In this document: positions 1 through 64,000 of the stretch, piece after piece
Layout of the letters: each line of letters starts with the position of its first letter
Numbering within the stretch: position 1 is the first letter of the stretch
Virus record (IMG/VR): IMGVR_UViG_3300023170_000014
Location: 12,391 to 76,390 of that record
Direction: 5' to 3' (one strand)
Origin: a virus
Lineage: Duplodnaviria > Caudoviricetes
DNA: 64,000 bases
Notes under the pieces: generated by a model
What the model was told of the DNA's origin: nothing
The model's input: only the letters and a program-made list of their open reading frames with translations
The model's database searches: none
Translations under genes and position numbers: made by a program

Positions 1-2
1 TC

Positions 3-1262
3 ATTAATAATAAAAAATGGAAAATAGTTCGTCCTAAGCATAATCCACAACCAGCAGAATATGCAAGACCAAAGGGACAATGGGGTATGTATTCAAAAAC
101 CGCTATGTTTGAAAATAGTGAATTTACAGACTCTTTTGTTAGAGAAAAACTTATTCCTGCAAGAAAATCTCTCCCAGAAGTTACAAAAAAAGAAGCGATT
201 AGAAAAGCAAAACAAATATGGGAACAATTTGAAAATCACCCATTTGGAAATGCAATTCCCGGAAGTAGTAATGAACAATTAAAATATCTTGTAGATGATA
301 TAGATCTATCTTCATCTGGGATAACTCAAGAAACTCTTAATAATCGTTTTTATGATCCAAACCAAGTTGACATTTTTAGAGAAAAAAGATTAAAACAACT
401 TTTTGAAAAAGGAATTTCAATTGAAAAATTTTATATTTATTATCTTCTACAAATAGCAAAAGAAGCGTTGTGGAATCATCTTTTTAATAATACAATGCCT
501 GTTTATGAAATGGATCAAGCAGAAAAAGAATTGATGAATTCTTTATCAAATGATGATAAAAATAATCTTTATCTTATATTTAAAAATACTTATCACGAAG
601 AGTTTAAAAGATTATTTAATGGTAACAAAACTTCAGCAAATAAAAAAGACGCATGGGAAGCCGTTCTTGATGGAGAGATGGGCCACGATATCCTCACTAC
701 TGGAAGTTGGGAAGAAGTAAAAAAACAAACCCTCAAGTGGCTTAAACAACTTAAAGACGGATATATAAATAAAGAAAATCCTCATGATAATGAAAAGATT
801 GATTCCGAAGCAAAAGAGCAAGACGGGCATGCAATGGAAGATCTAAAACTTTACGAAGAAAAGAAGCGCTGGTCATTCCACTTTGATCATGGCAAGCATC
901 CATATGATCTTATCATTCAGCCTGTTGGATATAAAGAATCAAATAATAATTGGAGACACGGAGACTGCGACCTTTTTGCAATAAAAAAACATCAAGAAAC
1001 AGGCTGGCCGATCTATAAAATTGCTGAAGGGCCAAATGACGGGGCGTGGCACTTTTTCTTAATTAATCCCGAAACTGGAGAAGGATTAGATGGAGATGGT
1101 CTTAGACCTGTAGAAGAAATACTTCAAGAACACGATCCAGACTTTAATCCTGAATACGAAGAACTAGGAATTTACCCTGATGTTTTTGAATCTTCGCTAA
1201 AAGAAGCAATAAATTACAGAAAAGGATATAAAGAATCTAAATTAAAAGAAATATGTGTATAG
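3..1262 (+). CDS. 5'-truncated modular (putative head-cargo) protein with C-terminal papain/transglutaminase-like module
   Basis: The frame of ORF 87..1262 is open back to position 3 (INNKKWKIVRPKHNPQPAEYARPKGQWGMYSKTA...), so the gene starts upstream of the window. Last module has GDCDLFA...WHFFL...LDGDG (Cys-His-Asp). KTA/KTS/KDA/KES linkers. Confidence 0.6.
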   Translation: MNNKKWKIVRPKHNPQPAEYARPKGQWGMYSKTAMFENSEFTDSFVREKLIPARKSLPEVTKKEAIRKAKQIWEQFENHPFGNAIPGSSNEQLKYLVDDIDLSSSGITQETLNNRFYDPNQVDIFREKRLKQLFEKGISIEKFYIYYLLQIAKEALWNHLFNNTMPVYEMDQAEKELMNSLSNDDKNNLYLIFKNTYHEEFKRLFNGNKTSANKKDAWEAVLDGEMGHDILTTGSWEEVKKQTLKWLKQLKDGYINKENPHDNEKIDSEAKEQDGHAMEDLKLYEEKKRWSFHFDHGKHPYDLIIQPVGYKESNNNWRHGDCDLFAIKKHQETGWPIYKIAEGPNDGAWHFFLINPETGEGLDGDGLRPVEEILQEHDPDFNPEYEELGIYPDVFESSLKEAINYRKGYKESKLKEICV

Positions 1263-1270
1263 CGAAGTTT

Positions 1271-1280
1271 TAATAATAGA
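1271..1280 (+). promoter_or_regulatory. putative phage late promoter element (TAA-N3/4-TAGA)
   Basis: TAATAATAGA in the short gap before ORF 1300; same motif recurs before other structural units. Confidence 0.4.
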
Positions 1281-1299
1281 ATAGAAAGATTGGATAATT

Positions 1300-4200
1300 A
1301 TGAAAGTTGATTTTCAAAACATAGAAGAAGGACAAAATGGTAAACTATTTGCGGTCTTAGAAGAAGACCAACTTCCGGTAGGTCAATTGTTTTATAAAGT
1401 TGATAATAATAATAAAAATCTTATTGTAGATTATATCTATATTCCTCGTAAGTATTGGCGCGAAGGTGGAATTAGAGAACAACTTATTGCTGAACTTCAG
1501 AGTATGTATCCTGCCTATTCTTTTTCTATGAAACAAAATCAAAAACAATCTTATCTTTTAAAAGAAGCGCCCGCTCGTAGTAAAGCCCAATTTAGATATA
1601 TGCAAGGTATTTGTAATGGCTCTATTGAGCCTCCAAAGGGGATGACTCGCGCTAAGGCTTGTGAATACGTTGAAGGACAAAAAAATTATAAAAGTTTGCC
1701 GGATAAAAAATCAGCGCGCCCATCAATCCGCGACACAAAAGGTTCTGAGTTTTTAAGAGATATTATCGCTGAATACGTTGGGGGAGAAAGCGTAGCATCA
1801 CTTGCAAAAAAATATAATGTTTCTACAAATGCAATTAAAAATTATTTACAAGAAAACAATATTCCTTCTAGAAGTCTTAAGGAGCATAGGCTTCATCCAA
1901 AAACAAAAAAACAAACGCCGCCAATTCGGGAGCGTGTTCCAAACAGAAAACAAAAAAAACTTCTTGTACCCAAAAAACAAAGACCAGATACTCTTCCTAA
2001 TTTTAAATTTAAAACAGATCATGATTTATTAATAGATGAACTCCCTCAAGAATTACAAGACGAAATTAATGAAAGAAAGAAATTAGAAGAAAGTGGAGAA
2101 GTCCCATTTATTCCTCAAATGAATTGGGCAAGCCCCTATTCTGGCGACTATGTACCTTCTGCATCAGAAATACTTGGCGATAAAAAAATGAAACCTAAAG
2201 AAAAATATAGAAGTGAAAAAATTGCAAAGTCTACTCTTCATAAAAATGTTCATACAGGGAAACCATGCACTTGTGGTTTTTATAGACCAGAACAAAAACA
2301 ATCTAAGTGGAAACAAGTAACCGCATCTAAACTAGATAAGATTATTAAAGACGATCCTAAAGTGCTTAGAACAGAAGAGGGGCAAAAGGTTCTTGACTGG
2401 ATGAAAGGTCTTCCCGAAAAAGTTGATGACTTTCTGCCTTGGATTGTAAGAGAATATAAAAAGAAAAGATTAGAACCTTCAATGGTTGGAGAAGGCGAAG
2501 ATGCTTTTGTGGAACTGATGCAAACTACTCCCATTGAAGGAACTGAATTTAGAGGATTTTTAGACGAAGCAACTCTTTCTCATTGGGCAGATTGGTATGG
2601 AAGTAATTCTCCTACTCGTCGTGGCGTTAACATCATGGAATTTTCAGTAAAAGATATTTTTGATAAAATCCAAGAATGGGACTTAGAACTTCTGTCTCAA
2701 GGAGTTTCTTTAGATGAAGAAAAGAAAAAAGACGAAAAAATTATTTATGAGTGGCCCGATGGATGGTTTATAAGGGATCTTTCACCAGAAGAGTGTGATT
2801 ATGAAGGTCAAACTATGCAACACTGTGTTCGTCGTCAAGGATATGGAGACAGAATAGAACAAGGTCTAATAAAAATTGTTTCTTTAAGAAGTCCAAATAA
2901 TAAACCTCACGCTACTTTAGAAATAAATAAAGACGGCTCTATTCAACAAATTCAAGGAAAACAAAACCTTCACCCTCTTGCAAAATATAGAAAAAGAATT
3001 CGTCAATTTATGACAGATCCCAACGGGTTTGAACGACTTTTTAATAAAAAACCGACTCTTCCCGGGGGTCGCAATATAACCGAATGGCAAGAGTTTAGAA
3101 ATATGGATGGAGAGTCTAACTATGATCCAAGTATGATTGCTATTGATGAAGAAGAAGAATTTGATTCAAAATATGACGAAAATATGAGGCGACACCCTTA
3201 CGCCGGTCCCGGGGGGTTTGATAGAAACTATAGACCAGAGCATTATGGAATCTATCCGCCAGAAGCAAGCCCAGATAAGCCTGTTGATATGGCAAGATTA
3301 TTAACCTCTTTGCCAGAAGATATCTCTCAAGAAGATCTTCAAAAACTATTAGATTATGCAAGAAGAACGGGCCAAGTAGATCAACTTGCTAAAATAATGC
3401 AAAGTCAACAAACAAGAAATCAAGACTTATTGATAATTCCTAGTTTTGAAGATCAACGCCGTGGGGGATGGAGAGATGCTTTTGAAAAGATGACTATGAC
3501 AAATCCAAATGATCCTAATTATAAAGAAAAATGGAACGAGTGGCTATCCTCTATTTGGAGCGAAGATCCTAAACAATTGGCAAAAAATCTTGTTGAAGTT
3601 AATAAAATAAATCAAAATTGGGGGGAATCAGGATCTGAAGATGAAAGTCGTGCAACAAGTATTCTTAAAATTATAAACAAATATAATTCAATGAATCAAT
3701 TGCGTTCAATGTTTAATCCAGAAGAAGACGAATTATTAAATTGGTCTGAGTTTGATGAAACAGACTTTTCAGATTATCGTCAAAGATTTGAACGAGGTTT
3801 ACATAAGGGAGAAGGTATTTCACAATTGCCCACTAGAGTTGATGAGCAACAACTTTCACTTCTGTCTAAGTGGAGAAGGACTTCTAAATGGAAAAAGACT
3901 TCAGTTGATAATTGGGATGATATTGAAAACGAAGAACACGAAGAACACACTCAAGAAGAGGCTAAATGGGAAGGTCAAGCCGCAGCCATGTATAATTTGT
4001 CAATAGTTCCTAATTTTATGCAATCTCAAAGCATTTCTAGTTATGGCGGCCTTTACCGCGAAGTGGGTGCTGCTAGTAAAACTCAAGATTTTTATGATAA
4101 TTTTATAGACCGCGCCTCAGAATATTTAATAGACATATTTGCAGGATCTGAAGAAAGTTGGGTTCTTGATGAGGAATACCAAGATTCTTTTTATGATGGT

Positions 4201-4755
4201 TTTTGGGAAGAAACTAATAAAAATTGGCAAAATTATATAGAAGCACTCAAATATGACATTAAAAAGAATTTACAAGATGAACCTATATATGAGGCAATAA
4301 TAAAAGACTGGCCGTGGCAAGAAGAAGGAGCAATTGAAAGTTTTCAAAATACAATAGAAAAAACTAAAGAATTGGGATTAGGACATTTACTTTGGATTTT
4401 TGAACGTTATTATTCTGAAATTTATGATAAAGCAGAATTGATGTATGCAAATGATCCTAACTTTGCATGGATAAAAGGAGAACTAGATAAACAAATTCGT
4501 GAAGTTATTAACAACGCTGACGAAATAATTGCACAAGGGTTAGGCGCTTCAAATCCAGATTACAGTGCTGATATGTCTAAATGGTATGCTGAACCTGTTT
4601 CAAAAAGAGAAGAAGAATGGCTTGGGCCTGAAGAAACTGATCAAAATGAAGCAAGAAAGCATCGTAAAAACATTAGAGATAAGTGGAAAGTGCAGCCGGG
4701 TAAAAAACTTGAATGGGCAACTGAAGAAGATTTTCCTAAGAAAAGATGGGAATAA
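1300..4755 (+). CDS. large modular protein: GNAT-like N-terminus, PARSKAQ head motif, HTH, Zn micro-module, PcfJ-like domain
   Basis: IVDYIYIPRKYWREGG (GNAT motif A-like); SVASLAKKYNVSTNAIKNYL (HTH); EGQTMQHCV...SLRSPNNKPHATLEI...QIQGKQN (PcfJ-like). Confidence 0.6.
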   Translation: MKVDFQNIEEGQNGKLFAVLEEDQLPVGQLFYKVDNNNKNLIVDYIYIPRKYWREGGIREQLIAELQSMYPAYSFSMKQNQKQSYLLKEAPARSKAQFRYMQGICNGSIEPPKGMTRAKACEYVEGQKNYKSLPDKKSARPSIRDTKGSEFLRDIIAEYVGGESVASLAKKYNVSTNAIKNYLQENNIPSRSLKEHRLHPKTKKQTPPIRERVPNRKQKKLLVPKKQRPDTLPNFKFKTDHDLLIDELPQELQDEINERKKLEESGEVPFIPQMNWASPYSGDYVPSASEILGDKKMKPKEKYRSEKIAKSTLHKNVHTGKPCTCGFYRPEQKQSKWKQVTASKLDKIIKDDPKVLRTEEGQKVLDWMKGLPEKVDDFLPWIVREYKKKRLEPSMVGEGEDAFVELMQTTPIEGTEFRGFLDEATLSHWADWYGSNSPTRRGVNIMEFSVKDIFDKIQEWDLELLSQGVSLDEEKKKDEKIIYEWPDGWFIRDLSPEECDYEGQTMQHCVRRQGYGDRIEQGLIKIVSLRSPNNKPHATLEINKDGSIQQIQGKQNLHPLAKYRKRIRQFMTDPNGFERLFNKKPTLPGGRNITEWQEFRNMDGESNYDPSMIAIDEEEEFDSKYDENMRRHPYAGPGGFDRNYRPEHYGIYPPEASPDKPVDMARLLTSLPEDISQEDLQKLLDYARRTGQVDQLAKIMQSQQTRNQDLLIIPSFEDQRRGGWRDAFEKMTMTNPNDPNYKEKWNEWLSSIWSEDPKQLAKNLVEVNKINQNWGESGSEDESRATSILKIINKYNSMNQLRSMFNPEEDELLNWSEFDETDFSDYRQRFERGLHKGEGISQLPTRVDEQQLSLLSKWRRTSKWKKTSVDNWDDIENEEHEEHTQEEAKWEGQAAAMYNLSIVPNFMQSQSISSYGGLYREVGAASKTQDFYDNFIDRASEYLIDIFAGSEESWVLDEEYQDSFYDGFWEETNKNWQNYIEALKYDIKKNLQDEPIYEAIIKDWPWQEEGAIESFQNTIEKTKELGLGHLLWIFERYYSEIYDKAELMYANDPNFAWIKGELDKQIREVINNADEIIAQGLGASNPDYSADMSKWYAEPVSKREEEWLGPEETDQNEARKHRKNIRDKWKVQPGKKLEWATEEDFPKKRWE

Positions 4756-6047
4756 TGAAAAAGCGATCCTATTTTGAAGAATTTAATGTTGAGCATGGAT
4801 CAGATAATGTCAGTGAATATTTCTTAATAAAAGACGAAGATCAAATTATTGGTTCTGTTTACTATGCCCCTGTACCTAACGGCGACGGAACTGCAATTTT
4901 TTATTTGGGATATGGCGACAAACTTCATCCTTATGAAAATACAAAAGAAATAGAAGAACTTAAAAGTAAATATCCTCGTCTTAGTGTAGAAATTTTTAAA
5001 TGGATAAGAAAAAACTTGCCGCAACCTTACTATGCTGCATTTGCAAATGAAGAATTAAAAAGAGCATTAAGAGCAGAGCCTACTGGAATGAGAAGTGTTG
5101 ATATAACAACAGGAGAGCCAGTAGATATTCATATCATACGTCGTTCTAGTGAAAGGTTTATTATGAGTAGTAATGAAAAAGTTGATAGAGTAAAAGAAGC
5201 ACTTAAAGAAAAAGATGATGAAGAATACAACAATGCAATGATTGATCTTTGGGAAAGTATTTCTCCGGGAATGGGTAAGCAATATATAGAAAAATATCAT
5301 AGCCCCCCAAAAAGTGAAAAAGAATTAAAAGAGTGGGCAAATGAAGAATTAAAAAAAGCAGATCCTACGGGTACTAAAACAATGGATAAACCTGAACAAA
5401 GAAAAAAGAAATCATCTGTTGACTTAACTCCCCCAGAGGGCGTTCGTGCTGCTGCTCGTAGAGGTATTAAATATCATTCTGAAGGAAAAGCGGGTAAAGG
5501 CTTTGAATCTGCGACTCTCACTCGCGCTCGCAAGATTGCAGAAGGAAAAGAATTAACCCCAGAGCATGTTAAGCGTATGCACTCTTTCTTTGAAAGACAC
5601 GCTGGAGGTCGCTCAGAAAAGGCTGGCAAAGGCGAAGTTACACCTTGGGATGTTGCTTGGCTGGCTTGGGGCGGGAATGCAGGAAGATCTTGGGCTGCAT
5701 CTAAAGTTAAAGAAATGGAAAGAAGTAAAGAATCTTCTAAGAAAAAACGGGGTTTTATGTTTAGCCCACAAAGAATTAAAGACGCTGTTGATAATAAAAA
5801 TTTTAAAGAAGCCGAAAGGCTTTTAGAAGAATATAGGATGACGCTAGATGGTAGCAGAAATCCAAAAGAAATTAATGCTGTGTTAAAATCAATTAAAAAC
5901 TTAAAAGAATATATTCAAAGAAACAAAGAGGCAAAGAGTAAATGTAATTGTTGGGATGGGTATAAAAGAGTGCCCGGAACAAAGCCTTGCGCTCCCGGCT
6001 CTTGTGAAAAATGTGATAACCACAGAAAAAAGAAAAAGAAATCATAA
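4755..6047 (+). CDS. modular head-associated protein
   Basis: Contains the phage head-protein domain PPEGVRAAARRG...VKRMHSFFERH...VAWLAWGG..GRSWA and a C-terminal CWDGYKRVPGTK..GSC motif. ATG overlaps the upstream TAA (ORF track start 4746). Confidence 0.6.
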   Translation: MKKRSYFEEFNVEHGSDNVSEYFLIKDEDQIIGSVYYAPVPNGDGTAIFYLGYGDKLHPYENTKEIEELKSKYPRLSVEIFKWIRKNLPQPYYAAFANEELKRALRAEPTGMRSVDITTGEPVDIHIIRRSSERFIMSSNEKVDRVKEALKEKDDEEYNNAMIDLWESISPGMGKQYIEKYHSPPKSEKELKEWANEELKKADPTGTKTMDKPEQRKKKSSVDLTPPEGVRAAARRGIKYHSEGKAGKGFESATLTRARKIAEGKELTPEHVKRMHSFFERHAGGRSEKAGKGEVTPWDVAWLAWGGNAGRSWAASKVKEMERSKESSKKKRGFMFSPQRIKDAVDNKNFKEAERLLEEYRMTLDGSRNPKEINAVLKSIKNLKEYIQRNKEAKSKCNCWDGYKRVPGTKPCAPGSCEKCDNHRKKKKKS

Positions 6048-6051
6048 AATA

Positions 6052-6060
6052 TGATATTAT
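6052..6060 (+). promoter_or_regulatory. extended -10 promoter (TGnTATTAT)
   Basis: TGATATTAT upstream of the AGGAG RBS and GTG start of the GT2 gene. Confidence 0.4.
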
Positions 6061-6085
6061 GTTAGTATAAAGTTAGGAGATTAAT

Positions 6086-6853
6086 GTGGATAAAGTTGCA
6101 GTAGTTATGTTAAATTATAATATGCCCGAAATTATTGAGCATAATATAAAAGTGTTAAAAACATCAGAAGTGCCGATGGATATTATTGTTGTTGAAAATG
6201 GTTCAGATGAAGAGTGGATGTTTGCTCCAAACGACGACGATATCCATATGGTTTATTTGGATTATAATTTGAGAGCCACACATGGCTATAGAATGGGTTT
6301 AACATATGCAAAGTCCCTTGAAGCATTAAATTGGGAAAATTATTTTGCCTATTTTATTATGACAACTACAGGGCAACTTGTTGAGGGAACAGATCCTTTA
6401 TTGCCTCTTTACACTTTCTTAAAAGAAAATGATAATGCTGTTATTGTGCAAGCCGCTCATGATGAGTCTTCAATTGGATTTTGGAAGCATCTTAGAAATA
6501 GAGGAACGGGTCAGCCTCGCCAAACTTGGATGATGGAACATTCTTGTGCTTTATTTAGAGCAGACTGGTTTGATGAATCTAACTGGCTACACCCTCTGTT
6601 ATTAATTCATGGAACTGATCTTTACTACTCTTGGCAAGCACGAAAAGATGGAAGAGGCATTTATGTCCATGAGGGGCTAGAAATGCATCGTCATAATAAT
6701 AATATGTTTGAACTTGGCCGCGCTCCTGAATCTGATCCTGCTGAAAGAACTAGATTAGCAAGAAACGCTATGGATCAAGCCTTATCTATTGAGATGGGCG
6801 AGAATTGGGAAGAGCGGCTAATGAAAGAGTTTGTTCAAGAAGAATGGCTATAA
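6086..6853 (+). CDS. glycosyltransferase, family 2-like (GT-A fold)
   Basis: VAVVMLNYN...IIVVENGSDE N-terminal GT2 signature; GTD acceptor-side motif. Confidence 0.75.
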   Translation: MDKVAVVMLNYNMPEIIEHNIKVLKTSEVPMDIIVVENGSDEEWMFAPNDDDIHMVYLDYNLRATHGYRMGLTYAKSLEALNWENYFAYFIMTTTGQLVEGTDPLLPLYTFLKENDNAVIVQAAHDESSIGFWKHLRNRGTGQPRQTWMMEHSCALFRADWFDESNWLHPLLLIHGTDLYYSWQARKDGRGIYVHEGLEMHRHNNNMFELGRAPESDPAERTRLARNAMDQALSIEMGENWEERLMKEFVQEEWL

Positions 6854-6854
6854 G

Positions 6855-7268
6855 ATGGATGAAAAGAGTGAGTATTATTGTTACTTTCCAACAGTAAATA
6901 TAGATAAAAAATATGCTTACTCTTTAGTTTATGCAAGATACCCCAATCAACGTGAAAACCTCATCGTGATTGGGGTTATTGCTATTTCAGATAAAAACAA
7001 AGATCAATTTGTCTTACAATTTTTCAAAGATAGAGATATAAAAATGTTTTTTGAAGAAGAAATTTTAGACAAATTTGATTTATTTTCTGAAAGTTGGTTA
7101 GTACACATGAGTTTTAAAAATTTTCATGAACCATTTTTCATTGGCAAACCTTTTGTTATAGCAAGTAATTCTGCTGAAGATATTTGCAAAAAAATTCACA
7201 ATAAATATGAACAAACTGGCTATATAATTAAAGATGATATAACTGATGTTCGTTTTGAACTTGATTAG
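6855..7268 (+). CDS. hypothetical protein
   Basis: ORF fills the gap after the GT2 gene (track start 6831); no motif recognised. Confidence 0.55.
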   Translation: MDEKSEYYCYFPTVNIDKKYAYSLVYARYPNQRENLIVIGVIAISDKNKDQFVLQFFKDRDIKMFFEEEILDKFDLFSESWLVHMSFKNFHEPFFIGKPFVIASNSAEDICKKIHNKYEQTGYIIKDDITDVRFELD

Positions 7269-7285
7269 TCCTATTAGCGATAGAT

Positions 7286-7295
7286 TAATTATAGA
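7286..7295 (+). promoter_or_regulatory. putative late promoter element
   Basis: TAATTATAGA, identical to the copy at 32873. Confidence 0.45.
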
Positions 7296-7312
7296 AACAT
7301 CTAGGAGATAAA

Positions 7313-8191
7313 ATGGGTACAGCCGGTGCTGAAAGAACCTCTCAATTAAATTTATACTATTGGGAAGACTTATCAGATTTTTATAATCATATTGAACTAT
7401 ATAATAATTGGTTAGTTGTAGATGCTGCTCTTGTAAAAAAGAAATACGGAGGAACTGCAAACTTTACTTATGGTGATTATGCTGAAGATATAAGATTTGC
7501 AGGAACTGCCGGATTAGGTTCAAGCGCTATTTCTGTTAGATCAGGAACAGTAACTGGAGCAGGGACTTCATCTCCGGGGACATTAAGTGCTGCCGATACT
7601 CATGATAGATTTAATATTTTAACTGGAGGTACTGTAAATTGGGGCAGTGGTGGAACTACTACTGACGTTTCTTTATACAGAAGTGGTGGAAGCGCTCTTA
7701 CATTATCAGGAACTTTAAGTGTTGATTCACTTGGACTTCCAACTGGAGGAAATATTAGTCAAACTGAAGCCAGTTTAGCATCAGATTCTTTTCTTCAATC
7801 TTCAGTAACAGGAGACACAGATAATAGATTTTCTATTACTACAGCAGGAAGTGTTGATTGGGGTAGCGGAGTTGCTGCAACAGATGTTAACCTCTACAGG
7901 CTAGGAGTTGGTACAATTGCAACAAACGGAGTTTTTGCAACAAACGGAATAAGTTCAACATCTGGCACTGGAGGAACAACTGTTTTTTATTCTAATGTTA
8001 AGTTAACTGGCAATAAATTTGGAGTCTTTGGTTCCGCTTCTGTCCAATCTATAGGATGGGGAAGTGGACCAAGCAACGTCAGTGCAGGAACAAAAACTTA
8101 TGATGCAAATGCTGTTAGTATCGGAGAACTTGCTGATACATTAGGAAATCTTATTGTTGCATTAAGAGACTATGGAATTTTAGGGGCATAA
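7313..8191 (+). CDS. Gly/Thr/Ser-rich virion fibre-like protein
   Basis: AGGAG RBS; two RF.I...G.V.WGSG....DV.LYR repeats; C-terminal LIVALRDYGILG typical of head/tail fibre ends. Confidence 0.65.
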   Translation: MGTAGAERTSQLNLYYWEDLSDFYNHIELYNNWLVVDAALVKKKYGGTANFTYGDYAEDIRFAGTAGLGSSAISVRSGTVTGAGTSSPGTLSAADTHDRFNILTGGTVNWGSGGTTTDVSLYRSGGSALTLSGTLSVDSLGLPTGGNISQTEASLASDSFLQSSVTGDTDNRFSITTAGSVDWGSGVAATDVNLYRLGVGTIATNGVFATNGISSTSGTGGTTVFYSNVKLTGNKFGVFGSASVQSIGWGSGPSNVSAGTKTYDANAVSIGELADTLGNLIVALRDYGILGA

Positions 8192-8192
8192 A

Positions 8193-8984
8193 ATGGCTAT
8201 ATTTGGAGATATTTCCTCAGACGAACTTAAAGATTATTATTATATACCACCATCAACTATCTTTCCTTATGCGGGGACTGCTACAGGAAGTGCCCCGGCT
8301 GGCTGGCTTTTCTGTGATGGCGCCTCTGTAGGAACAGCAACTTATCCAGATTTATTCGCAGTAATTGGATATAGTTATGGCGGGAGTGGAGCGTCTTTTA
8401 CCATTCCTGATCTTAGAGGTCGTGTAATTGCTGGTAGAGACATAGATAATGGTTCTGGCACTGCTGGAAGATTAAGCACAATGGGCAGTGGTGGAACGGT
8501 AAGTGCTGTTGCTGGGGGTGCTGAAACACACACTTTAGGAACTGGAGAAATGCCAGCGCACACTCATGGGACAAGTGCTTTAACATCAGGAGTAACAGAT
8601 GCTACTGGTGGGCACAATCACTCTGTAAGTGGTAATACTGGATCTACAGATTTAAGTCACACACACAATGTCGTTCCCGGAGCAGGAGTTGATCATGTTT
8701 TCTTACGACCAACTTCTCCATCTGAATACGTTAGATTATATTCAAGTGGTGCTTCTGGTCCCGGATATACAACATTGGGCCAAGGATCAAGAGGTATGAG
8801 TGTAAATCTTCTTAATCAGGCGGCTTCATTAAATCACACACATACTTTTGTAGCCTCAACATCTTCTGTTGGAAGCCACACTCACAATGTCTCTGGAAAT
8901 ATTGTAACCAATTCTGTTGGTAGCGGAAATGCTCACAACAACGTACAACCAACAATGGTTATGAACTACATTATTAAAGTTTAA
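8193..8984 (+). CDS. tail-collar domain fibre protein
   Basis: APAGWLFCDG...YPDLFAVIG..YGG...FTIPDLRGR collar domain; HTH/HSH metal-binding repeats; HNNVQPTMVMNYIIK end. Confidence 0.85.
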   Translation: MAIFGDISSDELKDYYYIPPSTIFPYAGTATGSAPAGWLFCDGASVGTATYPDLFAVIGYSYGGSGASFTIPDLRGRVIAGRDIDNGSGTAGRLSTMGSGGTVSAVAGGAETHTLGTGEMPAHTHGTSALTSGVTDATGGHNHSVSGNTGSTDLSHTHNVVPGAGVDHVFLRPTSPSEYVRLYSSGASGPGYTTLGQGSRGMSVNLLNQAASLNHTHTFVASTSSVGSHTHNVSGNIVTNSVGSGNAHNNVQPTMVMNYIIKV

Positions 8985-8986
8985 AT

Positions 8987-9121
8987 ATGGAACACTTAAC
9001 TATAGAAAAAGTAGCAAATCTAATCGGGCAATTGCAATTAAATATCCTAGATTTACAATCTTATGTAGAAAAACTAGAACAAAAAATTGCCGAATTAGAA
9101 TCTAAAAACATAAAAAACTAG
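8987..9121 (+). CDS. small coiled-coil protein (44 aa; not in ORF track)
   Basis: MEHLTIEKVANLIGQLQLNILDLQSYVEKLEQKIAELESKNIKN exactly fills the gap after the fibre gene. Confidence 0.55.
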   Translation: MEHLTIEKVANLIGQLQLNILDLQSYVEKLEQKIAELESKNIKN

Positions 9122-9181
9122 AATTTTGCCTGTACCTTAAGAATAATATGTAGGTTACAGTTAGAACAAGGAGTATATTTA

Positions 9182-9808
9182 ATGTACAAAACTGCAATTG
9201 CTCACGTTGAAGGTGAACTTTCATACGATGAGGCTCTAAATAATTTTAAAACTGCTTATCCAACATACGATGTTAGAGCAGTTAAGCAATCTAATTATGG
9301 TTGGATTGCCTTTATTCAAAAAGAAGCATATCAAGATCAAAATGTTCAAGATGGCGTTCCTGCTGAAATGGATGAACTTTCAAGTCCCGGCGCTGATTCT
9401 GAAATGCTAGAAGTTGAAATTGGCGAAGGTCCAAAAGAAACTTATGGCGAAGAAGAAGAAAAGCAAGAAGGGCTTATGGAAAAACTAGAAGAGGCTCTTG
9501 ATGAAGTAGAGCGTCTAGTTTCTGAAATTAAAGATTCTGAAGAAGATGAAGAAGAGGTTAGACCATTTGACACTCCAGAAGAGATGGATGACGAATTGGA
9601 TCTAGAAGAAGATGTTGAAGAGATGGAAGGTATTGAAAAAGAAATGCCTCTTACCATCGCAAGAGAAAAAGAAGCCGGTGTAACTCTAAAAACTGCCTCT
9701 AGAGAAGTAGAACAACTAATTAGAAGAGAAAGAGAATTTAGAGGATACAAATTAGCAGGAATTGAAGAAAAGAAAAATAGTTTTGTTGCAAAACTTGTTA
9801 AGAAGTAA
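9182..9808 (+). CDS. acidic head-assembly/scaffold-like protein
   Basis: AAGGAG RBS; very Glu/Asp-rich; multiple KTA/KQS/KEA motifs; just upstream of the protease. Confidence 0.55.
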   Translation: MYKTAIAHVEGELSYDEALNNFKTAYPTYDVRAVKQSNYGWIAFIQKEAYQDQNVQDGVPAEMDELSSPGADSEMLEVEIGEGPKETYGEEEEKQEGLMEKLEEALDEVERLVSEIKDSEEDEEEVRPFDTPEEMDDELDLEEDVEEMEGIEKEMPLTIAREKEAGVTLKTASREVEQLIRREREFRGYKLAGIEEKKNSFVAKLVKK

Positions 9809-9810
9809 GC

Positions 9811-10068
9811 ATGATTCAAAGAAATGAATGGGTTCCTGCATCGGAATTCGTTATAAGAGAAATGAATAGTTTGAGAGGTAAAATGTGTTCTGTAGTGGAA
9901 GGAATGCATCTGCCTGAAAAACAAGAACGCGCAGCAATTGCTTTAATTAAACAACTTTCATATCAAACGCAAGATACTCTTGCTCAATTGATTGAACATT
10001 CTGCCGGTTCTGCTCAATTTAGGTATCAAAATGAAAAAATTGAAGTTTTACCGGGAACCGTTGTATAG
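9811..10068 (+). CDS. hypothetical protein
   Basis: Tightly packed 85 aa ORF in the head operon. Confidence 0.6.
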   Translation: MIQRNEWVPASEFVIREMNSLRGKMCSVVEGMHLPEKQERAAIALIKQLSYQTQDTLAQLIEHSAGSAQFRYQNEKIEVLPGTVV

Positions 10069-10080
10069 ATTGAGGAAAAT

Positions 10081-12828
10081 ATGATAACTAAATATACAAA
10101 TTGTGAAGTTATTGAAGTTAAGAGTGCAGATGAAAAAATAGAAGGGAATGCAAAGTTTTCTTCTTTTGATCATATTCCTAAAGATACTTATCGAACGAAC
10201 GATGGGTATGTTTATGTTAAAGTTAGGGCTATTTCCTCAAGAGTAAATAAAAACTTTGATGGTTGGCCGGTTAATGAACTTGCTGGGATGGATGAGGAAG
10301 AGTTTAGAAAGTTAACTTCTAAAATAGAAAAAGAAGCAGGAAGCAGTCTCAAGAAATGGCAAAAAGAATTAAAAGGTAGAGGTTTTTCTTTTAACAAAAG
10401 TGGTGGTGGACACATAAAGATAACTCACCAAGATCATCCAACAGGTAAAAATGTTGTGATGGCTAGTACTCCGACTGTTGAAGAGCATGAAATTGATAAT
10501 ACTACAAAAATTTTAGCCCAGAAGTTTCCAAAAGAAATGAAGGGCTTTGTATTTAAAGGTAAGAGATACGCTTCTTTAGATCGTCTAACTTTTACCAAAG
10601 ATAGCGCAATCAAATCTAAAGGCGATTATGGATTTAGAACCTTTATTGGACGACCAATTTTTATTGATCACAATAATTCTGATCCTGAAAGAACAAGAGG
10701 CGTTATTGTAGATGCAATGCTACATATTGAACCTGCACATAAAATTTCTAGCGATTCATACTGGGGAGATGCGCCAAGTAACCACAAACCCGAAACTTGG
10801 ATTGAACTTTTGTTAGAGGTTGATGCCAAGTCTTTCCCTAAACTAGCAAGCGCTCTTATTGAAGGTAAAGTCAATGCAGTTTCAATGGGTTGCAATGTTG
10901 AATATACTGTTTGTTCTGTCTGTAACCATAAAGCAGCAAATGTAGATGAATATTGTAATCATATTAAGAAAAAGGGAACTACATTTAAAACTGGTAATGT
11001 AAGCAAACTCGCTTACGAAGATTGTTATAATGTAAATTTCTTTGAAATATCTGCCGTATTTGATCCAGCAGATGTTACTGCATTATTTACTGAGCCTGTT
11101 AAAACAAGTCATACAAAAACTGCAATGGATCTGCCAGAACATCACTCAGAAGTAATAAAAGCGGTTGAAGATTTGATGGATATTGTTAGAAGAGAAGCAG
11201 AAATGGTTGAAGATAAAATTACAGCCGGGTTAGATCCATTAACTCTTGAAGAAGAAAGACCTTTTATTGAAGAATTTGATGAAACTTTTAAAATTTTAAT
11301 TGATAAATTAAAAAATCTAGAAGGTTCTTATGAATTAAATGAAGTATATCAACTTTTTAAAAGATACAAAGATTTTTATGAAAAGGTCGCTGAAAAAGTA
11401 GAGTCTTGGCACGAATTGCCAAAAAAAGCCTTTGATATGTATGATCAATTAGCAAACACTTGGCACAAAAGACTTAACGATTGGGTAAAAGTTTTTGCAC
11501 ATCCTGCTAAAAAAGTACAAGAGACTTCACTTCTTGAAATGCAAGAAAATTATGACAGAAGTTTAAGCAATGAAGATTTAGACTTTTTAATGGATACTGG
11601 AATTGATCCAAATTCATTAAATAAAAGCAGTCATCGCTTAAAAGATGCCAATCCCGAAACTAAAGAAGTAGAAACAATTTTTTCTAAGGCTTCGTCTGTA
11701 GAAAAACAGGCGGATTCTATAACTGCTCCTAATAAGGTTGATACACTCAAGACTGAAAAACCTTGTCCTATCGGCCTAGCAGGAGAGTGTGGGCTTGATG
11801 ATGAATCAGGTAGATGTGAGAAATGTGGTTATCGTGAGCCACCAGCGCCTCTAGATGATCCAGATTTATCAAAAGCGAAGGACTTTGATCGTCAGAAGGA
11901 AGAACAAAAAGATGAAACCCGAGATGAAACCAAAGACCTTATTGATCAGTTAAAGAGAACACTATCAAAAAATCAAAAACGGAGTGTTAATAGTAAGATG
12001 AATGAAAATACAAAAATAACACTTACGGCAAATGTTGAAGAGGTTCCAAGCGACGAAAAACTAGCCGATCTTGGTTGGATTCTTCCAGAAAAAGAGGCCG
12101 GTGTCGCTTCTAATACGGTTCCTGTAGCAGAAGATGGTCAATCCGCTTCTGATAGACCAAAGGAGCAGAGAGTGATTTCAGATCAGAAAAAACCTGTTGA
12201 AAGCACTACTAAGGTCGCTTTAGGTGAATTGCCACAAATTCCACAACCGAATGGTGGCGATTCTTCTCCGCAATACAAAGGTGATAAAAATAATCAAACT
12301 TCAGGAATTTCTGAACACGAACCATCACCTATGGCTGAACAATATCAGAGTGTAAAGCGAGAAGTTGAACAACCTCAATATGCCGACGAGGGTTATACGA
12401 AAGATATTAAAAACCATAACCCAAGTACGATGCCAGAACAGTATCAAAAGGTTAAGAAAACGGTTGACAAACCGCAGTACTCCGATGAGCCGGGAACTTC
12501 AGGTATTTCGGAACATCATGCAGAGTTGCACAAAAGCAACGTCGAATCTCCAGTTCTAGCCGCTATTAAGTTAGCAGATCTAGAAGTAGAACTAGGCTTA
12601 AACGACGCGGAGATGAAGTATGCAAGAGTTGCTGAGTTAGAGAATGAAGACCTAACAATTGTACAGGCCAAGTATGAGACTCTTTCAAAGATTAAAGAGG
12701 CTGGCCTTACAAAGAAAGAGGCTTCTTCTAATAAAAAATTGGCAAGTTTTCCCTCATTGAAGGGCGTCAAGGAATCTTCAGTAACAAGTTCTGCTGGTAG
12801 CCTCCCTGACGATGCTATTTTTGGCTAA
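10081..12828 (+). CDS. capsid maturation protease-scaffold fusion with HicA-like insertion
   Basis: RAISSRVNKNFDGW, FIDHNN (His), VSMGC (Ser), CSVC...CNH, FFEISAVFDPAD are typical of Bxz1-like prohead proteases; C-terminal scaffold; lies upstream of decoration protein and MCP. Confidence 0.8.
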   Translation: MITKYTNCEVIEVKSADEKIEGNAKFSSFDHIPKDTYRTNDGYVYVKVRAISSRVNKNFDGWPVNELAGMDEEEFRKLTSKIEKEAGSSLKKWQKELKGRGFSFNKSGGGHIKITHQDHPTGKNVVMASTPTVEEHEIDNTTKILAQKFPKEMKGFVFKGKRYASLDRLTFTKDSAIKSKGDYGFRTFIGRPIFIDHNNSDPERTRGVIVDAMLHIEPAHKISSDSYWGDAPSNHKPETWIELLLEVDAKSFPKLASALIEGKVNAVSMGCNVEYTVCSVCNHKAANVDEYCNHIKKKGTTFKTGNVSKLAYEDCYNVNFFEISAVFDPADVTALFTEPVKTSHTKTAMDLPEHHSEVIKAVEDLMDIVRREAEMVEDKITAGLDPLTLEEERPFIEEFDETFKILIDKLKNLEGSYELNEVYQLFKRYKDFYEKVAEKVESWHELPKKAFDMYDQLANTWHKRLNDWVKVFAHPAKKVQETSLLEMQENYDRSLSNEDLDFLMDTGIDPNSLNKSSHRLKDANPETKEVETIFSKASSVEKQADSITAPNKVDTLKTEKPCPIGLAGECGLDDESGRCEKCGYREPPAPLDDPDLSKAKDFDRQKEEQKDETRDETKDLIDQLKRTLSKNQKRSVNSKMNENTKITLTANVEEVPSDEKLADLGWILPEKEAGVASNTVPVAEDGQSASDRPKEQRVISDQKKPVESTTKVALGELPQIPQPNGGDSSPQYKGDKNNQTSGISEHEPSPMAEQYQSVKREVEQPQYADEGYTKDIKNHNPSTMPEQYQKVKKTVDKPQYSDEPGTSGISEHHAELHKSNVESPVLAAIKLADLEVELGLNDAEMKYARVAELENEDLTIVQAKYETLSKIKEAGLTKKEASSNKKLASFPSLKGVKESSVTSSAGSLPDDAIFG
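12268..12520 (+). repeat. about 2.5 imperfect ~33-aa tandem repeats in the scaffold region
   Basis: SGISEHEPSPMAEQYQSVKREVEQPQYADEG / KDIKNHNPSTMPEQYQKVKKTVDKPQYSDEP / SGISEHH. Confidence 0.7.
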
Positions 12829-12885
12829 TTAGCCATAACTCAATTTATGAGATTAATTCAAAAGGTTTTTAGGAGGAAGATTTAA

Positions 12886-13434
12886 ATGCTTCGAATTCAA
12901 AATATTTCAGCAGCAAATCAGCAACGTACCCTCCGCGCTTTGTATGCACAAACTCAAGCGTATCCATACGCCGCAGTTCTGTCATCAAGCACTTACGGTA
13001 CTGCTGGTACTGCTACCGGAGACTTTTCAAAAGGCTCTGGAACTGCACCCGGAACTCTTGGTAACGGGCCAATCTTCCCCGGCATGGTAGCCGCACTCGC
13101 CCCCGCTGGCGAAGTTGTGTGTGTATCAGTCGGTGGAACTGCCCTTTCACCATTCGGGCTATTTGGTAACTTTATCGGTGGAGAATTTGACGAAGTTGGA
13201 GACTTTACCGAAGTCGGTGTTTGGCGCGGTCCAGCAGCCGTGTTTGAAGTGCTTTCACCAGCATTTAACTCAAACATTACTGCTGCCGATGAAGACACTG
13301 ATGCAAATCGTAAACTATATGCTGACGCTAACGGTCTTCTCAACGACACAGAAGTAGATTCTGGCCCTGCCGTTGCAAGACTTATTGACTATGTAAGTGC
13401 TAGCAAGATCGTAATCGAACTGTTGAGTGTCTAA
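12886..13434 (+). CDS. capsid decoration / minor head protein
   Basis: AGGAGG RBS; between protease and MCP; IFPGMV...PFGLFGNF...VGVWRG. Confidence 0.7.
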   Translation: MLRIQNISAANQQRTLRALYAQTQAYPYAAVLSSSTYGTAGTATGDFSKGSGTAPGTLGNGPIFPGMVAALAPAGEVVCVSVGGTALSPFGLFGNFIGGEFDEVGDFTEVGVWRGPAAVFEVLSPAFNSNITAADEDTDANRKLYADANGLLNDTEVDSGPAVARLIDYVSASKIVIELLSV

Positions 13435-13447
13435 GGAGAGTATGATA

Positions 13448-14413
13448 ATGGATGAAGCAAGACAGGCAATTAACAGCAGTGACTACGTTCAAAAACTTGC
13501 TGGTATGCCAAAATTAACAAATGAACAAAAGAAAGCAAAACTACAGACCATTCTTTCAGACAAATCAAACGCTATGAAGCGTCTTGGTGTCGCTATGATT
13601 GGTCCAATTCAAATTCGTCTTCGCTACGAAGGTATTGTTCGTAACGTGCTTGTAGAAGACACCTTGGAAAAGGGTCCACTCTTGCCTTACGACGTTCTTG
13701 ATGACTTTGGACAGGCTTATATTCTTAACCAGACTGACTCAGAAATCAAGATCACTCCCTTCGAAGGTAAGCAGGTTTACCCAAGACTCTTCAGAGTCGC
13801 CGCGTTCCCTCGCGTTCGCAAGGAAGACCTGTACTACCTCCGCGTAAACGCAATTGAATATGCCCAAGATGAATGTCGTCAGGCTATTCAGCGTCAAGAA
13901 GACTCACGCCTCTTGACCTTGCTTGACACCGCTGTAACTGACTGGGCTGCCAAGGAACCAAACCGCTATGCAGGTTCTGGTGGTACTGGTTCAACCACCA
14001 AGTCAATTGGTGCTGGAAACCCACTAGAAGTTGTTGACTTCTACGACCTAGTTGCTAACCTAGAGCAGCGTCAAATCGAAACCAAGCGTATTCTTATGAA
14101 TCCTGCTGACGTTCGTGACCTCTACTCATGGGACATTAACGTAACTGGTTGGCAATTCAAGGACACCGTATTCGGTGGTGGCATGATTACTGAGTTTGGT
14201 GAGTTCACCATTCAGAAGTCAATCATGATTTCACCCGGTAACGTATACCTAGTCCCAGACCCCAACTTCTTGGGTGTCATGCCCGTCATGTACTCACTTG
14301 ACGTTGAAGAGAACAACCAAGTTGAACAATTCTACCGTGGATGGGTAATGGATGAGTTGATCGGAATGCTTATCCTCAACCCCAGAGGTCTTGCCAAGAT
14401 TGTCAAGGCTTAA
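13448..14413 (+). CDS. major capsid protein
   Basis: MIGPIQIRLRYEGIVRNVLVED, ILMNP, GWVMDELIGMLILNPRG resemble the Bxz1-like MCP; strongly biased highly-expressed codon usage; followed by a terminator (track start 13427). Confidence 0.9.
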   Translation: MDEARQAINSSDYVQKLAGMPKLTNEQKKAKLQTILSDKSNAMKRLGVAMIGPIQIRLRYEGIVRNVLVEDTLEKGPLLPYDVLDDFGQAYILNQTDSEIKITPFEGKQVYPRLFRVAAFPRVRKEDLYYLRVNAIEYAQDECRQAIQRQEDSRLLTLLDTAVTDWAAKEPNRYAGSGGTGSTTKSIGAGNPLEVVDFYDLVANLEQRQIETKRILMNPADVRDLYSWDINVTGWQFKDTVFGGGMITEFGEFTIQKSIMISPGNVYLVPDPNFLGVMPVMYSLDVEENNQVEQFYRGWVMDELIGMLILNPRGLAKIVKA

Positions 14414-14454
14414 TTGTAGCAATTGTTTGATATTTTTAATAAAATGTGTTAAAG

Positions 14455-14493
14455 TAGGGGGGATGGTAAACTATCATCCCCCCTATTTACTTT
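14455..14493 (+). terminator. intrinsic terminator after MCP
   Basis: Stem TAGGGGGGATG...CATCCCCCCTA followed by TTTACTTT. Confidence 0.7.
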
Positions 14494-14519
14494 AAAGTAA
14501 GGTTAAGGAGAAAGAAAAT

Positions 14520-14969
14520 ATGCCTAAAGTACATTATGTAAGAAATCTCACCCCAAATTCCGTTAGAATTTCAGATATTAATCTTGGCCCAAGAGGGCAA
14601 AGAGATGTTGCAGAGGTTTCTGATGAGCAATTTCAAAATGCTAAATTTGCTCCTTCAGTCGGGTTATTGGTTGAAGAAATAACGAAAGCACAGTATCAAG
14701 AAAGAATTAGCGCTAAATGGCATGAGCCTGTTAAGAGTTCTAAGCAACAGGAGATTTTCCATGTTGACAGTAAGGGCGAAGAAAAGCAATTACCTGTTGA
14801 AATGGAAATAGAACAAGATGCTGTTCGTGTCCCCGTTGACACTGCTGGCTTTGCTGGTGCTGAAAGAGTTATGGGTAGCCGTCCCGATGAAGGAGATGGT
14901 AAGACTCTATCAGAGATGCGTGCAGAAAATATGGACAACCCAGACGTAAGTGCTGAACTAGGAATTTAA
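14520..14969 (+). CDS. hypothetical protein (head operon)
   Basis: AAGGAG RBS; 149 aa; no clear motif. Confidence 0.6.
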   Translation: MPKVHYVRNLTPNSVRISDINLGPRGQRDVAEVSDEQFQNAKFAPSVGLLVEEITKAQYQERISAKWHEPVKSSKQQEIFHVDSKGEEKQLPVEMEIEQDAVRVPVDTAGFAGAERVMGSRPDEGDGKTLSEMRAENMDNPDVSAELGI

Positions 14970-14970
14970 T

Positions 14971-15258
14971 ATGAGTTCAAAGATAAATAGAACAAGATCT
15001 GGTACAATTACACTAGGAACTGCTGGAACTGTCACAACACAAGCAGTAGATGCTGAAAAGGATAGACAACATTTGTATATTCAAACAGGTACTGCTGGAT
15101 TATACTATGGTTTTTCATCTGCTGAAGTCGCAGGTGGAAGCGCATTATATATTGATGGTGGAACTGCTCTAGTAGAAGTGTGGGGCTACACAGGACCATT
15201 ATATGTTAAGACAAGCACAGGTGCTGCCCCTTACACTATCGGTGAATTGATTATCTAA
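14971..15258 (+). CDS. small beta-rich virion protein
   Basis: DRQHLYIQ...LYYGF jelly-roll-like pattern similar to the C-terminus of 62617; GT-rich. Confidence 0.55.
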   Translation: MSSKINRTRSGTITLGTAGTVTTQAVDAEKDRQHLYIQTGTAGLYYGFSSAEVAGGSALYIDGGTALVEVWGYTGPLYVKTSTGAAPYTIGELII

Positions 15259-15281
15259 TTTTAATTTAAGTCAGGAGAAAA

Positions 15282-16538
15282 ATGAGAATTAATTGGTTTA
15301 GCAATGCCCCTTGGGGTCCGTCAGGCTATTCAAATCAAACCGCCCTATTTGTTCCTAGAATTAAGGAATTAGGGCACGAAATGTCTATAACTGCTTTTTG
15401 GGGACTCCAAGGTGGTCGTCTTGACTGGCATGGAGTCCCCGTCTTTTCTGGTGCATTTGATCCTCATGGTCAAGATATTATGGGATTTTATGCAAAAGCG
15501 TGGAAAGCAGATATCCTTCTTACTCTCTATGATACTTGGGTAATGAACTTAGATGGGCCACATATGGAGGGAATTCCATTCGTTCCTTGGTTCCCTGTAG
15601 ATCATGAGCCTATGCCACAGGGAGTTTATGATCGCCTTAAAAGAGCGATGGTGGCTATTGCTTACTCAAAATCTGGCGTAAGAGAAGCAAAAGAGCGAGG
15701 TTTAGATGTTGAGTATGTACCTCATGGCGTAGATACAAATCTATTTAAGCCTAAAATGCGTGAAATATCTCGTAAACAGATTGGTCTTCCTCAAGATTGT
15801 TTTATTGCTTCTATTGTTGCGATGAATAAGGGAATTCCTCCACGCAAGGCATGGCCTCAACAGTTACAAGCCTTTGCTGAGTTTCATAAGAAACATCCAG
15901 ATTCAAAGTTGTATCTTCATACTTTGATGACACCTGAAGTTGGTGGATATAACATTTGGGATTTGGTAAAGATGCTTGGTTTAGAAGACGCTGTAGTGGT
16001 TCCAGAGCAGTTTCAATATATTGCTGGATATCCACCAGAGTTTATAGCAGAAGTTTATAATGCAAGCGATGTTCTTATGTCTGCAACTATGGGAGAGGGA
16101 TTTGGTATCCCAATTATTGAAGCGCAAGCATGTGGTACTCCCGTAATTGCTGGTGGGTGGACTGCTATGGAAGAACTGGTATTTGCTGGATGGAAGTTAG
16201 ATCGCTATTCGGAGGCAATTCCGTATATCACACAGTTGGCAGCAACTCAATATGTTCCTTCTGTTGATGCAATTCTTGATAAGTTAGAGCAAGCATATGA
16301 TATGCCTAATGAAGACAGAATGAAACTACGCGAAACTGCAAGAGAAGGTGCTTTACAGTATGATGCAGATCTGATTACTGAAAAGTATTGGGTTCCTACT
16401 CTTAAGGTCATTGAAGATAGATTAGTAGAATTTAAGGCTAGTCAAAACAAGGCTAGCGTTCCTGTAACAAAAGGAACTGGAGCGGGCAATCGCGCACAAC
16501 GTAGAAGGCAAGCGAGAAAGGCAAATAAGAATGGCTAA
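15282..16538 (+). CDS. glycosyltransferase family 4 (GT-B)
   Basis: PWGPSGY, YVPHGVDTNLF, YNASDVL...GEGFGIPIIEAQACGTPVI (EX7E motif). Confidence 0.9.
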   Translation: MRINWFSNAPWGPSGYSNQTALFVPRIKELGHEMSITAFWGLQGGRLDWHGVPVFSGAFDPHGQDIMGFYAKAWKADILLTLYDTWVMNLDGPHMEGIPFVPWFPVDHEPMPQGVYDRLKRAMVAIAYSKSGVREAKERGLDVEYVPHGVDTNLFKPKMREISRKQIGLPQDCFIASIVAMNKGIPPRKAWPQQLQAFAEFHKKHPDSKLYLHTLMTPEVGGYNIWDLVKMLGLEDAVVVPEQFQYIAGYPPEFIAEVYNASDVLMSATMGEGFGIPIIEAQACGTPVIAGGWTAMEELVFAGWKLDRYSEAIPYITQLAATQYVPSVDAILDKLEQAYDMPNEDRMKLRETAREGALQYDADLITEKYWVPTLKVIEDRLVEFKASQNKASVPVTKGTGAGNRAQRRRQARKANKNG

Positions 16539-17226
16539 TAACGCTTTAATCCTTCAGTCGTGTATTAATTGGAAAGCAGAAATGGTGAAGGCTCTAGATT
16601 GGCTAGAGCCTATTCACCAAGCCTACGCTGATAATTGGGATATGGATTATCTGGCTAACAGAGAACAAGTAATTGAAACAGATGATCCTGAATATAATCC
16701 AGCGTGGGATAGAATTAAATTAATGATGGATATTTTAGATGAAGAAAGATATGAATATATCTTTTGGATTGATCATGATTGTGTAATAGTAGATTTTTCT
16801 ACAGATCTTAGAACTGGTCTTGATGAAGGAAAAGATCTTGGTTTAGTTCTTCATCCCGGAGTTCCGGGGCATCCTCAACTGGGCGCACACTTTAATATGG
16901 GTGTTATTCTATTAAGATGTACGGATAGAACTAAAGAATTCATTCATGAAGTATGGAACAATAGATTTTCTGGACCTCCGTGGTATGAACAAGATGTTGT
17001 TAATAGATTGTTAAGAGAATTTAAATGGATGAATATGTTTCAAATTGCTGATGATAAATGGAATTCTACATTAAATGTAAATGATTCTCCCAATCCTGTA
17101 ATTATGGCTTTTCATGGGCATGGTCAGCATCATGATGTAGATTATCGTCTTAACTTAATGAAACAATCCTATGATCATTTTAATGTAGAAAAACAAATAG
17201 AAACTGTAAAAAACCACTCTGCTTGA
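16531..17226 (+). CDS. glycosyltransferase, GMA12/MNN10 (GT34)-like
   Basis: YADNWDMDY, PAWDRI, YIFWIDHD (DxD), FNMGVILLR, WYEQDVV, WNS. Confidence 0.8.
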   Translation: MANNALILQSCINWKAEMVKALDWLEPIHQAYADNWDMDYLANREQVIETDDPEYNPAWDRIKLMMDILDEERYEYIFWIDHDCVIVDFSTDLRTGLDEGKDLGLVLHPGVPGHPQLGAHFNMGVILLRCTDRTKEFIHEVWNNRFSGPPWYEQDVVNRLLREFKWMNMFQIADDKWNSTLNVNDSPNPVIMAFHGHGQHHDVDYRLNLMKQSYDHFNVEKQIETVKNHSA

Positions 17227-17327
17227 CCTTAAAAGGTAGACGATTTACCTTCCCCCATAAGAAAGGATAGTTTGGGGCCTATAAGGTCTGCGTCCCCTTT
17301 GTACATTCTAAAAAGGAGTGACCCAGA

Positions 17328-17876
17328 ATGGCACAAGAAGTAAATGTAAGAGGTATTGCGCGTGTACCCTTTGGTGCAGGTTCAGCCTCAACCACAACCG
17401 TATCAGGTAGCGCTGTTGCTACTCTTGACCTAGATAACGGTCAAACTCGTAGAGTGCTACAAAATGAAAGAGCAAGATTTGTTGTTCTTCCAGATCTTTA
17501 CCCAGTAATGCAAGTTTCTGGTGCAGTTGCAACTTCAGGTACTGCTTCAGGACTAGTATGGCGTGCCCCTCGCGCCGGTAAACTAACTGGTGTTGTTGCT
17601 CAAGTAGGTACTGCTCCTACTGGTGCGACTTTAATCCTTGATGTTAAGCGTGTTGGTGCTGGTTCAGCCCCTACCGCTGCTGGAACTTCCGTATTTACCG
17701 AAGCAGGACACAAACCAACCATTGCAACTAGTGCTTTTGCTTCTACTCTTAATGGAACCGCTGGTGTACCAGACAATCAGAGTTTTGCTGCTGGTGACTA
17801 TTTAAGAGTTGAAGTAGAACAAGTAGGCTCATCTGTAGCCGGTGGAAATCTAACCGTCCAATTCTTTGGATACTAG
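17328..17876 (+). CDS. virion structural protein (paralog 1)
   Basis: AAGGAG RBS; TAPTGATLILDVK...FAAGDYLRVEVEQVGS beta-sandwich. Confidence 0.65.
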   Translation: MAQEVNVRGIARVPFGAGSASTTTVSGSAVATLDLDNGQTRRVLQNERARFVVLPDLYPVMQVSGAVATSGTASGLVWRAPRAGKLTGVVAQVGTAPTGATLILDVKRVGAGSAPTAAGTSVFTEAGHKPTIATSAFASTLNGTAGVPDNQSFAAGDYLRVEVEQVGSSVAGGNLTVQFFGY

Positions 17877-17885
17877 GAGGCTATC

Positions 17886-18434
17886 ATGGCTACCTATGTA
17901 AGACTAAGAGGACTATCAAGAAGACCATTTCGTGTAAGCGATACTAATTCTGTAAATGATGTTAAAGTAAGATATAGTGATATTGTAACTGTTGATATTG
18001 ACGATCAACAAACTCTTCGTCATTTAAGAAATTCAGGCGAAGGTCGCTTTATCACAGCATCTGATAATTATTTTAATCTATCACAGCCGGGTGACTTTAG
18101 TGCAACTTCAGGAACTGCTTCAGGGCTTGTTGTTCGCGCTCCAAGAGACTTGGTTATTAAAGGTGTAGATGTAGCAGTTGGAGCAAATGGTGGGACTGTA
18201 CAATATGACGTTAAATACATGACTGCCGCAGAGGGACCAAATGCAGCAGGTATTTCTATTTTTGGAACAGTAACCGCTGACCGTCCTACAATTGGGGCTG
18301 GTGAGTTTGCTGCTTCAAGTGGTTCAGTAACAAATACCACTTGGGGTAAAGGAGACTATCTAAGAGTAGAAGTTGCAGCGATTTCTGGTACTGCTTCTAA
18401 TGCTTCTATTTCAATTAGATCAGACCAGATTTAA
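17886..18434 (+). CDS. virion structural protein (paralog 2)
   Basis: Same length (182 aa) and shared ATSGTASGLV.RAPR and GDYLRVEV blocks with 17328. Confidence 0.65.
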   Translation: MATYVRLRGLSRRPFRVSDTNSVNDVKVRYSDIVTVDIDDQQTLRHLRNSGEGRFITASDNYFNLSQPGDFSATSGTASGLVVRAPRDLVIKGVDVAVGANGGTVQYDVKYMTAAEGPNAAGISIFGTVTADRPTIGAGEFAASSGSVTNTTWGKGDYLRVEVAAISGTASNASISIRSDQI

Positions 18435-18454
18435 AAACTGAATATGTATTAAAT

Positions 18455-18488
18455 AAAAAGGTCCAGTCTTACCGGCTGGGCCTTTTTT
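18455..18488 (+). terminator. intrinsic terminator
   Basis: AAAAAGGTCCAGTC-loop-GGCTGGGCCTTTTTT. Confidence 0.75.
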
Positions 18489-18528
18489 ATGCCCTTTTTC
18501 TTTAACTTAAACTATGAAGGAGAAAAAC

Positions 18529-19125
18529 ATGGCCTTAACAATACCCGGTACTGCAAGTAGTACAATGCAAGGAATTTATCCTACCATTCCTAGTGGAAAT
18601 TTAACTCCAGAACAACAGACTGCTGTTGATCTTGCGTGGTTAAAAGTAGAAGATGGGTTTGACTCTTTACCCGGTGGACCTTATCTACTAGATATTACAA
18701 GAAAAAACTTTAGTGAGCAAAAATCCGCACTTCTTTTTCCTTTTGCTCTTCAAAGAATTAATTATACTTTCCCAAATCCCTCAACTCCAACTTTTGATTT
18801 AACAAGTTTTCCGTGGAGGGATCATCACACTTTAATGGCTCAAGGATTAACTCTTGAAATTATTCAGCACTTAATTAGATCGTATTCAGAAATTCCATTG
18901 CCTACAGGATCGGGTAATATTACTTTGCTTGATAGAACTACTTATCAACAAAGATGGACTGAAATTTATAAAACAGAAGAAGAACTTTTTAAAAACGAAT
19001 GTAGAGTATTTAAGCGTTCTTACATGCAACTTGGGAAGGCTCGCGGTCTTGTGGACAGCAAGCAGGGTCGTCTTGTTCCAATTCCAATGCGTGTACGTTA
19101 CCCACGCTTTATGGGTTACAGATAG
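18529..19125 (+). CDS. head-to-tail adaptor (probable)
   Basis: Position after the head genes; FDS..GGPYL, HLIRSY.E.P, DR..Y..RW; AAGGAG RBS (track start 18514). Confidence 0.6.
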   Translation: MALTIPGTASSTMQGIYPTIPSGNLTPEQQTAVDLAWLKVEDGFDSLPGGPYLLDITRKNFSEQKSALLFPFALQRINYTFPNPSTPTFDLTSFPWRDHHTLMAQGLTLEIIQHLIRSYSEIPLPTGSGNITLLDRTTYQQRWTEIYKTEEELFKNECRVFKRSYMQLGKARGLVDSKQGRLVPIPMRVRYPRFMGYR

Positions 19126-19132
19126 GATTATT

Positions 19133-19771
19133 ATGGCAATTGAAAACATGATGTTTAAGTATGGTTATGATGATGGAACTACTCCTGCTGAAGTTAAGAA
19201 TGTAAGACAATCTGTTTTTGATTATACATTTAGATACGGCAATCCTGTTGTAATAAAACGTATTTATAATACAGATGACGTTGCAGCAGGAACGACAGAA
19301 TGGGATAACACTTTTGATGACGTTTATGAGCAAAGTTCTACAATTGGAGATAATTTAGGATTTAGTGCCGGGTGGAATGACGGATATTTTACTTACATCA
19401 CTTTAGGTGATGGAAATATAATGATTGACGATGACACTCCAAATAGAACAGGTGCTTTTAAGTTATTTGTAACTTCGGGAGTCGCACCGTGGACTCCTGC
19501 TATTCAAGACGGAGATATGATTATATCAACAAGAATAGAATTAGATTCTAATAATAAAGTTGTTATTACAGGAACTGGAGATAGATATAGGGTACAAAGA
19601 GTATATCTAGTTCCTCTTAGAGCAGAATTAAATCGTGGATATATGAATTCAGAAACAAATTATGTAGAGAACCCGGATATTATGGTTTCTCAGAATTTTG
19701 AAGCGGTTAGAATACCACGTTCTGATCCTTTATATGATATTGAAATTAATAGTGGTACTACGATAGGATAG
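19133..19771 (+). CDS. head closure / neck protein (probable)
   Basis: Synteny between adaptor and tail terminator; start reassigned from track 18929, which overlaps the upstream gene. Confidence 0.55.
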   Translation: MAIENMMFKYGYDDGTTPAEVKNVRQSVFDYTFRYGNPVVIKRIYNTDDVAAGTTEWDNTFDDVYEQSSTIGDNLGFSAGWNDGYFTYITLGDGNIMIDDDTPNRTGAFKLFVTSGVAPWTPAIQDGDMIISTRIELDSNNKVVITGTGDRYRVQRVYLVPLRAELNRGYMNSETNYVENPDIMVSQNFEAVRIPRSDPLYDIEINSGTTIG

Positions 19772-19773
19772 TA

Positions 19774-20412
19774 ATGGCAGAAAGTACGCTTAAAGCCCCA
19801 ATTAATTATAAAATGGAAATCAAAAGGGCTGTTGTTAAAAGTCTTCAAAATGTTTTTTATAATACTGAAAATTATTTCCCGGAGTATAAATCTTCAGAAT
19901 TAATGACAAAATCTCACATTACTATTGAATATCCACAAAAACCAGAACAATATCCTTCTATGATTGTCGGTTTTAAAGAAAAAGAATTAAAATCAGCAGG
20001 AATTGCTCATAGTGAAATCATTGACGGGACTTCTGTTGTTCAGAGATGGTTATTTCAAGGTTCTATTTCAATAGAAATCTTTGCGTTAACATCTATGGAT
20101 AGAGATTTTATATCTGATAGTCTAGTAAATATGTTGTCTTTTGGAAGAATTGAAAATTTTCCATTTCGTGATTATATAGAAGATAATGCTCAGGTTGACA
20201 TACAGGTTTCAGTAGGTTCTTTATCACCTATCGGTGAGGAAACCATGAGTGGAGCAAGTTGGGGTCTTACCGACCAGAGGATTTATACTACGGGTTATGA
20301 ATTTGGTTGTATGGGTGGATTTGTTTCAACTACGAATAATTATGACTTTGTATCTGGATTTGACGCAAGAGCAGTTGGTTCTTGGGAAACAATAGAAATA
20401 GACGTCCCTTAG
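19774..20412 (+). CDS. tail terminator / completion protein (probable)
   Basis: ITIEYPQKPEQYPSMIV...IFALTSMDRD; immediately upstream of the sheath. Confidence 0.6.
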   Translation: MAESTLKAPINYKMEIKRAVVKSLQNVFYNTENYFPEYKSSELMTKSHITIEYPQKPEQYPSMIVGFKEKELKSAGIAHSEIIDGTSVVQRWLFQGSISIEIFALTSMDRDFISDSLVNMLSFGRIENFPFRDYIEDNAQVDIQVSVGSLSPIGEETMSGASWGLTDQRIYTTGYEFGCMGGFVSTTNNYDFVSGFDARAVGSWETIEIDVP

Positions 20413-20488
20413 CCGCTATAAAGTATTTAATTTCTATCACATTAATAAGTAGAATATTTAATTATTGATTCAATAAAGGATGGTTAAA

Positions 20489-22324
20489 ATGGCATTATCT
20501 TATGTGCCGCCCGGAGTTTTGCCAGCGATTGAGGTAATATCAACTCCACAGGCTCCTAATGTAACATCACAAGTTGTACCTATTATCATAGGAGAAGCAA
20601 GCGGCTATCAAACTTTTAGTGAAAATATTCAATTGAGTGGGACTACCGCTGTAAACTTTTCTAAAAAGGGCATAGACGTATCAACAAACGGAACGGCTCT
20701 TTATAACTTGGCTGTTACTGGAACCAATCCTGTAACTTTTGAATCAGTAAGTCCTGCTAATTATATTGTAGAACTGGTTTCTTCTGGGACAGCAACTGGA
20801 GATGAACAATATTCAGTTAAAAGAGCCTCTATTCCCGGTACTCCTACTCTTACTCCGGGAACCGCAGGGAGTGCAGCCGTTCCAGCAGGAACCTATCGTT
20901 ATGCTGTCTCATATTTAGTTAACATTGAGACTGGTGGAGGAACTACAATCTATGAAACTGGAATCGGTTCTTATGGAACTGTAAATGTTGTCGCCGGAAC
21001 TGCGGCTGAATCAGTTGGTGGTACTGTTGTTATCTCTGGAATGGGAAATTCAAGTCCTTCGGATATTGCTGCTATAGGTAAAAACATTTATAGATCTGTT
21101 AACTTAGGAACGGATTCAAACCCAAATTGGGGTCCATATTATAAAGTAACTTCAGGTACTGCTGCAAGTGCTGCAATTGGCGACGATGAATATACAGATT
21201 CTGAAATTGATGTAACTGCAAATTCAAATGCTTTAGATCCAATTGAATCTGGCAACACAATTACTTTCCAATATAATTATACTGATGTAAATTATTGGGA
21301 GCCAACATTATTTTCAGATTTTAATGATGTTGTAGAAAAGTATGGTGATGCATTCACTGCAACAGGAGAAATTAATTCTGAAGCATCTTTTGCTGCAAAA
21401 CTAGCGATTCTAAATGGCGCAGGCACTGTAGTTGTTGCGCCAATCCCAGCGAATGGTGAATCTAATAATACAAATTGGGAAAATGCATTGCTTCGTCTAG
21501 AAGAAGATCAAGATGGTAATGTTATTGTACCATTAACAGGAAGAACCGCAGTACATTCGCTAGTTTCTGCTCACATTACTAAATTAAAACAAAGAAATGT
21601 ATGGAAAACAGCAGTCTTGGGAATGGATGGTTCTTCAAATTCCGTATCAGCAGATACTTTAAGAGCAACTGCCGAATCATATGCAAACTCTGATTTGGCT
21701 TTAATATCACCAACAATCTTTAACTATTACAATAGTTATTTAGGCACAGAAGTACCAATTGGTGGTCAATATGTAGCGGCCTGTCTTGCAGGTATGCACG
21801 CAAGTAGACCTCTTTCAGAGTCTTTGACTAGAAAACAAATTGCAGGAATTTCCTCTGTTGGAGAAAAAAGAACTACTGTTGGTAAAAATCAAGATGGACA
21901 AGCAGGATTAACTGTTGTTGAACAAATTCCAAGTACCGGAAGTATTAGAATTCGTCATGAAATCACAACAGATCCTAGCGATATCAACACTAGAGAATAC
22001 CCAGTTATTTTACAAAGAAACAATATGGTTAATATTGTTGCTCAAGAATTAGATAATCAAGTCGTTGGAAAAATCTTAGCAGACACTTCTGCACCTTCAA
22101 AGGTTTCTCTAGTTGTTTCTCAGATTTTAGATAATCTAGTAAATACTAGAAATCTTGGAGACTATCAAGCAGTTACTGCAAGATTTTCAACAAACGACCC
22201 TACAGTAATTAGTGTTCGTTGGGAATATCGTCCATTCTATACAATTAATTACGTTCAAATTTCGTTTGGTATTAATCTTACAACTGGCGGAATTACTACT
22301 GGCAATATTAATTTGATACTTTAA
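20489..22324 (+). CDS. tail sheath protein
   Basis: YVPPGV N-terminus; AACLAGM...SLTRKQIAG, GLTVVEQ...IRIRHEITT, YRPFYTINYVQISF sheath C-terminal pattern. Confidence 0.9.
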   Translation: MALSYVPPGVLPAIEVISTPQAPNVTSQVVPIIIGEASGYQTFSENIQLSGTTAVNFSKKGIDVSTNGTALYNLAVTGTNPVTFESVSPANYIVELVSSGTATGDEQYSVKRASIPGTPTLTPGTAGSAAVPAGTYRYAVSYLVNIETGGGTTIYETGIGSYGTVNVVAGTAAESVGGTVVISGMGNSSPSDIAAIGKNIYRSVNLGTDSNPNWGPYYKVTSGTAASAAIGDDEYTDSEIDVTANSNALDPIESGNTITFQYNYTDVNYWEPTLFSDFNDVVEKYGDAFTATGEINSEASFAAKLAILNGAGTVVVAPIPANGESNNTNWENALLRLEEDQDGNVIVPLTGRTAVHSLVSAHITKLKQRNVWKTAVLGMDGSSNSVSADTLRATAESYANSDLALISPTIFNYYNSYLGTEVPIGGQYVAACLAGMHASRPLSESLTRKQIAGISSVGEKRTTVGKNQDGQAGLTVVEQIPSTGSIRIRHEITTDPSDINTREYPVILQRNNMVNIVAQELDNQVVGKILADTSAPSKVSLVVSQILDNLVNTRNLGDYQAVTARFSTNDPTVISVRWEYRPFYTINYVQISFGINLTTGGITTGNINLIL

Positions 22325-22339
22325 GGAGAATAATAAATA

Positions 22340-22921
22340 ATGGCTATTAGAGCAAGACAAACGGGTTCCGCATTTACTGCGTGGACTTTAAAAGATGGAG
22401 CAGGCAATAATAAAATTTTAGCCTTATGTCAGGAAGTTACTCATCGTTCTCCACAGCCAGTAACTGGAGCCGTTGAAGTACATCCTTTGAATTATGTAAG
22501 GCCAACTGAGATTATTGTTCCTCGCGCAATTACTCACGGCGAGATTACAATGACCGTTCTTGAAACTTTTGATAAAAATATTTGGCAAACACTAAGAGAT
22601 ATGTTTAGTGGAATTCCTCAAGATATAAACGATTTAGCGGATTTCTTTACTTGGATGATGACTAGCACAGATATGAATGATGATAATGGAAGCAAGTTTG
22701 CCTTACAAAGAGTAATTAGAAATCCAAATTCAACTACTTGGAGAGTAAAAACTTTTAAAAACGCAAGAGTTGTTGATGTAAGAGATGATGAAAATGCAAC
22801 TGTTGATTCTATTGTTAATCCTTTATCAATTACAGTTTGGTACACAAATCTTGAAGAAACAACAGCAACTTATGCAAATGAAGGCATTCCAGTACAAGAC
22901 CCAGTTTGGGGGGTTAATTAA
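22340..22921 (+). CDS. tail tube protein
   Basis: Follows the sheath; SPQPV...EVHPL...EIIVPRAITHGEIT. Confidence 0.8.
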   Translation: MAIRARQTGSAFTAWTLKDGAGNNKILALCQEVTHRSPQPVTGAVEVHPLNYVRPTEIIVPRAITHGEITMTVLETFDKNIWQTLRDMFSGIPQDINDLADFFTWMMTSTDMNDDNGSKFALQRVIRNPNSTTWRVKTFKNARVVDVRDDENATVDSIVNPLSITVWYTNLEETTATYANEGIPVQDPVWGVN

Positions 22922-22937
22922 ATAATTGGAGATTAAA

Positions 22938-23414
22938 TTGAGTGAAGAAAATAGTCAGGATTTATTTGAAGAAATAACTAATTCAGACGAATTTAATGAA
23001 TTGATTCATATAGGTCATATTGTTCGTTCTTTTGAGTGGTATAATCATAAATTTGAAATAAGAACTTTAAAATTGGAAGAAGAACTAATAGTAGGTCAAA
23101 TAGTTAAAGAATTTACAGATACGATTGCTGAAGAGAAGGCTGCCGCTGTTGCTATAGCGGCAGCCTGTATTGTTTCTATTAATAACACTCCATTTATGCC
23201 TCGCTATGACAAAAGCGCTTACATAAATATAAAAGAAAAGTTTAATTATATATTAAAAAATTGGAATTGGATAATTATAGAATCAATAAATGGTGAATAT
23301 GTACAACTTCTAGCATCTATGTATGATGAAATAGAGAGGGTTGAAAATTTATCAAGCAAGGATCTGAAGAATTCAAGTTCTTTCTCAGATCCCTTGACAG
23401 ATCAGGTGTCATAA
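22938..23414 (+). CDS. tail assembly chaperone (G)
   Basis: Between tube and tape measure; HKFEIRTL..EEEL; GGAG RBS before TTG 22938 (track start 22926). Confidence 0.75.
   Translation: MSEENSQDLFEEITNSDEFNELIHIGHIVRSFEWYNHKFEIRTLKLEEELIVGQIVKEFTDTIAEEKAAAVAIAAACIVSINNTPFMPRYDKSAYINIKEKFNYILKNWNWIIIESINGEYVQLLASMYDEIERVENLSSKDLKNSSSFSDPLTDQVS
23345..23351 (+). promoter_or_regulatory. -1 programmed ribosomal frameshift site (A AAT TTA)
   Basis: X XXY YYZ heptamer in the chaperone frame; the -1 frame is open from 23345 to 23695. Confidence 0.8.
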
Positions 23415-23695
23415 ATAAAAAACCCTTAAATCATTTAACAAATTTAATAAATCTTCATCTTTTTGTTTGGGAAAGAGAAGATCAAACAGAAGAAAAAGAA
23501 ACAATGTTTAAACAATCACTAATGCAGGCTTTCCCATCAATGACTGAAAAAATCTGGGGAATTGATAATAAAGATGATGAAGCATTAGGAGATAATTACG
23601 AACAAATTATCCCCGATACAATGGAAGATTTTGTTTCTCTTGAAAAGTTTTTAACAAATCTTGAAATGAAGGCTGAAGATTTAGAAAAGAGTTAA
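23345..23695 (+). CDS. tail assembly chaperone frameshift extension (T part of GT)
   Basis: -1 frame reads IKQGSEEFKFFLRSLDRSG... into track ORF 23504..23695 without a stop. Confidence 0.75.
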   Translation, partial: KFIKQGSEEFKFFLRSLDRSGVINKKPLNHLTNLINLHLFVWEREDQTEEKETMFKQSLMQAFPSMTEKIWGIDNKDDEALGDNYEQIIPDTMEDFVSLEKFLTNLEMKAEDLEKS

Positions 23696-23696
23696 A

Positions 23697-25931
23697 ATGG
23701 CGGATTCTGATAAAATTGTAGAAGCAATTGCAAGTTTGCATGAAACAACGAGAATAGGTGTAAAAGCACAAGAAGCCTATAATGAATCCCTATCTCAACA
23801 ATTAGGAGAAATTAAAAATCTTTTATCAGGAAGTTCTGGGGGATCTGGTGGGGATTCAGATCAAAGAAGATCTAGCAATGCTTACACTCGCGCTACAAGA
23901 AGCGCTGAGGAATTCAGATCGCTTCCTGAAAAGGTGAGAGCGCGGCCAAGGACGCAGTTTGCCTACGGTGTTAAAAACGCAGAGGGTGATGTAGCAGATG
24001 GGTATTTAAACTTAAGAAGAAATGTTGGTTTATTAAACCTTCCCGAAGCACACAGGATGTTGCAAGAGGGTCATTTCCAACAAGCGGGATATCAGGTTGC
24101 CTCTGGACTAGTTAGTAGTCCTTATTCTCGTCCATTTACAATTCCGTCTGGTCTAAGGTTAGGCGCTCAAGGTTTAGACTTTGCAAGAAATAGAGTAATT
24201 GGGCAAAGATTAGGACAACCTAACCAGATGGGTATGCTTGGTGGAGCAATGGGTCCGGGAATTGACAGTTTTTCAAGTGGACTTGGATCTTATGTTGCAA
24301 GCCTTACAGCCTTTCCTTCTATATTTGCAAGTAAAACCGGAGAACCGTTTAGTATGTTTGGCGGATCAATGGCTCCCGCTATTTCTCAAGGTTATCAAAT
24401 GCGTAAAGAAGCATTTATGCGTTCAATAAATCCTTTTGATATGATGGGTTATAAACAAAATCTTTCTCTTATAGAGGCGTCAAGATCAAAAGGATTTAGA
24501 AGTTTAGGAGAGACTTATAACGTTTCTGAAAGCGCAAAAGAAATTATGCAAAAAGTCGGAATTGATGCAGGAACGGCGATAGATGTTATTGATCTTTCTA
24601 TAAAAAGGCTTGGCTTAGACGCAAAAGAAGCACAAGAAGAGATGGAAGTTTTTGGTAAAATGGCAAGGGGAGCAGGAAAAGGTGTTGCTCAATTTGCTCA
24701 AGAAACTGTTCAAGTGCTAAATCAAATGAGTTTGCAAAACACAAGAGGTCCGGGTTCATTACAAGCCGCCGCCTTAATGAGCAGCGTTCCCCAAGTCCAA
24801 GGACAAGGTGTATTTAATCTTCTAAATAGCCCTACTATGCTTGGGCTAACTATGGGTAGCATGGCTGGTCAAGGTGCTAGTATGTCAACTATGATGGCAA
24901 TGGCAATGGGCGATCCATTTTCTGCTGGGGGTGGAAGAGAGTCGCTTGAAATGATGAGTCAAGGTTTGAGTTCATATAAAAGCACAGTTGATATGTTTAT
25001 GCGATCTGCTCCGGGATCAACTAAAGAAGAAAAAGAAACTTTTGCATTTAATATGGCAGCACAAACTTTTGGGCTAGACGGACCAATGACTGCTCAAAGA
25101 ATTTATAATCAAACTGACAAAATAAAAACTCAAGCCTCAACGCTAGAAAGTTTAAATGAAATGAAAAGTTTAGAAAAATTTGGCGTTAAAGGAATGCAAA
25201 AGCAAGCATTAGGACTTGGTGGAGGTAAACCTTCAAAAGAAGTTAAAAGCGCTTTAGATACATTGAGAAAGGGTTTTAAACAATCAGCAAGTGGAGGACC
25301 AATGTTACCGGGTATGGCTTCTCCCGGTATAACTTTTGCTGATCCTAGTGGTAGAGATAATCAAGCATTTAATATATATGTTAATAGAATGATTCAAGCA
25401 AAACGATTTAAAACTGAAGACCCTACTGAAGTTTATCAAATGGCAGAAGATGCTGGTTTAGATCCAGAGCAAGTTGAGAGAGCAGCAGATTTATATATTG
25501 CCGCAGGAAGAGCAGAAGGCGATGGCGCAAAAAATGCTTTTGGCAAGTTAGCCTCAGAATTTGATATATCAGTTGGCGGAAACCCAATGCGAGGGGAAAA
25601 AGGTTTTGTCAGTAGTGAATTGAAAGAATTATCAAAACAGAACTGGCAAAAATTAAGTGCCGCTCAAAAGAATCAGTATATTAAAAAGGGAACTGAAACT
25701 CTTGATAAAGCATTAGAGGGTGGATTAATTAAAAAACCATACTATCAAAAACAACTTGAATTAGTAAGAAAAGGTGAATTTGATATTTCTGCATTTGAAA
25801 AAAGAATTGCTGGAACTGCGGCTGGTCAAACACAAGATCAAAGTAGACAACTTGTTGACTTAACTGATGACGCTAAAAAACTTCTAAAACTATTGCCTAA
25901 CAGAGAAGCCTCTAAGAGAGAAACGGGATAA
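23697..25931 (+). CDS. tape measure protein
   Basis: Long helical Ala/Gly/Met-rich protein directly after the chaperones. Confidence 0.75.
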   Translation: MADSDKIVEAIASLHETTRIGVKAQEAYNESLSQQLGEIKNLLSGSSGGSGGDSDQRRSSNAYTRATRSAEEFRSLPEKVRARPRTQFAYGVKNAEGDVADGYLNLRRNVGLLNLPEAHRMLQEGHFQQAGYQVASGLVSSPYSRPFTIPSGLRLGAQGLDFARNRVIGQRLGQPNQMGMLGGAMGPGIDSFSSGLGSYVASLTAFPSIFASKTGEPFSMFGGSMAPAISQGYQMRKEAFMRSINPFDMMGYKQNLSLIEASRSKGFRSLGETYNVSESAKEIMQKVGIDAGTAIDVIDLSIKRLGLDAKEAQEEMEVFGKMARGAGKGVAQFAQETVQVLNQMSLQNTRGPGSLQAAALMSSVPQVQGQGVFNLLNSPTMLGLTMGSMAGQGASMSTMMAMAMGDPFSAGGGRESLEMMSQGLSSYKSTVDMFMRSAPGSTKEEKETFAFNMAAQTFGLDGPMTAQRIYNQTDKIKTQASTLESLNEMKSLEKFGVKGMQKQALGLGGGKPSKEVKSALDTLRKGFKQSASGGPMLPGMASPGITFADPSGRDNQAFNIYVNRMIQAKRFKTEDPTEVYQMAEDAGLDPEQVERAADLYIAAGRAEGDGAKNAFGKLASEFDISVGGNPMRGEKGFVSSELKELSKQNWQKLSAAQKNQYIKKGTETLDKALEGGLIKKPYYQKQLELVRKGEFDISAFEKRIAGTAAGQTQDQSRQLVDLTDDAKKLLKLLPNREASKRETG

Positions 25932-25937
25932 TAATAA

Positions 25938-27497
25938 ATGGCTATTCGTAAAATTATTTCTCGCTCAACGTGGGGCGCTCAACCTCCTAAAAAAACAAAA
26001 AAAACTTCTTGGCACAAAGGAATTAAAGTATTTATTCACCATACCCAAGAAGTTACCCTTGGAACAGGAGAAAGCGCTTCTAATGAATATCTAAGATTAA
26101 AAAAAATACAAAGTGAAGATATGACTTTAAGACCCGCAGGCAAAGGGTTAGATGATATTAGATTTCATTATATAATAATGCCTAGTGGAAATGTTTATGA
26201 AGGAAGAGGGAAAGCAGTAGAAGGTCAACATTGTGTAGGTCATAACAATGAGCCGGGAATTGCTATTGATGGAGATTATAGCAATGATTTACCCTCCGAA
26301 GCAGCGTTAAAATCTTTATCGTGGCTACTTGATGAACTCAATTTAGATCAGAATAATTTACAAGGTCATAAAGATGGCGACAATAGCGTTAGTTGCCCCG
26401 GTGATGAATTCTATTCCTACATAAAAAATAATAAACTACCTTCATGGAAAGAGGGCAGTTCTGATTCTGATGACGGAACAAAAGATATTAGTGGATATAC
26501 TTTTCCAAAAGGAGTGGCCGCAAACGCTGTTACTAGGATTGTTCCAATGCCAGAGGACGATCCTTTTTCTCCAAATTTAATTGCAAATAAAGAAAAATAT
26601 TATAATTCTATAGATCCAAATTTTAAAAAAAGTAATACAAGTAGATATCTTGATTCTTCAGCATATTTTTCAGGTGGAGTTTATGATACAAGAAATATGT
26701 GTTCTTTTTCCTATTATGATAATACTGTAGAAGGAGAGCCAATAAAGAAAAGTATATGGCTTTTAGTTCCTCCAGAAAATATTTCTTGGAGTTATTCATT
26801 AAGAACAAAAGTTGAAGATACTTACGGCGGTCAAGTAATACAGATATTAGGCGTTCAAATAGATAATTTCAAATTAAGCGGATATGTGCCGAACGGTTTT
26901 TGGGGAATAAATAACAATTATTATAATAAAAGCGATGATATTTCTTTTTTTGAAGATAAAGAAAATGCTCGCAAAAATGGAATAGTGCATCTTGCTAATT
27001 TCTTTAGAGATTTCTTTACAGTTAAGAGTCAGTCATCTTTTTCTAATCAAAATATGCGATTTAGTTACCCTCATTACGGTTGGGAAGGGGCTAATGATAT
27101 TAAATTAATTCCTTATGAATTTCCAAGGGTCAGAATTGCAAATGACGAGATTTTACCTCAATGGGAATTAGAATGTAGTTTAGTAGAATATTTATCTAGT
27201 CATTTTGTTTCTAAAGCAACTACAGCAGCAACAAATCAACTTAAATACAATAAAGGTGGAATTGGTTTTGTCGAATTTATTCAATGGTCTGATCCCACTG
27301 CAACAAGTGATATTTCGGTAAGCGAAGAAGCCCGGTCACTTGGAGCCTCATATGCTGAATTTGTGAACAATTTTGATATAACTGAATCTGATGCACTTTC
27401 GCAAGCAGGTTTTACCTATCCCCCAGACGTAATAGATAGGAACGTTACATCAGAAGTACAAAAAGTAATTGAAGATAGGTTTGGAATAAATGTCTGA
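25938..27497 (+). CDS. amidase_2 (PGRP-like) domain fused to baseplate/tail-tube-initiator domain
   Basis: IISRSTWGA, FIHHT, DIRFHYII..SGNVYEGRG, GH.D....SCPG; C-terminal SWSYSLRT..EDTYGGQVIQILG. Confidence 0.8.
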   Translation: MAIRKIISRSTWGAQPPKKTKKTSWHKGIKVFIHHTQEVTLGTGESASNEYLRLKKIQSEDMTLRPAGKGLDDIRFHYIIMPSGNVYEGRGKAVEGQHCVGHNNEPGIAIDGDYSNDLPSEAALKSLSWLLDELNLDQNNLQGHKDGDNSVSCPGDEFYSYIKNNKLPSWKEGSSDSDDGTKDISGYTFPKGVAANAVTRIVPMPEDDPFSPNLIANKEKYYNSIDPNFKKSNTSRYLDSSAYFSGGVYDTRNMCSFSYYDNTVEGEPIKKSIWLLVPPENISWSYSLRTKVEDTYGGQVIQILGVQIDNFKLSGYVPNGFWGINNNYYNKSDDISFFEDKENARKNGIVHLANFFRDFFTVKSQSSFSNQNMRFSYPHYGWEGANDIKLIPYEFPRVRIANDEILPQWELECSLVEYLSSHFVSKATTAATNQLKYNKGGIGFVEFIQWSDPTATSDISVSEEARSLGASYAEFVNNFDITESDALSQAGFTYPPDVIDRNVTSEVQKVIEDRFGINV

Positions 27498-28260
27498 AAA
27501 AAAGATAACTCCAAAACAGCAACAATTAATCAATAAAAATGCTGGTGAAAGAAAAGCATTTCTTAAAAAAATTTCTTATGGAACAGACTCTTATAGTCAA
27601 AGCGGTCAATTAGGATTTAATCAAGCCGCTTCTGATAATAAAGAAGAAGATAGAAAGTTTACTTTACCACAAGACACTGCTTCTTTTGATTTATGGGTAC
27701 TAGAAGTAAATTATGGATATGGCTTAGTTGGACAAAATGCTGTTTCTCGTTTTTATAATAAATTTTATCCTCAATACTTTAAAAGAAATCCTTTTCAAAT
27801 CAAAGGACTTTGTAAAGATGAAGCAGAATATAATGCATTAGCAAAATTTATTAGAGAACAACAAGTTAATGCAACTATTGATCATAATAATTTATTTTTA
27901 TTAGAAATTCCCGGGGCTGGAGTTAGATCATTGGGAGTAGTTATGAGTTTTCAGGCTGGAGTATCTGTTCAAAATCAAGGTATCCCAGTTGCTCCAGAGT
28001 TTGTTTTTGAATTTGTTATTTTTAGAGATTTGACAGATCCTCATGATATTAATTTTAATAGAAATGCAAAATTTAGTGAATTTATAAAGTACCCAACTAA
28101 TAAAACGGCGACAATAAAAGATGGTCAAAAAATTCCTGCAATTTTTTCAACAGATGCTGGAGCAATTAAACCATTTAATCCCGCTAGACAACCGTTCACT
28201 TCTAATAACGATCCAATTTCAGGAATAAACGACGGGACAAAGGGAGCGAAAGGAAGTTAA
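27490..28260 (+). CDS. baseplate-associated protein
   Basis: Synteny; YNALAKFIREQQ. Confidence 0.55.
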   Translation: MSEKKITPKQQQLINKNAGERKAFLKKISYGTDSYSQSGQLGFNQAASDNKEEDRKFTLPQDTASFDLWVLEVNYGYGLVGQNAVSRFYNKFYPQYFKRNPFQIKGLCKDEAEYNALAKFIREQQVNATIDHNNLFLLEIPGAGVRSLGVVMSFQAGVSVQNQGIPVAPEFVFEFVIFRDLTDPHDINFNRNAKFSEFIKYPTNKTATIKDGQKIPAIFSTDAGAIKPFNPARQPFTSNNDPISGINDGTKGAKGS

Positions 28261-28261
28261 A

Positions 28262-31200
28262 ATGGGAAGACGAATCGCCTATTCTCCAGAAGTTCGTGTT
28301 TATATACAGCCTAATGAAACAGACGATGAGGGCAAATTAGTCCCCCCTATTGATATTTCTAATGATATAATTGAAGGGTCAATAGAAAGAAGATCAAATG
28401 ACGTTTCTACTGCTAGGTTTGTTCTTCAAGGTAGAAGATCTGGTGGGTCAGAAGACAATACTACTTCTATTTTATTATCAGGCAAAATTCGTCCTATGGA
28501 TAGGATCGTAGTTTATCTTAAAAAAACGAAGCCAATTTTAGTGTTTTCTGGCTATATTGATTTAGTACCTTTAGTTCAGTTCGTTCCAGAGCCAGTTGTT
28601 ATCGAAGCAAGTTGTTCTCTAAAAAGATTGCAATATACTTACTTTGACCCAACTCTTCCCAACGTAATGCAGGCTTTTTTGCAAATGGGTATGATTGTTC
28701 AAAATAATGATAGTGGATTTAATGTATTTCAGCCTCCCGGAGCAGATTCAACAGGAACTGGAGACATTGAAGATCAAGGTTTTCCTAAACTACTTAGTTT
28801 TCTTTTAATTGATGTGGGAGGTTGGAACCCAGATACTGTTTACATTGAACCTCTTCCTCAAGAATGGTTAGACACTGTTGAGCCAATGTTTAGAAACTTT
28901 ATTGTAGAAGATCAAACTTGGGAATCAGCAAAAGAATTTTTAGATGCTTGGCTTGGGGCTGAACCGTCAGGAGATGGTGGTGGTGGTGTAGGAGGGTCAG
29001 GAACTCATGTATTAGTAGACGAAGAAAAAGTCTTGAATTATTTAAAAAGTGTTGATGTAGCACAATGGATTATTGATCAATTGCCAACTTACTACAATGT
29101 TGGGACAAAGCATAAAGTTGATCCAAGATTTCTTATTGCAATCACTTTATTAGAAACTTCTTATGGTAAACACCAACCTGCTGTAAACAGACATAATCCC
29201 GGAGGTCTAGGAACAGATTATTCTTATCCTTCTTGGGAAGTTTCGATTCCCAAGATGGCTACCATAACATGGGAATCGAAAAGCGAATATGATGGGAAAT
29301 ATACTGTTGAAGAAATTGGTTCTGTTTGGGCACCTGTTTCTGATCCTAGAAATGATAATGCAAATTGGCCTAAAAATGTAAAGAGTTTTATGGAAAAAAT
29401 GGGAGCCAATCCTAATTTTCCCGTTCGTGGTCCAAAATATGAAAAAGCAGTAGAAGATGCTGCAAGCCCGACAAGAAACTCTGCCGCTGGAACGGGGACT
29501 AGAGACAATAATACTTTAACAGTGTATTTAGAAGCAGTTGGTGCTGGAGCAAATAATGATACGTTTTTAAATGGATATCAAAAATTAGATTTTTTTGCAA
29601 GAGGATATGAAGTAGAATCTAGTATTAATAGAATGGCAAAAAATAGAGATATTGCTAAAAGAATTAAAGATAGAGTAAATGAAATAATTGCTACACAAAA
29701 TAGAATAAATAAATCAAAAAAAATTAAAGAAGTTGATCCAATTGATATTAAAATAGTTTATCATTCAGATGTTACAAAAGGTTGGAAAGGAGATTTGTAT
29801 TTAGCAATAGATCATACTGATTCTGATAGAGATGAAGATTTTTGTTACTATGTTACACCAAAGGGTAGCAGTCCTAATTTAACTAATCCAAGCATTACTC
29901 AGGGTTATCGCGGTCCTTTGAATACGGGTCAATATGGGTCTGATTGGAAGAAACCTTCAAGTATCTTTGGACGGGACGTAATTAAAAATGACAAATCTTT
30001 AATAAAAAATTCTAATAATTTTATCAATTTACTAGGAAAAGCAAAGAACAATCCTAATTCAAAAAAGAGTGGCAATGGATTAACTGCAATTAGAGGATCA
30101 CAAAGTTTTAGTTCAGAAGAGGCCGCAAAAAATTCTTGGAACGGATCAATTCCCGGATTTTTCTATACTGCGGCATCAACTTGTGCGTATCTACAACTTC
30201 CAAATAAAAGTTCAGAATGGATTCCTGAAACCGATGATTGGGCATGGCAGATAGCAATTGCTATTTATGATTATGCTATAAAAATGAAATCTAAAGGAAA
30301 AATTCAAAAAACTATTGCTGAAGGAAACCCAAATAAAGAAGATACTACTGATCGCGGTAATGGAACTTCCGTCGTGGGGAGTGAAAAATTTTTTAACCCG
30401 CTAGGCGGTGTAAAATGGAATAATTTAGGTGGCGTTGCTGGTCACAAAGCGAGACCGGAGAACAATTGGCAAAGCGATTATGCTGTTGATATGGGAGTCC
30501 CTGAAGGCACTCCTGTTTTTGCTCCTTTTAGTGGGAAAATAGTAAAAGAAGGACTACTTGATTCTAGCGATCCTAAAATGGCTGGGATTAGAGTTGGTTT
30601 AGAAGGAAATACTGGATATTCTGCTTATCTTGCTCATTTGAGTTCCACAATTGTAAAAGTCGGAGATGAAGTCACTGGAGGTCAACAAATTGGTTTAAGT
30701 GGTAAGGCTGGTCCTCCCCATTTACATTTTGGAATGGCAAAAGGTTCATATAATGCACCATATTCTGCTGGAATTGACCCAATGCCATTTTTAGATGGCG
30801 CATCTACAGATGTGTCTGGCGGTTCTAGTAGCGGAAATGATGATTCTAAAAACTATCAAGATGCAATTAATTTTAATAGAGCAGCCTTTAATGTTGCTTA
30901 TCAATTCCCCGGAAGTCTAGTTGATTCACTTTTGTTGAGAGGTAAAAGAGCATTACAAAATGACGTTCCTTTATTTGACAGTGTTAAAGATATAGCAATT
31001 GGTTCAATGCGTAATTTTGCTTCTCTTCCAAATGGCGATTTTATTGCTTGGTATCCCGATTATTTTAATATTGCAAAAAGAACTCCGTGGCTTAGAATTA
31101 GTCAATTAGAAATTAAAAAATGTACAATTGATTTTTCTGATAAGTATCTTACTACTCATGTTTATATTATGGGAAACCCTTACGGAATTGGCAATTTCCC

Positions 31201-31882
31201 CTCTGCTAATTCCGATTGGTATGAAAAATTACAAGGTGCTGGAGTAATTACAATTGAACAAGAAGGAATATTAGATTCTTTTCTTTATCCATTAAATAAA
31301 GAAGAAAAGACAAAAGATAAAACAAAAAAAGATAAAGAAGAAAGAACAGATGATGGTGAAGATTTTGAATTTAATCAAAAAGAATCTTCTCTTAATTTTC
31401 TAGAAAAATATGGAGCAAGACCTTACACAGAAAGTAATCTTACTATTCGTCATCCTATTGTTGAATTTTTTTACGCATATCATACCTTTATGACTAAATG
31501 GGCAGAACAATTTATTTCAAGAGCAGAATTTACTTTTATGCCTGAACTATTTCCCGGCATGATTATTGAAATTCCTAATTATCAAAATAATATAAAAAGT
31601 TTTACTTTTTATGTTCAAGATGTAACTCATACATTTAGTTATTCTAGTGGATTTAGTACTTCAGCAGTTTTGATTGCTCCGGGAATGACAGATTATGACG
31701 AAACAAAAGATCCTATTGGTATGGTCGCAGTAAGACCTCCTTCTGGAGCGCGACCAGCGACAGTTGTTCCTATGAACAAAAGTACGACAGGAAAAAAGCA
31801 AACTTATAAGGAATGGCTCAATGGGAGAAAAAGTACAAAAAAACTAGCGGCTCAATGGGATAAATTGGATGGAATAAGTTAA
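28262..31882 (+). CDS. baseplate hub with glucosaminidase/lysozyme-like and M23 peptidase inserts
   Basis: Hub ends (YSPEVRVYI; FSGYID; FTFMPELFPGM); VDPRFLIAITLLETSYG...HNPGGL; AVDMGVPEGTPVFAP...YLAHLS...PHLHFG (M23). Confidence 0.8.
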   Translation: MGRRIAYSPEVRVYIQPNETDDEGKLVPPIDISNDIIEGSIERRSNDVSTARFVLQGRRSGGSEDNTTSILLSGKIRPMDRIVVYLKKTKPILVFSGYIDLVPLVQFVPEPVVIEASCSLKRLQYTYFDPTLPNVMQAFLQMGMIVQNNDSGFNVFQPPGADSTGTGDIEDQGFPKLLSFLLIDVGGWNPDTVYIEPLPQEWLDTVEPMFRNFIVEDQTWESAKEFLDAWLGAEPSGDGGGGVGGSGTHVLVDEEKVLNYLKSVDVAQWIIDQLPTYYNVGTKHKVDPRFLIAITLLETSYGKHQPAVNRHNPGGLGTDYSYPSWEVSIPKMATITWESKSEYDGKYTVEEIGSVWAPVSDPRNDNANWPKNVKSFMEKMGANPNFPVRGPKYEKAVEDAASPTRNSAAGTGTRDNNTLTVYLEAVGAGANNDTFLNGYQKLDFFARGYEVESSINRMAKNRDIAKRIKDRVNEIIATQNRINKSKKIKEVDPIDIKIVYHSDVTKGWKGDLYLAIDHTDSDRDEDFCYYVTPKGSSPNLTNPSITQGYRGPLNTGQYGSDWKKPSSIFGRDVIKNDKSLIKNSNNFINLLGKAKNNPNSKKSGNGLTAIRGSQSFSSEEAAKNSWNGSIPGFFYTAASTCAYLQLPNKSSEWIPETDDWAWQIAIAIYDYAIKMKSKGKIQKTIAEGNPNKEDTTDRGNGTSVVGSEKFFNPLGGVKWNNLGGVAGHKARPENNWQSDYAVDMGVPEGTPVFAPFSGKIVKEGLLDSSDPKMAGIRVGLEGNTGYSAYLAHLSSTIVKVGDEVTGGQQIGLSGKAGPPHLHFGMAKGSYNAPYSAGIDPMPFLDGASTDVSGGSSSGNDDSKNYQDAINFNRAAFNVAYQFPGSLVDSLLLRGKRALQNDVPLFDSVKDIAIGSMRNFASLPNGDFIAWYPDYFNIAKRTPWLRISQLEIKKCTIDFSDKYLTTHVYIMGNPYGIGNFPSANSDWYEKLQGAGVITIEQEGILDSFLYPLNKEEKTKDKTKKDKEERTDDGEDFEFNQKESSLNFLEKYGARPYTESNLTIRHPIVEFFYAYHTFMTKWAEQFISRAEFTFMPELFPGMIIEIPNYQNNIKSFTFYVQDVTHTFSYSSGFSTSAVLIAPGMTDYDETKDPIGMVAVRPPSGARPATVVPMNKSTTGKKQTYKEWLNGRKSTKKLAAQWDKLDGIS

Positions 31883-31883
31883 A

Positions 31884-32855
31884 ATGGCACAGTTTATTAA
31901 TTCTCCTTCTCAAGTTATATACAATAGAATAAAAATAACTATATGTGATCCTTTAAATGGATATATTGAAGGAATAGATATGTATGGGCAATCTATTAGA
32001 CTTGCCTATTCTTTTTATTATTCTCCCTATATACAAATTCCGAGAATAGACGAATACTGGATTGTAAAAAAAATTGACAACAACTGGAATCTATATGCTC
32101 GTTTTGAAAGCGATGATCAGTTAAGAAAAATTACAGATCTTAGTCCGGGGGATGTTAGAATAGAAAGTAAAAATATTCTTTATGTAGATGCAGATCAAGA
32201 AATAGTTATGGATTTTAATAAAGCGGCTCCAAGTTTGAGAAATCTTGAAGAAAACACTTTACCCGGAACGGCTCTATTTGGTTCTGGTACTCTAAATCAA
32301 TTTTCAGCAGGAACTCTTATTTATACAACTAAATTAGTATCACCGTTAGTATCTGGACTTTCTACAGCAAATTTGCTTGATGGACAAGAAGAAAAGTTAT
32401 TATTAGAAGATGATGACGATAGGCTTATTTGGTCATTTAGATATAATCAATTAAATACAGAATGGAACTTTATTGGTGGTCCCTCTCATGTTCACTTTAC
32501 TCCCGGCACTACCACTAACACAGGAACTGCTTGGGTAGGAACGGCACCGGCAATTACTGTCCCCTATGATGGAACATATATTCTTTCAGGAGGGGCTGAA
32601 GCACAATCAGATGCAAACAATACAGGATTTAATTTAGGCTTATCTGTAAATGGTTCCGCTCCTGCTGCTACACTAACTATTTATGCTTCTCAAAAAGATA
32701 AACCAGAGGCCGTTAGTACTACATATAAATTAGATTTTAATAAAAATGACGTACTTTCTATTCAGTATAGAAAAGATCCAGATTATGCACCTGCCGGTAC
32801 AGCATCTTTCTTCAATAGATGGATCAGAATTGAACCTATAACTGTGACTACATAG
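31884..32855 (+). CDS. baseplate spike / tail tip protein (probable)
   Basis: N-terminal OB-like region (IQIPRIDEYWIV...LSPGDVRI); C-terminal C1q/TNF-like beta region. Confidence 0.5.
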   Translation: MAQFINSPSQVIYNRIKITICDPLNGYIEGIDMYGQSIRLAYSFYYSPYIQIPRIDEYWIVKKIDNNWNLYARFESDDQLRKITDLSPGDVRIESKNILYVDADQEIVMDFNKAAPSLRNLEENTLPGTALFGSGTLNQFSAGTLIYTTKLVSPLVSGLSTANLLDGQEEKLLLEDDDDRLIWSFRYNQLNTEWNFIGGPSHVHFTPGTTTNTGTAWVGTAPAITVPYDGTYILSGGAEAQSDANNTGFNLGLSVNGSAPAATLTIYASQKDKPEAVSTTYKLDFNKNDVLSIQYRKDPDYAPAGTASFFNRWIRIEPITVTT

Positions 32856-32872
32856 TGGTGAATAGCGCAACC

Positions 32873-32882
32873 TAATTATAGA
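32873..32882 (+). promoter_or_regulatory. putative late promoter element
   Basis: TAATTATAGA, identical to 7286. Confidence 0.45.
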
Positions 32883-32896
32883 GGAATATATAAAAA

Positions 32897-33382
32897 ATGA
32901 CTTGGAGCCTTAAAATCTCTAACGGAGATTTAGCAAAAGGATATGATAATAACTTAGAAGTTGTAAGGGGATCAGAAAAGGTCGTCCAAGATTTGATGTG
33001 CTGGATTCGTCATCCTGTTGGCACCGATCCTATGAACCCAGATCTTGGTTCTCTGATTGAATATGGAGAGCAAGGTAAAACTTATATGATTAATAAAGAA
33101 ATGGTTGTTTTACCTGAAGAATACGAAGATTTAGTTGTTTCAGAAATAAATAGACTTATTCGTTATTATCAGTCTTACCAAGGAATGAGGATAGAACAAG
33201 AAATAAACCAGTTTGGTAGAATCGTTACTTATGATCAGGATGAAATTATTAATAATTTTAATATAGATTATATTAAAAATTATGATACTTTATATATTTC
33301 TGTTAATTTAGAAACAATAAGCGGTGAATTGTATAGATTAAATATACCAATACAAAACGAAGCAACTGTTAGAGGAATCTGA
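32897..33382 (+). CDS. baseplate wedge protein (gp25/W-like)
   Basis: SLKISNGDL...GSEKVVQDL...GTDPMNPDLGS; directly before baseplate J. Confidence 0.75.
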   Translation: MTWSLKISNGDLAKGYDNNLEVVRGSEKVVQDLMCWIRHPVGTDPMNPDLGSLIEYGEQGKTYMINKEMVVLPEEYEDLVVSEINRLIRYYQSYQGMRIEQEINQFGRIVTYDQDEIINNFNIDYIKNYDTLYISVNLETISGELYRLNIPIQNEATVRGI

Positions 33383-35790
33383 TGTGGACTCAAGAAGAAT
33401 TTAGTAAAAAAATGAGGGATCAGTTGTATCTATTAGATCCTGAAATTTCCGCCGAATTAGGAACTCCTGAAAGAAAAATTATTGATGCAGTTGCTCAAGC
33501 ACTTGCTGAAACTCAATTTCAAGGTTTTATAGAAGATTATCAATTTGATATTGATACAAAATTTGGATCTGATCTTGATGATTTTGTTCAACTTTTTGGG
33601 TTTTCTAGACAAACTGCAAAAAGAGCAATTGGTCAAGTAACTTTTAGTCGTAATCAAACGAATGGCATTCCAGTTTTTATTCCTGCTGGAACTCAACTCA
33701 GTACAGTTGCGAATGCAGCCTCTCCTGCTGTTAATTTTATAACCTCTGTTGATGCAACTCTCTCAGAAAATCAGTTGTTTGCTAAAGTTCCAATTGAGGC
33801 TACTTTTGCTGGAGGAAACGGAAACGTTGCCGCAGATAAAATTACAGTTTCTACTGGAAACCTAAGTAATATTTCTTCAATCACAAATGAAGTTGCTACT
33901 TACGGTGGAACAAGTTCAGAAACAGACGACGAACTTAAAATAAGATTTAAGAATAATTTATTTAGAAATATTGCGGGAATTGAAGATCAGTTTCTTGCGT
34001 TATCTGTTGCTAATCAATATACAAATAGAGCAGTTATTCTTAAAGCATCAAATAAATTTGAAGAATACATTCAAATTGACGCATCTGGGACTGCGGTTTC
34101 TGAAAATAGAAATGCAAAATATATTTATAATCAAAATTATTATTTAAGTGACAGAAAAGACAACGATACTAAATTCTATAGCCCAGATAGCGATTATACT
34201 TTTACTAGAAACACTCTGGGAGACATAAAATATCCTAGCATTTCTGTTGACAGTTTTGCAGTTAATCCAGCACCAAACGGAACTGTGTCTTTAACTTCTT
34301 ATGAAGATATAGATAGTGGTAATCTTTTTGGCGAATACCAGTATGCTTATACTTATAAATATAATCCGGGTGGAGAAAGTTCTTTATCTCCATTAAGCGG
34401 TACTGCGGTCTTAGAACAAGGCTCTGTAACAATTACAGACATTGAAAATTCATCAGGAACATCTTCTGCCGGGGGAACTGTTCAATATAAAAATGTTTAT
34501 AGAAGAGATTTATTATATGACAACACTTGGTATCAAATAGGAAGTGTTGTTCCAGAAGCAGTATTTGATGTTACAACTGTAGCAAGAGATGCTAATAATA
34601 TTGTTACTTTAACTCTTAATAATGGAACTGCTAGTACAGAAGGTATTGCAACAACTGGAACTGTAACAGTAACTGGTTTAAGTGGAATTGGAACTGCTTT
34701 AGATGGAACTCATGAAATATATTCACTAGGTTCTTCTTCAATATCTTACTCTTCTTCAGGAACAGTTATAACTGCCTCAGCAGCAAGTGGAACTGCTATT
34801 TCTGCATTAACTTTATTTAATGACAATATAGAAATTACTGATTTTATTGAACCTCCCACCGAGGCGTTATCTGAAGGCAAAGTCGTTTTCCTAGAACATG
34901 AATATATTTCTAAATGGAGTAGAAACATATTAGATGAAACTTTAAATTATTCAAATCTAAATAAAATAGATATTTATATTTCAGGTCAAAATACAGAATT
35001 TGCTACTGATGTAATTTATGGGTATGGTAATTTGCTTGTAACTGTAGTAGATAATCCATATTATAATGAAAACTATATTAGACAATCTAGTGGTAGCGTT
35101 TGTTCTGATGGAAATTATTTAATAAATCTAACATGGGTTCCTGTTGTTTCAATTCCAGAACAGATAACTGTAGATGGCTATACTTGGGAATTAAATCAAG
35201 ACTATTGGCTTGCTAAGGATATAACAAATATTAGAGATAGTGAACGTTGTCGTGATGGTCTTGAGATAAGTGCTGCTATGGGTAGTGCTGTGGCAAATAG
35301 TTCTTATTCTGTCGAATATTACTTTAATAAATTGCCTTTATTGACAAACAGAGTCATTGACGCTCACAAACAAATAAATCAAGATGTTCTTGTTCATGCT
35401 GCTAATTTCAGACAATTTCTTATAAATCTTGAAATTATCTATGATAATACTTTTAATGTAGAAGCGACAAATAATGCCATATTTACAGCATTAAGTACAT
35501 ATTTTAATTCAAACCCATTTGGAGCAATTGTACAATTTAGTGATATTGTTGCTTTAGTATATGATGTTCCGGGTGTTTTAAATGCAAGAATTCCAACTGC
35601 CAGTGATGTTGCGGGCACTTCTTATTCTTCCTATTATGGAATTCAAGAAATTAATCCTGATGAAAGTATAAAACAAACTTTTACTAATGATTTTACATTA
35701 GATGAAATTGATCTGCCTGCACTTTATGGTATTGGTCCTGTTGATGGAACAAAGCCTGTTCAAAAGACAAAGGGTACATGGGTGTCTTAA
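33382..35790 (+). CDS. baseplate J-like protein
   Basis: LDDFVQLFGFSR..AKRAIGQVTF, IPAGTQL, GGNGNV, TN...TYGG...ETDDELKIRF. Confidence 0.85.
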   Translation: MWTQEEFSKKMRDQLYLLDPEISAELGTPERKIIDAVAQALAETQFQGFIEDYQFDIDTKFGSDLDDFVQLFGFSRQTAKRAIGQVTFSRNQTNGIPVFIPAGTQLSTVANAASPAVNFITSVDATLSENQLFAKVPIEATFAGGNGNVAADKITVSTGNLSNISSITNEVATYGGTSSETDDELKIRFKNNLFRNIAGIEDQFLALSVANQYTNRAVILKASNKFEEYIQIDASGTAVSENRNAKYIYNQNYYLSDRKDNDTKFYSPDSDYTFTRNTLGDIKYPSISVDSFAVNPAPNGTVSLTSYEDIDSGNLFGEYQYAYTYKYNPGGESSLSPLSGTAVLEQGSVTITDIENSSGTSSAGGTVQYKNVYRRDLLYDNTWYQIGSVVPEAVFDVTTVARDANNIVTLTLNNGTASTEGIATTGTVTVTGLSGIGTALDGTHEIYSLGSSSISYSSSGTVITASAASGTAISALTLFNDNIEITDFIEPPTEALSEGKVVFLEHEYISKWSRNILDETLNYSNLNKIDIYISGQNTEFATDVIYGYGNLLVTVVDNPYYNENYIRQSSGSVCSDGNYLINLTWVPVVSIPEQITVDGYTWELNQDYWLAKDITNIRDSERCRDGLEISAAMGSAVANSSYSVEYYFNKLPLLTNRVIDAHKQINQDVLVHAANFRQFLINLEIIYDNTFNVEATNNAIFTALSTYFNSNPFGAIVQFSDIVALVYDVPGVLNARIPTASDVAGTSYSSYYGIQEINPDESIKQTFTNDFTLDEIDLPALYGIGPVDGTKPVQKTKGTWVS

Positions 35791-38544
35791 ATGGCTGATA
35801 TTTTTACTCTTCTTTCAAATGGTCAATTAGTAGAAAAAAGAGAAATTGTTGAAGGATTAAATCCAACTTCAGATTTTTTGGAATATATTAGAAAATTTTT
35901 TCCTGAAGAAATTTACAATTTAAATGAAAACAGTACTTTATATAAATTTTTATATTCTTTATTAGGCGACTCAGGTGTACTTGGAGTTAAAAAAGGATTG
36001 TTAGCCCCTCGCCTTTATACAACTCTTAACGGTACAAATTTTAATGATATAGATACTCTTTTTTCTAATTTATTTGGCTTAATTAGAGCAAAAAAAGAGT
36101 TATATGATTATGATCCATATAATCAATTGTTAACAGAACAACAATGGTCTTCAATTAAATACAAAGACGCTTCTTTTAAATCAAGAACTCAAGATTTTAT
36201 GAGATTTTTTCAGTATGGAAATTCTTACGATGGAATAAAAATTCTTTCAAGAGCCTCTTCTGGATATGAATGTTATATACAAGAAAATTGGAAATACTTA
36301 GATGATATCCAATCTGACGATCCAATCGGCATTCGAAATTTAAGTAAAACTAACGCTTTTCAAGAAATTATTATAATTCCACAATCTGAGCAAACTCTAT
36401 CTATTGAAGAAAAAAGAAGAGTTACTGAAACTCTAAACCGATTTGTTCCTTCAAATGCGATTGTATCAATTTACTCTGGCGAAAGTTTGCAAACAGAAGT
36501 GCCTTTTGATGTAGACAATATGGAATCTACTAGTAATTATTTTTATATTGATAAAAAAGTAATTGGTAAAAATCTTTTAGATTACTCTTATTCATCTACC
36601 AACAATTGGATTGAATTGGGTCAAGAAAAAAGCGCACCGTATGCTGCCTTTGAGTCAAAAAGTGAAACAGTAGAAACAATTCCAATTTTTAACATTACTG
36701 GGTCTAGTTATCATACTGGCGCTTTTAACTTTGAACAAAAAAAATTATTTGAACATTTAAATGAAATAGAGGATAATAAAAATTATTCTTACACGCCACA
36801 AAATGCGCTAACGAATGTAATTAAAAATAATTACATTTTTAGTCCTTGGCTTTACAGATCTTCTACAAATAAAGGAATCTATACTGTAGATAGATCTTAT
36901 CCTGTAGGATATTTTGCTAATCAACAAAATGCTGTTCAAAAAAGATTCTTCTGGGCTTCAGAAGAAAAACCCTCTGAAATAACAGAGACATTAGAAATTG
37001 ATTTATTAACAAATCAGCCTGTAAACAATATAGAGTTTGAAATTTGTCAAAAACCTATTGATATAAAAATCTATTATTGGTCCCAAGATGTTTTGGATTG
37101 GATTGAAGTTAACTATAGAACGGATATAGAAACTGATTTGTCCGTTTATTATCAAAATGTTTTTAATTATTCATGGCAGTATATGAATCCATACTTTGAA
37201 TTAATAGAAACAAATAAAATAAAAATTGAATTTTATAAAAGAAATGATGCTTTTCCGTTTAACAACTCTATACCTTTCGATTGGTCAGTTGAAGTGAGAA
37301 ATATAAGATTTTTATACTCTATTGCGTCTATTGATGATTTTGTTGCTATGCAAACTATTGATATGTTAGGCAATTCTTATAGAACTTCTTTAAATCAATA
37401 TTCGCTAGAGAACAGATTTAAAACAAAAAAGAATAAGTATTGGAAAAGTCAGATTAACCCAGACAAGTTTGCTGTTGAAGCGCTTTACTTTGATGTGAGT
37501 CAGGCAGGGGAGTCTGTTGCAATAGATGAAATCTTTATTGATCCTCTCACTCCCGGGTGTATAATGCATTTTTATTATTCAACTGATGACTCTTTAACTA
37601 GTTGGGAAAACAAATTATGGAATCCCATTCCTCGTCATTATGTTTTATCAAAAGAGAGTTATCAATTACCTAATACTATTTATGCAAAATATATAAAAAT
37701 TGAATTTTCTAAACTCGCAACAACTCCGTACAATTTTCCAAATACTCAAGAAAAAATAAAATATCGGTTATTTCCCACTTGGGTTGAAGAACTAGCAAAA
37801 GACTTTATCTCAGTTGTTAACACTCCAACAACGGACTCTAATCAATATTCTGAAGTAAAAACTACTTTTATTAATACCGGAATTGTAACTCCAGAGTCTG
37901 ATAAATTAACTTCTGAAATTTCAAAAAGTGTTGTTGATTTTATTAAAGAAAACGTAAAAAGCACAGTACTTGATGAATATCAGGTCTGGAAAAACCCAGA
38001 ACAAGAAACTAGTCGTAGTTCTCAAATATCTGATGTTAATTTTTATCCAAATACTGTTGATAACTTATATCACAATAGTCTTTTACAAACAGTAACAAAT
38101 CGCGTTTCTGATTCAAAGTTTCAAACATTGTTGCAATCTTTAGACACAAATTCTTGGAAAACAGAGAATTACATACTGCCAAAAACATTAGTTAATGTTT
38201 CTTCTAAATCAAATAGAGTTCCTATTGAAGAAGAAAAAAATTGGCCCGATATGTGGTTTATGAAAAAATGTCGTCATGCTTATAAAATTGTCGAATCTCC
38301 AAGAAATGCACAAGTTGGTTATTATGTAGGAATTAAAGATATTAAATTTTATAAAAGAGATAAAACTAAAACTTTTGATGATAGAAATTATATAATTACA
38401 TTAAATGACGAAAGTTTTATTGAAAAAAATGAATTTTCTGCAAACGATTGGAGATGGACATTAAGCGCAGATTCTTTAATTTCTACAGGAGAAAATGTGA
38501 TGCCTGAGTTTGCATCTGAAAATTTTGATGGGGTGGCGTTTTAA
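35791..38544 (+). CDS. baseplate wedge / tail protein
   Basis: Follows J; FPEEIYNL...LYKFLYSLLGDSG; beta-rich C-terminal domains. Confidence 0.65.
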   Translation: MADIFTLLSNGQLVEKREIVEGLNPTSDFLEYIRKFFPEEIYNLNENSTLYKFLYSLLGDSGVLGVKKGLLAPRLYTTLNGTNFNDIDTLFSNLFGLIRAKKELYDYDPYNQLLTEQQWSSIKYKDASFKSRTQDFMRFFQYGNSYDGIKILSRASSGYECYIQENWKYLDDIQSDDPIGIRNLSKTNAFQEIIIIPQSEQTLSIEEKRRVTETLNRFVPSNAIVSIYSGESLQTEVPFDVDNMESTSNYFYIDKKVIGKNLLDYSYSSTNNWIELGQEKSAPYAAFESKSETVETIPIFNITGSSYHTGAFNFEQKKLFEHLNEIEDNKNYSYTPQNALTNVIKNNYIFSPWLYRSSTNKGIYTVDRSYPVGYFANQQNAVQKRFFWASEEKPSEITETLEIDLLTNQPVNNIEFEICQKPIDIKIYYWSQDVLDWIEVNYRTDIETDLSVYYQNVFNYSWQYMNPYFELIETNKIKIEFYKRNDAFPFNNSIPFDWSVEVRNIRFLYSIASIDDFVAMQTIDMLGNSYRTSLNQYSLENRFKTKKNKYWKSQINPDKFAVEALYFDVSQAGESVAIDEIFIDPLTPGCIMHFYYSTDDSLTSWENKLWNPIPRHYVLSKESYQLPNTIYAKYIKIEFSKLATTPYNFPNTQEKIKYRLFPTWVEELAKDFISVVNTPTTDSNQYSEVKTTFINTGIVTPESDKLTSEISKSVVDFIKENVKSTVLDEYQVWKNPEQETSRSSQISDVNFYPNTVDNLYHNSLLQTVTNRVSDSKFQTLLQSLDTNSWKTENYILPKTLVNVSSKSNRVPIEEEKNWPDMWFMKKCRHAYKIVESPRNAQVGYYVGIKDIKFYKRDKTKTFDDRNYIITLNDESFIEKNEFSANDWRWTLSADSLISTGENVMPEFASENFDGVAF

Positions 38545-41500
38545 ATGGCATATTTAGAATATGGATTAGTCTCAGATGGTAGTGGAACTGTAGAATTATT
38601 TTCTGATCCTTCTTATACAGTTAGAGCATGTAATCTTTTTATAAAAGAAGTTTCAATTTCTAACTATGATCAGCAGTACCATACTTATTACCAACAAAAA
38701 GTAGATGGAAAATGGGCAATTAGTAACGAATATTATTTTACTAATGGGTCTGTCCCAACAATAGGAACTGTTTTAACAAAAAACCAAGAAAATTGGGTGT
38801 ATGCTGGAATAAATCAGGGAACTTTAAATGACTATACTCAGTTTATAGCAAACTCTCAAAATCAATTTCAATTAGAAACTGGAGTCCCTATCAATAATAA
38901 TGCTAATGGAAATTATGACGACGGAATTGCTGTTCCAGTTAATGGAACAGTTGAGTTTGAAACTATTTATGATGATAATTTATTAGAAGGTTCTTTTAGT
39001 ACAGGAACTCATTACCTTCAAATGGCATTATGGGACTTACCGGGTACAGCAGATCCTACAACAATAGACTTAAGCGCTAGTACTGTCACTTTTAGTTCTT
39101 CTTTAAATCTAGACCCTGCAAATACTGTTACAATACCATTTGATTCAAGCGAATTAGAGATACCAATAATTGACGCTGGGACCGCAGACCATTTATGGAA
39201 AATTAATAGAAATGTTTTGACAAATCAATCAATTCCTGATTCTGGAGTCGTTGATCTTTCATCTTTAAAAAGAATTAAATTTAATATAGTTAGCAATGGT
39301 GGGTCTTTTGTATTTAGAACTGGTCAACTAAAAATGGTTCCAACCACATATTCACACTCTTATGCTAATGTAAATAATAAAACTGGAGTTTTGAGTAGAG
39401 AAACTTGGCCCACTGTATCTCAAAATGATATGCCTGTTTTAATACAAAATGGTTTAAAAGTTAAAGATTTTACATATGTTGCAAAAATTAGTTTGCAGAC
39501 TGCGCCGAGTTCTGGAACAACAGAATTTTCCATGTTTGGGAGAGTAAATCCTGATTTTATTTTTGGAACAGCGGCTATTAGTGGTGGTAGTGTTACTTAT
39601 CCAAGTACCAGCGGTGTATATCCCGGGACTGCTTTTTATCCTACGATTGCAGCAGACGCTAATTCATATTTACGTTCTAAATTGTTAATTACATCAAATA
39701 ATATAGAAATTAAAATGTATGAAGACCATTTAGGTAATTTAGATAATGAAGTTTTTAATATTATCCACGACGAACCCATAACGCAAGGAGATTATTTTTT
39801 TGTAACAAACTTTGTTGGAAATAAATGGGAATCAATATTATTTTCAAGTGAAGATGGCTCTGGTTTTGTAAAAGAAAGAATTATTGAAACAGGAAAACAA
39901 AATATTTCTAATCCTTGGCTTAGAGGCAAAGTCTTAGATATAGATTTAGATGATTATGGTAAAGGGTATGCAGGATATCAATTTAAACCTTCTGAAGTAG
40001 GTGGATTTAATGTAGATTACATTTATTCAAAAGAAGCAGTTCTTGCAGAATATGAATCTAAAACTTTTAATTCTTATAGTCCTGTAAAAGCAGTCAGTTT
40101 ATTTTCAAGTTCTGTTCCAGATATTGAATTACTATCTGGAAATATTGAAGATTTTGAAAGAGTACAAAATACTAACAATTTTAATTTTTCAGGAAAAACA
40201 GAATGCGGCTTTATTGCAAATCCACAAAATGCAGATATTGATGATGTTGTTGTAGAAGAAGATACAAATATATTTTATAGATCAAAATCTCTTAAAATTA
40301 TTAAAAAAGAAGATGCAAAAATTGCTGCTGTTCAATATAAGTCAAAATTAAAAATTAATGATTTTTCAAAACTTATATTTAAAACAAAAATAAGATTTAA
40401 TGATTTATTAAATGTTGGAGATTTTAGAATTGTATTTTGGAACGAAAATAAAACAAGAGTTCTTTATCTTCAAGATTTGCCCGATCTTGTACCAAACGAA
40501 TGGAATGAAGTTGATATTCCATTATCAACTAATGTGCTTTATAATAATCAATTTGTTTTAGAAATTGGTCATTATGGAGAAATAGAACCTATCCCACCCA
40601 TTACAGATCCCTATGGATATTTTTGGATTGAAGATGTTCAACTAACGCTAGAGGCAGTAGAATGGGAAGCATCAAATAACGACGGAAGAACTTATGTTCC
40701 ATTTTTAGATGCAATCAATGGAGAATACAAATCTATCAATTTTGCATCTCAAAATTACTATACATCAATCATTAATAAAAATCCTTATATACTTTGGGAA
40801 TTTAATACAGGGGATGCTGGATATGTGCTGCCAAAAGACGACGTTAGTTATACGGTTGGAGAATTTATAACAACAAGTATTGGTAGCCTAAATGACTATC
40901 TTGTGAATACTCCCGGCTGGTTATCTCCAACAGGAGAGTCAATTGCAATTTCTGGAGTAGGTTCTGTTGGAGCAAATGATTATTATATTCCTGAAAGTGT
41001 TAAAAAGTTTAAAAATAACAAAGCAATTGCAATTTATGGAGGTACTGAAAGTTATTTAGAAACAAGAGGAACTGTAACTTTAGGAGAAATATTTGGAATT
41101 GGAGTGGGTTCTGCAACAAATATAACTGGTTCAATAAGATTTTATACAGACACAATTAATAATGATATTACAATTCTTTCTTGTCAAGATGCTCTTGCTT
41201 CTGATACAAATAGTTGGTCTTTCTCAATTCAAAATACAAACAATTTAGTCTTTACTTCTAATAATGTAGGAACAGTAACTGCAACTGTTCCTACTTGGAA
41301 CGATCAAAATTGGCATACAGCATGTTTTACATATGACTATCACGGAAGTATTTTAACTTTATACTGGGATGGAGATTTGATCGCTAATGAAAACTTGTCA
41401 TCAGATCTAATTTTTGATTATAAATTAAAAATACCGGGACCAACAGCAACTATTCCTCATAATACTTTTAATAGTTTTAATCCAGACTACCCGTTTATAT

Positions 41501-41796
41501 TCATAGATAATATCTCTATCCATCAAGAAGTTCTTGATCAAAATGAAATAAATAAGGATTATATTGCAGCAATTTCTGAATATAATAAATTAAAAGTTAG
41601 AGCAAGAGCATACACAACAAACGCTTGGATATATGGATATGAAATAATTCCTCATTATGCAAAGATGGGGAGATTAAGAGAATTGTCTAGCAGATCAATT
41701 ACTGTTGACGATTCTTTTTCAGCAACAGAAGATACAAATCAAGGAATTATATTCGATCAGGCTATATTTGATGAGTCTACTTTTGGTAATGATTAG
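38545..41796 (+). CDS. large baseplate/tail protein with LamG-like domain
   Basis: NDQNWHTACFTYD...LTLYWDG...IDNISI concanavalin/LamG pattern. Confidence 0.65.
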   Translation: MAYLEYGLVSDGSGTVELFSDPSYTVRACNLFIKEVSISNYDQQYHTYYQQKVDGKWAISNEYYFTNGSVPTIGTVLTKNQENWVYAGINQGTLNDYTQFIANSQNQFQLETGVPINNNANGNYDDGIAVPVNGTVEFETIYDDNLLEGSFSTGTHYLQMALWDLPGTADPTTIDLSASTVTFSSSLNLDPANTVTIPFDSSELEIPIIDAGTADHLWKINRNVLTNQSIPDSGVVDLSSLKRIKFNIVSNGGSFVFRTGQLKMVPTTYSHSYANVNNKTGVLSRETWPTVSQNDMPVLIQNGLKVKDFTYVAKISLQTAPSSGTTEFSMFGRVNPDFIFGTAAISGGSVTYPSTSGVYPGTAFYPTIAADANSYLRSKLLITSNNIEIKMYEDHLGNLDNEVFNIIHDEPITQGDYFFVTNFVGNKWESILFSSEDGSGFVKERIIETGKQNISNPWLRGKVLDIDLDDYGKGYAGYQFKPSEVGGFNVDYIYSKEAVLAEYESKTFNSYSPVKAVSLFSSSVPDIELLSGNIEDFERVQNTNNFNFSGKTECGFIANPQNADIDDVVVEEDTNIFYRSKSLKIIKKEDAKIAAVQYKSKLKINDFSKLIFKTKIRFNDLLNVGDFRIVFWNENKTRVLYLQDLPDLVPNEWNEVDIPLSTNVLYNNQFVLEIGHYGEIEPIPPITDPYGYFWIEDVQLTLEAVEWEASNNDGRTYVPFLDAINGEYKSINFASQNYYTSIINKNPYILWEFNTGDAGYVLPKDDVSYTVGEFITTSIGSLNDYLVNTPGWLSPTGESIAISGVGSVGANDYYIPESVKKFKNNKAIAIYGGTESYLETRGTVTLGEIFGIGVGSATNITGSIRFYTDTINNDITILSCQDALASDTNSWSFSIQNTNNLVFTSNNVGTVTATVPTWNDQNWHTACFTYDYHGSILTLYWDGDLIANENLSSDLIFDYKLKIPGPTATIPHNTFNSFNPDYPFIFIDNISIHQEVLDQNEINKDYIAAISEYNKLKVRARAYTTNAWIYGYEIIPHYAKMGRLRELSSRSITVDDSFSATEDTNQGIIFDQAIFDESTFGND

Positions 41797-41817
41797 GATA
41801 AATATTAAGGAACAAAA

Positions 41818-42414
41818 ATGAGTTACACAACACCATCTACTGCCGTTGGTAACGGAACTTTAACCGTTACAATGTGGAATACAGAAGTAAGAGACAATTT
41901 AAACCATTTAAATAGTTACGCTAACCCAGTAGGAGCCGTTTTACCTTATGCGGGAACTTCTGCCCCTAGTGGATACTTATTGTGCGATGGAGCATCTATC
42001 GGTACAGCAGATTACCCAGATTTATTCGCAGTTGTTCAATACAATTATGGTGGTAGTGGTACTGCCTTTAATGTTCCAGATCTTTCTACTCGTATGCCTA
42101 TCGGTACGGGAAATGGAAGGTCAGAAGGAGATGCTGGAGGAACAGAAAATGTTACTCTTGATGTAACACAAATACCTTCTCACTCTCACGTTGCAACAGA
42201 TTCTGGTCACACTCATACATACCCAACAAGTGCTGGTGGTGATAGTTTAGGTGGTGGTGATACTGGAGCATTTGATGTTGCCACTTATGGAGCAAACGGG
42301 TCGCTAACAACAAATACTGGATACGCAAATGTGACAATTAATAATACTGGTGGGGGATCTTCTCACACAAATATGCCACCCTATCTAGTAATGAATTATA
42401 TTATTAAAACATGA
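41818..42414 (+). CDS. tail-collar domain fibre protein
   Basis: PVGAVLPYAG..APSGYLLCDG...YPDLFAV...FNVPDL; HTNMPPYLVMNYIIKT. Confidence 0.85.
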   Translation: MSYTTPSTAVGNGTLTVTMWNTEVRDNLNHLNSYANPVGAVLPYAGTSAPSGYLLCDGASIGTADYPDLFAVVQYNYGGSGTAFNVPDLSTRMPIGTGNGRSEGDAGGTENVTLDVTQIPSHSHVATDSGHTHTYPTSAGGDSLGGGDTGAFDVATYGANGSLTTNTGYANVTINNTGGGSSHTNMPPYLVMNYIIKT

Positions 42415-42420
42415 TATAAT
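42412..42420 (+). promoter_or_regulatory. extended -10 promoter, probably leaderless
   Basis: TGATATAAT; the GTG at 42427 begins 7 nt after the hexamer, with no RBS. Confidence 0.55.
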
Positions 42421-42426
42421 GTAATA

Positions 42427-42897
42427 GTGATTATTAAATATGGTTCTTTTCAAGAAATAGAAGAACAAATACTTAGTATAGAAGATAAAAAAGGTATTTA
42501 TCTTATTGAACCAAAGGGTAAGGGCAACTTACTCATCTCTTCTTTTGCTAATAACCAAACAGAAGAAATACGAGCAGATATGCTTGAGGACTTTCTAAAA
42601 GACAAAGAAGGAACTCATGCATTTTTTATTGGAGTTCGTCCCCCACGCTGTATTAAGAAGGAACTATCTGATCGTTATAATGTTAAAGAGGCAATAGAAT
42701 GGTGTAAAAAAATTATGCATCTATCTATTGGAAACCCCTCTTACGACCAGATAGATTTTTCTTTAGAGAATATTTTAGCCATAATGAGAGAGGTAGAGGA
42801 AGAATCAGAGCAAACTCTTGAACTTCTTATAGCGAAAGAAGATCCCCAACTGGATATAGATCTTTCTGATCAGGATCTTTCTGATAACCCATTCTAG
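42427..42897 (+). CDS. hypothetical protein
   Basis: 156 aa ORF with its own promoter. Confidence 0.6.
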   Translation: MIIKYGSFQEIEEQILSIEDKKGIYLIEPKGKGNLLISSFANNQTEEIRADMLEDFLKDKEGTHAFFIGVRPPRCIKKELSDRYNVKEAIEWCKKIMHLSIGNPSYDQIDFSLENILAIMREVEEESEQTLELLIAKEDPQLDIDLSDQDLSDNPF

Positions 42898-43075
42898 ACA
42901 AACTTTTAATGGCGGTCTTTTTTGATGAAAAATTATGCGTGTTGCCAATTTTTACCCATCCGAGGGGTGAGCGTTGGTAAAAATCAAATGCAAATTCTTT
43001 AAACATTGTGCGCTCTTCTTCATGGACTCTATATAAAAGAGCCACACTTTCATTATCTCTAATCCATACTTCCAT
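42827..43075 (-). CDS. hypothetical protein
   Basis: 82 aa ORF with upstream AAGGA; overlaps convergently with the 3' end of 42427. Confidence 0.45.
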   Translation of the reverse strand: MEVWIRDNESVALLYRVHEEERTMFKEFAFDFYQRSPLGWVKIGNTHNFSSKKTAIKSLSRMGYQKDPDQKDLYPVGDLLSL

Positions 43076-43167
43076 TATTCATCCTTTCCTTTATGTATTA
43101 TAGCAGCAGCACCATACAGTATGTCAAGCAAAGCGGCGCTATAAATAATAATAAACTGTCCTATCAT
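43075..43167 (-). CDS. small hydrophobic peptide (30 aa)
   Basis: MIGQFIIIYSAALLDILYGAAAIIHKGKDE after AAGGAG; 3' part of track ORF 43075..43392. Confidence 0.35.
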   Translation of the reverse strand: MIGQFIIIYSAALLDILYGAAAIIHKGKDE

Positions 43168-43224
43168 CTTCTTATATACTACTCCTTTCTTATATAGTAA
43201 GTTTGCAATTAGTGTTACTAACCC

Positions 43225-43254
43225 AAAAATAAAGGCCCGCTTTATGCGGGCCTT
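43225..43254 (-). terminator. intrinsic terminator downstream of tRNA-Met/tmRNA
   Basis: AAGGCCCGC-ATAAA-GCGGGCCTT then TATTTTT on the - strand. Confidence 0.75.
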
Positions 43255-43282
43255 CTTAATTTTATTTTTGTTATGTAACATA

Positions 43283-43355
43283 TAGCGGGGGAAGGATTCG
43301 AACCTTCGATCTTCGACGCATGAAGCCGACGAGATAACCACTTCTCCACCCCGCG
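43283..43355 (-). tRNA. tRNA-Met(CAU), initiator-like
   Basis: Cloverleaf CGCGGGG...TCGGC TTCATGC GTCGA...GGTTCGAATCC; C1/U72 mismatch, A11-U24; no CCA. Confidence 0.85.
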
Positions 43356-43360
43356 TTGTA

Positions 43361-43642
43361 TGGAGATGACCGGCTCTGCCCCGGTGTCCCATATAGTTCC
43401 CTCAAATCAACTTATACAGCATATTATACTACATTGTACTTCGGTTTACTACTGTGCTTAGTAGTTGTAGACTAAGCGGCTACTCCAGCAAATTCCTCTA
43501 CCCATGAGGCGGGGAAAGTGTCTGGAACGATGACTTCATTTAAGTTGCCATTTATGTTTATTTGCTTATCCAAGCAGGAGTTATGAGGTAACTAACCGCT
43601 GATTGATTTGGCTTCTCTATAGGTCGAAACTAATTCATCCCC
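43361..43642 (-). ncRNA. ssrA: tmRNA
   Basis: Acceptor GGGGATG/CATCTCC-A with G3.U70; 5' ...GTTTCGAC; ATAAAT then tag ORF GNLNEVIVPDTFPASWVEEFAGVAA-stop (43549..43472). Confidence 0.9.
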
Positions 43643-43655
43643 AAGTAACCACTAT

Positions 43656-44750
43656 TTAATTGTTCGTTTTTTCTTCTTTTTCTAGTTTAGCATATTTCAT
43701 TGCTTGTCCAATAACTTGATGCATATCATAGTATTTATAGTTGCCAAGCCTACCTCCAAAAATAACTTTTGGTGCTTTTACTTTAGCCATTTTTCTATAT
43801 TCATTATATAGATCGTTGTTTTTCTTATCGTTTATTGGGTAATAAGGTTCGCCAAACTTTGTAGGAAATTCTCTAGTAATGATTGTTTTGTCTGTTTTTA
43901 GTCCGGGGTAGAAATGCTTATGCTCAACAATTCTCGTATGAGGAATAAACTTTTCTGTATAATTTATTTGGGCACAACCTTGATAATATTCAGACTCATA
44001 AACTTCATTTACAAGATCTAATGAACGATATTCAAGTTTACCCAGTTCATAATCAAAAAACTCATCAATTGGTCCTGTGTAAACGACTTTATGAGCCAAT
44101 TCTTTAAGATGATGAGCATATGGCATATTTGTTAGATATGGAATATCTTTAAGAATATTAGATATCATATCTGTATATCCGTTTACTGGGATACCCTGAT
44201 AAGTATCATTAAAATAGTTATCATCAAAAGTCATACGAATAGGAAGACGTTTAATAATATCTGCTGGCAACTCTGACGGAGGTTTGCCCCACTGCTTCTC
44301 TGTATAGCCTTTAATAAGCGTTTTATAAACTTCTGGACCTACTTGTGATATTGCCCAAGTTTCTAAATTAGATTGTTTGTTTGGTAGTTCGTTCCATTGT
44401 TCAATCCAACCTTGCAATTGTTTAATACTAGAAGCATTAGCAATTTCATTAAATGTTTTTAAATTGAAAGGTAAAGTATAAAATTTTCTTTTATAGAATG
44501 CCTTAACCCTATGAGTATAATTATTAAACTCTGCATATTTATTTACAAAATCCCAAATATCTTGATTTGATGTATGAAAAATATGAGGACCATATTTATG
44601 AACATGAATGCCCTCATGCTTTTCTGTATATACGTTGCCGCCAATATGCTCTCGCTTATCAATTACTAAACAACTTTTTCCAGAATCGGTCATGATGCGA
44701 GCAAACGTTGCTCCAAATAATCCTGCTCCAACCACTAGATAGTCATACAT
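43656..44750 (-). CDS. glf: UDP-galactopyranose mutase
   Basis: VVGAGLFGA, HIGGN, HKYGPHIFHTS, GYTEKQWG, YQGIP, EPYYP, GRLGNYKYYDMHQ. Confidence 0.95.
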   Translation of the reverse strand: MYDYLVVGAGLFGATFARIMTDSGKSCLVIDKREHIGGNVYTEKHEGIHVHKYGPHIFHTSNQDIWDFVNKYAEFNNYTHRVKAFYKRKFYTLPFNLKTFNEIANASSIKQLQGWIEQWNELPNKQSNLETWAISQVGPEVYKTLIKGYTEKQWGKPPSELPADIIKRLPIRMTFDDNYFNDTYQGIPVNGYTDMISNILKDIPYLTNMPYAHHLKELAHKVVYTGPIDEFFDYELGKLEYRSLDLVNEVYESEYYQGCAQINYTEKFIPHTRIVEHKHFYPGLKTDKTIITREFPTKFGEPYYPINDKKNNDLYNEYRKMAKVKAPKVIFGGRLGNYKYYDMHQVIGQAMKYAKLEKEEKTNN

Positions 44751-45179
44751 CTAATTATTACTCCAATCTTCTGCCGTGCGAGCCTTAATCATCTTGATAT
44801 CAGGAAAACCATGCCTAAAATCAATCTCGCCATATTCATCATTACTTACAGAATAATAGACCTTACGAATACCCGCATCGTAAAGGTGGGCCATACAAGA
44901 CTTACAGGGCTTGCTATTAGTGCGATTCTTACTCTTGGCAGATAGAGTTACAAGAAAACAATCTGCTCCTTCAAGGAACTTAGGGTTAGCCCTCCAAAGG
45001 GCATGAATCTCTGCATGAATAGAAATATAACTCTGCAACTTAAGATCGGACATATGCGCCCATCCGGTACTAATCTCTCCATCTCTATGGATAAGGGCAC
45101 CGACCTGAAAGCGCTTAAGTGTAGAGCGCTCTGCCATATTCTCAGTTACAGCAAGAAACTCTTCAATCTTATTAGCCAT
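44751..45179 (-). CDS. cytidine/dCMP deaminase-family protein
   Basis: QVGALI, HAE, PCKSC zinc motif, GIRKVYYS. Confidence 0.85.
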   Translation of the reverse strand: MANKIEEFLAVTENMAERSTLKRFQVGALIHRDGEISTGWAHMSDLKLQSYISIHAEIHALWRANPKFLEGADCFLVTLSAKSKNRTNSKPCKSCMAHLYDAGIRKVYYSVSNDEYGEIDFRHGFPDIKMIKARTAEDWSNN

Positions 45180-45182
45180 TAA

Positions 45183-45275
45183 TTACTCCTTATCTGGAAG
45201 TTTTTCTACCCACCAGTCGCAAGCCGATGGAGCCGCATCCAGCCGTGCGCGTATCTCTGCGAGGCGGTCACTCAT
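45183..45275 (-). CDS. 30-aa Ead/Ea22-like N-terminal fragment
   Basis: MSDRLAEIRARLDAAPSACDWWVEKLPDKE; AAGGA RBS; locally GC-rich. Confidence 0.45.
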   Translation of the reverse strand: MSDRLAEIRARLDAAPSACDWWVEKLPDKE

Positions 45276-45433
45276 ACTGTTTCCTTTAGCAGACGTTCAA
45301 GTTCATTCAACAACCATTCAATATCGCTTTGCATCTTATCTCGCAACTGCGCGTCTAGATCTGCACTCAACCCTGCTGGATAATAATTAGCCTGTGCCAA
45401 TGTAGTGCGAATTTCTTTAATTCGATAACTCAT
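45272..45433 (-). CDS. small hypothetical protein (53 aa)
   Basis: MSYRIKEIR...DIEWLLNELERLLKETV; GGAGG RBS; ATGA overlap with the next ORF. Confidence 0.55.
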   Translation of the reverse strand: MSYRIKEIRTTLAQANYYPAGLSADLDAQLRDKMQSDIEWLLNELERLLKETV

Positions 45434-45435
45434 TA

Positions 45436-45963
45436 TCAACCTCCAAACTGCTGAATATAAGAATACATTGCGATACCGCTAGCCACTCCAACATTAAGAG
45501 AGCGGGTAGATCCAAACTGAGGAATATAAACAACGTCGTCAGCAAGATCCATAGCCTTGTCGGTAACTCCAATGCTTTCCTGCCCAAAAACCATAATAGT
45601 CTTTTCGTTCCAATCATACTCACGGATATCCTGTGCATTATTGTAGTTTTCAAATACTACCACACGATAGTCAGGATGAGCATCTACCGTATTCTGTAGA
45701 GATGCACCAAACTTAAGATGCTCATAGTGATGAGTACCGACAGCACCGCGACGGTCCCACCTTCGACGCCCAAGAATCCATACTTCTTTTCCAGTAAAAG
45801 CATTACAATTACGAATGGTAGTGGAAATATTAAAATCCTTGTCAAAGTTTTCGATTGCAACAACAAACGGAAACCTCACCTTATCTAAAGATGCCTTAAT
45901 AGCATCCTCATTCCAATACTTATAGTAATCAATAACATTACGGCTGTCAGTGGCTGTATTCAA
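45436..45963 (-). CDS. TrmH/SpoU-family RNA 2'-O-methyltransferase
   Basis: NISTTIRNCNAF, VFGQESIGV, YIPQFGSTRSLNVGVASGIAMY (SPOUT motifs). Confidence 0.9.
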   Translation of the reverse strand: MNTATDSRNVIDYYKYWNEDAIKASLDKVRFPFVVAIENFDKDFNISTTIRNCNAFTGKEVWILGRRRWDRRGAVGTHHYEHLKFGASLQNTVDAHPDYRVVVFENYNNAQDIREYDWNEKTIMVFGQESIGVTDKAMDLADDVVYIPQFGSTRSLNVGVASGIAMYSYIQQFGG

Positions 45964-45983
45964 ATTACAGTCCTTTCTCTATA

Positions 45984-46148
45984 TTATTTTAATAATGGAG
46001 AGTTATCATATAACGGTCCATGCTCATCTTGAACTATAGCATAAGCATGAAAAATGTCTATGTTATAGATATCACATATAACTTCAATTGAAGATATCAT
46101 ATTATCAGGATATTTTTCTATTGCATATAATATTTGTTGATTAGTCAT
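45984..46148 (-). CDS. small hypothetical protein (54 aa)
   Basis: MTNQQILYAIEKYPDN...NSPLLK fills the gap between tRNA-Lys and the methylase. Confidence 0.35.
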   Translation of the reverse strand: MTNQQILYAIEKYPDNMISSIEVICDIYNIDIFHAYAIVQDEHGPLYDNSPLLK

Positions 46149-46150
46149 AG

Positions 46151-46222
46151 TGGCCCCACTAGGATTCGAACCTAGACCTGAAGGATTAAAAGTCCCCTAC
46201 GCTGCCATTACGCCATAGAGCC
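46151..46222 (-). tRNA. tRNA-Lys(UUU)
   Basis: Cloverleaf; anticodon loop CTTTTAA; GGTTCGAATCC; no CCA. Confidence 0.9.
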
Positions 46223-46227
46223 ATATA

Positions 46228-46314
46228 TTAATCTTTAAGTCCCCAATATAAAAACCATAAGAATATTATAACAAGGACTACAAAGAAAAACCAGTCATAC
46301 CACTGCCAATTCAA
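46228..46314 (-). CDS. small membrane peptide (28 aa)
   Basis: TTG start; NWQWYDWFFFVVLVIIFLWFLYWGLKD. Confidence 0.3.
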   Translation of the reverse strand: MNWQWYDWFFFVVLVIIFLWFLYWGLKD

Positions 46315-46539
46315 TTAGTTTTCTTTCTGTTTCCATCTTTTATAGTTTATCACATAAATCGTTATGTATCCAACGGTGAGTAAGATAAATCCGTATTGTT
46401 TAGTCATTATACCATAAAAAGTCCAAAGGATTTCTAGGCAACCTAAATAAATCCAAGCCCAAAGTCGGTATTTCCCTACATTCCACATTCCAATTAAACT
46501 GAGTACTGCAAGCACCCAAGAAAGTATATAGATATTCAT
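46315..46539 (-). CDS. small three-TM membrane protein (PnuC-like half)
   Basis: SLIGMWNVGKYRLWAW...LWTFYG...QYGFI...INYKRW pattern. Confidence 0.6.
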   Translation of the reverse strand: MNIYILSWVLAVLSLIGMWNVGKYRLWAWIYLGCLEILWTFYGIMTKQYGFILLTVGYITIYVINYKRWKQKEN

Positions 46540-46585
46540 AATATTATCCTCTATTACTTATGCTTAGTAATAAAAGATAAATAAA

Positions 46586-46656
46586 ATCCGGGACTAGGAT
46601 TCGAACCTAGATTAGAAGGTCCAAAGCCTTCTGTCCTACCATTAGACGATCCCGGA
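46586..46656 (-). tRNA. tRNA-Gln(UUG)
   Basis: U1-A72; anticodon loop CTTTGGA; no CCA. Confidence 0.9.
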
Positions 46657-46663
46657 GTAAAAC

Positions 46664-46831
46664 TTATTCAGTAACTTGTACTTCTTCTTGTTTAGTGGGT
46701 CGCAACCCAGCCTTTTTAATATTTTTATGCTCTTCTAGCATTTCTTGATGCTTTCGTTGACGTTCAACTTTATTTATTAACGCCCACATTTGATCACGTT
46801 GTCTACGCCACCGATGCTTTGCTCTTGCCAT
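46664..46831 (-). CDS. small basic hypothetical protein
   Basis: AGGAGG RBS before MARAKHRW (track start 46864). Confidence 0.55.
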   Translation of the reverse strand: MARAKHRWRRQRDQMWALINKVERQRKHQEMLEEHKNIKKAGLRPTKQEEVQVTE

Positions 46832-46856
46832 TATTCCTCCTATTTTTAAATAGTGA

Positions 46857-46929
46857 TAGCGCATAGGGGGTTCGAACCCCTGTTGCGGGAATGAAAGTCC
46901 CGAGTCCTAGACCACTAGACGAATGCGCC
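46857..46929 (-). tRNA. tRNA-Glu(UUC)
   Basis: Anticodon loop CTTTCAT; GGTTCGAACCC; no CCA. Confidence 0.9.
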
Positions 46930-46940
46930 CTATAAGTTTG

Positions 46941-46949
46941 ATTATATCA
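46941..46949 (-). promoter_or_regulatory. extended -10 promoter for tRNA-Glu and downstream genes
   Basis: TGATATAAT 11 nt upstream of the tRNA 5' end. Confidence 0.55.
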
Positions 46950-46964
46950 AAACCAAAATAGTTT

Positions 46965-47171
46965 TTATAGTTCTAAGTTTGGATCTTTTAAAGCATTTTG
47001 TAATCTTATCCATGCTTTTTCTTCTGCTTCTAGGTATGATTCAGCAGAAAAATAATTTTTATAAGTTTTACTTATATGAATGTAGTCAGATTTAGCCCTT
47101 TGGAACTCATCAAACGGATCATCCATTGGTCTATAATCTATATCATTAGTCATTGTTTCTTCTTCAACCAT
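46965..47171 (-). CDS. hypothetical protein
   Basis: 68 aa ORF between tRNAs with upstream AAGGA. Confidence 0.55.
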   Translation of the reverse strand: MVEEETMTNDIDYRPMDDPFDEFQRAKSDYIHISKTYKNYFSAESYLEAEEKAWIRLQNALKDPNLEL

Positions 47172-47231
47172 AGTCGCAATCCTTTGTTATTAGTTTCCGT
47201 AATAGAAAATAATTATGCACTATTTTTTTAG

Positions 47232-47314
47232 TAGGGGCGGTGGGAGTCGAACCCACAAACCTTACAGGTTAAGGATTTTAAGTCCTCTGCGTATGCCAAT
47301 TCCGCCACGCCCCC
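47232..47314 (-). tRNA. tRNA-Leu(UAA)
   Basis: Long variable arm; loop CTTAAAA; no CCA. Confidence 0.9.
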
Positions 47315-47355
47315 TTATTTCTTTTTGTCATGTATGCTCATATTAGTTCTTTTCA

Positions 47356-47427
47356 TCGGCCCACTGGGAATCGAACCCAGATTACGACTTTATAAGAGTC
47401 GCGTCCTAACCGTTGAACGATGGGCCA
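47356..47427 (-). tRNA. tRNA-Ile(UAU)
   Basis: CGACT CTTATAA AGTCG anticodon arm; GGTTCGATTCC; A73; no CCA. Confidence 0.85.
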
Positions 47428-47428
47428 G

Positions 47429-47510
47429 TAGGGAAGGAGGGACTTGAACCCCCACGCCTTGCGGCAACGGATTTTGAGTCCGTCGTGTCTGCCAATTTCA
47501 CCACTTCCCC
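47429..47510 (-). tRNA. tRNA-Leu(CAA)
   Basis: Long variable arm; loop CTCAAAA; no CCA. Confidence 0.9.
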
Positions 47511-47513
47511 TCA

Positions 47514-47587
47514 TGGGCAAGGAGGGACTTGAACCCCCGACTTCCTGCGTGTAAAGCAGGCACTCTGACCAACTGAGTTACTCGCCC
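47514..47587 (-). tRNA. tRNA-Val(UAC)
   Basis: Loop TTTACAC; D-stem ACTC/GAGT; no CCA. Confidence 0.9.
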
Positions 47588-47590
47588 AAA

Positions 47591-47663
<73 letters not shown>

Positions 47664-47670
47664 AGGATTA

Positions 47671-47862
47671 TTAACCTGTTAATCCTATACCGCTTGGTCT
47701 ATCCTTTTGCATCTGATCTGCCCACTGTTGGGCTTTCTTAACGCGAGGACGCTCTGCCGAAGGCATGCGATCCTGCTCTGACTTATTTGGATGAAGTACT
47801 TCGGGAGTCCCCTTGCGAGGATCTGTGTTCTTCTTACGCTCATTAACCATATCATACTCCAA
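47671..47862 (-). CDS. small hypothetical protein
   Basis: ORF between tRNAs, downstream of a TGATATAAT element; exact start uncertain. Confidence 0.5.
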   Translation of the reverse strand: MEYDMVNERKKNTDPRKGTPEVLHPNKSEQDRMPSAERPRVKKAQQWADQMQKDRPSGIGLTG

Positions 47863-47874
47863 TCTGTTTTTTAC

Positions 47875-47883
47875 ATTATATCA
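47875..47883 (-). promoter_or_regulatory. extended -10 promoter
   Basis: TGATATAATGTAA, matching the + strand copy at 42412. Confidence 0.55.
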
Positions 47884-47890
47884 TACTGCA

Positions 47891-47961
47891 AGCGGCTAGT
47901 CGGAATCGAACCGACGAATATGGCTTGGAAGGCCAACGTTTTACCCCTAAACTATATCCGC
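47891..47961 (-). tRNA. tRNA-Gly(UCC)
   Basis: GCGG acceptor start, U73; loop CTTCCAA; one acceptor mismatch; no CCA. Confidence 0.85.
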
Positions 47962-47964
47962 ATA

Positions 47965-48036
47965 CTCGGGAGGCAGGATTCGAACCTGCGACATATCGGT
48001 TAACAGCCGACTGTTCTACCACTGAACTACTCCCGA
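47965..48036 (-). tRNA. tRNA-Asn(GUU)
   Basis: Loop CTGTTAA; G73; no CCA. Confidence 0.9.
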
Positions 48037-48065
48037 ACGTTGCTATTTAATTATAGCAACTAACC

Positions 48066-49874
48066 TTATGCAGCAGCAACTTCTTCTAAATCTGGAATAT
48101 CGCAAACCCCACCAACACACTCAAGAGAATTAAGTTCAGCAAAGTTAGATCCTTCAATGACAATACCTTGCTCTTCAATAATCTTTTTAGCCTCTGCTAC
48201 AGGAATGTGTTCTAGTGGCTCTTCTCCGCGAGAACCTTGACGATAAATAGTTGTTCCCTTGCATGAATCAAGGTATTGTAACCATAAGTCGCTAAGATTG
48301 TCAAGTGGATACTCTTTTGGAAGATTAATTGTCTTTGATACTGCATTATCAATGTGCTTTTGCACAGTCTTCTGCATTTCAAAATGTGCTTCTACAGGAA
48401 TGTCATAAGCACCAACGGCAATCTCACCAAACTCCTTATATTCATCTGTAATAACAAGTTCTTGTTTTTTCTGGTCACGACCTTTTTCATCGCTAACACG
48501 ATAACGACGCCAGTATACGGGAGCAAACAAAGGCTCAATGCCGCTAGTTACACCAGATACCATAGAAGTAGTTCCGGTAGGAGCAATAGTCATAAGGGCA
48601 CAGTTGCGAAGACCGTGAGCCTTGATCTTGTTACGAATACCACGCTTAAGCGTCTTAGCAAAACCACCTTGCAAATATTTGTCACGATCAAAACCGGGGA
48701 ATGGTCCCTTCTCAGCAGCAAGAGTTGCAGAAGCATCATAGGCTACATTCTTGTAAAACTCAAATAGTTTATTAACGAATTCAAATCCTTCTTCTGAATC
48801 GTAACGAAGACCCAATTTTAAAAGCATAGTGTGAAGTCCCATAACGCCAGCGCCAAGGCGACGGTTCATGTGGCACTTCTCTTGAATCTCAGGAAGAGGA
48901 AAATGATTAACATCAAGTACATTATCTAAGAAACGAACAGCAAGACGAATTGAAGCATCAAACTGGTCCCAATCAAATTCTCCGTCCTTAACAAATCTTG
49001 GAAGGACCAAAGAGCCAAGATCACAACAATCATATGCGCCTAACCAAATTTCACCACAAGGATTAGTAGAAATAAGTTCTTCATAGTAGTATATGTTGTT
49101 CATCTTGTTTGCAAGGTGCCCATTAAGAACACCCGGCTCACCAGAATTCCACGCATTTGTTACAAGAGTCTCCCAAACTTCTTTAGCCTTAAGGATTTCA
49201 CCAGTTGGGAGTCCATTGAATTCTAATACAATATCACCATCTTCTTGAACTAATCTTACAAATTCTTCTGTTGGCATATTAAGAACAACAGAAATGTTTG
49301 CATTTTCAAGTTCTTGACGATCTAGTTTAACGTGAAGAAACTCTTCAAGATCTGGGTGATTAATATTAAGGCACTGCATAAGAGCAGCACGACGCCCACC
49401 GCCTTGACGAAGTTCATTAGCGATACCGTCTTGCATCTTCATAGCAGACACAGCACCTGTTGATACTCCACCAGTTCCCTTAATTGCGAATCCGCGAGGA
49501 CGGGGCTTTGAATAGTTTGCTCCAATGCCGCCACCTAAACCTGAAATAACAGTAGTGTCATAAAGCATCTTTCCCCAACCTTCTCGGGAATCGTCTACTG
49601 GAATAACAAAACAGTTAAGTAACTGTCCCTTTGGACGACCAGCCCCGTACCAAATACGACCACCGGGCATAAACCTATTTGTTACCAATTCCTCATAAAA
49701 TTTTTCTGAGTACTTGTTAACTTTTCCATTAGTCTCTGCGTCAGCGATATGACGCGCAACTCTTTCGCAGGCTTCTTCCCAAGTCTCTTCTTCATTTCTA
49801 GCGTATCTCTCTTTAAAAATAATCTCTCCAAGTCCAGACGGACTAAACTTTTGCTGCTTCTCGTTCTCTTCCAT
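48066..49874 (-). CDS. nrdJ: class II (adenosylcobalamin-dependent) ribonucleotide reductase
   Basis: FMPGGR, LLNCFV, GGGRRAALM, TNPCGEI, CDLGSL, IAPTGTTS, C-terminal C...C; no beta subunit nearby; AAGGAG RBS before 49874 (track start 49898). Confidence 0.9.
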   Translation of the reverse strand: MEENEKQQKFSPSGLGEIIFKERYARNEEETWEEACERVARHIADAETNGKVNKYSEKFYEELVTNRFMPGGRIWYGAGRPKGQLLNCFVIPVDDSREGWGKMLYDTTVISGLGGGIGANYSKPRPRGFAIKGTGGVSTGAVSAMKMQDGIANELRQGGGRRAALMQCLNINHPDLEEFLHVKLDRQELENANISVVLNMPTEEFVRLVQEDGDIVLEFNGLPTGEILKAKEVWETLVTNAWNSGEPGVLNGHLANKMNNIYYYEELISTNPCGEIWLGAYDCCDLGSLVLPRFVKDGEFDWDQFDASIRLAVRFLDNVLDVNHFPLPEIQEKCHMNRRLGAGVMGLHTMLLKLGLRYDSEEGFEFVNKLFEFYKNVAYDASATLAAEKGPFPGFDRDKYLQGGFAKTLKRGIRNKIKAHGLRNCALMTIAPTGTTSMVSGVTSGIEPLFAPVYWRRYRVSDEKGRDQKKQELVITDEYKEFGEIAVGAYDIPVEAHFEMQKTVQKHIDNAVSKTINLPKEYPLDNLSDLWLQYLDSCKGTTIYRQGSRGEEPLEHIPVAEAKKIIEEQGIVIEGSNFAELNSLECVGGVCDIPDLEEVAAA

Positions 49875-49938
49875 TCTACGCTCCTTTAAATACAACAAAG
49901 TACACTTTACATTACAGTAACTAAAAATAATTTAGATC

Positions 49939-50373
49939 TTACTTTCCAGAAGATCCGAACCCGCCGACACCCCTACCGTCGTGTGAAGGTGGAAGTTCGT
50001 TAACTTCTTCAAGAGAAACGCGCTCATGTTGAACAATAACTAATTGCGCGATCTTGTCTCCCTTTTTAATCTTATAGATATTGTTAGACAAATTTAAAAG
50101 CATTACTTTTACTTCTCCACGGTATCCAGAATCAATAAGTCCGGGAGCGTTAGGGATGATAATGCCTTTCTTGCCCATAGAAGAGCGCGGAAGTACTAAT
50201 CCGCAATATCCTAATGGAATAGCAATGCCTATCCCGGTACTAACTGAATTTACTTCACCCAAGTATAGAGTATAGTCTTCACAGGCAACCAAGTCAAGAC
50301 CAGCATCTCCATTGTGAGCAACTTCTGGGACTACAGCGTTATTATTTGATAAAATAATAGGTAAATGAAACAT
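49939..50373 (-). CDS. dut: trimeric dUTPase
   Basis: AGLDL, PRSS, GLIDSGYRGE, KIAQL, RGVGGFGSSG. Confidence 0.95.
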   Translation of the reverse strand: MFHLPIILSNNNAVVPEVAHNGDAGLDLVACEDYTLYLGEVNSVSTGIGIAIPLGYCGLVLPRSSMGKKGIIIPNAPGLIDSGYRGEVKVMLLNLSNNIYKIKKGDKIAQLVIVQHERVSLEEVNELPPSHDGRGVGGFGSSGK

Positions 50374-50421
50374 TTAAGTAATGACCCCTTTTTCACTAAA
50401 TAAGGTTGTTATTCTAAGCCT

Positions 50422-50432
50422 TAAGATATAGA
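50422..50432 (+). promoter_or_regulatory. putative late promoter element
   Basis: TAAGATATAGA at the start of the second + strand block. Confidence 0.4.
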
Positions 50433-50450
50433 TATCTAAAGAGAATAATT

Positions 50451-52022
50451 ATGCAATATAGATTTATTTGGAATATAGATCAAGATCAAATTCACTTTGT
50501 AAATAATTTTGATTTTGAAGAACCCCTAGAAGATAATTATATCACAGGAGACTATCTTCCTGCTGATAAATCTATTTCTTTATATAAAGAAGATGTTAAA
50601 GTTCCAATAAATTTAGATTATTTTGTTCGTCTATGGAAAGCGTCTGAACCAGATAAAGAGATTGTTAGAGAAAGAGTAGAGGTAGTGAGTTTAAATAAAG
50701 TTTCAAACGTTAGACTTGCCTCAAGTCAAGAAGAAAAGTTGGTCGCCCAGTTTTTAATTGCTGAACATGGTCAAGATAGTATGTTAAATCTAGATAAACT
50801 TTTTGAAGCAAATCCTACTCCCGATGATGTAAGAAGATACTTTATTCCTTTTATAAAGAAGTTTAATCAAAACACTTTTAAGCAATTCCCTGACAACCTT
50901 CCTAGAAACGCAAAGCAATGGAGAGCCTTATCAGAAGAAGAAGTTTTTGCTTATGTAGAATATTTTGCAAATAATATATCAAGAGGCGATCAACAACTTG
51001 CTAATTCTTTAACTCAAGCAATGATGGATAAATGGGAAATGGATGGAGTTCCATTTGATCCTGCGGAATATATCATAGATGAGGGAATGATAAACTGGAA
51101 TGAAGTTCGATCTTTACTATTAAGAGAATTTGGCAATTCATTTAATTTGTTTTCTAAATGGGAAAAAGTTTCTGACTATGGAGGCTGGACAAACTGGGAA
51201 ACGTTTTTGACAAATAACATTATGGAAAACGAATTTAATATATATAAATATTTTTTAGATTTAGCAAAAAAAGCCATTAGTAAATACCCAAGTGAAACTT
51301 TTTTTGAATTAAAAGAAGTTTGGCGTGAAAAAATTGAAGAAATGGTTATTGATGTACATAACAGAACCTGTGACGAAACAGAACGAATTGATGATATTCT
51401 GAAAGTAGACTTTGATGAAATTTTAGGTCATTGGTTTGAAAAAGTAAACGAAGAATTAGGTTACGATGAAGTTTATTCTTTACAAAGAAAAAATCAAATT
51501 CTAGATAAGTGGGAACCCGAAAGTTGGTGGAAAGGGTCTAAATGGAATAAAATCTCAGATCATAATGGCTGGACAAACTGGGAAACTTGGAACGTTAATC
51601 TTATGATGGAAAACGATTATGATGACTATTTGTATTTCACGGAGTTAGCAAAGAAAAATATTTCTGTTGATGACTTTGCTATGGCAGCAATCGAAAGAGT
51701 AATTGGTCCATATAATGAACAACTTAGAAACGATTTTGCTGAATATACCGATGAAGAAGAAATTTTAATGCAATTAGAAAATGATGATCAAAAATGGCGA
51801 AGCGATGCTGAAAGAAGATATCCAGACGATCCAGAGGCTCAAGAAGATTATATTAGAAAAATGCGAGAGATTGTTTATGGCCTAATGGGAATTCCTGAAC
51901 CGACAGATATAGCAAATCATTGGCTAGATGAGTCCAAAGTGAACTGGCAAGAAATTTATGAAAATTGGGTTAACAATACGAAAGAATCAAACTGGAAGGT
52001 ATTGAAGTGGAACAGGATTTAA
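50451..52022 (+). CDS. modular protein with two tandem GWTNWET domains
   Basis: SKWEKVS-DYGGWTNWETF and SKWNKIS-DHNGWTNWETW. Confidence 0.65.
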   Translation: MQYRFIWNIDQDQIHFVNNFDFEEPLEDNYITGDYLPADKSISLYKEDVKVPINLDYFVRLWKASEPDKEIVRERVEVVSLNKVSNVRLASSQEEKLVAQFLIAEHGQDSMLNLDKLFEANPTPDDVRRYFIPFIKKFNQNTFKQFPDNLPRNAKQWRALSEEEVFAYVEYFANNISRGDQQLANSLTQAMMDKWEMDGVPFDPAEYIIDEGMINWNEVRSLLLREFGNSFNLFSKWEKVSDYGGWTNWETFLTNNIMENEFNIYKYFLDLAKKAISKYPSETFFELKEVWREKIEEMVIDVHNRTCDETERIDDILKVDFDEILGHWFEKVNEELGYDEVYSLQRKNQILDKWEPESWWKGSKWNKISDHNGWTNWETWNVNLMMENDYDDYLYFTELAKKNISVDDFAMAAIERVIGPYNEQLRNDFAEYTDEEEILMQLENDDQKWRSDAERRYPDDPEAQEDYIRKMREIVYGLMGIPEPTDIANHWLDESKVNWQEIYENWVNNTKESNWKVLKWNRI

Positions 52023-55000
52023 TTCAAAAAGAATCTAATATTTTAGATCCAATTCATGACACTTTAGATCAAGATGTATTTAACGGGATGACTCCCAAAA
52101 GTGCTTTTTTTGAATATCACTTAGATCACGTTAGAGAAGTTTTTAGACAAAACAACTTTAACCCATATGCTTTTGATTTCTATTTAACAGGTTCTCTTTG
52201 TACATATCAATATTCGGAAAAATCAGATGTAGACATTTCTATTGTTTGTAACGCCGACGAGTTTGATGAAGAAGATCGTGCAGATCTTATTGCTATTGTG
52301 ATTGAATCTTTAGACGGCACCTTCTTTCCTAGAACTAAACACCAATATCAACATTTTGTTCAACCAATTGGTGTAGACATTGAAGACCTTTTTATTCTCG
52401 GTCTTAGAAGCGCGTGGGATTTTCAAAAAAACGAATGGGTTCTTAAACCAAAAAGACCAACTACAGATATTAAAAAAGAAAAGCCTGATTGGATTCTAAT
52501 GGGGGTTCAGGTATCTGACAAAATTAATACTTTGATTGATAATCATAAATATGAAGATGCTAAGGCAATGTATAAAAAAGTGCATCAAAAAAGAAAAGAA
52601 GATCAGATTGACTATGGCGATTACAGCGAAGGTAATGTTATTTATAAATTTTTAGATAATAACGGAACATTTGATCGCCTAAAAAATGTTGGACAAAGAA
52701 TTGCTTTTCAAAAAGAAGCATTTACAAAAGACGATTTTGTAAATTATTATTATGAATCTACTTTTTATAATAGATCTTTTCGTCAAAAAACACATCTAAA
52801 CTCTAAAGGGTATCCTTGCGACTGCACCTTTGGCAAAAAAGACCTAAAAGCAGTTGCTCAATATTATAATAATATAAATAAAACCGATAGTGAAGATTTT
52901 AAATTCAGTTTTAATAAAAATAGCAACGAGGGTGAAGAATCCAAGATAAAGCAAATCGCTCAAAAAATCCTTGATAAGCAGATCAGTGAAGAATCAAAAT
53001 GGAATAAAAGATACCCCGTTTGGAAAGAGCGTTTACAATCTATTGTTGATATGGGCGTTTTAACGGAAGAAAGCATTAAATTTTGGGGAGGAATTATTTC
53101 TTTGTACAAAAAAGCAGTACAAAGAAATGATGTGATGATCAATAATAATGCATATAGAATGTATCTTTTTAGTGGACCAACTGATCCTTTATATAGAGAT
53201 AAAGATTATTTACAATCTTATAAAGAAGATTTTAGAAAACTTTGGACGGGAAACTTTGGTAAAAATACAAAAGTTGGAGATTTTATTAATAGTGAAAACT
53301 ATGAGTTTCTTGGCGAATCATATGACTGGAGCGCCGAATCAGAGTTTATTGGGACAATAGATCGCTTACTTTACACAGATATTTCTTTAGATGAAGAAAT
53401 AGATTTTAGTTGGCGCTGGTGGTTTAGTTTACAAAACTCAGACAATAATCAATTAAACAATAAATTGCAAAAAATTGAAAATCTTTTTAATCAAAAAATT
53501 AAAGAAATGAAAAAAGATAATCATCTAGATTTTGGGTTTTTGACTACCTTAAATAAAGTTTCTATGCTATTAACCGATAGATATGGAAACTATGTAGAAA
53601 ATTTTGAAAATATATTAGATATGATTTTAGACGGATCAATATTTAAAATGCGTCCAGAAGAAGTTTTAGATTTCTATGTACAAAACAGGTCTAACTATCC
53701 GGCTAGAAATACTATATTTGAAGGTGCCGTAAATGCAATTCAATATATGAACAGTATAAGGCTTCAATATCTCTTAAATGAATATAAAGACTTAAGATTT
53801 CCTACAAATTTAGAAGGAATGGATAGTTTTAATGAACTAAGCCTTTCTCTTCGTCAGATAGAAACAGAAACAAAAGAAAGAGAAGAATATAAAGAATTAT
53901 TAAGACAATTTAAAGAAGGAGAAGTCGCATACGAATCAGATAGTCCTGTTTTTACTTTTGAAGTTAAAAAAGGTAATCCCGAAAAAGCAAAACCGGGAGT
54001 TTGGGGAGTATACCGACTTGAAAGTACAGACGATTTAGAATTAGAAGGAAGGATATGTAACCACTGTATTGGAAGTTGGGAACAGCCTCATATTAGAAGA
54101 AGGGATGAAGATCTTAATACTGTTTATTCTGTGCGCGACCCGGATGGAGTTCCTTGGACAACTTTGGAATTAGATAAAGAAGGGGTGATTCTGGGACAAG
54201 CGTTTGGTCGTCAGGATCATGCCGTAAGACAAAATGAACAAAAGATTTTAAATGCTTTCTTCGGACAAGAAAGTTTTCAAAGACAAAGCAAAAATCCAAA
54301 TAAATATATAGTCAGAACAAGAAATGGTAAAGAGTATGTTTATAACGCATCAAGCACAGAAGATGCAGTCGAACAACACAAAGAGGCAATAAAAAGCATA
54401 CCACTTCCATTTGATTACCCCCGATGGGCTTATGAAGAAGAAATAAAAGGACTCAAAGCAGTTGCGGCATATGGTGCTGGTCACGATTGGTTTGATAAAC
54501 CAGAAGGACAAAGAAGTGGTCTTTATTATGAGAGCGATTTGCCCGTTGCAGAAGAAGATATAGAAACAACTGAATATCATATGGAACCAGATGTTTTTTG
54601 GGGACTTTCAAATATACCCGAAATATCTAGTGGTGATGAATTAGAAACGCTCTGGCAATGGGTAGAAGGTGACTATGGCGAGAGCGCTTATTTGTTTGAT
54701 ATGATGAATTATTATTATCCAGATGAAGACACCCCGGTAGAGGAACTAGAAAGAGATGACTATGGATATGCTCTCGTTAGAATAGTAGAGCCATATACTT
54801 TTGACGGGTCATATTCAAATGTTTTTAATTTTATAAATTCTATTGTAGAAAAATACGAAAATTTGCTTTTTGATGAAGAAAATAATATTTCAGATGAAAT
54901 ATGGGATTTTTATGAATCAGTAAAAGGACTTGGAACATATATTATTTTAACCTCTATTTCTACAGGACAAATTGAAAAAATTATTAATACCTATGTAAAT

Positions 55001-55954
55001 GCTTTTGATTTTTATGTACAAAAACAAACATCTATGTTTTACAAAGAAAACAAAAAAAACAAAATTGCAATTTTAAATGGAATTAGAATAGTTTTAAAAG
55101 ATTTAATTTCAAGTGTTGATTATACAACTTCGGTAAATGATATATACCATTTGTTTGATGATTCAGAAATTTCTAAAAGTCTAGAAAGTGAATATGGAAG
55201 TTGGAACTATAATTACGACTTTGAAAATTCTTACGTTGAATTTCAAATAGAGCCAAAATCAATGCCTAAAGAAGAAATTAATCAATCAAGAACATATTTA
55301 ATAAATTATGTTCAATATGCAATTAATTTGTCTGAAGAAATAAAAGAATTGGCGAGAAATTTTTTTGAAAGAAATTTAAACTCTCCTATTCAAAGAACAA
55401 TTTGGTTTAATCAAAATGAAAATACATTAACTGGACCTCCTTTAGAACTTGAAGAAAAACAAATTCAGCCGGGAGATAGTGATTCGGATAAAGAAAGAAA
55501 ATTGATACAACAAGACCTTCTGCGAAAAGAAGTTGATGATTCTGGTCTGTATGAAACAAAACTTAGAGAACTAAGAGATATTGTATACTACATTGCTAAA
55601 GAAACAGGATTAAATGCAATTGTAAATCCAATAAATAAAATGTTCAATGACAGATTTCAACTTGGATCATATAATTCTAGATTTTTGGAAAGAAGCATGA
55701 ATGAATTAATTAATTTATTAGAATATGCAAAAAATACTATTTATATGAATGAAAATCCAGACGCTGGAGCAGGAGGAATTGCTGGTGGGCAAATAAACTT
55801 TTATATGATGCCGCCAGAACCTAGCACAGAAGAATTCGAAAGATGGGAAAGGGTACAAGAAGGTTTATTAGCGACTACAGAACCTTATAAGGGAGAAGAT
55901 AGTTGGGGTTCTGAAGGATTTGCCCCAGATACAAGTAGGCGAAGAGGAATTTAA
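52007..55954 (+). CDS. large modular protein: Pol-beta-type nucleotidyltransferase, Zn micro-module, PcfJ-like domain
   Basis: YLTGSLCTYQYSEKSDVDISIV (GS..DxD), EGNVIYKFL; LELEGRICNHCIG...YSVRDPDGVPWTTLEL. Confidence 0.7.
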   Translation: MEQDLIQKESNILDPIHDTLDQDVFNGMTPKSAFFEYHLDHVREVFRQNNFNPYAFDFYLTGSLCTYQYSEKSDVDISIVCNADEFDEEDRADLIAIVIESLDGTFFPRTKHQYQHFVQPIGVDIEDLFILGLRSAWDFQKNEWVLKPKRPTTDIKKEKPDWILMGVQVSDKINTLIDNHKYEDAKAMYKKVHQKRKEDQIDYGDYSEGNVIYKFLDNNGTFDRLKNVGQRIAFQKEAFTKDDFVNYYYESTFYNRSFRQKTHLNSKGYPCDCTFGKKDLKAVAQYYNNINKTDSEDFKFSFNKNSNEGEESKIKQIAQKILDKQISEESKWNKRYPVWKERLQSIVDMGVLTEESIKFWGGIISLYKKAVQRNDVMINNNAYRMYLFSGPTDPLYRDKDYLQSYKEDFRKLWTGNFGKNTKVGDFINSENYEFLGESYDWSAESEFIGTIDRLLYTDISLDEEIDFSWRWWFSLQNSDNNQLNNKLQKIENLFNQKIKEMKKDNHLDFGFLTTLNKVSMLLTDRYGNYVENFENILDMILDGSIFKMRPEEVLDFYVQNRSNYPARNTIFEGAVNAIQYMNSIRLQYLLNEYKDLRFPTNLEGMDSFNELSLSLRQIETETKEREEYKELLRQFKEGEVAYESDSPVFTFEVKKGNPEKAKPGVWGVYRLESTDDLELEGRICNHCIGSWEQPHIRRRDEDLNTVYSVRDPDGVPWTTLELDKEGVILGQAFGRQDHAVRQNEQKILNAFFGQESFQRQSKNPNKYIVRTRNGKEYVYNASSTEDAVEQHKEAIKSIPLPFDYPRWAYEEEIKGLKAVAAYGAGHDWFDKPEGQRSGLYYESDLPVAEEDIETTEYHMEPDVFWGLSNIPEISSGDELETLWQWVEGDYGESAYLFDMMNYYYPDEDTPVEELERDDYGYALVRIVEPYTFDGSYSNVFNFINSIVEKYENLLFDEENNISDEIWDFYESVKGLGTYIILTSISTGQIEKIINTYVNAFDFYVQKQTSMFYKENKKNKIAILNGIRIVLKDLISSVDYTTSVNDIYHLFDDSEISKSLESEYGSWNYNYDFENSYVEFQIEPKSMPKEEINQSRTYLINYVQYAINLSEEIKELARNFFERNLNSPIQRTIWFNQNENTLTGPPLELEEKQIQPGDSDSDKERKLIQQDLLRKEVDDSGLYETKLRELRDIVYYIAKETGLNAIVNPINKMFNDRFQLGSYNSRFLERSMNELINLLEYAKNTIYMNENPDAGAGGIAGGQINFYMMPPEPSTEEFERWERVQEGLLATTEPYKGEDSWGSEGFAPDTSRRRGI

Positions 55955-57937
55955 ATGGATAATCTAAGTGAATATATACTAAGATTAGTAAGAAATAATC
56001 CTGCGGCAAAAACAGTTGTTGAACTATTATCTCCATTTGGAGAAGTTTATGTAGTTGGTGGAGCGGTTAGAGATGTTCTTCTTCAAAAGAAACCAAAAGA
56101 CATAGATTTGGTAGCAAGAGTAGACGAAGATATAATTAAGTCTGTATTAAGTAATTTCCCAAATGCAACATTAAATAAAACTGGAAAACAGTTTCCAGTA
56201 TATAGGTTTAGATATCAAAACGAAGAAGTAGAAATTGCTTTACCAAGAATAGAAACTAAGGTTGGAGAAGAAAGTAAAGATTGGGAATTTAAAAGTGATC
56301 CGTCTATTCGAATTGAAAGAGATTTAGAAAGAAGAGATTTTACTGCAAACGCAATTGCCGTAAACGCTCAAACCGGAGAGATTGTAGATCCTTTAAATGG
56401 AATTGATGATATTGAAAAGGGATTGTTAAGAGTTATCAATGAAAACTCTTTTAGAGATGATCCTTCAAGAACGCTTAGAGCATTAACTGCAATAAGCAAG
56501 CACGGTTTACAACCAGATGAAAAAACTAAAGAACAAATGCGTAAATATGGCCCGTACTTGGCTAAAATCGCTCCAGAGATTATGGGCATGGAATTAGATA
56601 AAATACTCAGCGGAGAACATCCTCATCAAGCAATACAAATTGGTCAACAAACCGGAGTATTAGAACACTTCTTGCCAGAAGTTCATACAACATTTGGTTA
56701 CGATCAAAAAAACAAACATCATAATTATGATCTAGGGACTCACCTGATGGAAGTTGTCAAAAATATGGCTCGCAGATCTGATGATACAGATATGAGACTC
56801 GCGGCTTTGTTTCACGATATTGGCAAACCAGATTCTGTTTGGTACGACGAAGAGGGAAATGGTCACTATTATAAAAATGATTCTGGTCAAGGACAAGACC
56901 ATGAAACTGTTGGCGCACAAATGGCTGAAGATATTTTAAGAAGATTAAGATATCCTGCAAACAGAATAGCAAGAATTAAACAATTAATTCAAAATCATAT
57001 GTTCCCCATTTTTAATTCATCAAAGGGAGCAAGAAAGTTTCTTAATCAAGCCGGTTCTTACGAAATTGCTCATAATTTACTTGATCTTAAAGAGTCAGAT
57101 TATTTAGGTAAAGGCAATGATAGTGCTACAAGAGAAATGTCTGATTTAATGAGGCAATTAATTGATGCTGAATATGAAGCACAAAATGCTTTTACTCCCA
57201 AAGATTTAGCAATTAATGGCAACGAAGTTATGCAACTTTTAGGCATTGATAGTGGCCCTCAAGTGGGAGAAATACTGAAATCTTTGATGGATATTGTTGT
57301 TGACAATCCTGAAATGAATACAAAAGATAACTTGTCTTCATTTATTAATAACTTCTATAAAAGTTCATCAAATGTAGAGTCAGCAATTCTTGAAATATCA
57401 AAGCAAATTAGAAGAGAAGCCGCTTGGCGCGACGTTGAAATGAAAGCAAAACGTCTAAAAGATGGCGGTCAAGTAGTAATAAACACCAATGCTGAAAATG
57501 CAGTTGAAGGAGTAGTACAGGGTGATAATGGTATTTACGAATGCATAATATATAGAGAAGACCCTAGCAGTCAAAGAATTACGCATTGGAACTGTGAGTG
57601 TAAATGGGGTCAGTATGCATACGGAAGAACAAGAAAATATAAGAAATTTGAAGGTCGGCCATGTTCTCACGTTATGGCAATGTTTTGGGAGTCAAGATCC
57701 TTACCAGTAGGGTATTTTGGAGCAGAGTTTGATCCTAATCAAACTTACAGTTTTGAACCAGATGCTCCAAACTATCAAGTTGTTCAACAAGATGTTTCTC
57801 AAGCAGGTAATCCGTTAGAGTTAGAAAATCAAAATTCTGAGTTTCCTCCTATGCCGCAAGGACAATCTCCTGCTCCACCTAATTTTGAAGAGGGGGAAAG
57901 AAGATCGTCAATTAAAAATAAATGGAAAAGGATTTAA
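55955..57937 (+). CDS. cca: CCA tRNA nucleotidyltransferase with HD domain, fused to a SWIM-like zinc-finger module
   Basis: VYVVGGAVRD...KDID, DLERRDFTANAIA, FRDDPSRTLRA, AALFHDIGKP; C-terminal WNCECKWG...RPCSH. Confidence 0.85.
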   Translation: MDNLSEYILRLVRNNPAAKTVVELLSPFGEVYVVGGAVRDVLLQKKPKDIDLVARVDEDIIKSVLSNFPNATLNKTGKQFPVYRFRYQNEEVEIALPRIETKVGEESKDWEFKSDPSIRIERDLERRDFTANAIAVNAQTGEIVDPLNGIDDIEKGLLRVINENSFRDDPSRTLRALTAISKHGLQPDEKTKEQMRKYGPYLAKIAPEIMGMELDKILSGEHPHQAIQIGQQTGVLEHFLPEVHTTFGYDQKNKHHNYDLGTHLMEVVKNMARRSDDTDMRLAALFHDIGKPDSVWYDEEGNGHYYKNDSGQGQDHETVGAQMAEDILRRLRYPANRIARIKQLIQNHMFPIFNSSKGARKFLNQAGSYEIAHNLLDLKESDYLGKGNDSATREMSDLMRQLIDAEYEAQNAFTPKDLAINGNEVMQLLGIDSGPQVGEILKSLMDIVVDNPEMNTKDNLSSFINNFYKSSSNVESAILEISKQIRREAAWRDVEMKAKRLKDGGQVVINTNAENAVEGVVQGDNGIYECIIYREDPSSQRITHWNCECKWGQYAYGRTRKYKKFEGRPCSHVMAMFWESRSLPVGYFGAEFDPNQTYSFEPDAPNYQVVQQDVSQAGNPLELENQNSEFPPMPQGQSPAPPNFEEGERRSSIKNKWKRI

Positions 57938-57939
57938 AA

Positions 57940-58296
57940 ATGTCAAGCAGTTTTCCCGAAATGAATGGTCAACCTTCTTATGTTAACTATAGAGAATTTG
58001 AAGATTTTAGACAGGAAAGCAGAGATGCGTTTGATAGTTTGACAATAGCACTAGATGAAAAGTTTTCAGGGTTGGGGGAACAAATCGAAAGTATAAAAAA
58101 TGAAATTCAAGCATTACAGATTGATCAACTTAAGTATCAACTAAATCAAACTGAAAAGAAAATGTTTGAAGAAAAAACAGAAACAACAGAAGATAGAAAT
58201 TATAGAAGAACCTTGACAGTTGCAATTATTGCTGCTATGATAGGTCCATTAGTAGGTGCTGTCTTAGGACTAGTACTAGGCTATATGATTCCATAA
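57940..58296 (+). CDS. coiled-coil protein with C-terminal TM helix (lysis cassette)
   Basis: Hydrophobic C-terminus; directly upstream of the endolysin (track start 57922). Confidence 0.6.
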   Translation: MSSSFPEMNGQPSYVNYREFEDFRQESRDAFDSLTIALDEKFSGLGEQIESIKNEIQALQIDQLKYQLNQTEKKMFEEKTETTEDRNYRRTLTVAIIAAMIGPLVGAVLGLVLGYMIP

Positions 58297-58305
58297 AGGT
58301 GTAAA

Positions 58306-59064
58306 ATGACAAAAGGTGAAAAAGTAGTAAAAAAAGCATTTCAATATTTAGGAGTCAGAGAAGTACCCTATGGCTCAAACCGTGGAAAAGATATTGACCG
58401 CTGGGAAGCCAGATGGGGCATGAAAGGCGAACCTTGGTGCGGAATGTTTTCAGACGCAATGTTTTCAGAAGCAGGAGTTGATGATGCAGGAATCAATCAC
58501 CCTTCTACTGCTGTTATTTGCCAAAAAGGTAAAAAATATAAGTGGAATGGAAAAGGGAAGATCCCGCCCGGATCTTTGTGGGTAAATTGTGGTACTCACG
58601 TTGCTATTATCACTGCTCACAACAGCGACGGAACAGTATCAACAATAGAAGGTAATAAAAATAATATGGTAGCAACAGGTCGTAGACCGATTGCTGGAGC
58701 AACAATTATTGTACCTCCTGCTGTAGATGATTATGTTCCAAATCCAGTTCGTCGTAAATATTGGCTAGAAGATTTAGGAGCGCAACAAAAACTTCTTACA
58801 GTCAATGGTAAGATTGCACGCTGGAAGAAAAAAGAATATCGTGATAAGGTACTAAATCAAATTAAGAATAGCCCACTTTATCGTGGAACAACTCTCGCTC
58901 CAGTCAGTCGTGGAGAGGGAAGAAATAAAAGATACTTTATCCGAGTAGGTGACTTGCGTTATTACGGTCCTTGGAATAAGATAGAGTATAGAAATGCGGC
59001 GCAAAAATCTCTAGAGAAGCGCTTAGGTAGAAGATTGCGTCGTTTTAGTAAGAAAGTTAATTAA
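58306..59064 (+). CDS. endolysin, CHAP domain
   Basis: YLGVREVP.GSNRG, PWCGMF (Cys), THVAII (His), TIEGN. Confidence 0.85.
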   Translation: MTKGEKVVKKAFQYLGVREVPYGSNRGKDIDRWEARWGMKGEPWCGMFSDAMFSEAGVDDAGINHPSTAVICQKGKKYKWNGKGKIPPGSLWVNCGTHVAIITAHNSDGTVSTIEGNKNNMVATGRRPIAGATIIVPPAVDDYVPNPVRRKYWLEDLGAQQKLLTVNGKIARWKKKEYRDKVLNQIKNSPLYRGTTLAPVSRGEGRNKRYFIRVGDLRYYGPWNKIEYRNAAQKSLEKRLGRRLRRFSKKVN

Positions 59065-59078
59065 CTTAGGAGATTAAA

Positions 59079-59450
59079 TTGAACACACCAAACATTAGCG
59101 TTGGTTGGGGTCCAGTAACTATTACTGGTATTATTACCGCAGTAACTGCTGGTTTGCTTTCTGTAGCAACTTTTCTAACAACGCTTACTGGCGCTTTGCC
59201 AGCAGAAGTATCTGATAAGTACGGTTTTTGGTTAGCGACTATCGCAGGTATTGTTTCTGCTCTTTCTCAGGCTATTGTAGCAGCATCACGTTCATACTTT
59301 GCTAATTCAAAGGTGCAACTTGCTAGTGCTGAAGCCTATGCAAATCCTGCATCTTTGACCGCAGATGTTGGCAATGATGTGGAAGTATTTGTTGACGATC
59401 CTGTAGTTTCAGATACAGATCTTAGTCCACCGATTACTCCAGAACAGTAA
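59079..59450 (+). CDS. holin-like membrane protein
   Basis: Two TM segments; follows the endolysin; AGGAG RBS with TTG start. Confidence 0.65.
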   Translation: MNTPNISVGWGPVTITGIITAVTAGLLSVATFLTTLTGALPAEVSDKYGFWLATIAGIVSALSQAIVAASRSYFANSKVQLASAEAYANPASLTADVGNDVEVFVDDPVVSDTDLSPPITPEQ

Positions 59451-59461
59451 TAAATTAAAAG

Positions 59462-59494
59462 AAATGAGCCTCCATTGTGAGGCTCATTTTTATT
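59462..59494 (+). terminator. intrinsic terminator
   Basis: AAATGAGCCTC-CATTGT-GAGGCTCATTT followed by TTATT. Confidence 0.8.
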
Positions 59495-59519
59495 GTATGA
59501 CTTTGACTTAATATAAGAG

Positions 59520-59897
59520 ATGAGTGCATTTAAAAGCGGGGAATACGTTAAAAATTTAGTTGAGATTGAGGGTACTGTAGTTGAGTATCGTCCACAGGAT
59601 CATCCAACAGATCCTACAGTTAATCCCGGTAAAAGCGGGCCAACTCCAGATACTCAAATTAATCAAAAAGTTAGGATACGAGAAGGTCAAGTCGGAACAG
59701 TTATGTATTCTGACGATATAACTACTATTGTTACTTACGATTTACATACAACGGGACCACTTGAACCTCATCTTATTAAAGCAGAAAGTTTTACTTCTAA
59801 TTTTAAAAGAGTTGTTAGAGGGACTAGACCCTCTAGAGGACCAAGTTATTTCCCAGATCGTAGACCTCCAAGAACAAATCCAACAGGAATGAATTAA
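59520..59897 (+). CDS. hypothetical protein (probably leaderless)
   Basis: ATG directly follows the TAATATAAGAG promoter-like element; no RBS. Confidence 0.6.
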   Translation: MSAFKSGEYVKNLVEIEGTVVEYRPQDHPTDPTVNPGKSGPTPDTQINQKVRIREGQVGTVMYSDDITTIVTYDLHTTGPLEPHLIKAESFTSNFKRVVRGTRPSRGPSYFPDRRPPRTNPTGMN

Positions 59898-59898
59898 T

Positions 59899-60774
59899 AT
59901 GTGGAAAAAATCTATGCCAAGGGGACTTGGGCCTTCAATTGAAGAAGGTGCAAATATAATTAGACAATTTGCGCTAACAAGAAACCATGCTAATGGCGAA
60001 TTTGGTTTTTCAACTGAAGACTTATGGCAAAGTGAAAATTGGCGCAACTATTGGTATGGGTTTGAACAACCAAATTATCAACAAATTAATGCTAGAATTG
60101 CAAGAGCAAAACAAAACAACTACATAGCGTCAGTCGGTGGCCTTTTTTGGTGGAAAGAAAACAGTAAGTATACGATATTTGAATTTGCAAAAGTTATGAA
60201 TACTTATTCAATTGATTTACCAAAATATGTTCATGACTTGTTTTATAACAGAATTTCACAAGAAATATTTAAAACTGATAAAAAACTTAATGATTCTCTT
60301 TATTATCTTCAACTTCTACAAGAACGTTTACAAAATCAAAATAGAAACTTAACTTTCGACGAATATTTAAATATTAATAATCAATATAATAAATTTTATA
60401 TGGAAAATATTGAAGCAAAAAAAACTTTTATTGATAATAAATACTATAAAGTGCTAAAAGAAATTGAACAGGCACAAGAAAAAGAAGTAGAAAATTTTAA
60501 AAAAAGTTCAACTCCACAAGAATGGCTCAAAACAAACTTTTCTAAAAATACTAGTCTTTATCTTCAACAAATAGTTGAAATGTTCTTAAAAGTTCCAGAA
60601 GAAACCTTAGAAGAATACAATAAAACTTTTTCTGCACAAAATCAAACACCACAAAATATACAATCATTAGAAGAAAGTCCTGTTCTTGATATAGTAAGTC
60701 CTAAAAAACAACATGAACAATATTGGATGAATTATTTTAACACTACATCAAAAAGCAAATGGAGAATTATTTAA
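59899..60774 (+). CDS. hypothetical protein with cargo-type terminal motifs
   Basis: Begins MWKKS and ends SKSKWRII. Confidence 0.6.
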   Translation: MWKKSMPRGLGPSIEEGANIIRQFALTRNHANGEFGFSTEDLWQSENWRNYWYGFEQPNYQQINARIARAKQNNYIASVGGLFWWKENSKYTIFEFAKVMNTYSIDLPKYVHDLFYNRISQEIFKTDKKLNDSLYYLQLLQERLQNQNRNLTFDEYLNINNQYNKFYMENIEAKKTFIDNKYYKVLKEIEQAQEKEVENFKKSSTPQEWLKTNFSKNTSLYLQQIVEMFLKVPEETLEEYNKTFSAQNQTPQNIQSLEESPVLDIVSPKKQHEQYWMNYFNTTSKSKWRII

Positions 60775-61170
60775 ATGAGTAATTCAAAAGTACCAAAAAG
60801 CAGATTAGGCCCTCTAAATATAGAAGATGCAGATATCGGCACTGCTGGTTTAAGCGTTTCTAACCTATCTGCTGGTTCAGCAACTTCTGGTCAAGCGTTG
60901 ATTTTTAACGGAACAGCATATGTGCCAACAGCATTACCAACATCAACTACTTTTGTTGATAACGAAGTTCCTTCAGGAACTAAAAATAACGTAAATGTGA
61001 CCTTTACGCTTGCGGGAACTCCAACTCCCCCAGAAAGTCTAAGACTTTATGTAGGAGGACTTTTGATGACTTCAGGAACGGCTGGAGATTATACACTAGG
61101 AACGTCTACTATTACAATGGCAACCGCTCCGGGTGTAAACGATTCAATAATTGCTTATTATAGGAAATAA
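60775..61170 (+). CDS. virion structural / fibre-associated protein
   Basis: ATSGQALIFNG; EVPSGTKNNVNVTFTL...LRLYVGGL...DYT beta domain. Confidence 0.65.
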   Translation: MSNSKVPKSRLGPLNIEDADIGTAGLSVSNLSAGSATSGQALIFNGTAYVPTALPTSTTFVDNEVPSGTKNNVNVTFTLAGTPTPPESLRLYVGGLLMTSGTAGDYTLGTSTITMATAPGVNDSIIAYYRK

Positions 61171-61171
61171 A

Positions 61172-61723
61172 ATGTCAGATTCTTTTAAGTGGAAAGTTAA
61201 TTGGGAAGTTAATAAATATAAAGCAGATTCTATTGAGATAGTTAAAAAACAATTAATAGAACCTTATGAAACTGTTAAAAGACAAGGAAATCTATTGCTA
61301 CACGGTGGAGCATCTGCTATGTGGGAATTCATGCTAGGAAATGGAATTAGTGGTGGAGGTTCTGCTTTATCATACTTTGATGCAAATAATGCCTATATTG
61401 GAATTGGAACATCTATTCTTCCGGCAACTGCTAATCAAACAGATTTAGACACTGGGGCTTTAGGAACAACAGACACCTATAGAGCATATGGTACGATGGA
61501 AACAGGGTATCCACTTCATTCAGACGGAACGGGTTCTGCTAATTCAACGATATCTTTTAGAAGTTCTTTTGGAAGTGCCGCTGCCGTGTTTCCTTGGAAT
61601 GAGTGGGGAATATTGAATGGAACAGTTGCAACAAGTCGTGTATTGAATAGAAAAGTTGATTACATCGGGACAAAGCAAGTTGGCGAAACTTGGGAAATTA
61701 CTATCAATATTACATTGAGTTAA
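61172..61723 (+). CDS. virion structural protein (fibre-anchor-like)
   Basis: NLLLHGG...YIGIG...ATANQTDL...WNEWGI...LNRKV...GTK (track start 61151). Confidence 0.65.
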   Translation: MSDSFKWKVNWEVNKYKADSIEIVKKQLIEPYETVKRQGNLLLHGGASAMWEFMLGNGISGGGSALSYFDANNAYIGIGTSILPATANQTDLDTGALGTTDTYRAYGTMETGYPLHSDGTGSANSTISFRSSFGSAAAVFPWNEWGILNGTVATSRVLNRKVDYIGTKQVGETWEITINITLS

Positions 61724-61727
61724 AAAT

Positions 61728-62264
61728 ATGAGTTACGATTCTTTAAGAACACCAATAACTAGAAAAGTATTAGATTTAAATGGTAACGCTATTGAGGGGG
61801 CCACTGCAAACATTACCACCGTCCCCGGCGCTAGCGTAGCGACTGTTTATGATGCTGAAACTGGTTCGGGCACAGTCACTCAACCACTTATTTCTAATGC
61901 TGACGGATCGTTTGATGGTTGGCTCACAATTGGTGTATATGATATAGAAATATCTTCTTCTTTTGGAACTGCAACTTCTCGTTATTATGTAGATCATCCA
62001 CAACAATCATTACTTCAAGGAACTGCTCTTGATGATAATAATTTCCAGATAAAAGACGATGATGATAGTAATCCTCGTTTAACAATTGATGCTGGTGGTA
62101 CGGTTGAGTGGGGTTCAGGTTCTGCGACAGAAGATACAAAATTATATCGTTCAGGTTCTGCTGAATTAACAACAGATGGAACATTTGTTGTTGGCACGAA
62201 TCTTAATGTAGGAGGGGATGATTTAGCCCTCTTAGTCAAACTTAACAAAGAGGTATTCGGATAA
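61728..62264 (+). CDS. virion fibre-like protein
   Basis: N-terminal prealbumin-like VLDLNGNAIEGAT...SNADGSF; one WGSG....DTKLYR repeat. Confidence 0.6.
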   Translation: MSYDSLRTPITRKVLDLNGNAIEGATANITTVPGASVATVYDAETGSGTVTQPLISNADGSFDGWLTIGVYDIEISSSFGTATSRYYVDHPQQSLLQGTALDDNNFQIKDDDDSNPRLTIDAGGTVEWGSGSATEDTKLYRSGSAELTTDGTFVVGTNLNVGGDDLALLVKLNKEVFG

Positions 62265-62617
62265 TGGCATCTATTAGCAAACTTTTACTATCTGGATCTA
62301 CTAATGGTAGGTTTATTCAAATAACAGGAACATCAACTGCTGGGGCTAATACAATCCATACTGCCGTATCCGGCACCGATGACATTGATGAACTTCACAT
62401 TTTTGCAACCAATTATCACACTAGCGATGCAACTCTAACAATTGAGTACGGTGGAACTGGTGCAAATAATGAAGTTTCATTCACACTTCCTCCAGATGTG
62501 GGTCTTATTGAAATTATCCCGTCTTTTGTTTTACAAAATGGACTTGTTGTGAAAGCATATGCCGACGTTGGATCAGTTGTTAATGTCGGTGGATTCGTGA
62601 ATAGGATTACAGCATAA
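62264..62617 (+). CDS. virion structural protein
   Basis: LSGSTNGRFI...TIHTA...DELHIFATN...GFVNRIT. Confidence 0.6.
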   Translation: MASISKLLLSGSTNGRFIQITGTSTAGANTIHTAVSGTDDIDELHIFATNYHTSDATLTIEYGGTGANNEVSFTLPPDVGLIEIIPSFVLQNGLVVKAYADVGSVVNVGGFVNRITA

Positions 62618-63501
62618 TGGGCGCTCCAATTGTAGTAAATACCGTTAAGGTTCAAGGTACAGTAACTGCTGATCCGTCAACAACGGTTCCTGTGCTTGGT
62701 ACGGTTTACCAAAACGCAACATGGAATGTAAACGCTATTCAATCTGGAGTGTGGAATGTAGGTGGAACCGTCAATCAAGGTGGCGCTTGGACTGTAACTG
62801 CTGATGTTGGTTCTGGAACTTGGCCCGTCACTGCAATCCAATCAGGTAACTGGTTTGTTGGCGGAACTGTTGAGGCAACCAATGCTGATACTGGCGCACT
62901 TTATGTGCAAGGAACAACAACTGCAACGATACCAAACACAGCCCCTGCTTATGTTGCAGGAACAACAACTGCAACTAATGCTGATACTGGCGCTTTGTAT
63001 ATACAAGGTACTACAACAGTTACAAATCCATCAACTGACGCACTTTATGTACAGGGGACTACTACTGCAACAATACCAAACACTGCTCCCGGATATATTG
63101 CTGGTACAGTAACTATTCCAGCCTCTGCTCCCGCTTATGTCGCTGGAACAACTACCGTTACTAACGCAGACACAGGCGCTATATACACTCAGGGTACAGT
63201 TTCTGTTGCGGGAACTGCAAATGTTATTGAACGTGGTTCGACAATTGATCAAGGATCTGCTAGTATTACTACTAGTATGGGAACAGTATTAACAGCAGAT
63301 GCAAACAGAAGAACAATTTTACTCCAAAATCTTGGGAGTGACTATGTATGGATTGGCGGATCAACTGCAATTGTTGTCAATACAGGCGCCAGACTTGCCC
63401 CCAGTCAATCATTAGTAATTGATAAGGCTCCAACCTCTGCAATATATGCTATAGCGTCTAGCGGAAGTCAAGTTATTAGTTATTTTACGGAGGCTGACTG
63501 A
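62617..63501 (+). CDS. repeat-rich fibre-like virion protein
   Basis: 16-aa Thr-rich repeats; C-terminal RRTILLQNLG...VWIGG jelly-roll. Confidence 0.65.
   Translation: MGAPIVVNTVKVQGTVTADPSTTVPVLGTVYQNATWNVNAIQSGVWNVGGTVNQGGAWTVTADVGSGTWPVTAIQSGNWFVGGTVEATNADTGALYVQGTTTATIPNTAPAYVAGTTTATNADTGALYIQGTTTVTNPSTDALYVQGTTTATIPNTAPGYIAGTVTIPASAPAYVAGTTTVTNADTGAIYTQGTVSVAGTANVIERGSTIDQGSASITTSMGTVLTADANRRTILLQNLGSDYVWIGGSTAIVVNTGARLAPSQSLVIDKAPTSAIYAIASSGSQVISYFTEAD
62870..63210 (+). repeat. ~48-nt (16-aa) imperfect tandem repeats
   Basis: ATNADTGALYVQGTTT / ATIPNTAPAYVAGTTT alternating units. Confidence 0.8.
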
Positions 63502-64000
63502 TGGCGAACCTGTCAGCGTTCGGCGGGGCGCAGCCCATCACTCCGGGTGGACTGGTGGAGTTGGGGTACTCGGAGAACGATAACGCCGTCACCCTCACTG
63601 CTACATCGTCTGCGTCACCCGACTGGCTTACGCCGGAAATGACGTTGGTTTGCGACGGCTCACCAGTTCTTGTCGAATACTACGCGCCAATCGCTAGGGC
63701 AACGCAGGACGCTGCGGGAACCGGCGACCAACTCAACTTCTCTCTTGTCTATGACGGTTCTGTGCAAGAGGACAGTTGGGGAAGGGTCGCCAACCGCACG
63801 AACGCTATTGGGCATCTTGTCCCTGTGGCGCTGCAATACCGCATGACCCCGGCTGTTGGTTCGCACACTTTTAGGGTTGGCGGCTACGTCAGCAACGCAT
63901 CAAGGAACGGATACGTTGGAGCAGGTTCGCCATACCCTCCGCAGTTTCTCCGCGTCAGCAAGATCGTCCAGCAGAACGACGGCCTCAAGCCCTTCTGGAC
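63501..64000 (+). CDS. 3'-truncated GC-rich fibre/receptor-binding-like protein (not in ORF track)
   Basis: GGAGG RBS; TGATG overlap; open frame MANLSAFGGAQPITPGGLVELGY...TPAVGSHTFRV...PQFLRVSKIV running off the window. Confidence 0.7.
   Translation, partial: MANLSAFGGAQPITPGGLVELGYSENDNAVTLTATSSASPDWLTPEMTLVCDGSPVLVEYYAPIARATQDAAGTGDQLNFSLVYDGSVQEDSWGRVANRTNAIGHLVPVALQYRMTPAVGSHTFRVGGYVSNASRNGYVGAGSPYPPQFLRVSKIVQQNDGLKPFW

Follow-up and report, generated by a model that had tools for sequence, protein, structure and literature searches.

How are proteins built from many unrelated modules punctuated, and could the punctuation also direct their processing? These questions are raised by a myovirus contig from an uncultured large phage, which encodes giant multi-module proteins. 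We analysed a window of 64,000 nucleotides (positions 12,391 to 76,390 of IMG/VR record IMGVR_UViG_3300023170_000014). Note that all features described are on the + strand. The first ORF (3..1262) is the C-terminal 419 aa of a 3236-aa modular ORF that spans contig positions 3942-13652. The other 2817 aa are upstream of the window, which begins at contig position 12391. A 1151-aa ORF (1300..4755) and a 433-aa ORF (4746..6047), whose start at 4755 overlaps the upstream stop (TAATG), come next. Together, the three ORFs encode about 4800 aa of modular protein. This array is larger than the first-pass annotation described, since most of the 3236-aa ORF is outside the window. Tail-fibre and head genes are directly downstream. 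A second gene cluster (50451-60774) is located ~37 kb from the head genes, with a tRNA and nucleotide-metabolism block between. Neither a portal nor a terminase was found on this contig; a terminase is present in relative G001, for which the contig is 129,640 bases with an estimated completeness of 82%. The order giant ORF, glycosyltransferase, fibres, ORF 9182 homologue, protease, and capsid protein is kept in three relatives.

Circumstantial evidence, from synteny and two head-module domains, suggests that the modular proteins are head-associated. Briefly, the central domain of ORF 4746..6047 (5367-5753) matches phrog_2859, also present in head-module proteins of other phages, and a SWIM-like region encoded by the second cluster matches a large protein adjoining the protease in 223 actinophage records. 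The first-pass annotation described seven ORFs as strings of unrelated modules, and every peptide that it named was located at the coordinates given. Multi-module make-up is confirmed for ORFs 1300-4755, 4746-6047, 50451-52022, 52007-55954, and 55955-57937; ORF 59899-60774 has no domain match and shares only the tail discussed below.

One junction peptide delimits the modules

The same short junction peptide, S-K-W/R-K-x-(x)-A/S, separates the modules from one another. Two separate signals, SKW and K-x-A/S, had been proposed; these are the two halves of this single peptide. In this lineage the junction is often preceded by a conserved connector of 45-60 aa, with the form LGPEETDENEAKKHR..I.DKW, then EPxxWWKGS or ..LxWATEEDFPKKxW. 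Counting S[KN]W-type motifs per protein bears out their association with the modular ORFs. [SN]KW[KRNE][KRIQ][IVT] occurs eight times in the seven ORFs, where 0.017 are expected, and is absent from the other 47 ORFs (15199 aa). Similarly, only 3 of the 234 stop-to-stop frames of at least 60 aa have a C-terminal W[KRNE][KRIQ][IVTL], and these are precisely the three protein-ending tails noted previously. For G001, all seven junctions in frames of at least 150 aa belong to the giant ORF (six) or the SWIM protein C-terminus (one).

In the giant ORF, a junction variant KKWKIV (12..29) has the counterparts GKKWKMV, GKKWKKV, or GKKWRIV in relatives. Beyond the previously noted SKTA edge (93..104), the sequence diverges from P0002. 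A highly conserved 109-aa module (615..941; giant ORF aa 3022-3130) ends QPVGYKES and is 85-89% identical in the giant ORFs of G001 and G003, where SKWKK is directly after it. The last module (942..1259; 106 aa) has GYKES either side (930-941 and 1227-1238) and no Pfam match; most of the 3236-aa ORF matched no family. As a lead only, language-model features of this last module are like those of free-standing phage YunG-like proteins.

ORF 1300..4755 contains a conserved 59-aa mini-module (1537..1713; aa 80-138), bounded by KQS/KEA and KKSA edges, that is 73-77% identical, in a different order, within the G001 and G003 giant ORFs. Comparison with the 979-aa orthologue P0006 then reveals an insert with a helix-turn-helix module (1726..2238; aa 143-313). 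The insert begins 4 aa past KKSA and terminates in EKIAKSTL; P0006 is without 157 aa of it. Junction SKWKQVTAS (2302..2328) precedes a PcfJ-like domain (2746..3000; Pfam E 8.8e-11), for which the structural model is confident over aa 480-590 and suggests a GNAT-like fold (borderline Z 8-9.5). A double junction, SKWRRTSKWKKTS, is at 3865..3903. Finally, a long connector, ..LGPEETDQNEARKHRKNIRDKWKVQPGKKLEWATEEDFPKKRWE (4576..4752), one of 10 in-genome copies, closes the ORF. Both this ORF and P0006 terminate right after ..FPKKRWE.

The second cluster begins with a 523-aa ORF (50451..52022) that ends KWNRI (52005-52019). Its junctions, SKWEKVS (51153-51173) and DKWEPESWWKGSKWNKIS (51504-51557), each precede a DUF7249-like repeat. 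The next ORF (52007..55954; 1315 aa) encodes a nucleotidyltransferase-like module, closing at GQRIA (RIA at 52697-52705), and a weak PcfJ-like domain (53798-54247). In ORF 55955..57937, a CCA-adding enzyme with an HD domain is fused to the SWIM-like module (57389-57703), beyond which are a Pro/Gln-rich tether and C-terminal KWKRI (57920-57934). The 291-aa product of ORF 59899..60774 belongs to no known family and ends KWRII (60757-60771). Calling this cargo 'diverse enzymes', as was done initially, overstates the case. The only enzyme to clear Pfam cut-offs is the CCA-adding enzyme with its HD domain; beyond it, there are just the weak nucleotidyltransferase-like module and the two PcfJ-like domains, whose activity is unknown.

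Related phages exchange modules at junctions

If the junctions separate exchangeable units, as the first-pass annotation proposed, relatives should differ there. Swaps, insertions, splits, and fusions fall exactly at these positions. Breakpoints between the giant ORF and P0002 are directly after VIA, KVS, KIAG, KVSA, and YKES, and, when the giant ORFs of G001 and G003 were compared, all three block edges inspected were at SK[WR]K.[AS]. The nucleotidyltransferase-like module is, in relatives, a separate 230-aa ORF with a stop right after GQRIA, where ours reads on. The junction is also present in distant relatives; there, it coincides with homology breakpoints, with the site of a split gene, and with a C-terminal KWKRI that is conserved. 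For the SWIM protein, TKW[KR][KR][IM] is terminal in six of eight stand-alone homologues (58-84% identity); a seventh has TKWRKI and 4 further residues, and one diverged homologue is without the tail. The tail of ORF 59899-60774 is conserved in its sole relative (80% identity).

Connector codon pairs differ synonymously in 100 cases and non-synonymously in 51, which argues for selection at the peptide level. Likewise, Lys codons and connector codons vary freely, so conservation is mainly of the peptide. The junction Ser codon is TCT in 19 of 21 copies, compared to 41-48% TCT overall, and TCTAARTGG is found 8 times in the window (1.5 +/- 1.1 in shuffles). This strong TCT bias hints at a DNA-level or recombinational cause.

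K-x-A is enriched in the protease scaffold

Upstream of the decoration and capsid genes is a gene for a putative prohead protease fused to a scaffold (10081..12828; 915 aa). The assignment is based on synteny and on PHROG matches (phrog_18299, 'head maturation protease', E 1.1e-24; phrog_2774, E 1.1e-55), and the protein shares 41% identity with Myrna gp97 across 159 aa. Searches against Pfam and PDB sequences gave no match, and the fold model has a pLDDT of 39. An acidic 208-aa protein is encoded upstream (9182..9808). K.A occurs 18 times in the protease-scaffold (6.5 +/- 2.4 expected) and 6 times in ORF 9182 (1.2 expected); for each, 0 of 1000 shuffles reach the count. No enrichment is seen for R.[AS], for the motif in reverse, or for different spacings. 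The density of K-x-A/S originally noted for this pair is borne out for K.A; R-x-[AS] is not enriched in the scaffold of this phage. In ORF 9182, six of the eight [KR]x[AS] sites past the N-terminal MYKTA are conserved in relatives. The scaffold part is K.A-enriched in all 20 aligned relatives (7-13 versus 3-5 expected), which are not independent of each other. Myrna gp97 has 31 [KR].A motifs where 15.6 are expected (0 of 1000 shuffles). The two large head-module proteins of Myrna, gp87 and gp96, are also enriched, whilst its portal, gp102, and gp112 are not. These counts support K-x-A as a scaffold-enriched motif, as would be expected of a prohead-protease site.

K/R-x-A/S had been noted at module edges of the polyproteins, and it is enriched there but not over whole proteins. 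Across the seven ORFs there are 118 [KR]x[AS] motifs, compared to 106.5 +/- 8.7 in shuffles, of which 31 of 300 reach 118. ORF 1300-4755 is depleted (12 versus 18.8 expected), and across the entire polyproteins K.A is no commoner than expected. We then took 21 independently defined boundaries, comprising profile-match edges and homology breakpoints picked after the sequences were seen; K.[AS] is within +/-6 aa of 10 boundaries and within +/-10 aa of 14. Neither count was reached by any of 2000 random position sets. Of 14 internal W-junction anchors, 11 also have a K.[AS] in the next 10 aa, compared to 8% of all positions, although this is partly circular because 5 of the 11 are KGS inside WWKGS. 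In short, K.A is enriched in the scaffolds and K.[AS] at the edges of the putative cargo modules, with no enrichment over whole cargo proteins.

A possible role in processing and docking

Our preferred reading, held tentatively and with less than even confidence, is that the junction is a processing and docking site in fast-shuffling modular proteins of the giant 'polyvalent protein' type. The prohead protease would cut at the K-x-A/S part of the junction, the same motif that litters its scaffold. A precursor of about 4800 aa would thereby be divided into its individual modules, each retaining a basic K-W-x-x-(I/V/A) C-terminus. Three free-standing proteins carry the same K-W-type ending genetically. 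The K-W tail may be a common C-terminal docking peptide, most likely for prohead retention or loading. Since all modules share one short terminal peptide, recombining at junctions would shift modules in frame, and could account for the insertions, deletions, permutations, fissions, and fusions between relatives. Note that natural tails terminate in I or M, not the A or S of the motif, which makes it ambiguous where a cut would fall with respect to the motif.

Other observations also count against processing and docking. First, [KR]x[AS] and K.A lack enrichment over whole polyproteins, with depletion in ORF 1300-4755. Second, the second cluster is far from the head genes. Third, few modules are recognisable as enzymes. 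Fourth, the known signals of T4 and SPN3US, for head targeting or as propeptides, are at the N-terminus, unlike the junction. Fifth, the protease is assigned only from PHROG matches and synteny. Sixth, the TCT bias at the junction Ser points towards DNA or recombination as a possible cause.

A slightly less likely reading, in our view, is that the proteins remain uncleaved as single multi-domain chains. The junction and connector would then be flexible spacers, and a homologous 'linker' for in-frame exchange. Such a role suits the location of every module indel, permutation, and fusion at junctions, and the TCT and TCTAARTGG biases described above. Furthermore, the seven ORFs contain no HExxH string and match no peptidase family at E values up to 1, and delivery without cleavage is described for N4 virion RNA polymerase and ArdC (PMC5512222). 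However, uncleaved chains do not explain why three unrelated free-standing proteins share a tail, conserved at 44-84% identity while the preceding tether drifts. Nor do they explain K-x-A enrichment in scaffolds. That Lys and connector codons vary freely, with conservation mainly at the peptide level, also argues against a purely recombinational linker.

The processing and docking reading can be taken further, to a form we consider unlikely. Here, the locus would encode a true dsDNA-phage polyprotein, with ~4800 aa of head cargo in three adjacent ORFs, cut by the protease at about twenty S-K-W-K-x-A/S junctions. The K-W-basic C-terminal tag on every product, borne also by the free-standing SWIM protein, would be a universal capsid-loading peptide. 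A module gaining the junction by recombination in frame would automatically be loaded, released, and delivered.

Still less probable, we think, is a reading in which the KW-basic tail is a short linear motif recognised not by the capsid but by a host factor. Candidates would be a C-terminal ClpX degron of the MuA kind, or a contact with nucleic acid or membrane, timing removal or localisation of the proteins after infection. Degron-like endings are present: KWKRI, KWRII, and KWNRI here, with KWKKI and KWKRM in relatives. In such tails, basic residues are followed by a hydrophobic one at the very end of the protein, on a Pro/Gln-rich tether. The MuA signal, RRKKAI, is likewise short, basic, C-terminal, and hydrophobic at its end (PMC8138137, Table 1), and the second cluster is outside the head module. 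Conversely, Trp is invariant here and absent from the MuA signal, which acts in a single protein for remodelling or degradation, not module punctuation (PMC8138137). Internal copies could work as C-terminal degrons only after a cut had exposed them, and the links of the SWIM module and phrog_2859 to head modules would be left unexplained. Lastly, functionless motifs arising by chance from Lys/Trp-rich composition (Lys 7-13%, Trp up to 4.4%), or by recent tandem duplication of modules, several of which are paralogous, are extremely improbable and contradicted by junction, scaffold K.A, tail, and edge counts never reached in shuffles, by recurrence in relatives with unrelated flanks, and by synonymous divergence, which indicates old copies under selection.

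If the junction is a cut-and-tag signal, it would provide a simple, portable grammar for protein loading into an HK97-fold phage head. It would also explain, in mechanical terms, how polyvalent proteins that have no embedded peptidase can be put together and rearranged, and imply a new prohead-protease specificity (K-x-A), in a protease-scaffold clade shared with cluster C mycobacteriophages. Even if uncut, the junctions are a clear case of conserved in-frame 'linkers' for module exchange between phages.

Comparison with known systems

The closest known kinds are polyvalent proteins and protease-processed internal head proteins. Polyvalent proteins are very large, combine unrelated domains, and occur in terminase-portal phages (Iyer et al. 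2017, PMC5512222). Their genes adjoin virion genes, and the authors propose that the proteins travel with the DNA and liken them to RNA-virus polyproteins. Processing is attributed to embedded zincin (HExxH) peptidase domains, which are common but not universal (PMC5512222). The published network has signature domains such as ArdC-N and LPDs; the only candidates here were a sub-threshold DUF3849 match (E 0.0039, 17.6 bits versus a cut-off of 25) and the PcfJ-like domain, and the terms 'linker', PcfJ, and DUF3849 do not appear in the accessible text of PMC5512222. Rather than an embedded peptidase, the proteins described here have a repeated junction peptide shared with free-standing proteins. 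Unlike the seven ORFs, the giant ORFs of G001 and G003 contain HExxH strings (two and one, respectively). Disparate domains are combined in ORFs 1300-4755 (helix-turn-helix and PcfJ-like), 52007-55954 (nucleotidyltransferase-like and PcfJ-like), and 55955-57937 (CCA-adding, HD, and SWIM). The giant ORF array is directly upstream of fibre, protease, and capsid genes, both here and in three relatives.

T4 gp21, with its capsid-targeting sequence, and phiKZ gp175 are prohead proteases that cut internal head or ejection proteins. In SPN3US, numerous head proteins are cleaved by the prohead protease gp245 at AXE, a motif of three residues that is repeated in degraded propeptides, and cargo is ejected into the host (PMC10052503). 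As here, the protease gene of such phages is in the head module. Their known signals are N-terminal propeptides of separate gene products, cut after Glu. In contrast, the signal described here is internal or C-terminal, basic, has Ala/Ser, and joins numerous modules within a single polypeptide; the ORF translations showed no N-terminal peptide in common. Cargo-loading peptides of encapsulins, like the capsid-targeting tail at the C-terminus of the HK97 protease, are short C-terminal peptides that, on a flexible tether, load cargo into an HK97-fold shell. The consensus sequences of these targeting peptides appear to differ from that of the junction tail.

Gene layout around the modular array

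The window encodes a contractile-tail structural module (sheath, baseplate and fibres), a decoration protein and a 915-aa prohead protease fused to scaffold, all assigned by PHROG matches. The HK97-type major capsid protein is 55% identical to its counterparts in cluster C mycobacteriophages, such as Myrna. Neither a portal nor a terminase gene was found on the single 76,390-base virus contig (L001), of which the window covers bases 12391-76390. Hence, this contig is a partial genome. Note that the contig of one relative (G001, from IMG/VR) spans 129,640 bases, with an estimated completeness of 82%.

Positions 3-1262 encode the C-terminal 419 aa of a 3236-aa open frame with no interruption, here called the giant ORF, which starts 8.4 kb upstream of the window (L001:3942-12500, continuing to window position 1262). 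Together with ORF 1300-4755 (1151 aa) and ORF 4746/4755-6047 (433 aa), it encodes ~4800 aa. Directly after this array come a glycosyltransferase gene, two fibre genes, ORF 9182 (encoding an acidic 208-aa protein), the protease-scaffold gene and the capsid gene. The structural block has two glycosyltransferase-like genes. That at 6086-6853 has a weak Pfam match and a position conserved in relatives; that at 15282-16538 matches phrog_2170 (E 2e-41). Three further modular proteins (ORFs 50451-52022, 52007-55954 and 55955-57937) and a protein of no known family (ORF 59899-60774) are encoded beyond a minus-strand cluster of eleven tRNA genes (43283-48037) flanked by nucleotide-metabolism genes. ORF 52007-55954 has a GTG start, and its first 16 bases (52007-52022) are shared with the end of ORF 50451-52022, in a different frame; KESN is present near the overlap in both.

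The protease-scaffold has 26 relatives (66-88% identity). Searching IMG/VR with the protease alignment returned four contigs, with 59% identity in the best segment, and on three of the four the genes run in the same order as here, from the giant ORF through glycosyltransferase, fibres, ORF 9182 homologue and protease to capsid. The relatives' giant ORFs at this place are likewise unbroken, at 3214 and 2165 aa. By tblastn, GenBank phages gave no match for positions 1-6100 or for a conserved 109-aa module. The DNA helicase of G001 (L008:15036-17252, minus strand, L008 being the same contig) is encoded by two adjacent ORFs that match consecutive parts of one PHROG profile (151-463 and 457-696), and may be split or interrupted.

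A junction peptide recurs between modules

The first-pass annotation had proposed that seven ORFs, namely the three of the array and the four downstream, are strings of modules edged by K/R-x-A/S and S-K-W linkers. Every peptide that it listed was found in place. The seven ORFs contain 8 copies of the pattern [SN]KW[KRNE][KRIQ][IVT], where within-protein shuffles predict 0.017, and the window's other 47 ORFs (15,199 aa) contain none. The proposed enrichment of K/R-x-A/S held at module edges but not across whole proteins, where 118 copies compare with 106.5 +/- 8.7 expected, a count reached by 31 of 300 shuffles; in ORF 1300-4755 the motif is depleted relative to shuffles. Of 21 boundaries, taken from profile-match edges and homology breakpoints in tool outputs and selected after the data were seen, 10 have a K.[AS] no more than 6 aa away on either side, and 14 have one no more than 10 aa away; neither count was reached in any of 2000 random position sets. 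Similarly, K.[AS] follows within 10 aa of 11 of the 14 internal Trp-junction anchors, compared with 8% of all positions, five of the 11 being KGS inside WWKGS. SKW and K-x-A/S are halves of one junction. With the edge marked by a slash, its forms in this phage are SKWKIA/G, SKWKIIS/S, SKWKKTS/V, SKWEKVS/D, SKWNKIS/D, SKRKRVIA/A and SKVA/S. The giant ORFs of distant relatives carry SKWKIA, SKWEIA, SKWKIS, SKWKMA, SKWKKIA, SKWKKKS, SKRKIS and GKWKIA, with 10 copies in G001 and 4 in G003.

A longer connector peptide often precedes the junction. Ten copies are present in the genome, distributed among the giant ORF, ORF 1300-4755 and ORF 50451-52022. Each begins (Y/W)LGPE-x-TD-x-NEA-K/R-KHR-x-x-I-x-DKW, and continues as EPxxWWKGS or as K-x-Q..L-x-WATEEDFPKK-x-W; ORF 1300-4755 ends directly after ..FPKKRWE. 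In the first core, copies differ by 100 synonymous and 51 non-synonymous codon pairs. The excess of synonymous changes indicates selection acting on the peptide rather than a recent DNA repeat. No PDB sequence matched the connector (best E 0.54).

A connector profile matched only 8 of 1.84 billion representative proteins. Besides the giant ORF, the matches were a protein of 523 aa (the length of ORF 50451), a fragment 99.5% identical to ORF 1300-4755, P0002 (1950 aa), P0006 (979 aa), two further fragments and an unrelated repeat protein. For locus scans, the first connector alignment was too variable, and the four closest copies were used instead. IMG/VR yielded no close relatives of ORF 1300-4755, the connector (A2) or P0010. 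In JGI metagenome contigs, no connector relative was confirmed, and a search with WATEEDFPKK back-translated to DNA hit a single contig of 4.6 kb. The long connector is absent from the IMG/VR relatives G001-G004. Relatives lacking it still bear the short junction in their giant ORFs.

Codon choice at the junction is also unusual. Its serine is TCT in 19 of 21 copies from three phages (window positions 2302, 3865, 3883, 51153 and 51537, with the giant ORFs of contigs L008 and L010), against 41-48% of all serine codons in the same ORFs. Read in the +2 frame, TCT-AAR-TGG gives a stop plus a start. We did not adopt a reading of TCTAAATGG as a DNA-level promoter or stop-start signal, there being 0 intergenic copies and the other frames being closed.

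Modules are exchanged at junctions

The first-pass annotation had suggested aligning orthologues to see whether modules swap at the linkers. Inserts or breakpoints were located at junctions in comparisons with P0006, P0002, L003, G001 and G003. ORF 1300-4755 has a 157-aa insert, carrying a helix-turn-helix module, that is absent from its orthologue P0006 and extends from 4 aa past KKSA to EKIAKSTL. The segment beginning ATPELIQ is preceded by ..WWKGSKRKRVIA in our phage, ..KTSKWNKVS in P0002 and ..KTSKWKRVIA in contig L003; further upstream, the sequences are unrelated. At another junction, P0002 has ..PKKPWDFRSKVAA joined to PNPFLPRLYH, where our phage has ..PKKPWDFTSKWKIAG, 140 extra residues and then ..TKVSA/MPNQFLPRLYH. 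Our phage, P0002, G001 and G003 all diverge after QPVGYKES. Between the giant ORFs of G001 and G003, all three block edges inspected fall at SK[WR]K.[AS], and two islands of 73-89% identity are ordered differently in these relatives and in our phage.

Some modules also occur unfused. Relatives encode the nucleotidyltransferase-like module of ORF 52007 on its own, in a 230-aa ORF that stops exactly after GQRIA, at the QRIA/FQKEA edge proposed previously. Likewise, the C-terminal SWIM module of ORF 55955 is a separate ORF of 188-199 aa.

The Trp half of the junction ends free-standing proteins

W[KRNE][KRIQ][IVTL] is C-terminal in only 3 of 234 stop-to-stop frames of at least 60 aa: ORFs 50451, 55955 and 59899. 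The stand-alone SWIM proteins and the fused ORF 55955 have a common ending, ..TKWKRI, preceded by a Pro/Gln-rich tether that diverges. Six of eight stand-alone SWIM homologues (57-84% identity) end in TKW[KR][KR][IM]; another has TKWRKI plus 4 further residues, and the last is diverged, without the tail. The sole relative found for ORF 59899 (80% identity) retains ..KWRII. In G001, frames of at least 150 aa contain the motif 7 times, 6 in the giant ORF and 1 at the SWIM C-terminus, and only 1 of 622 frames terminates with it. We conclude that a common junction grammar marks both the limits of modules and the ends of free-standing proteins.

The protease-scaffold also ends in a conserved tail of its own (12700-12825), which differs from the KW tail and reads ..PDDAIFG in this phage, ..PDDAIFN in relatives and ..NDSLMFG in Myrna gp97. 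Ser268 of the protease, within an ..AVSMG.. motif, is invariant.

Circumstantial links to the head

The first-pass annotation had also noted that K-x-A is dense in the protease scaffold and in ORF 9182. This proved correct and specific. The whole protease-scaffold has 18 K.A (6.5 +/- 2.4 expected), its scaffold part 13 (4.1 expected) and ORF 9182 has 6 (1.2 expected), with 0 of 1000 shuffles reaching the count in each case. In the same test, K[AS], K..[AS], K...[AS], [AS].K, R.[AS] and E.[AS] were not enriched. The scaffold part shows K.A enrichment in 20 of 20 aligned relatives, which are mutually related, such that these tests are not independent. In homologues of ORF 9182, MYKTA is kept at the N-terminus, as are six of eight other [KR]x[AS] positions, with K and R exchanging. 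In Myrna, gp97 has 31 [KR].A (15.6 +/- 3.4 expected; 0 of 1000 shuffles); gp87 (4 of 1000) and gp96 (15 of 1000) are also enriched, and the portal, gp102 and gp112 are not.

Evidence connecting the modular proteins with the head is circumstantial. By synteny, the giant ORF array adjoins the head genes. Matches to the SWIM region came from 223 phage records (cluster C mycobacteriophages, and Gordonia and Rhodococcus phages), inside a large protein whose gene is upstream of the capsid gene by a few kb; the Myrna counterpart is gp96, adjoining the protease-scaffold gp97. For the central domain of ORF 4746 (phrog_2859), 59 phage records gave matches. The matched proteins belong to head modules, under the annotations prohead protease, minor head protein, capsid fusion or coiled-coil protein. 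In G001, the domain is in a 1015-aa protein two genes past the terminase.

Module content

The modules had been described as diverse enzymes. This was not borne out: the only clear enzyme is a CCA-adding enzyme with an HD domain (55955-57937), beyond which we found a weak nucleotidyltransferase-like module and PcfJ-like domains. AlphaFold2 gave a mean pLDDT of 45 for ORF 1300-4755, with aa 150-190 and 480-590 as the only usable parts; hence, most domain edges of this protein could not be defined from the model. One PcfJ-like domain (2746-3000; aa 480-590) folds confidently (pLDDT 67-90 by 10-residue blocks). Its best 50 structural matches are all GNAT acetyltransferases at borderline Z scores of 7.6-9.5, such that a GNAT-like fold is a borderline prediction. 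In the literature, searches for PcfJ matched C. elegans pCFJ plasmids only. Most of the giant ORF is acidic and Trp-rich, without a Pfam or NCBIfam match; such regions modelled in ORF 1300-4755 are helical, with low confidence. A protein atlas search with a giant-ORF module gave no usable match.

The last module of the giant ORF (942-1259), with GYKES on both flanks, resembles free-standing YunG-like phage proteins in language-model features (score 0.97), which we treat as a lead only. A 59-aa mini-module (1537-1713; ..SKAQFRYMQG..MTRAKACEY..SLPDKK), 73-77% identical in distant relatives, presumably resembles small DUF3008 proteins. At E <=10, Pfam matched neither of these modules, nor the protease domain; the latter was unusable as an AlphaFold2 model (pLDDT 39) and its profile had no PDB match.

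Interpretation and comparison with known systems

Our tentative preference is for processed head cargo. The prohead protease would cut the junction at its K-x-A/S part, freeing modules that would each retain a K-W-basic C-terminus. This tail may be a common docking peptide; the packaging-tag step is the weakest part of the proposal. Alternatively, the connectors could remain uncut and act as in-frame recombination linkers. The TCT preference at junction serines favours this second explanation, which we consider only somewhat less likely than the first. That the C-terminal motif is instead host-directed, for example a MuA-type ClpX degron (as in Table 1 of PMC8138137), seems improbable. Chance can be set aside as barely credible.

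Among titles and listings in the literature, we found no description of a junction-punctuated phage polyprotein of this kind. Among known systems, the nearest are the polyvalent proteins described by Iyer et al. 2017 (PMC5512222). The cited part of that work ascribes domain release to embedded zincin peptidases, whereas our seven ORFs contain neither an HExxH string nor a peptidase match. For processed head cargo, the functional analogue would be prohead-protease processing of internal head proteins, as in SPN3US. There, according to the cited part of PMC10052503, the protease gp245 cleaves after AXE, and multiple copies of the motif lie in N-terminal propeptides. In contrast, the signal described here is basic, and is internal or C-terminal.
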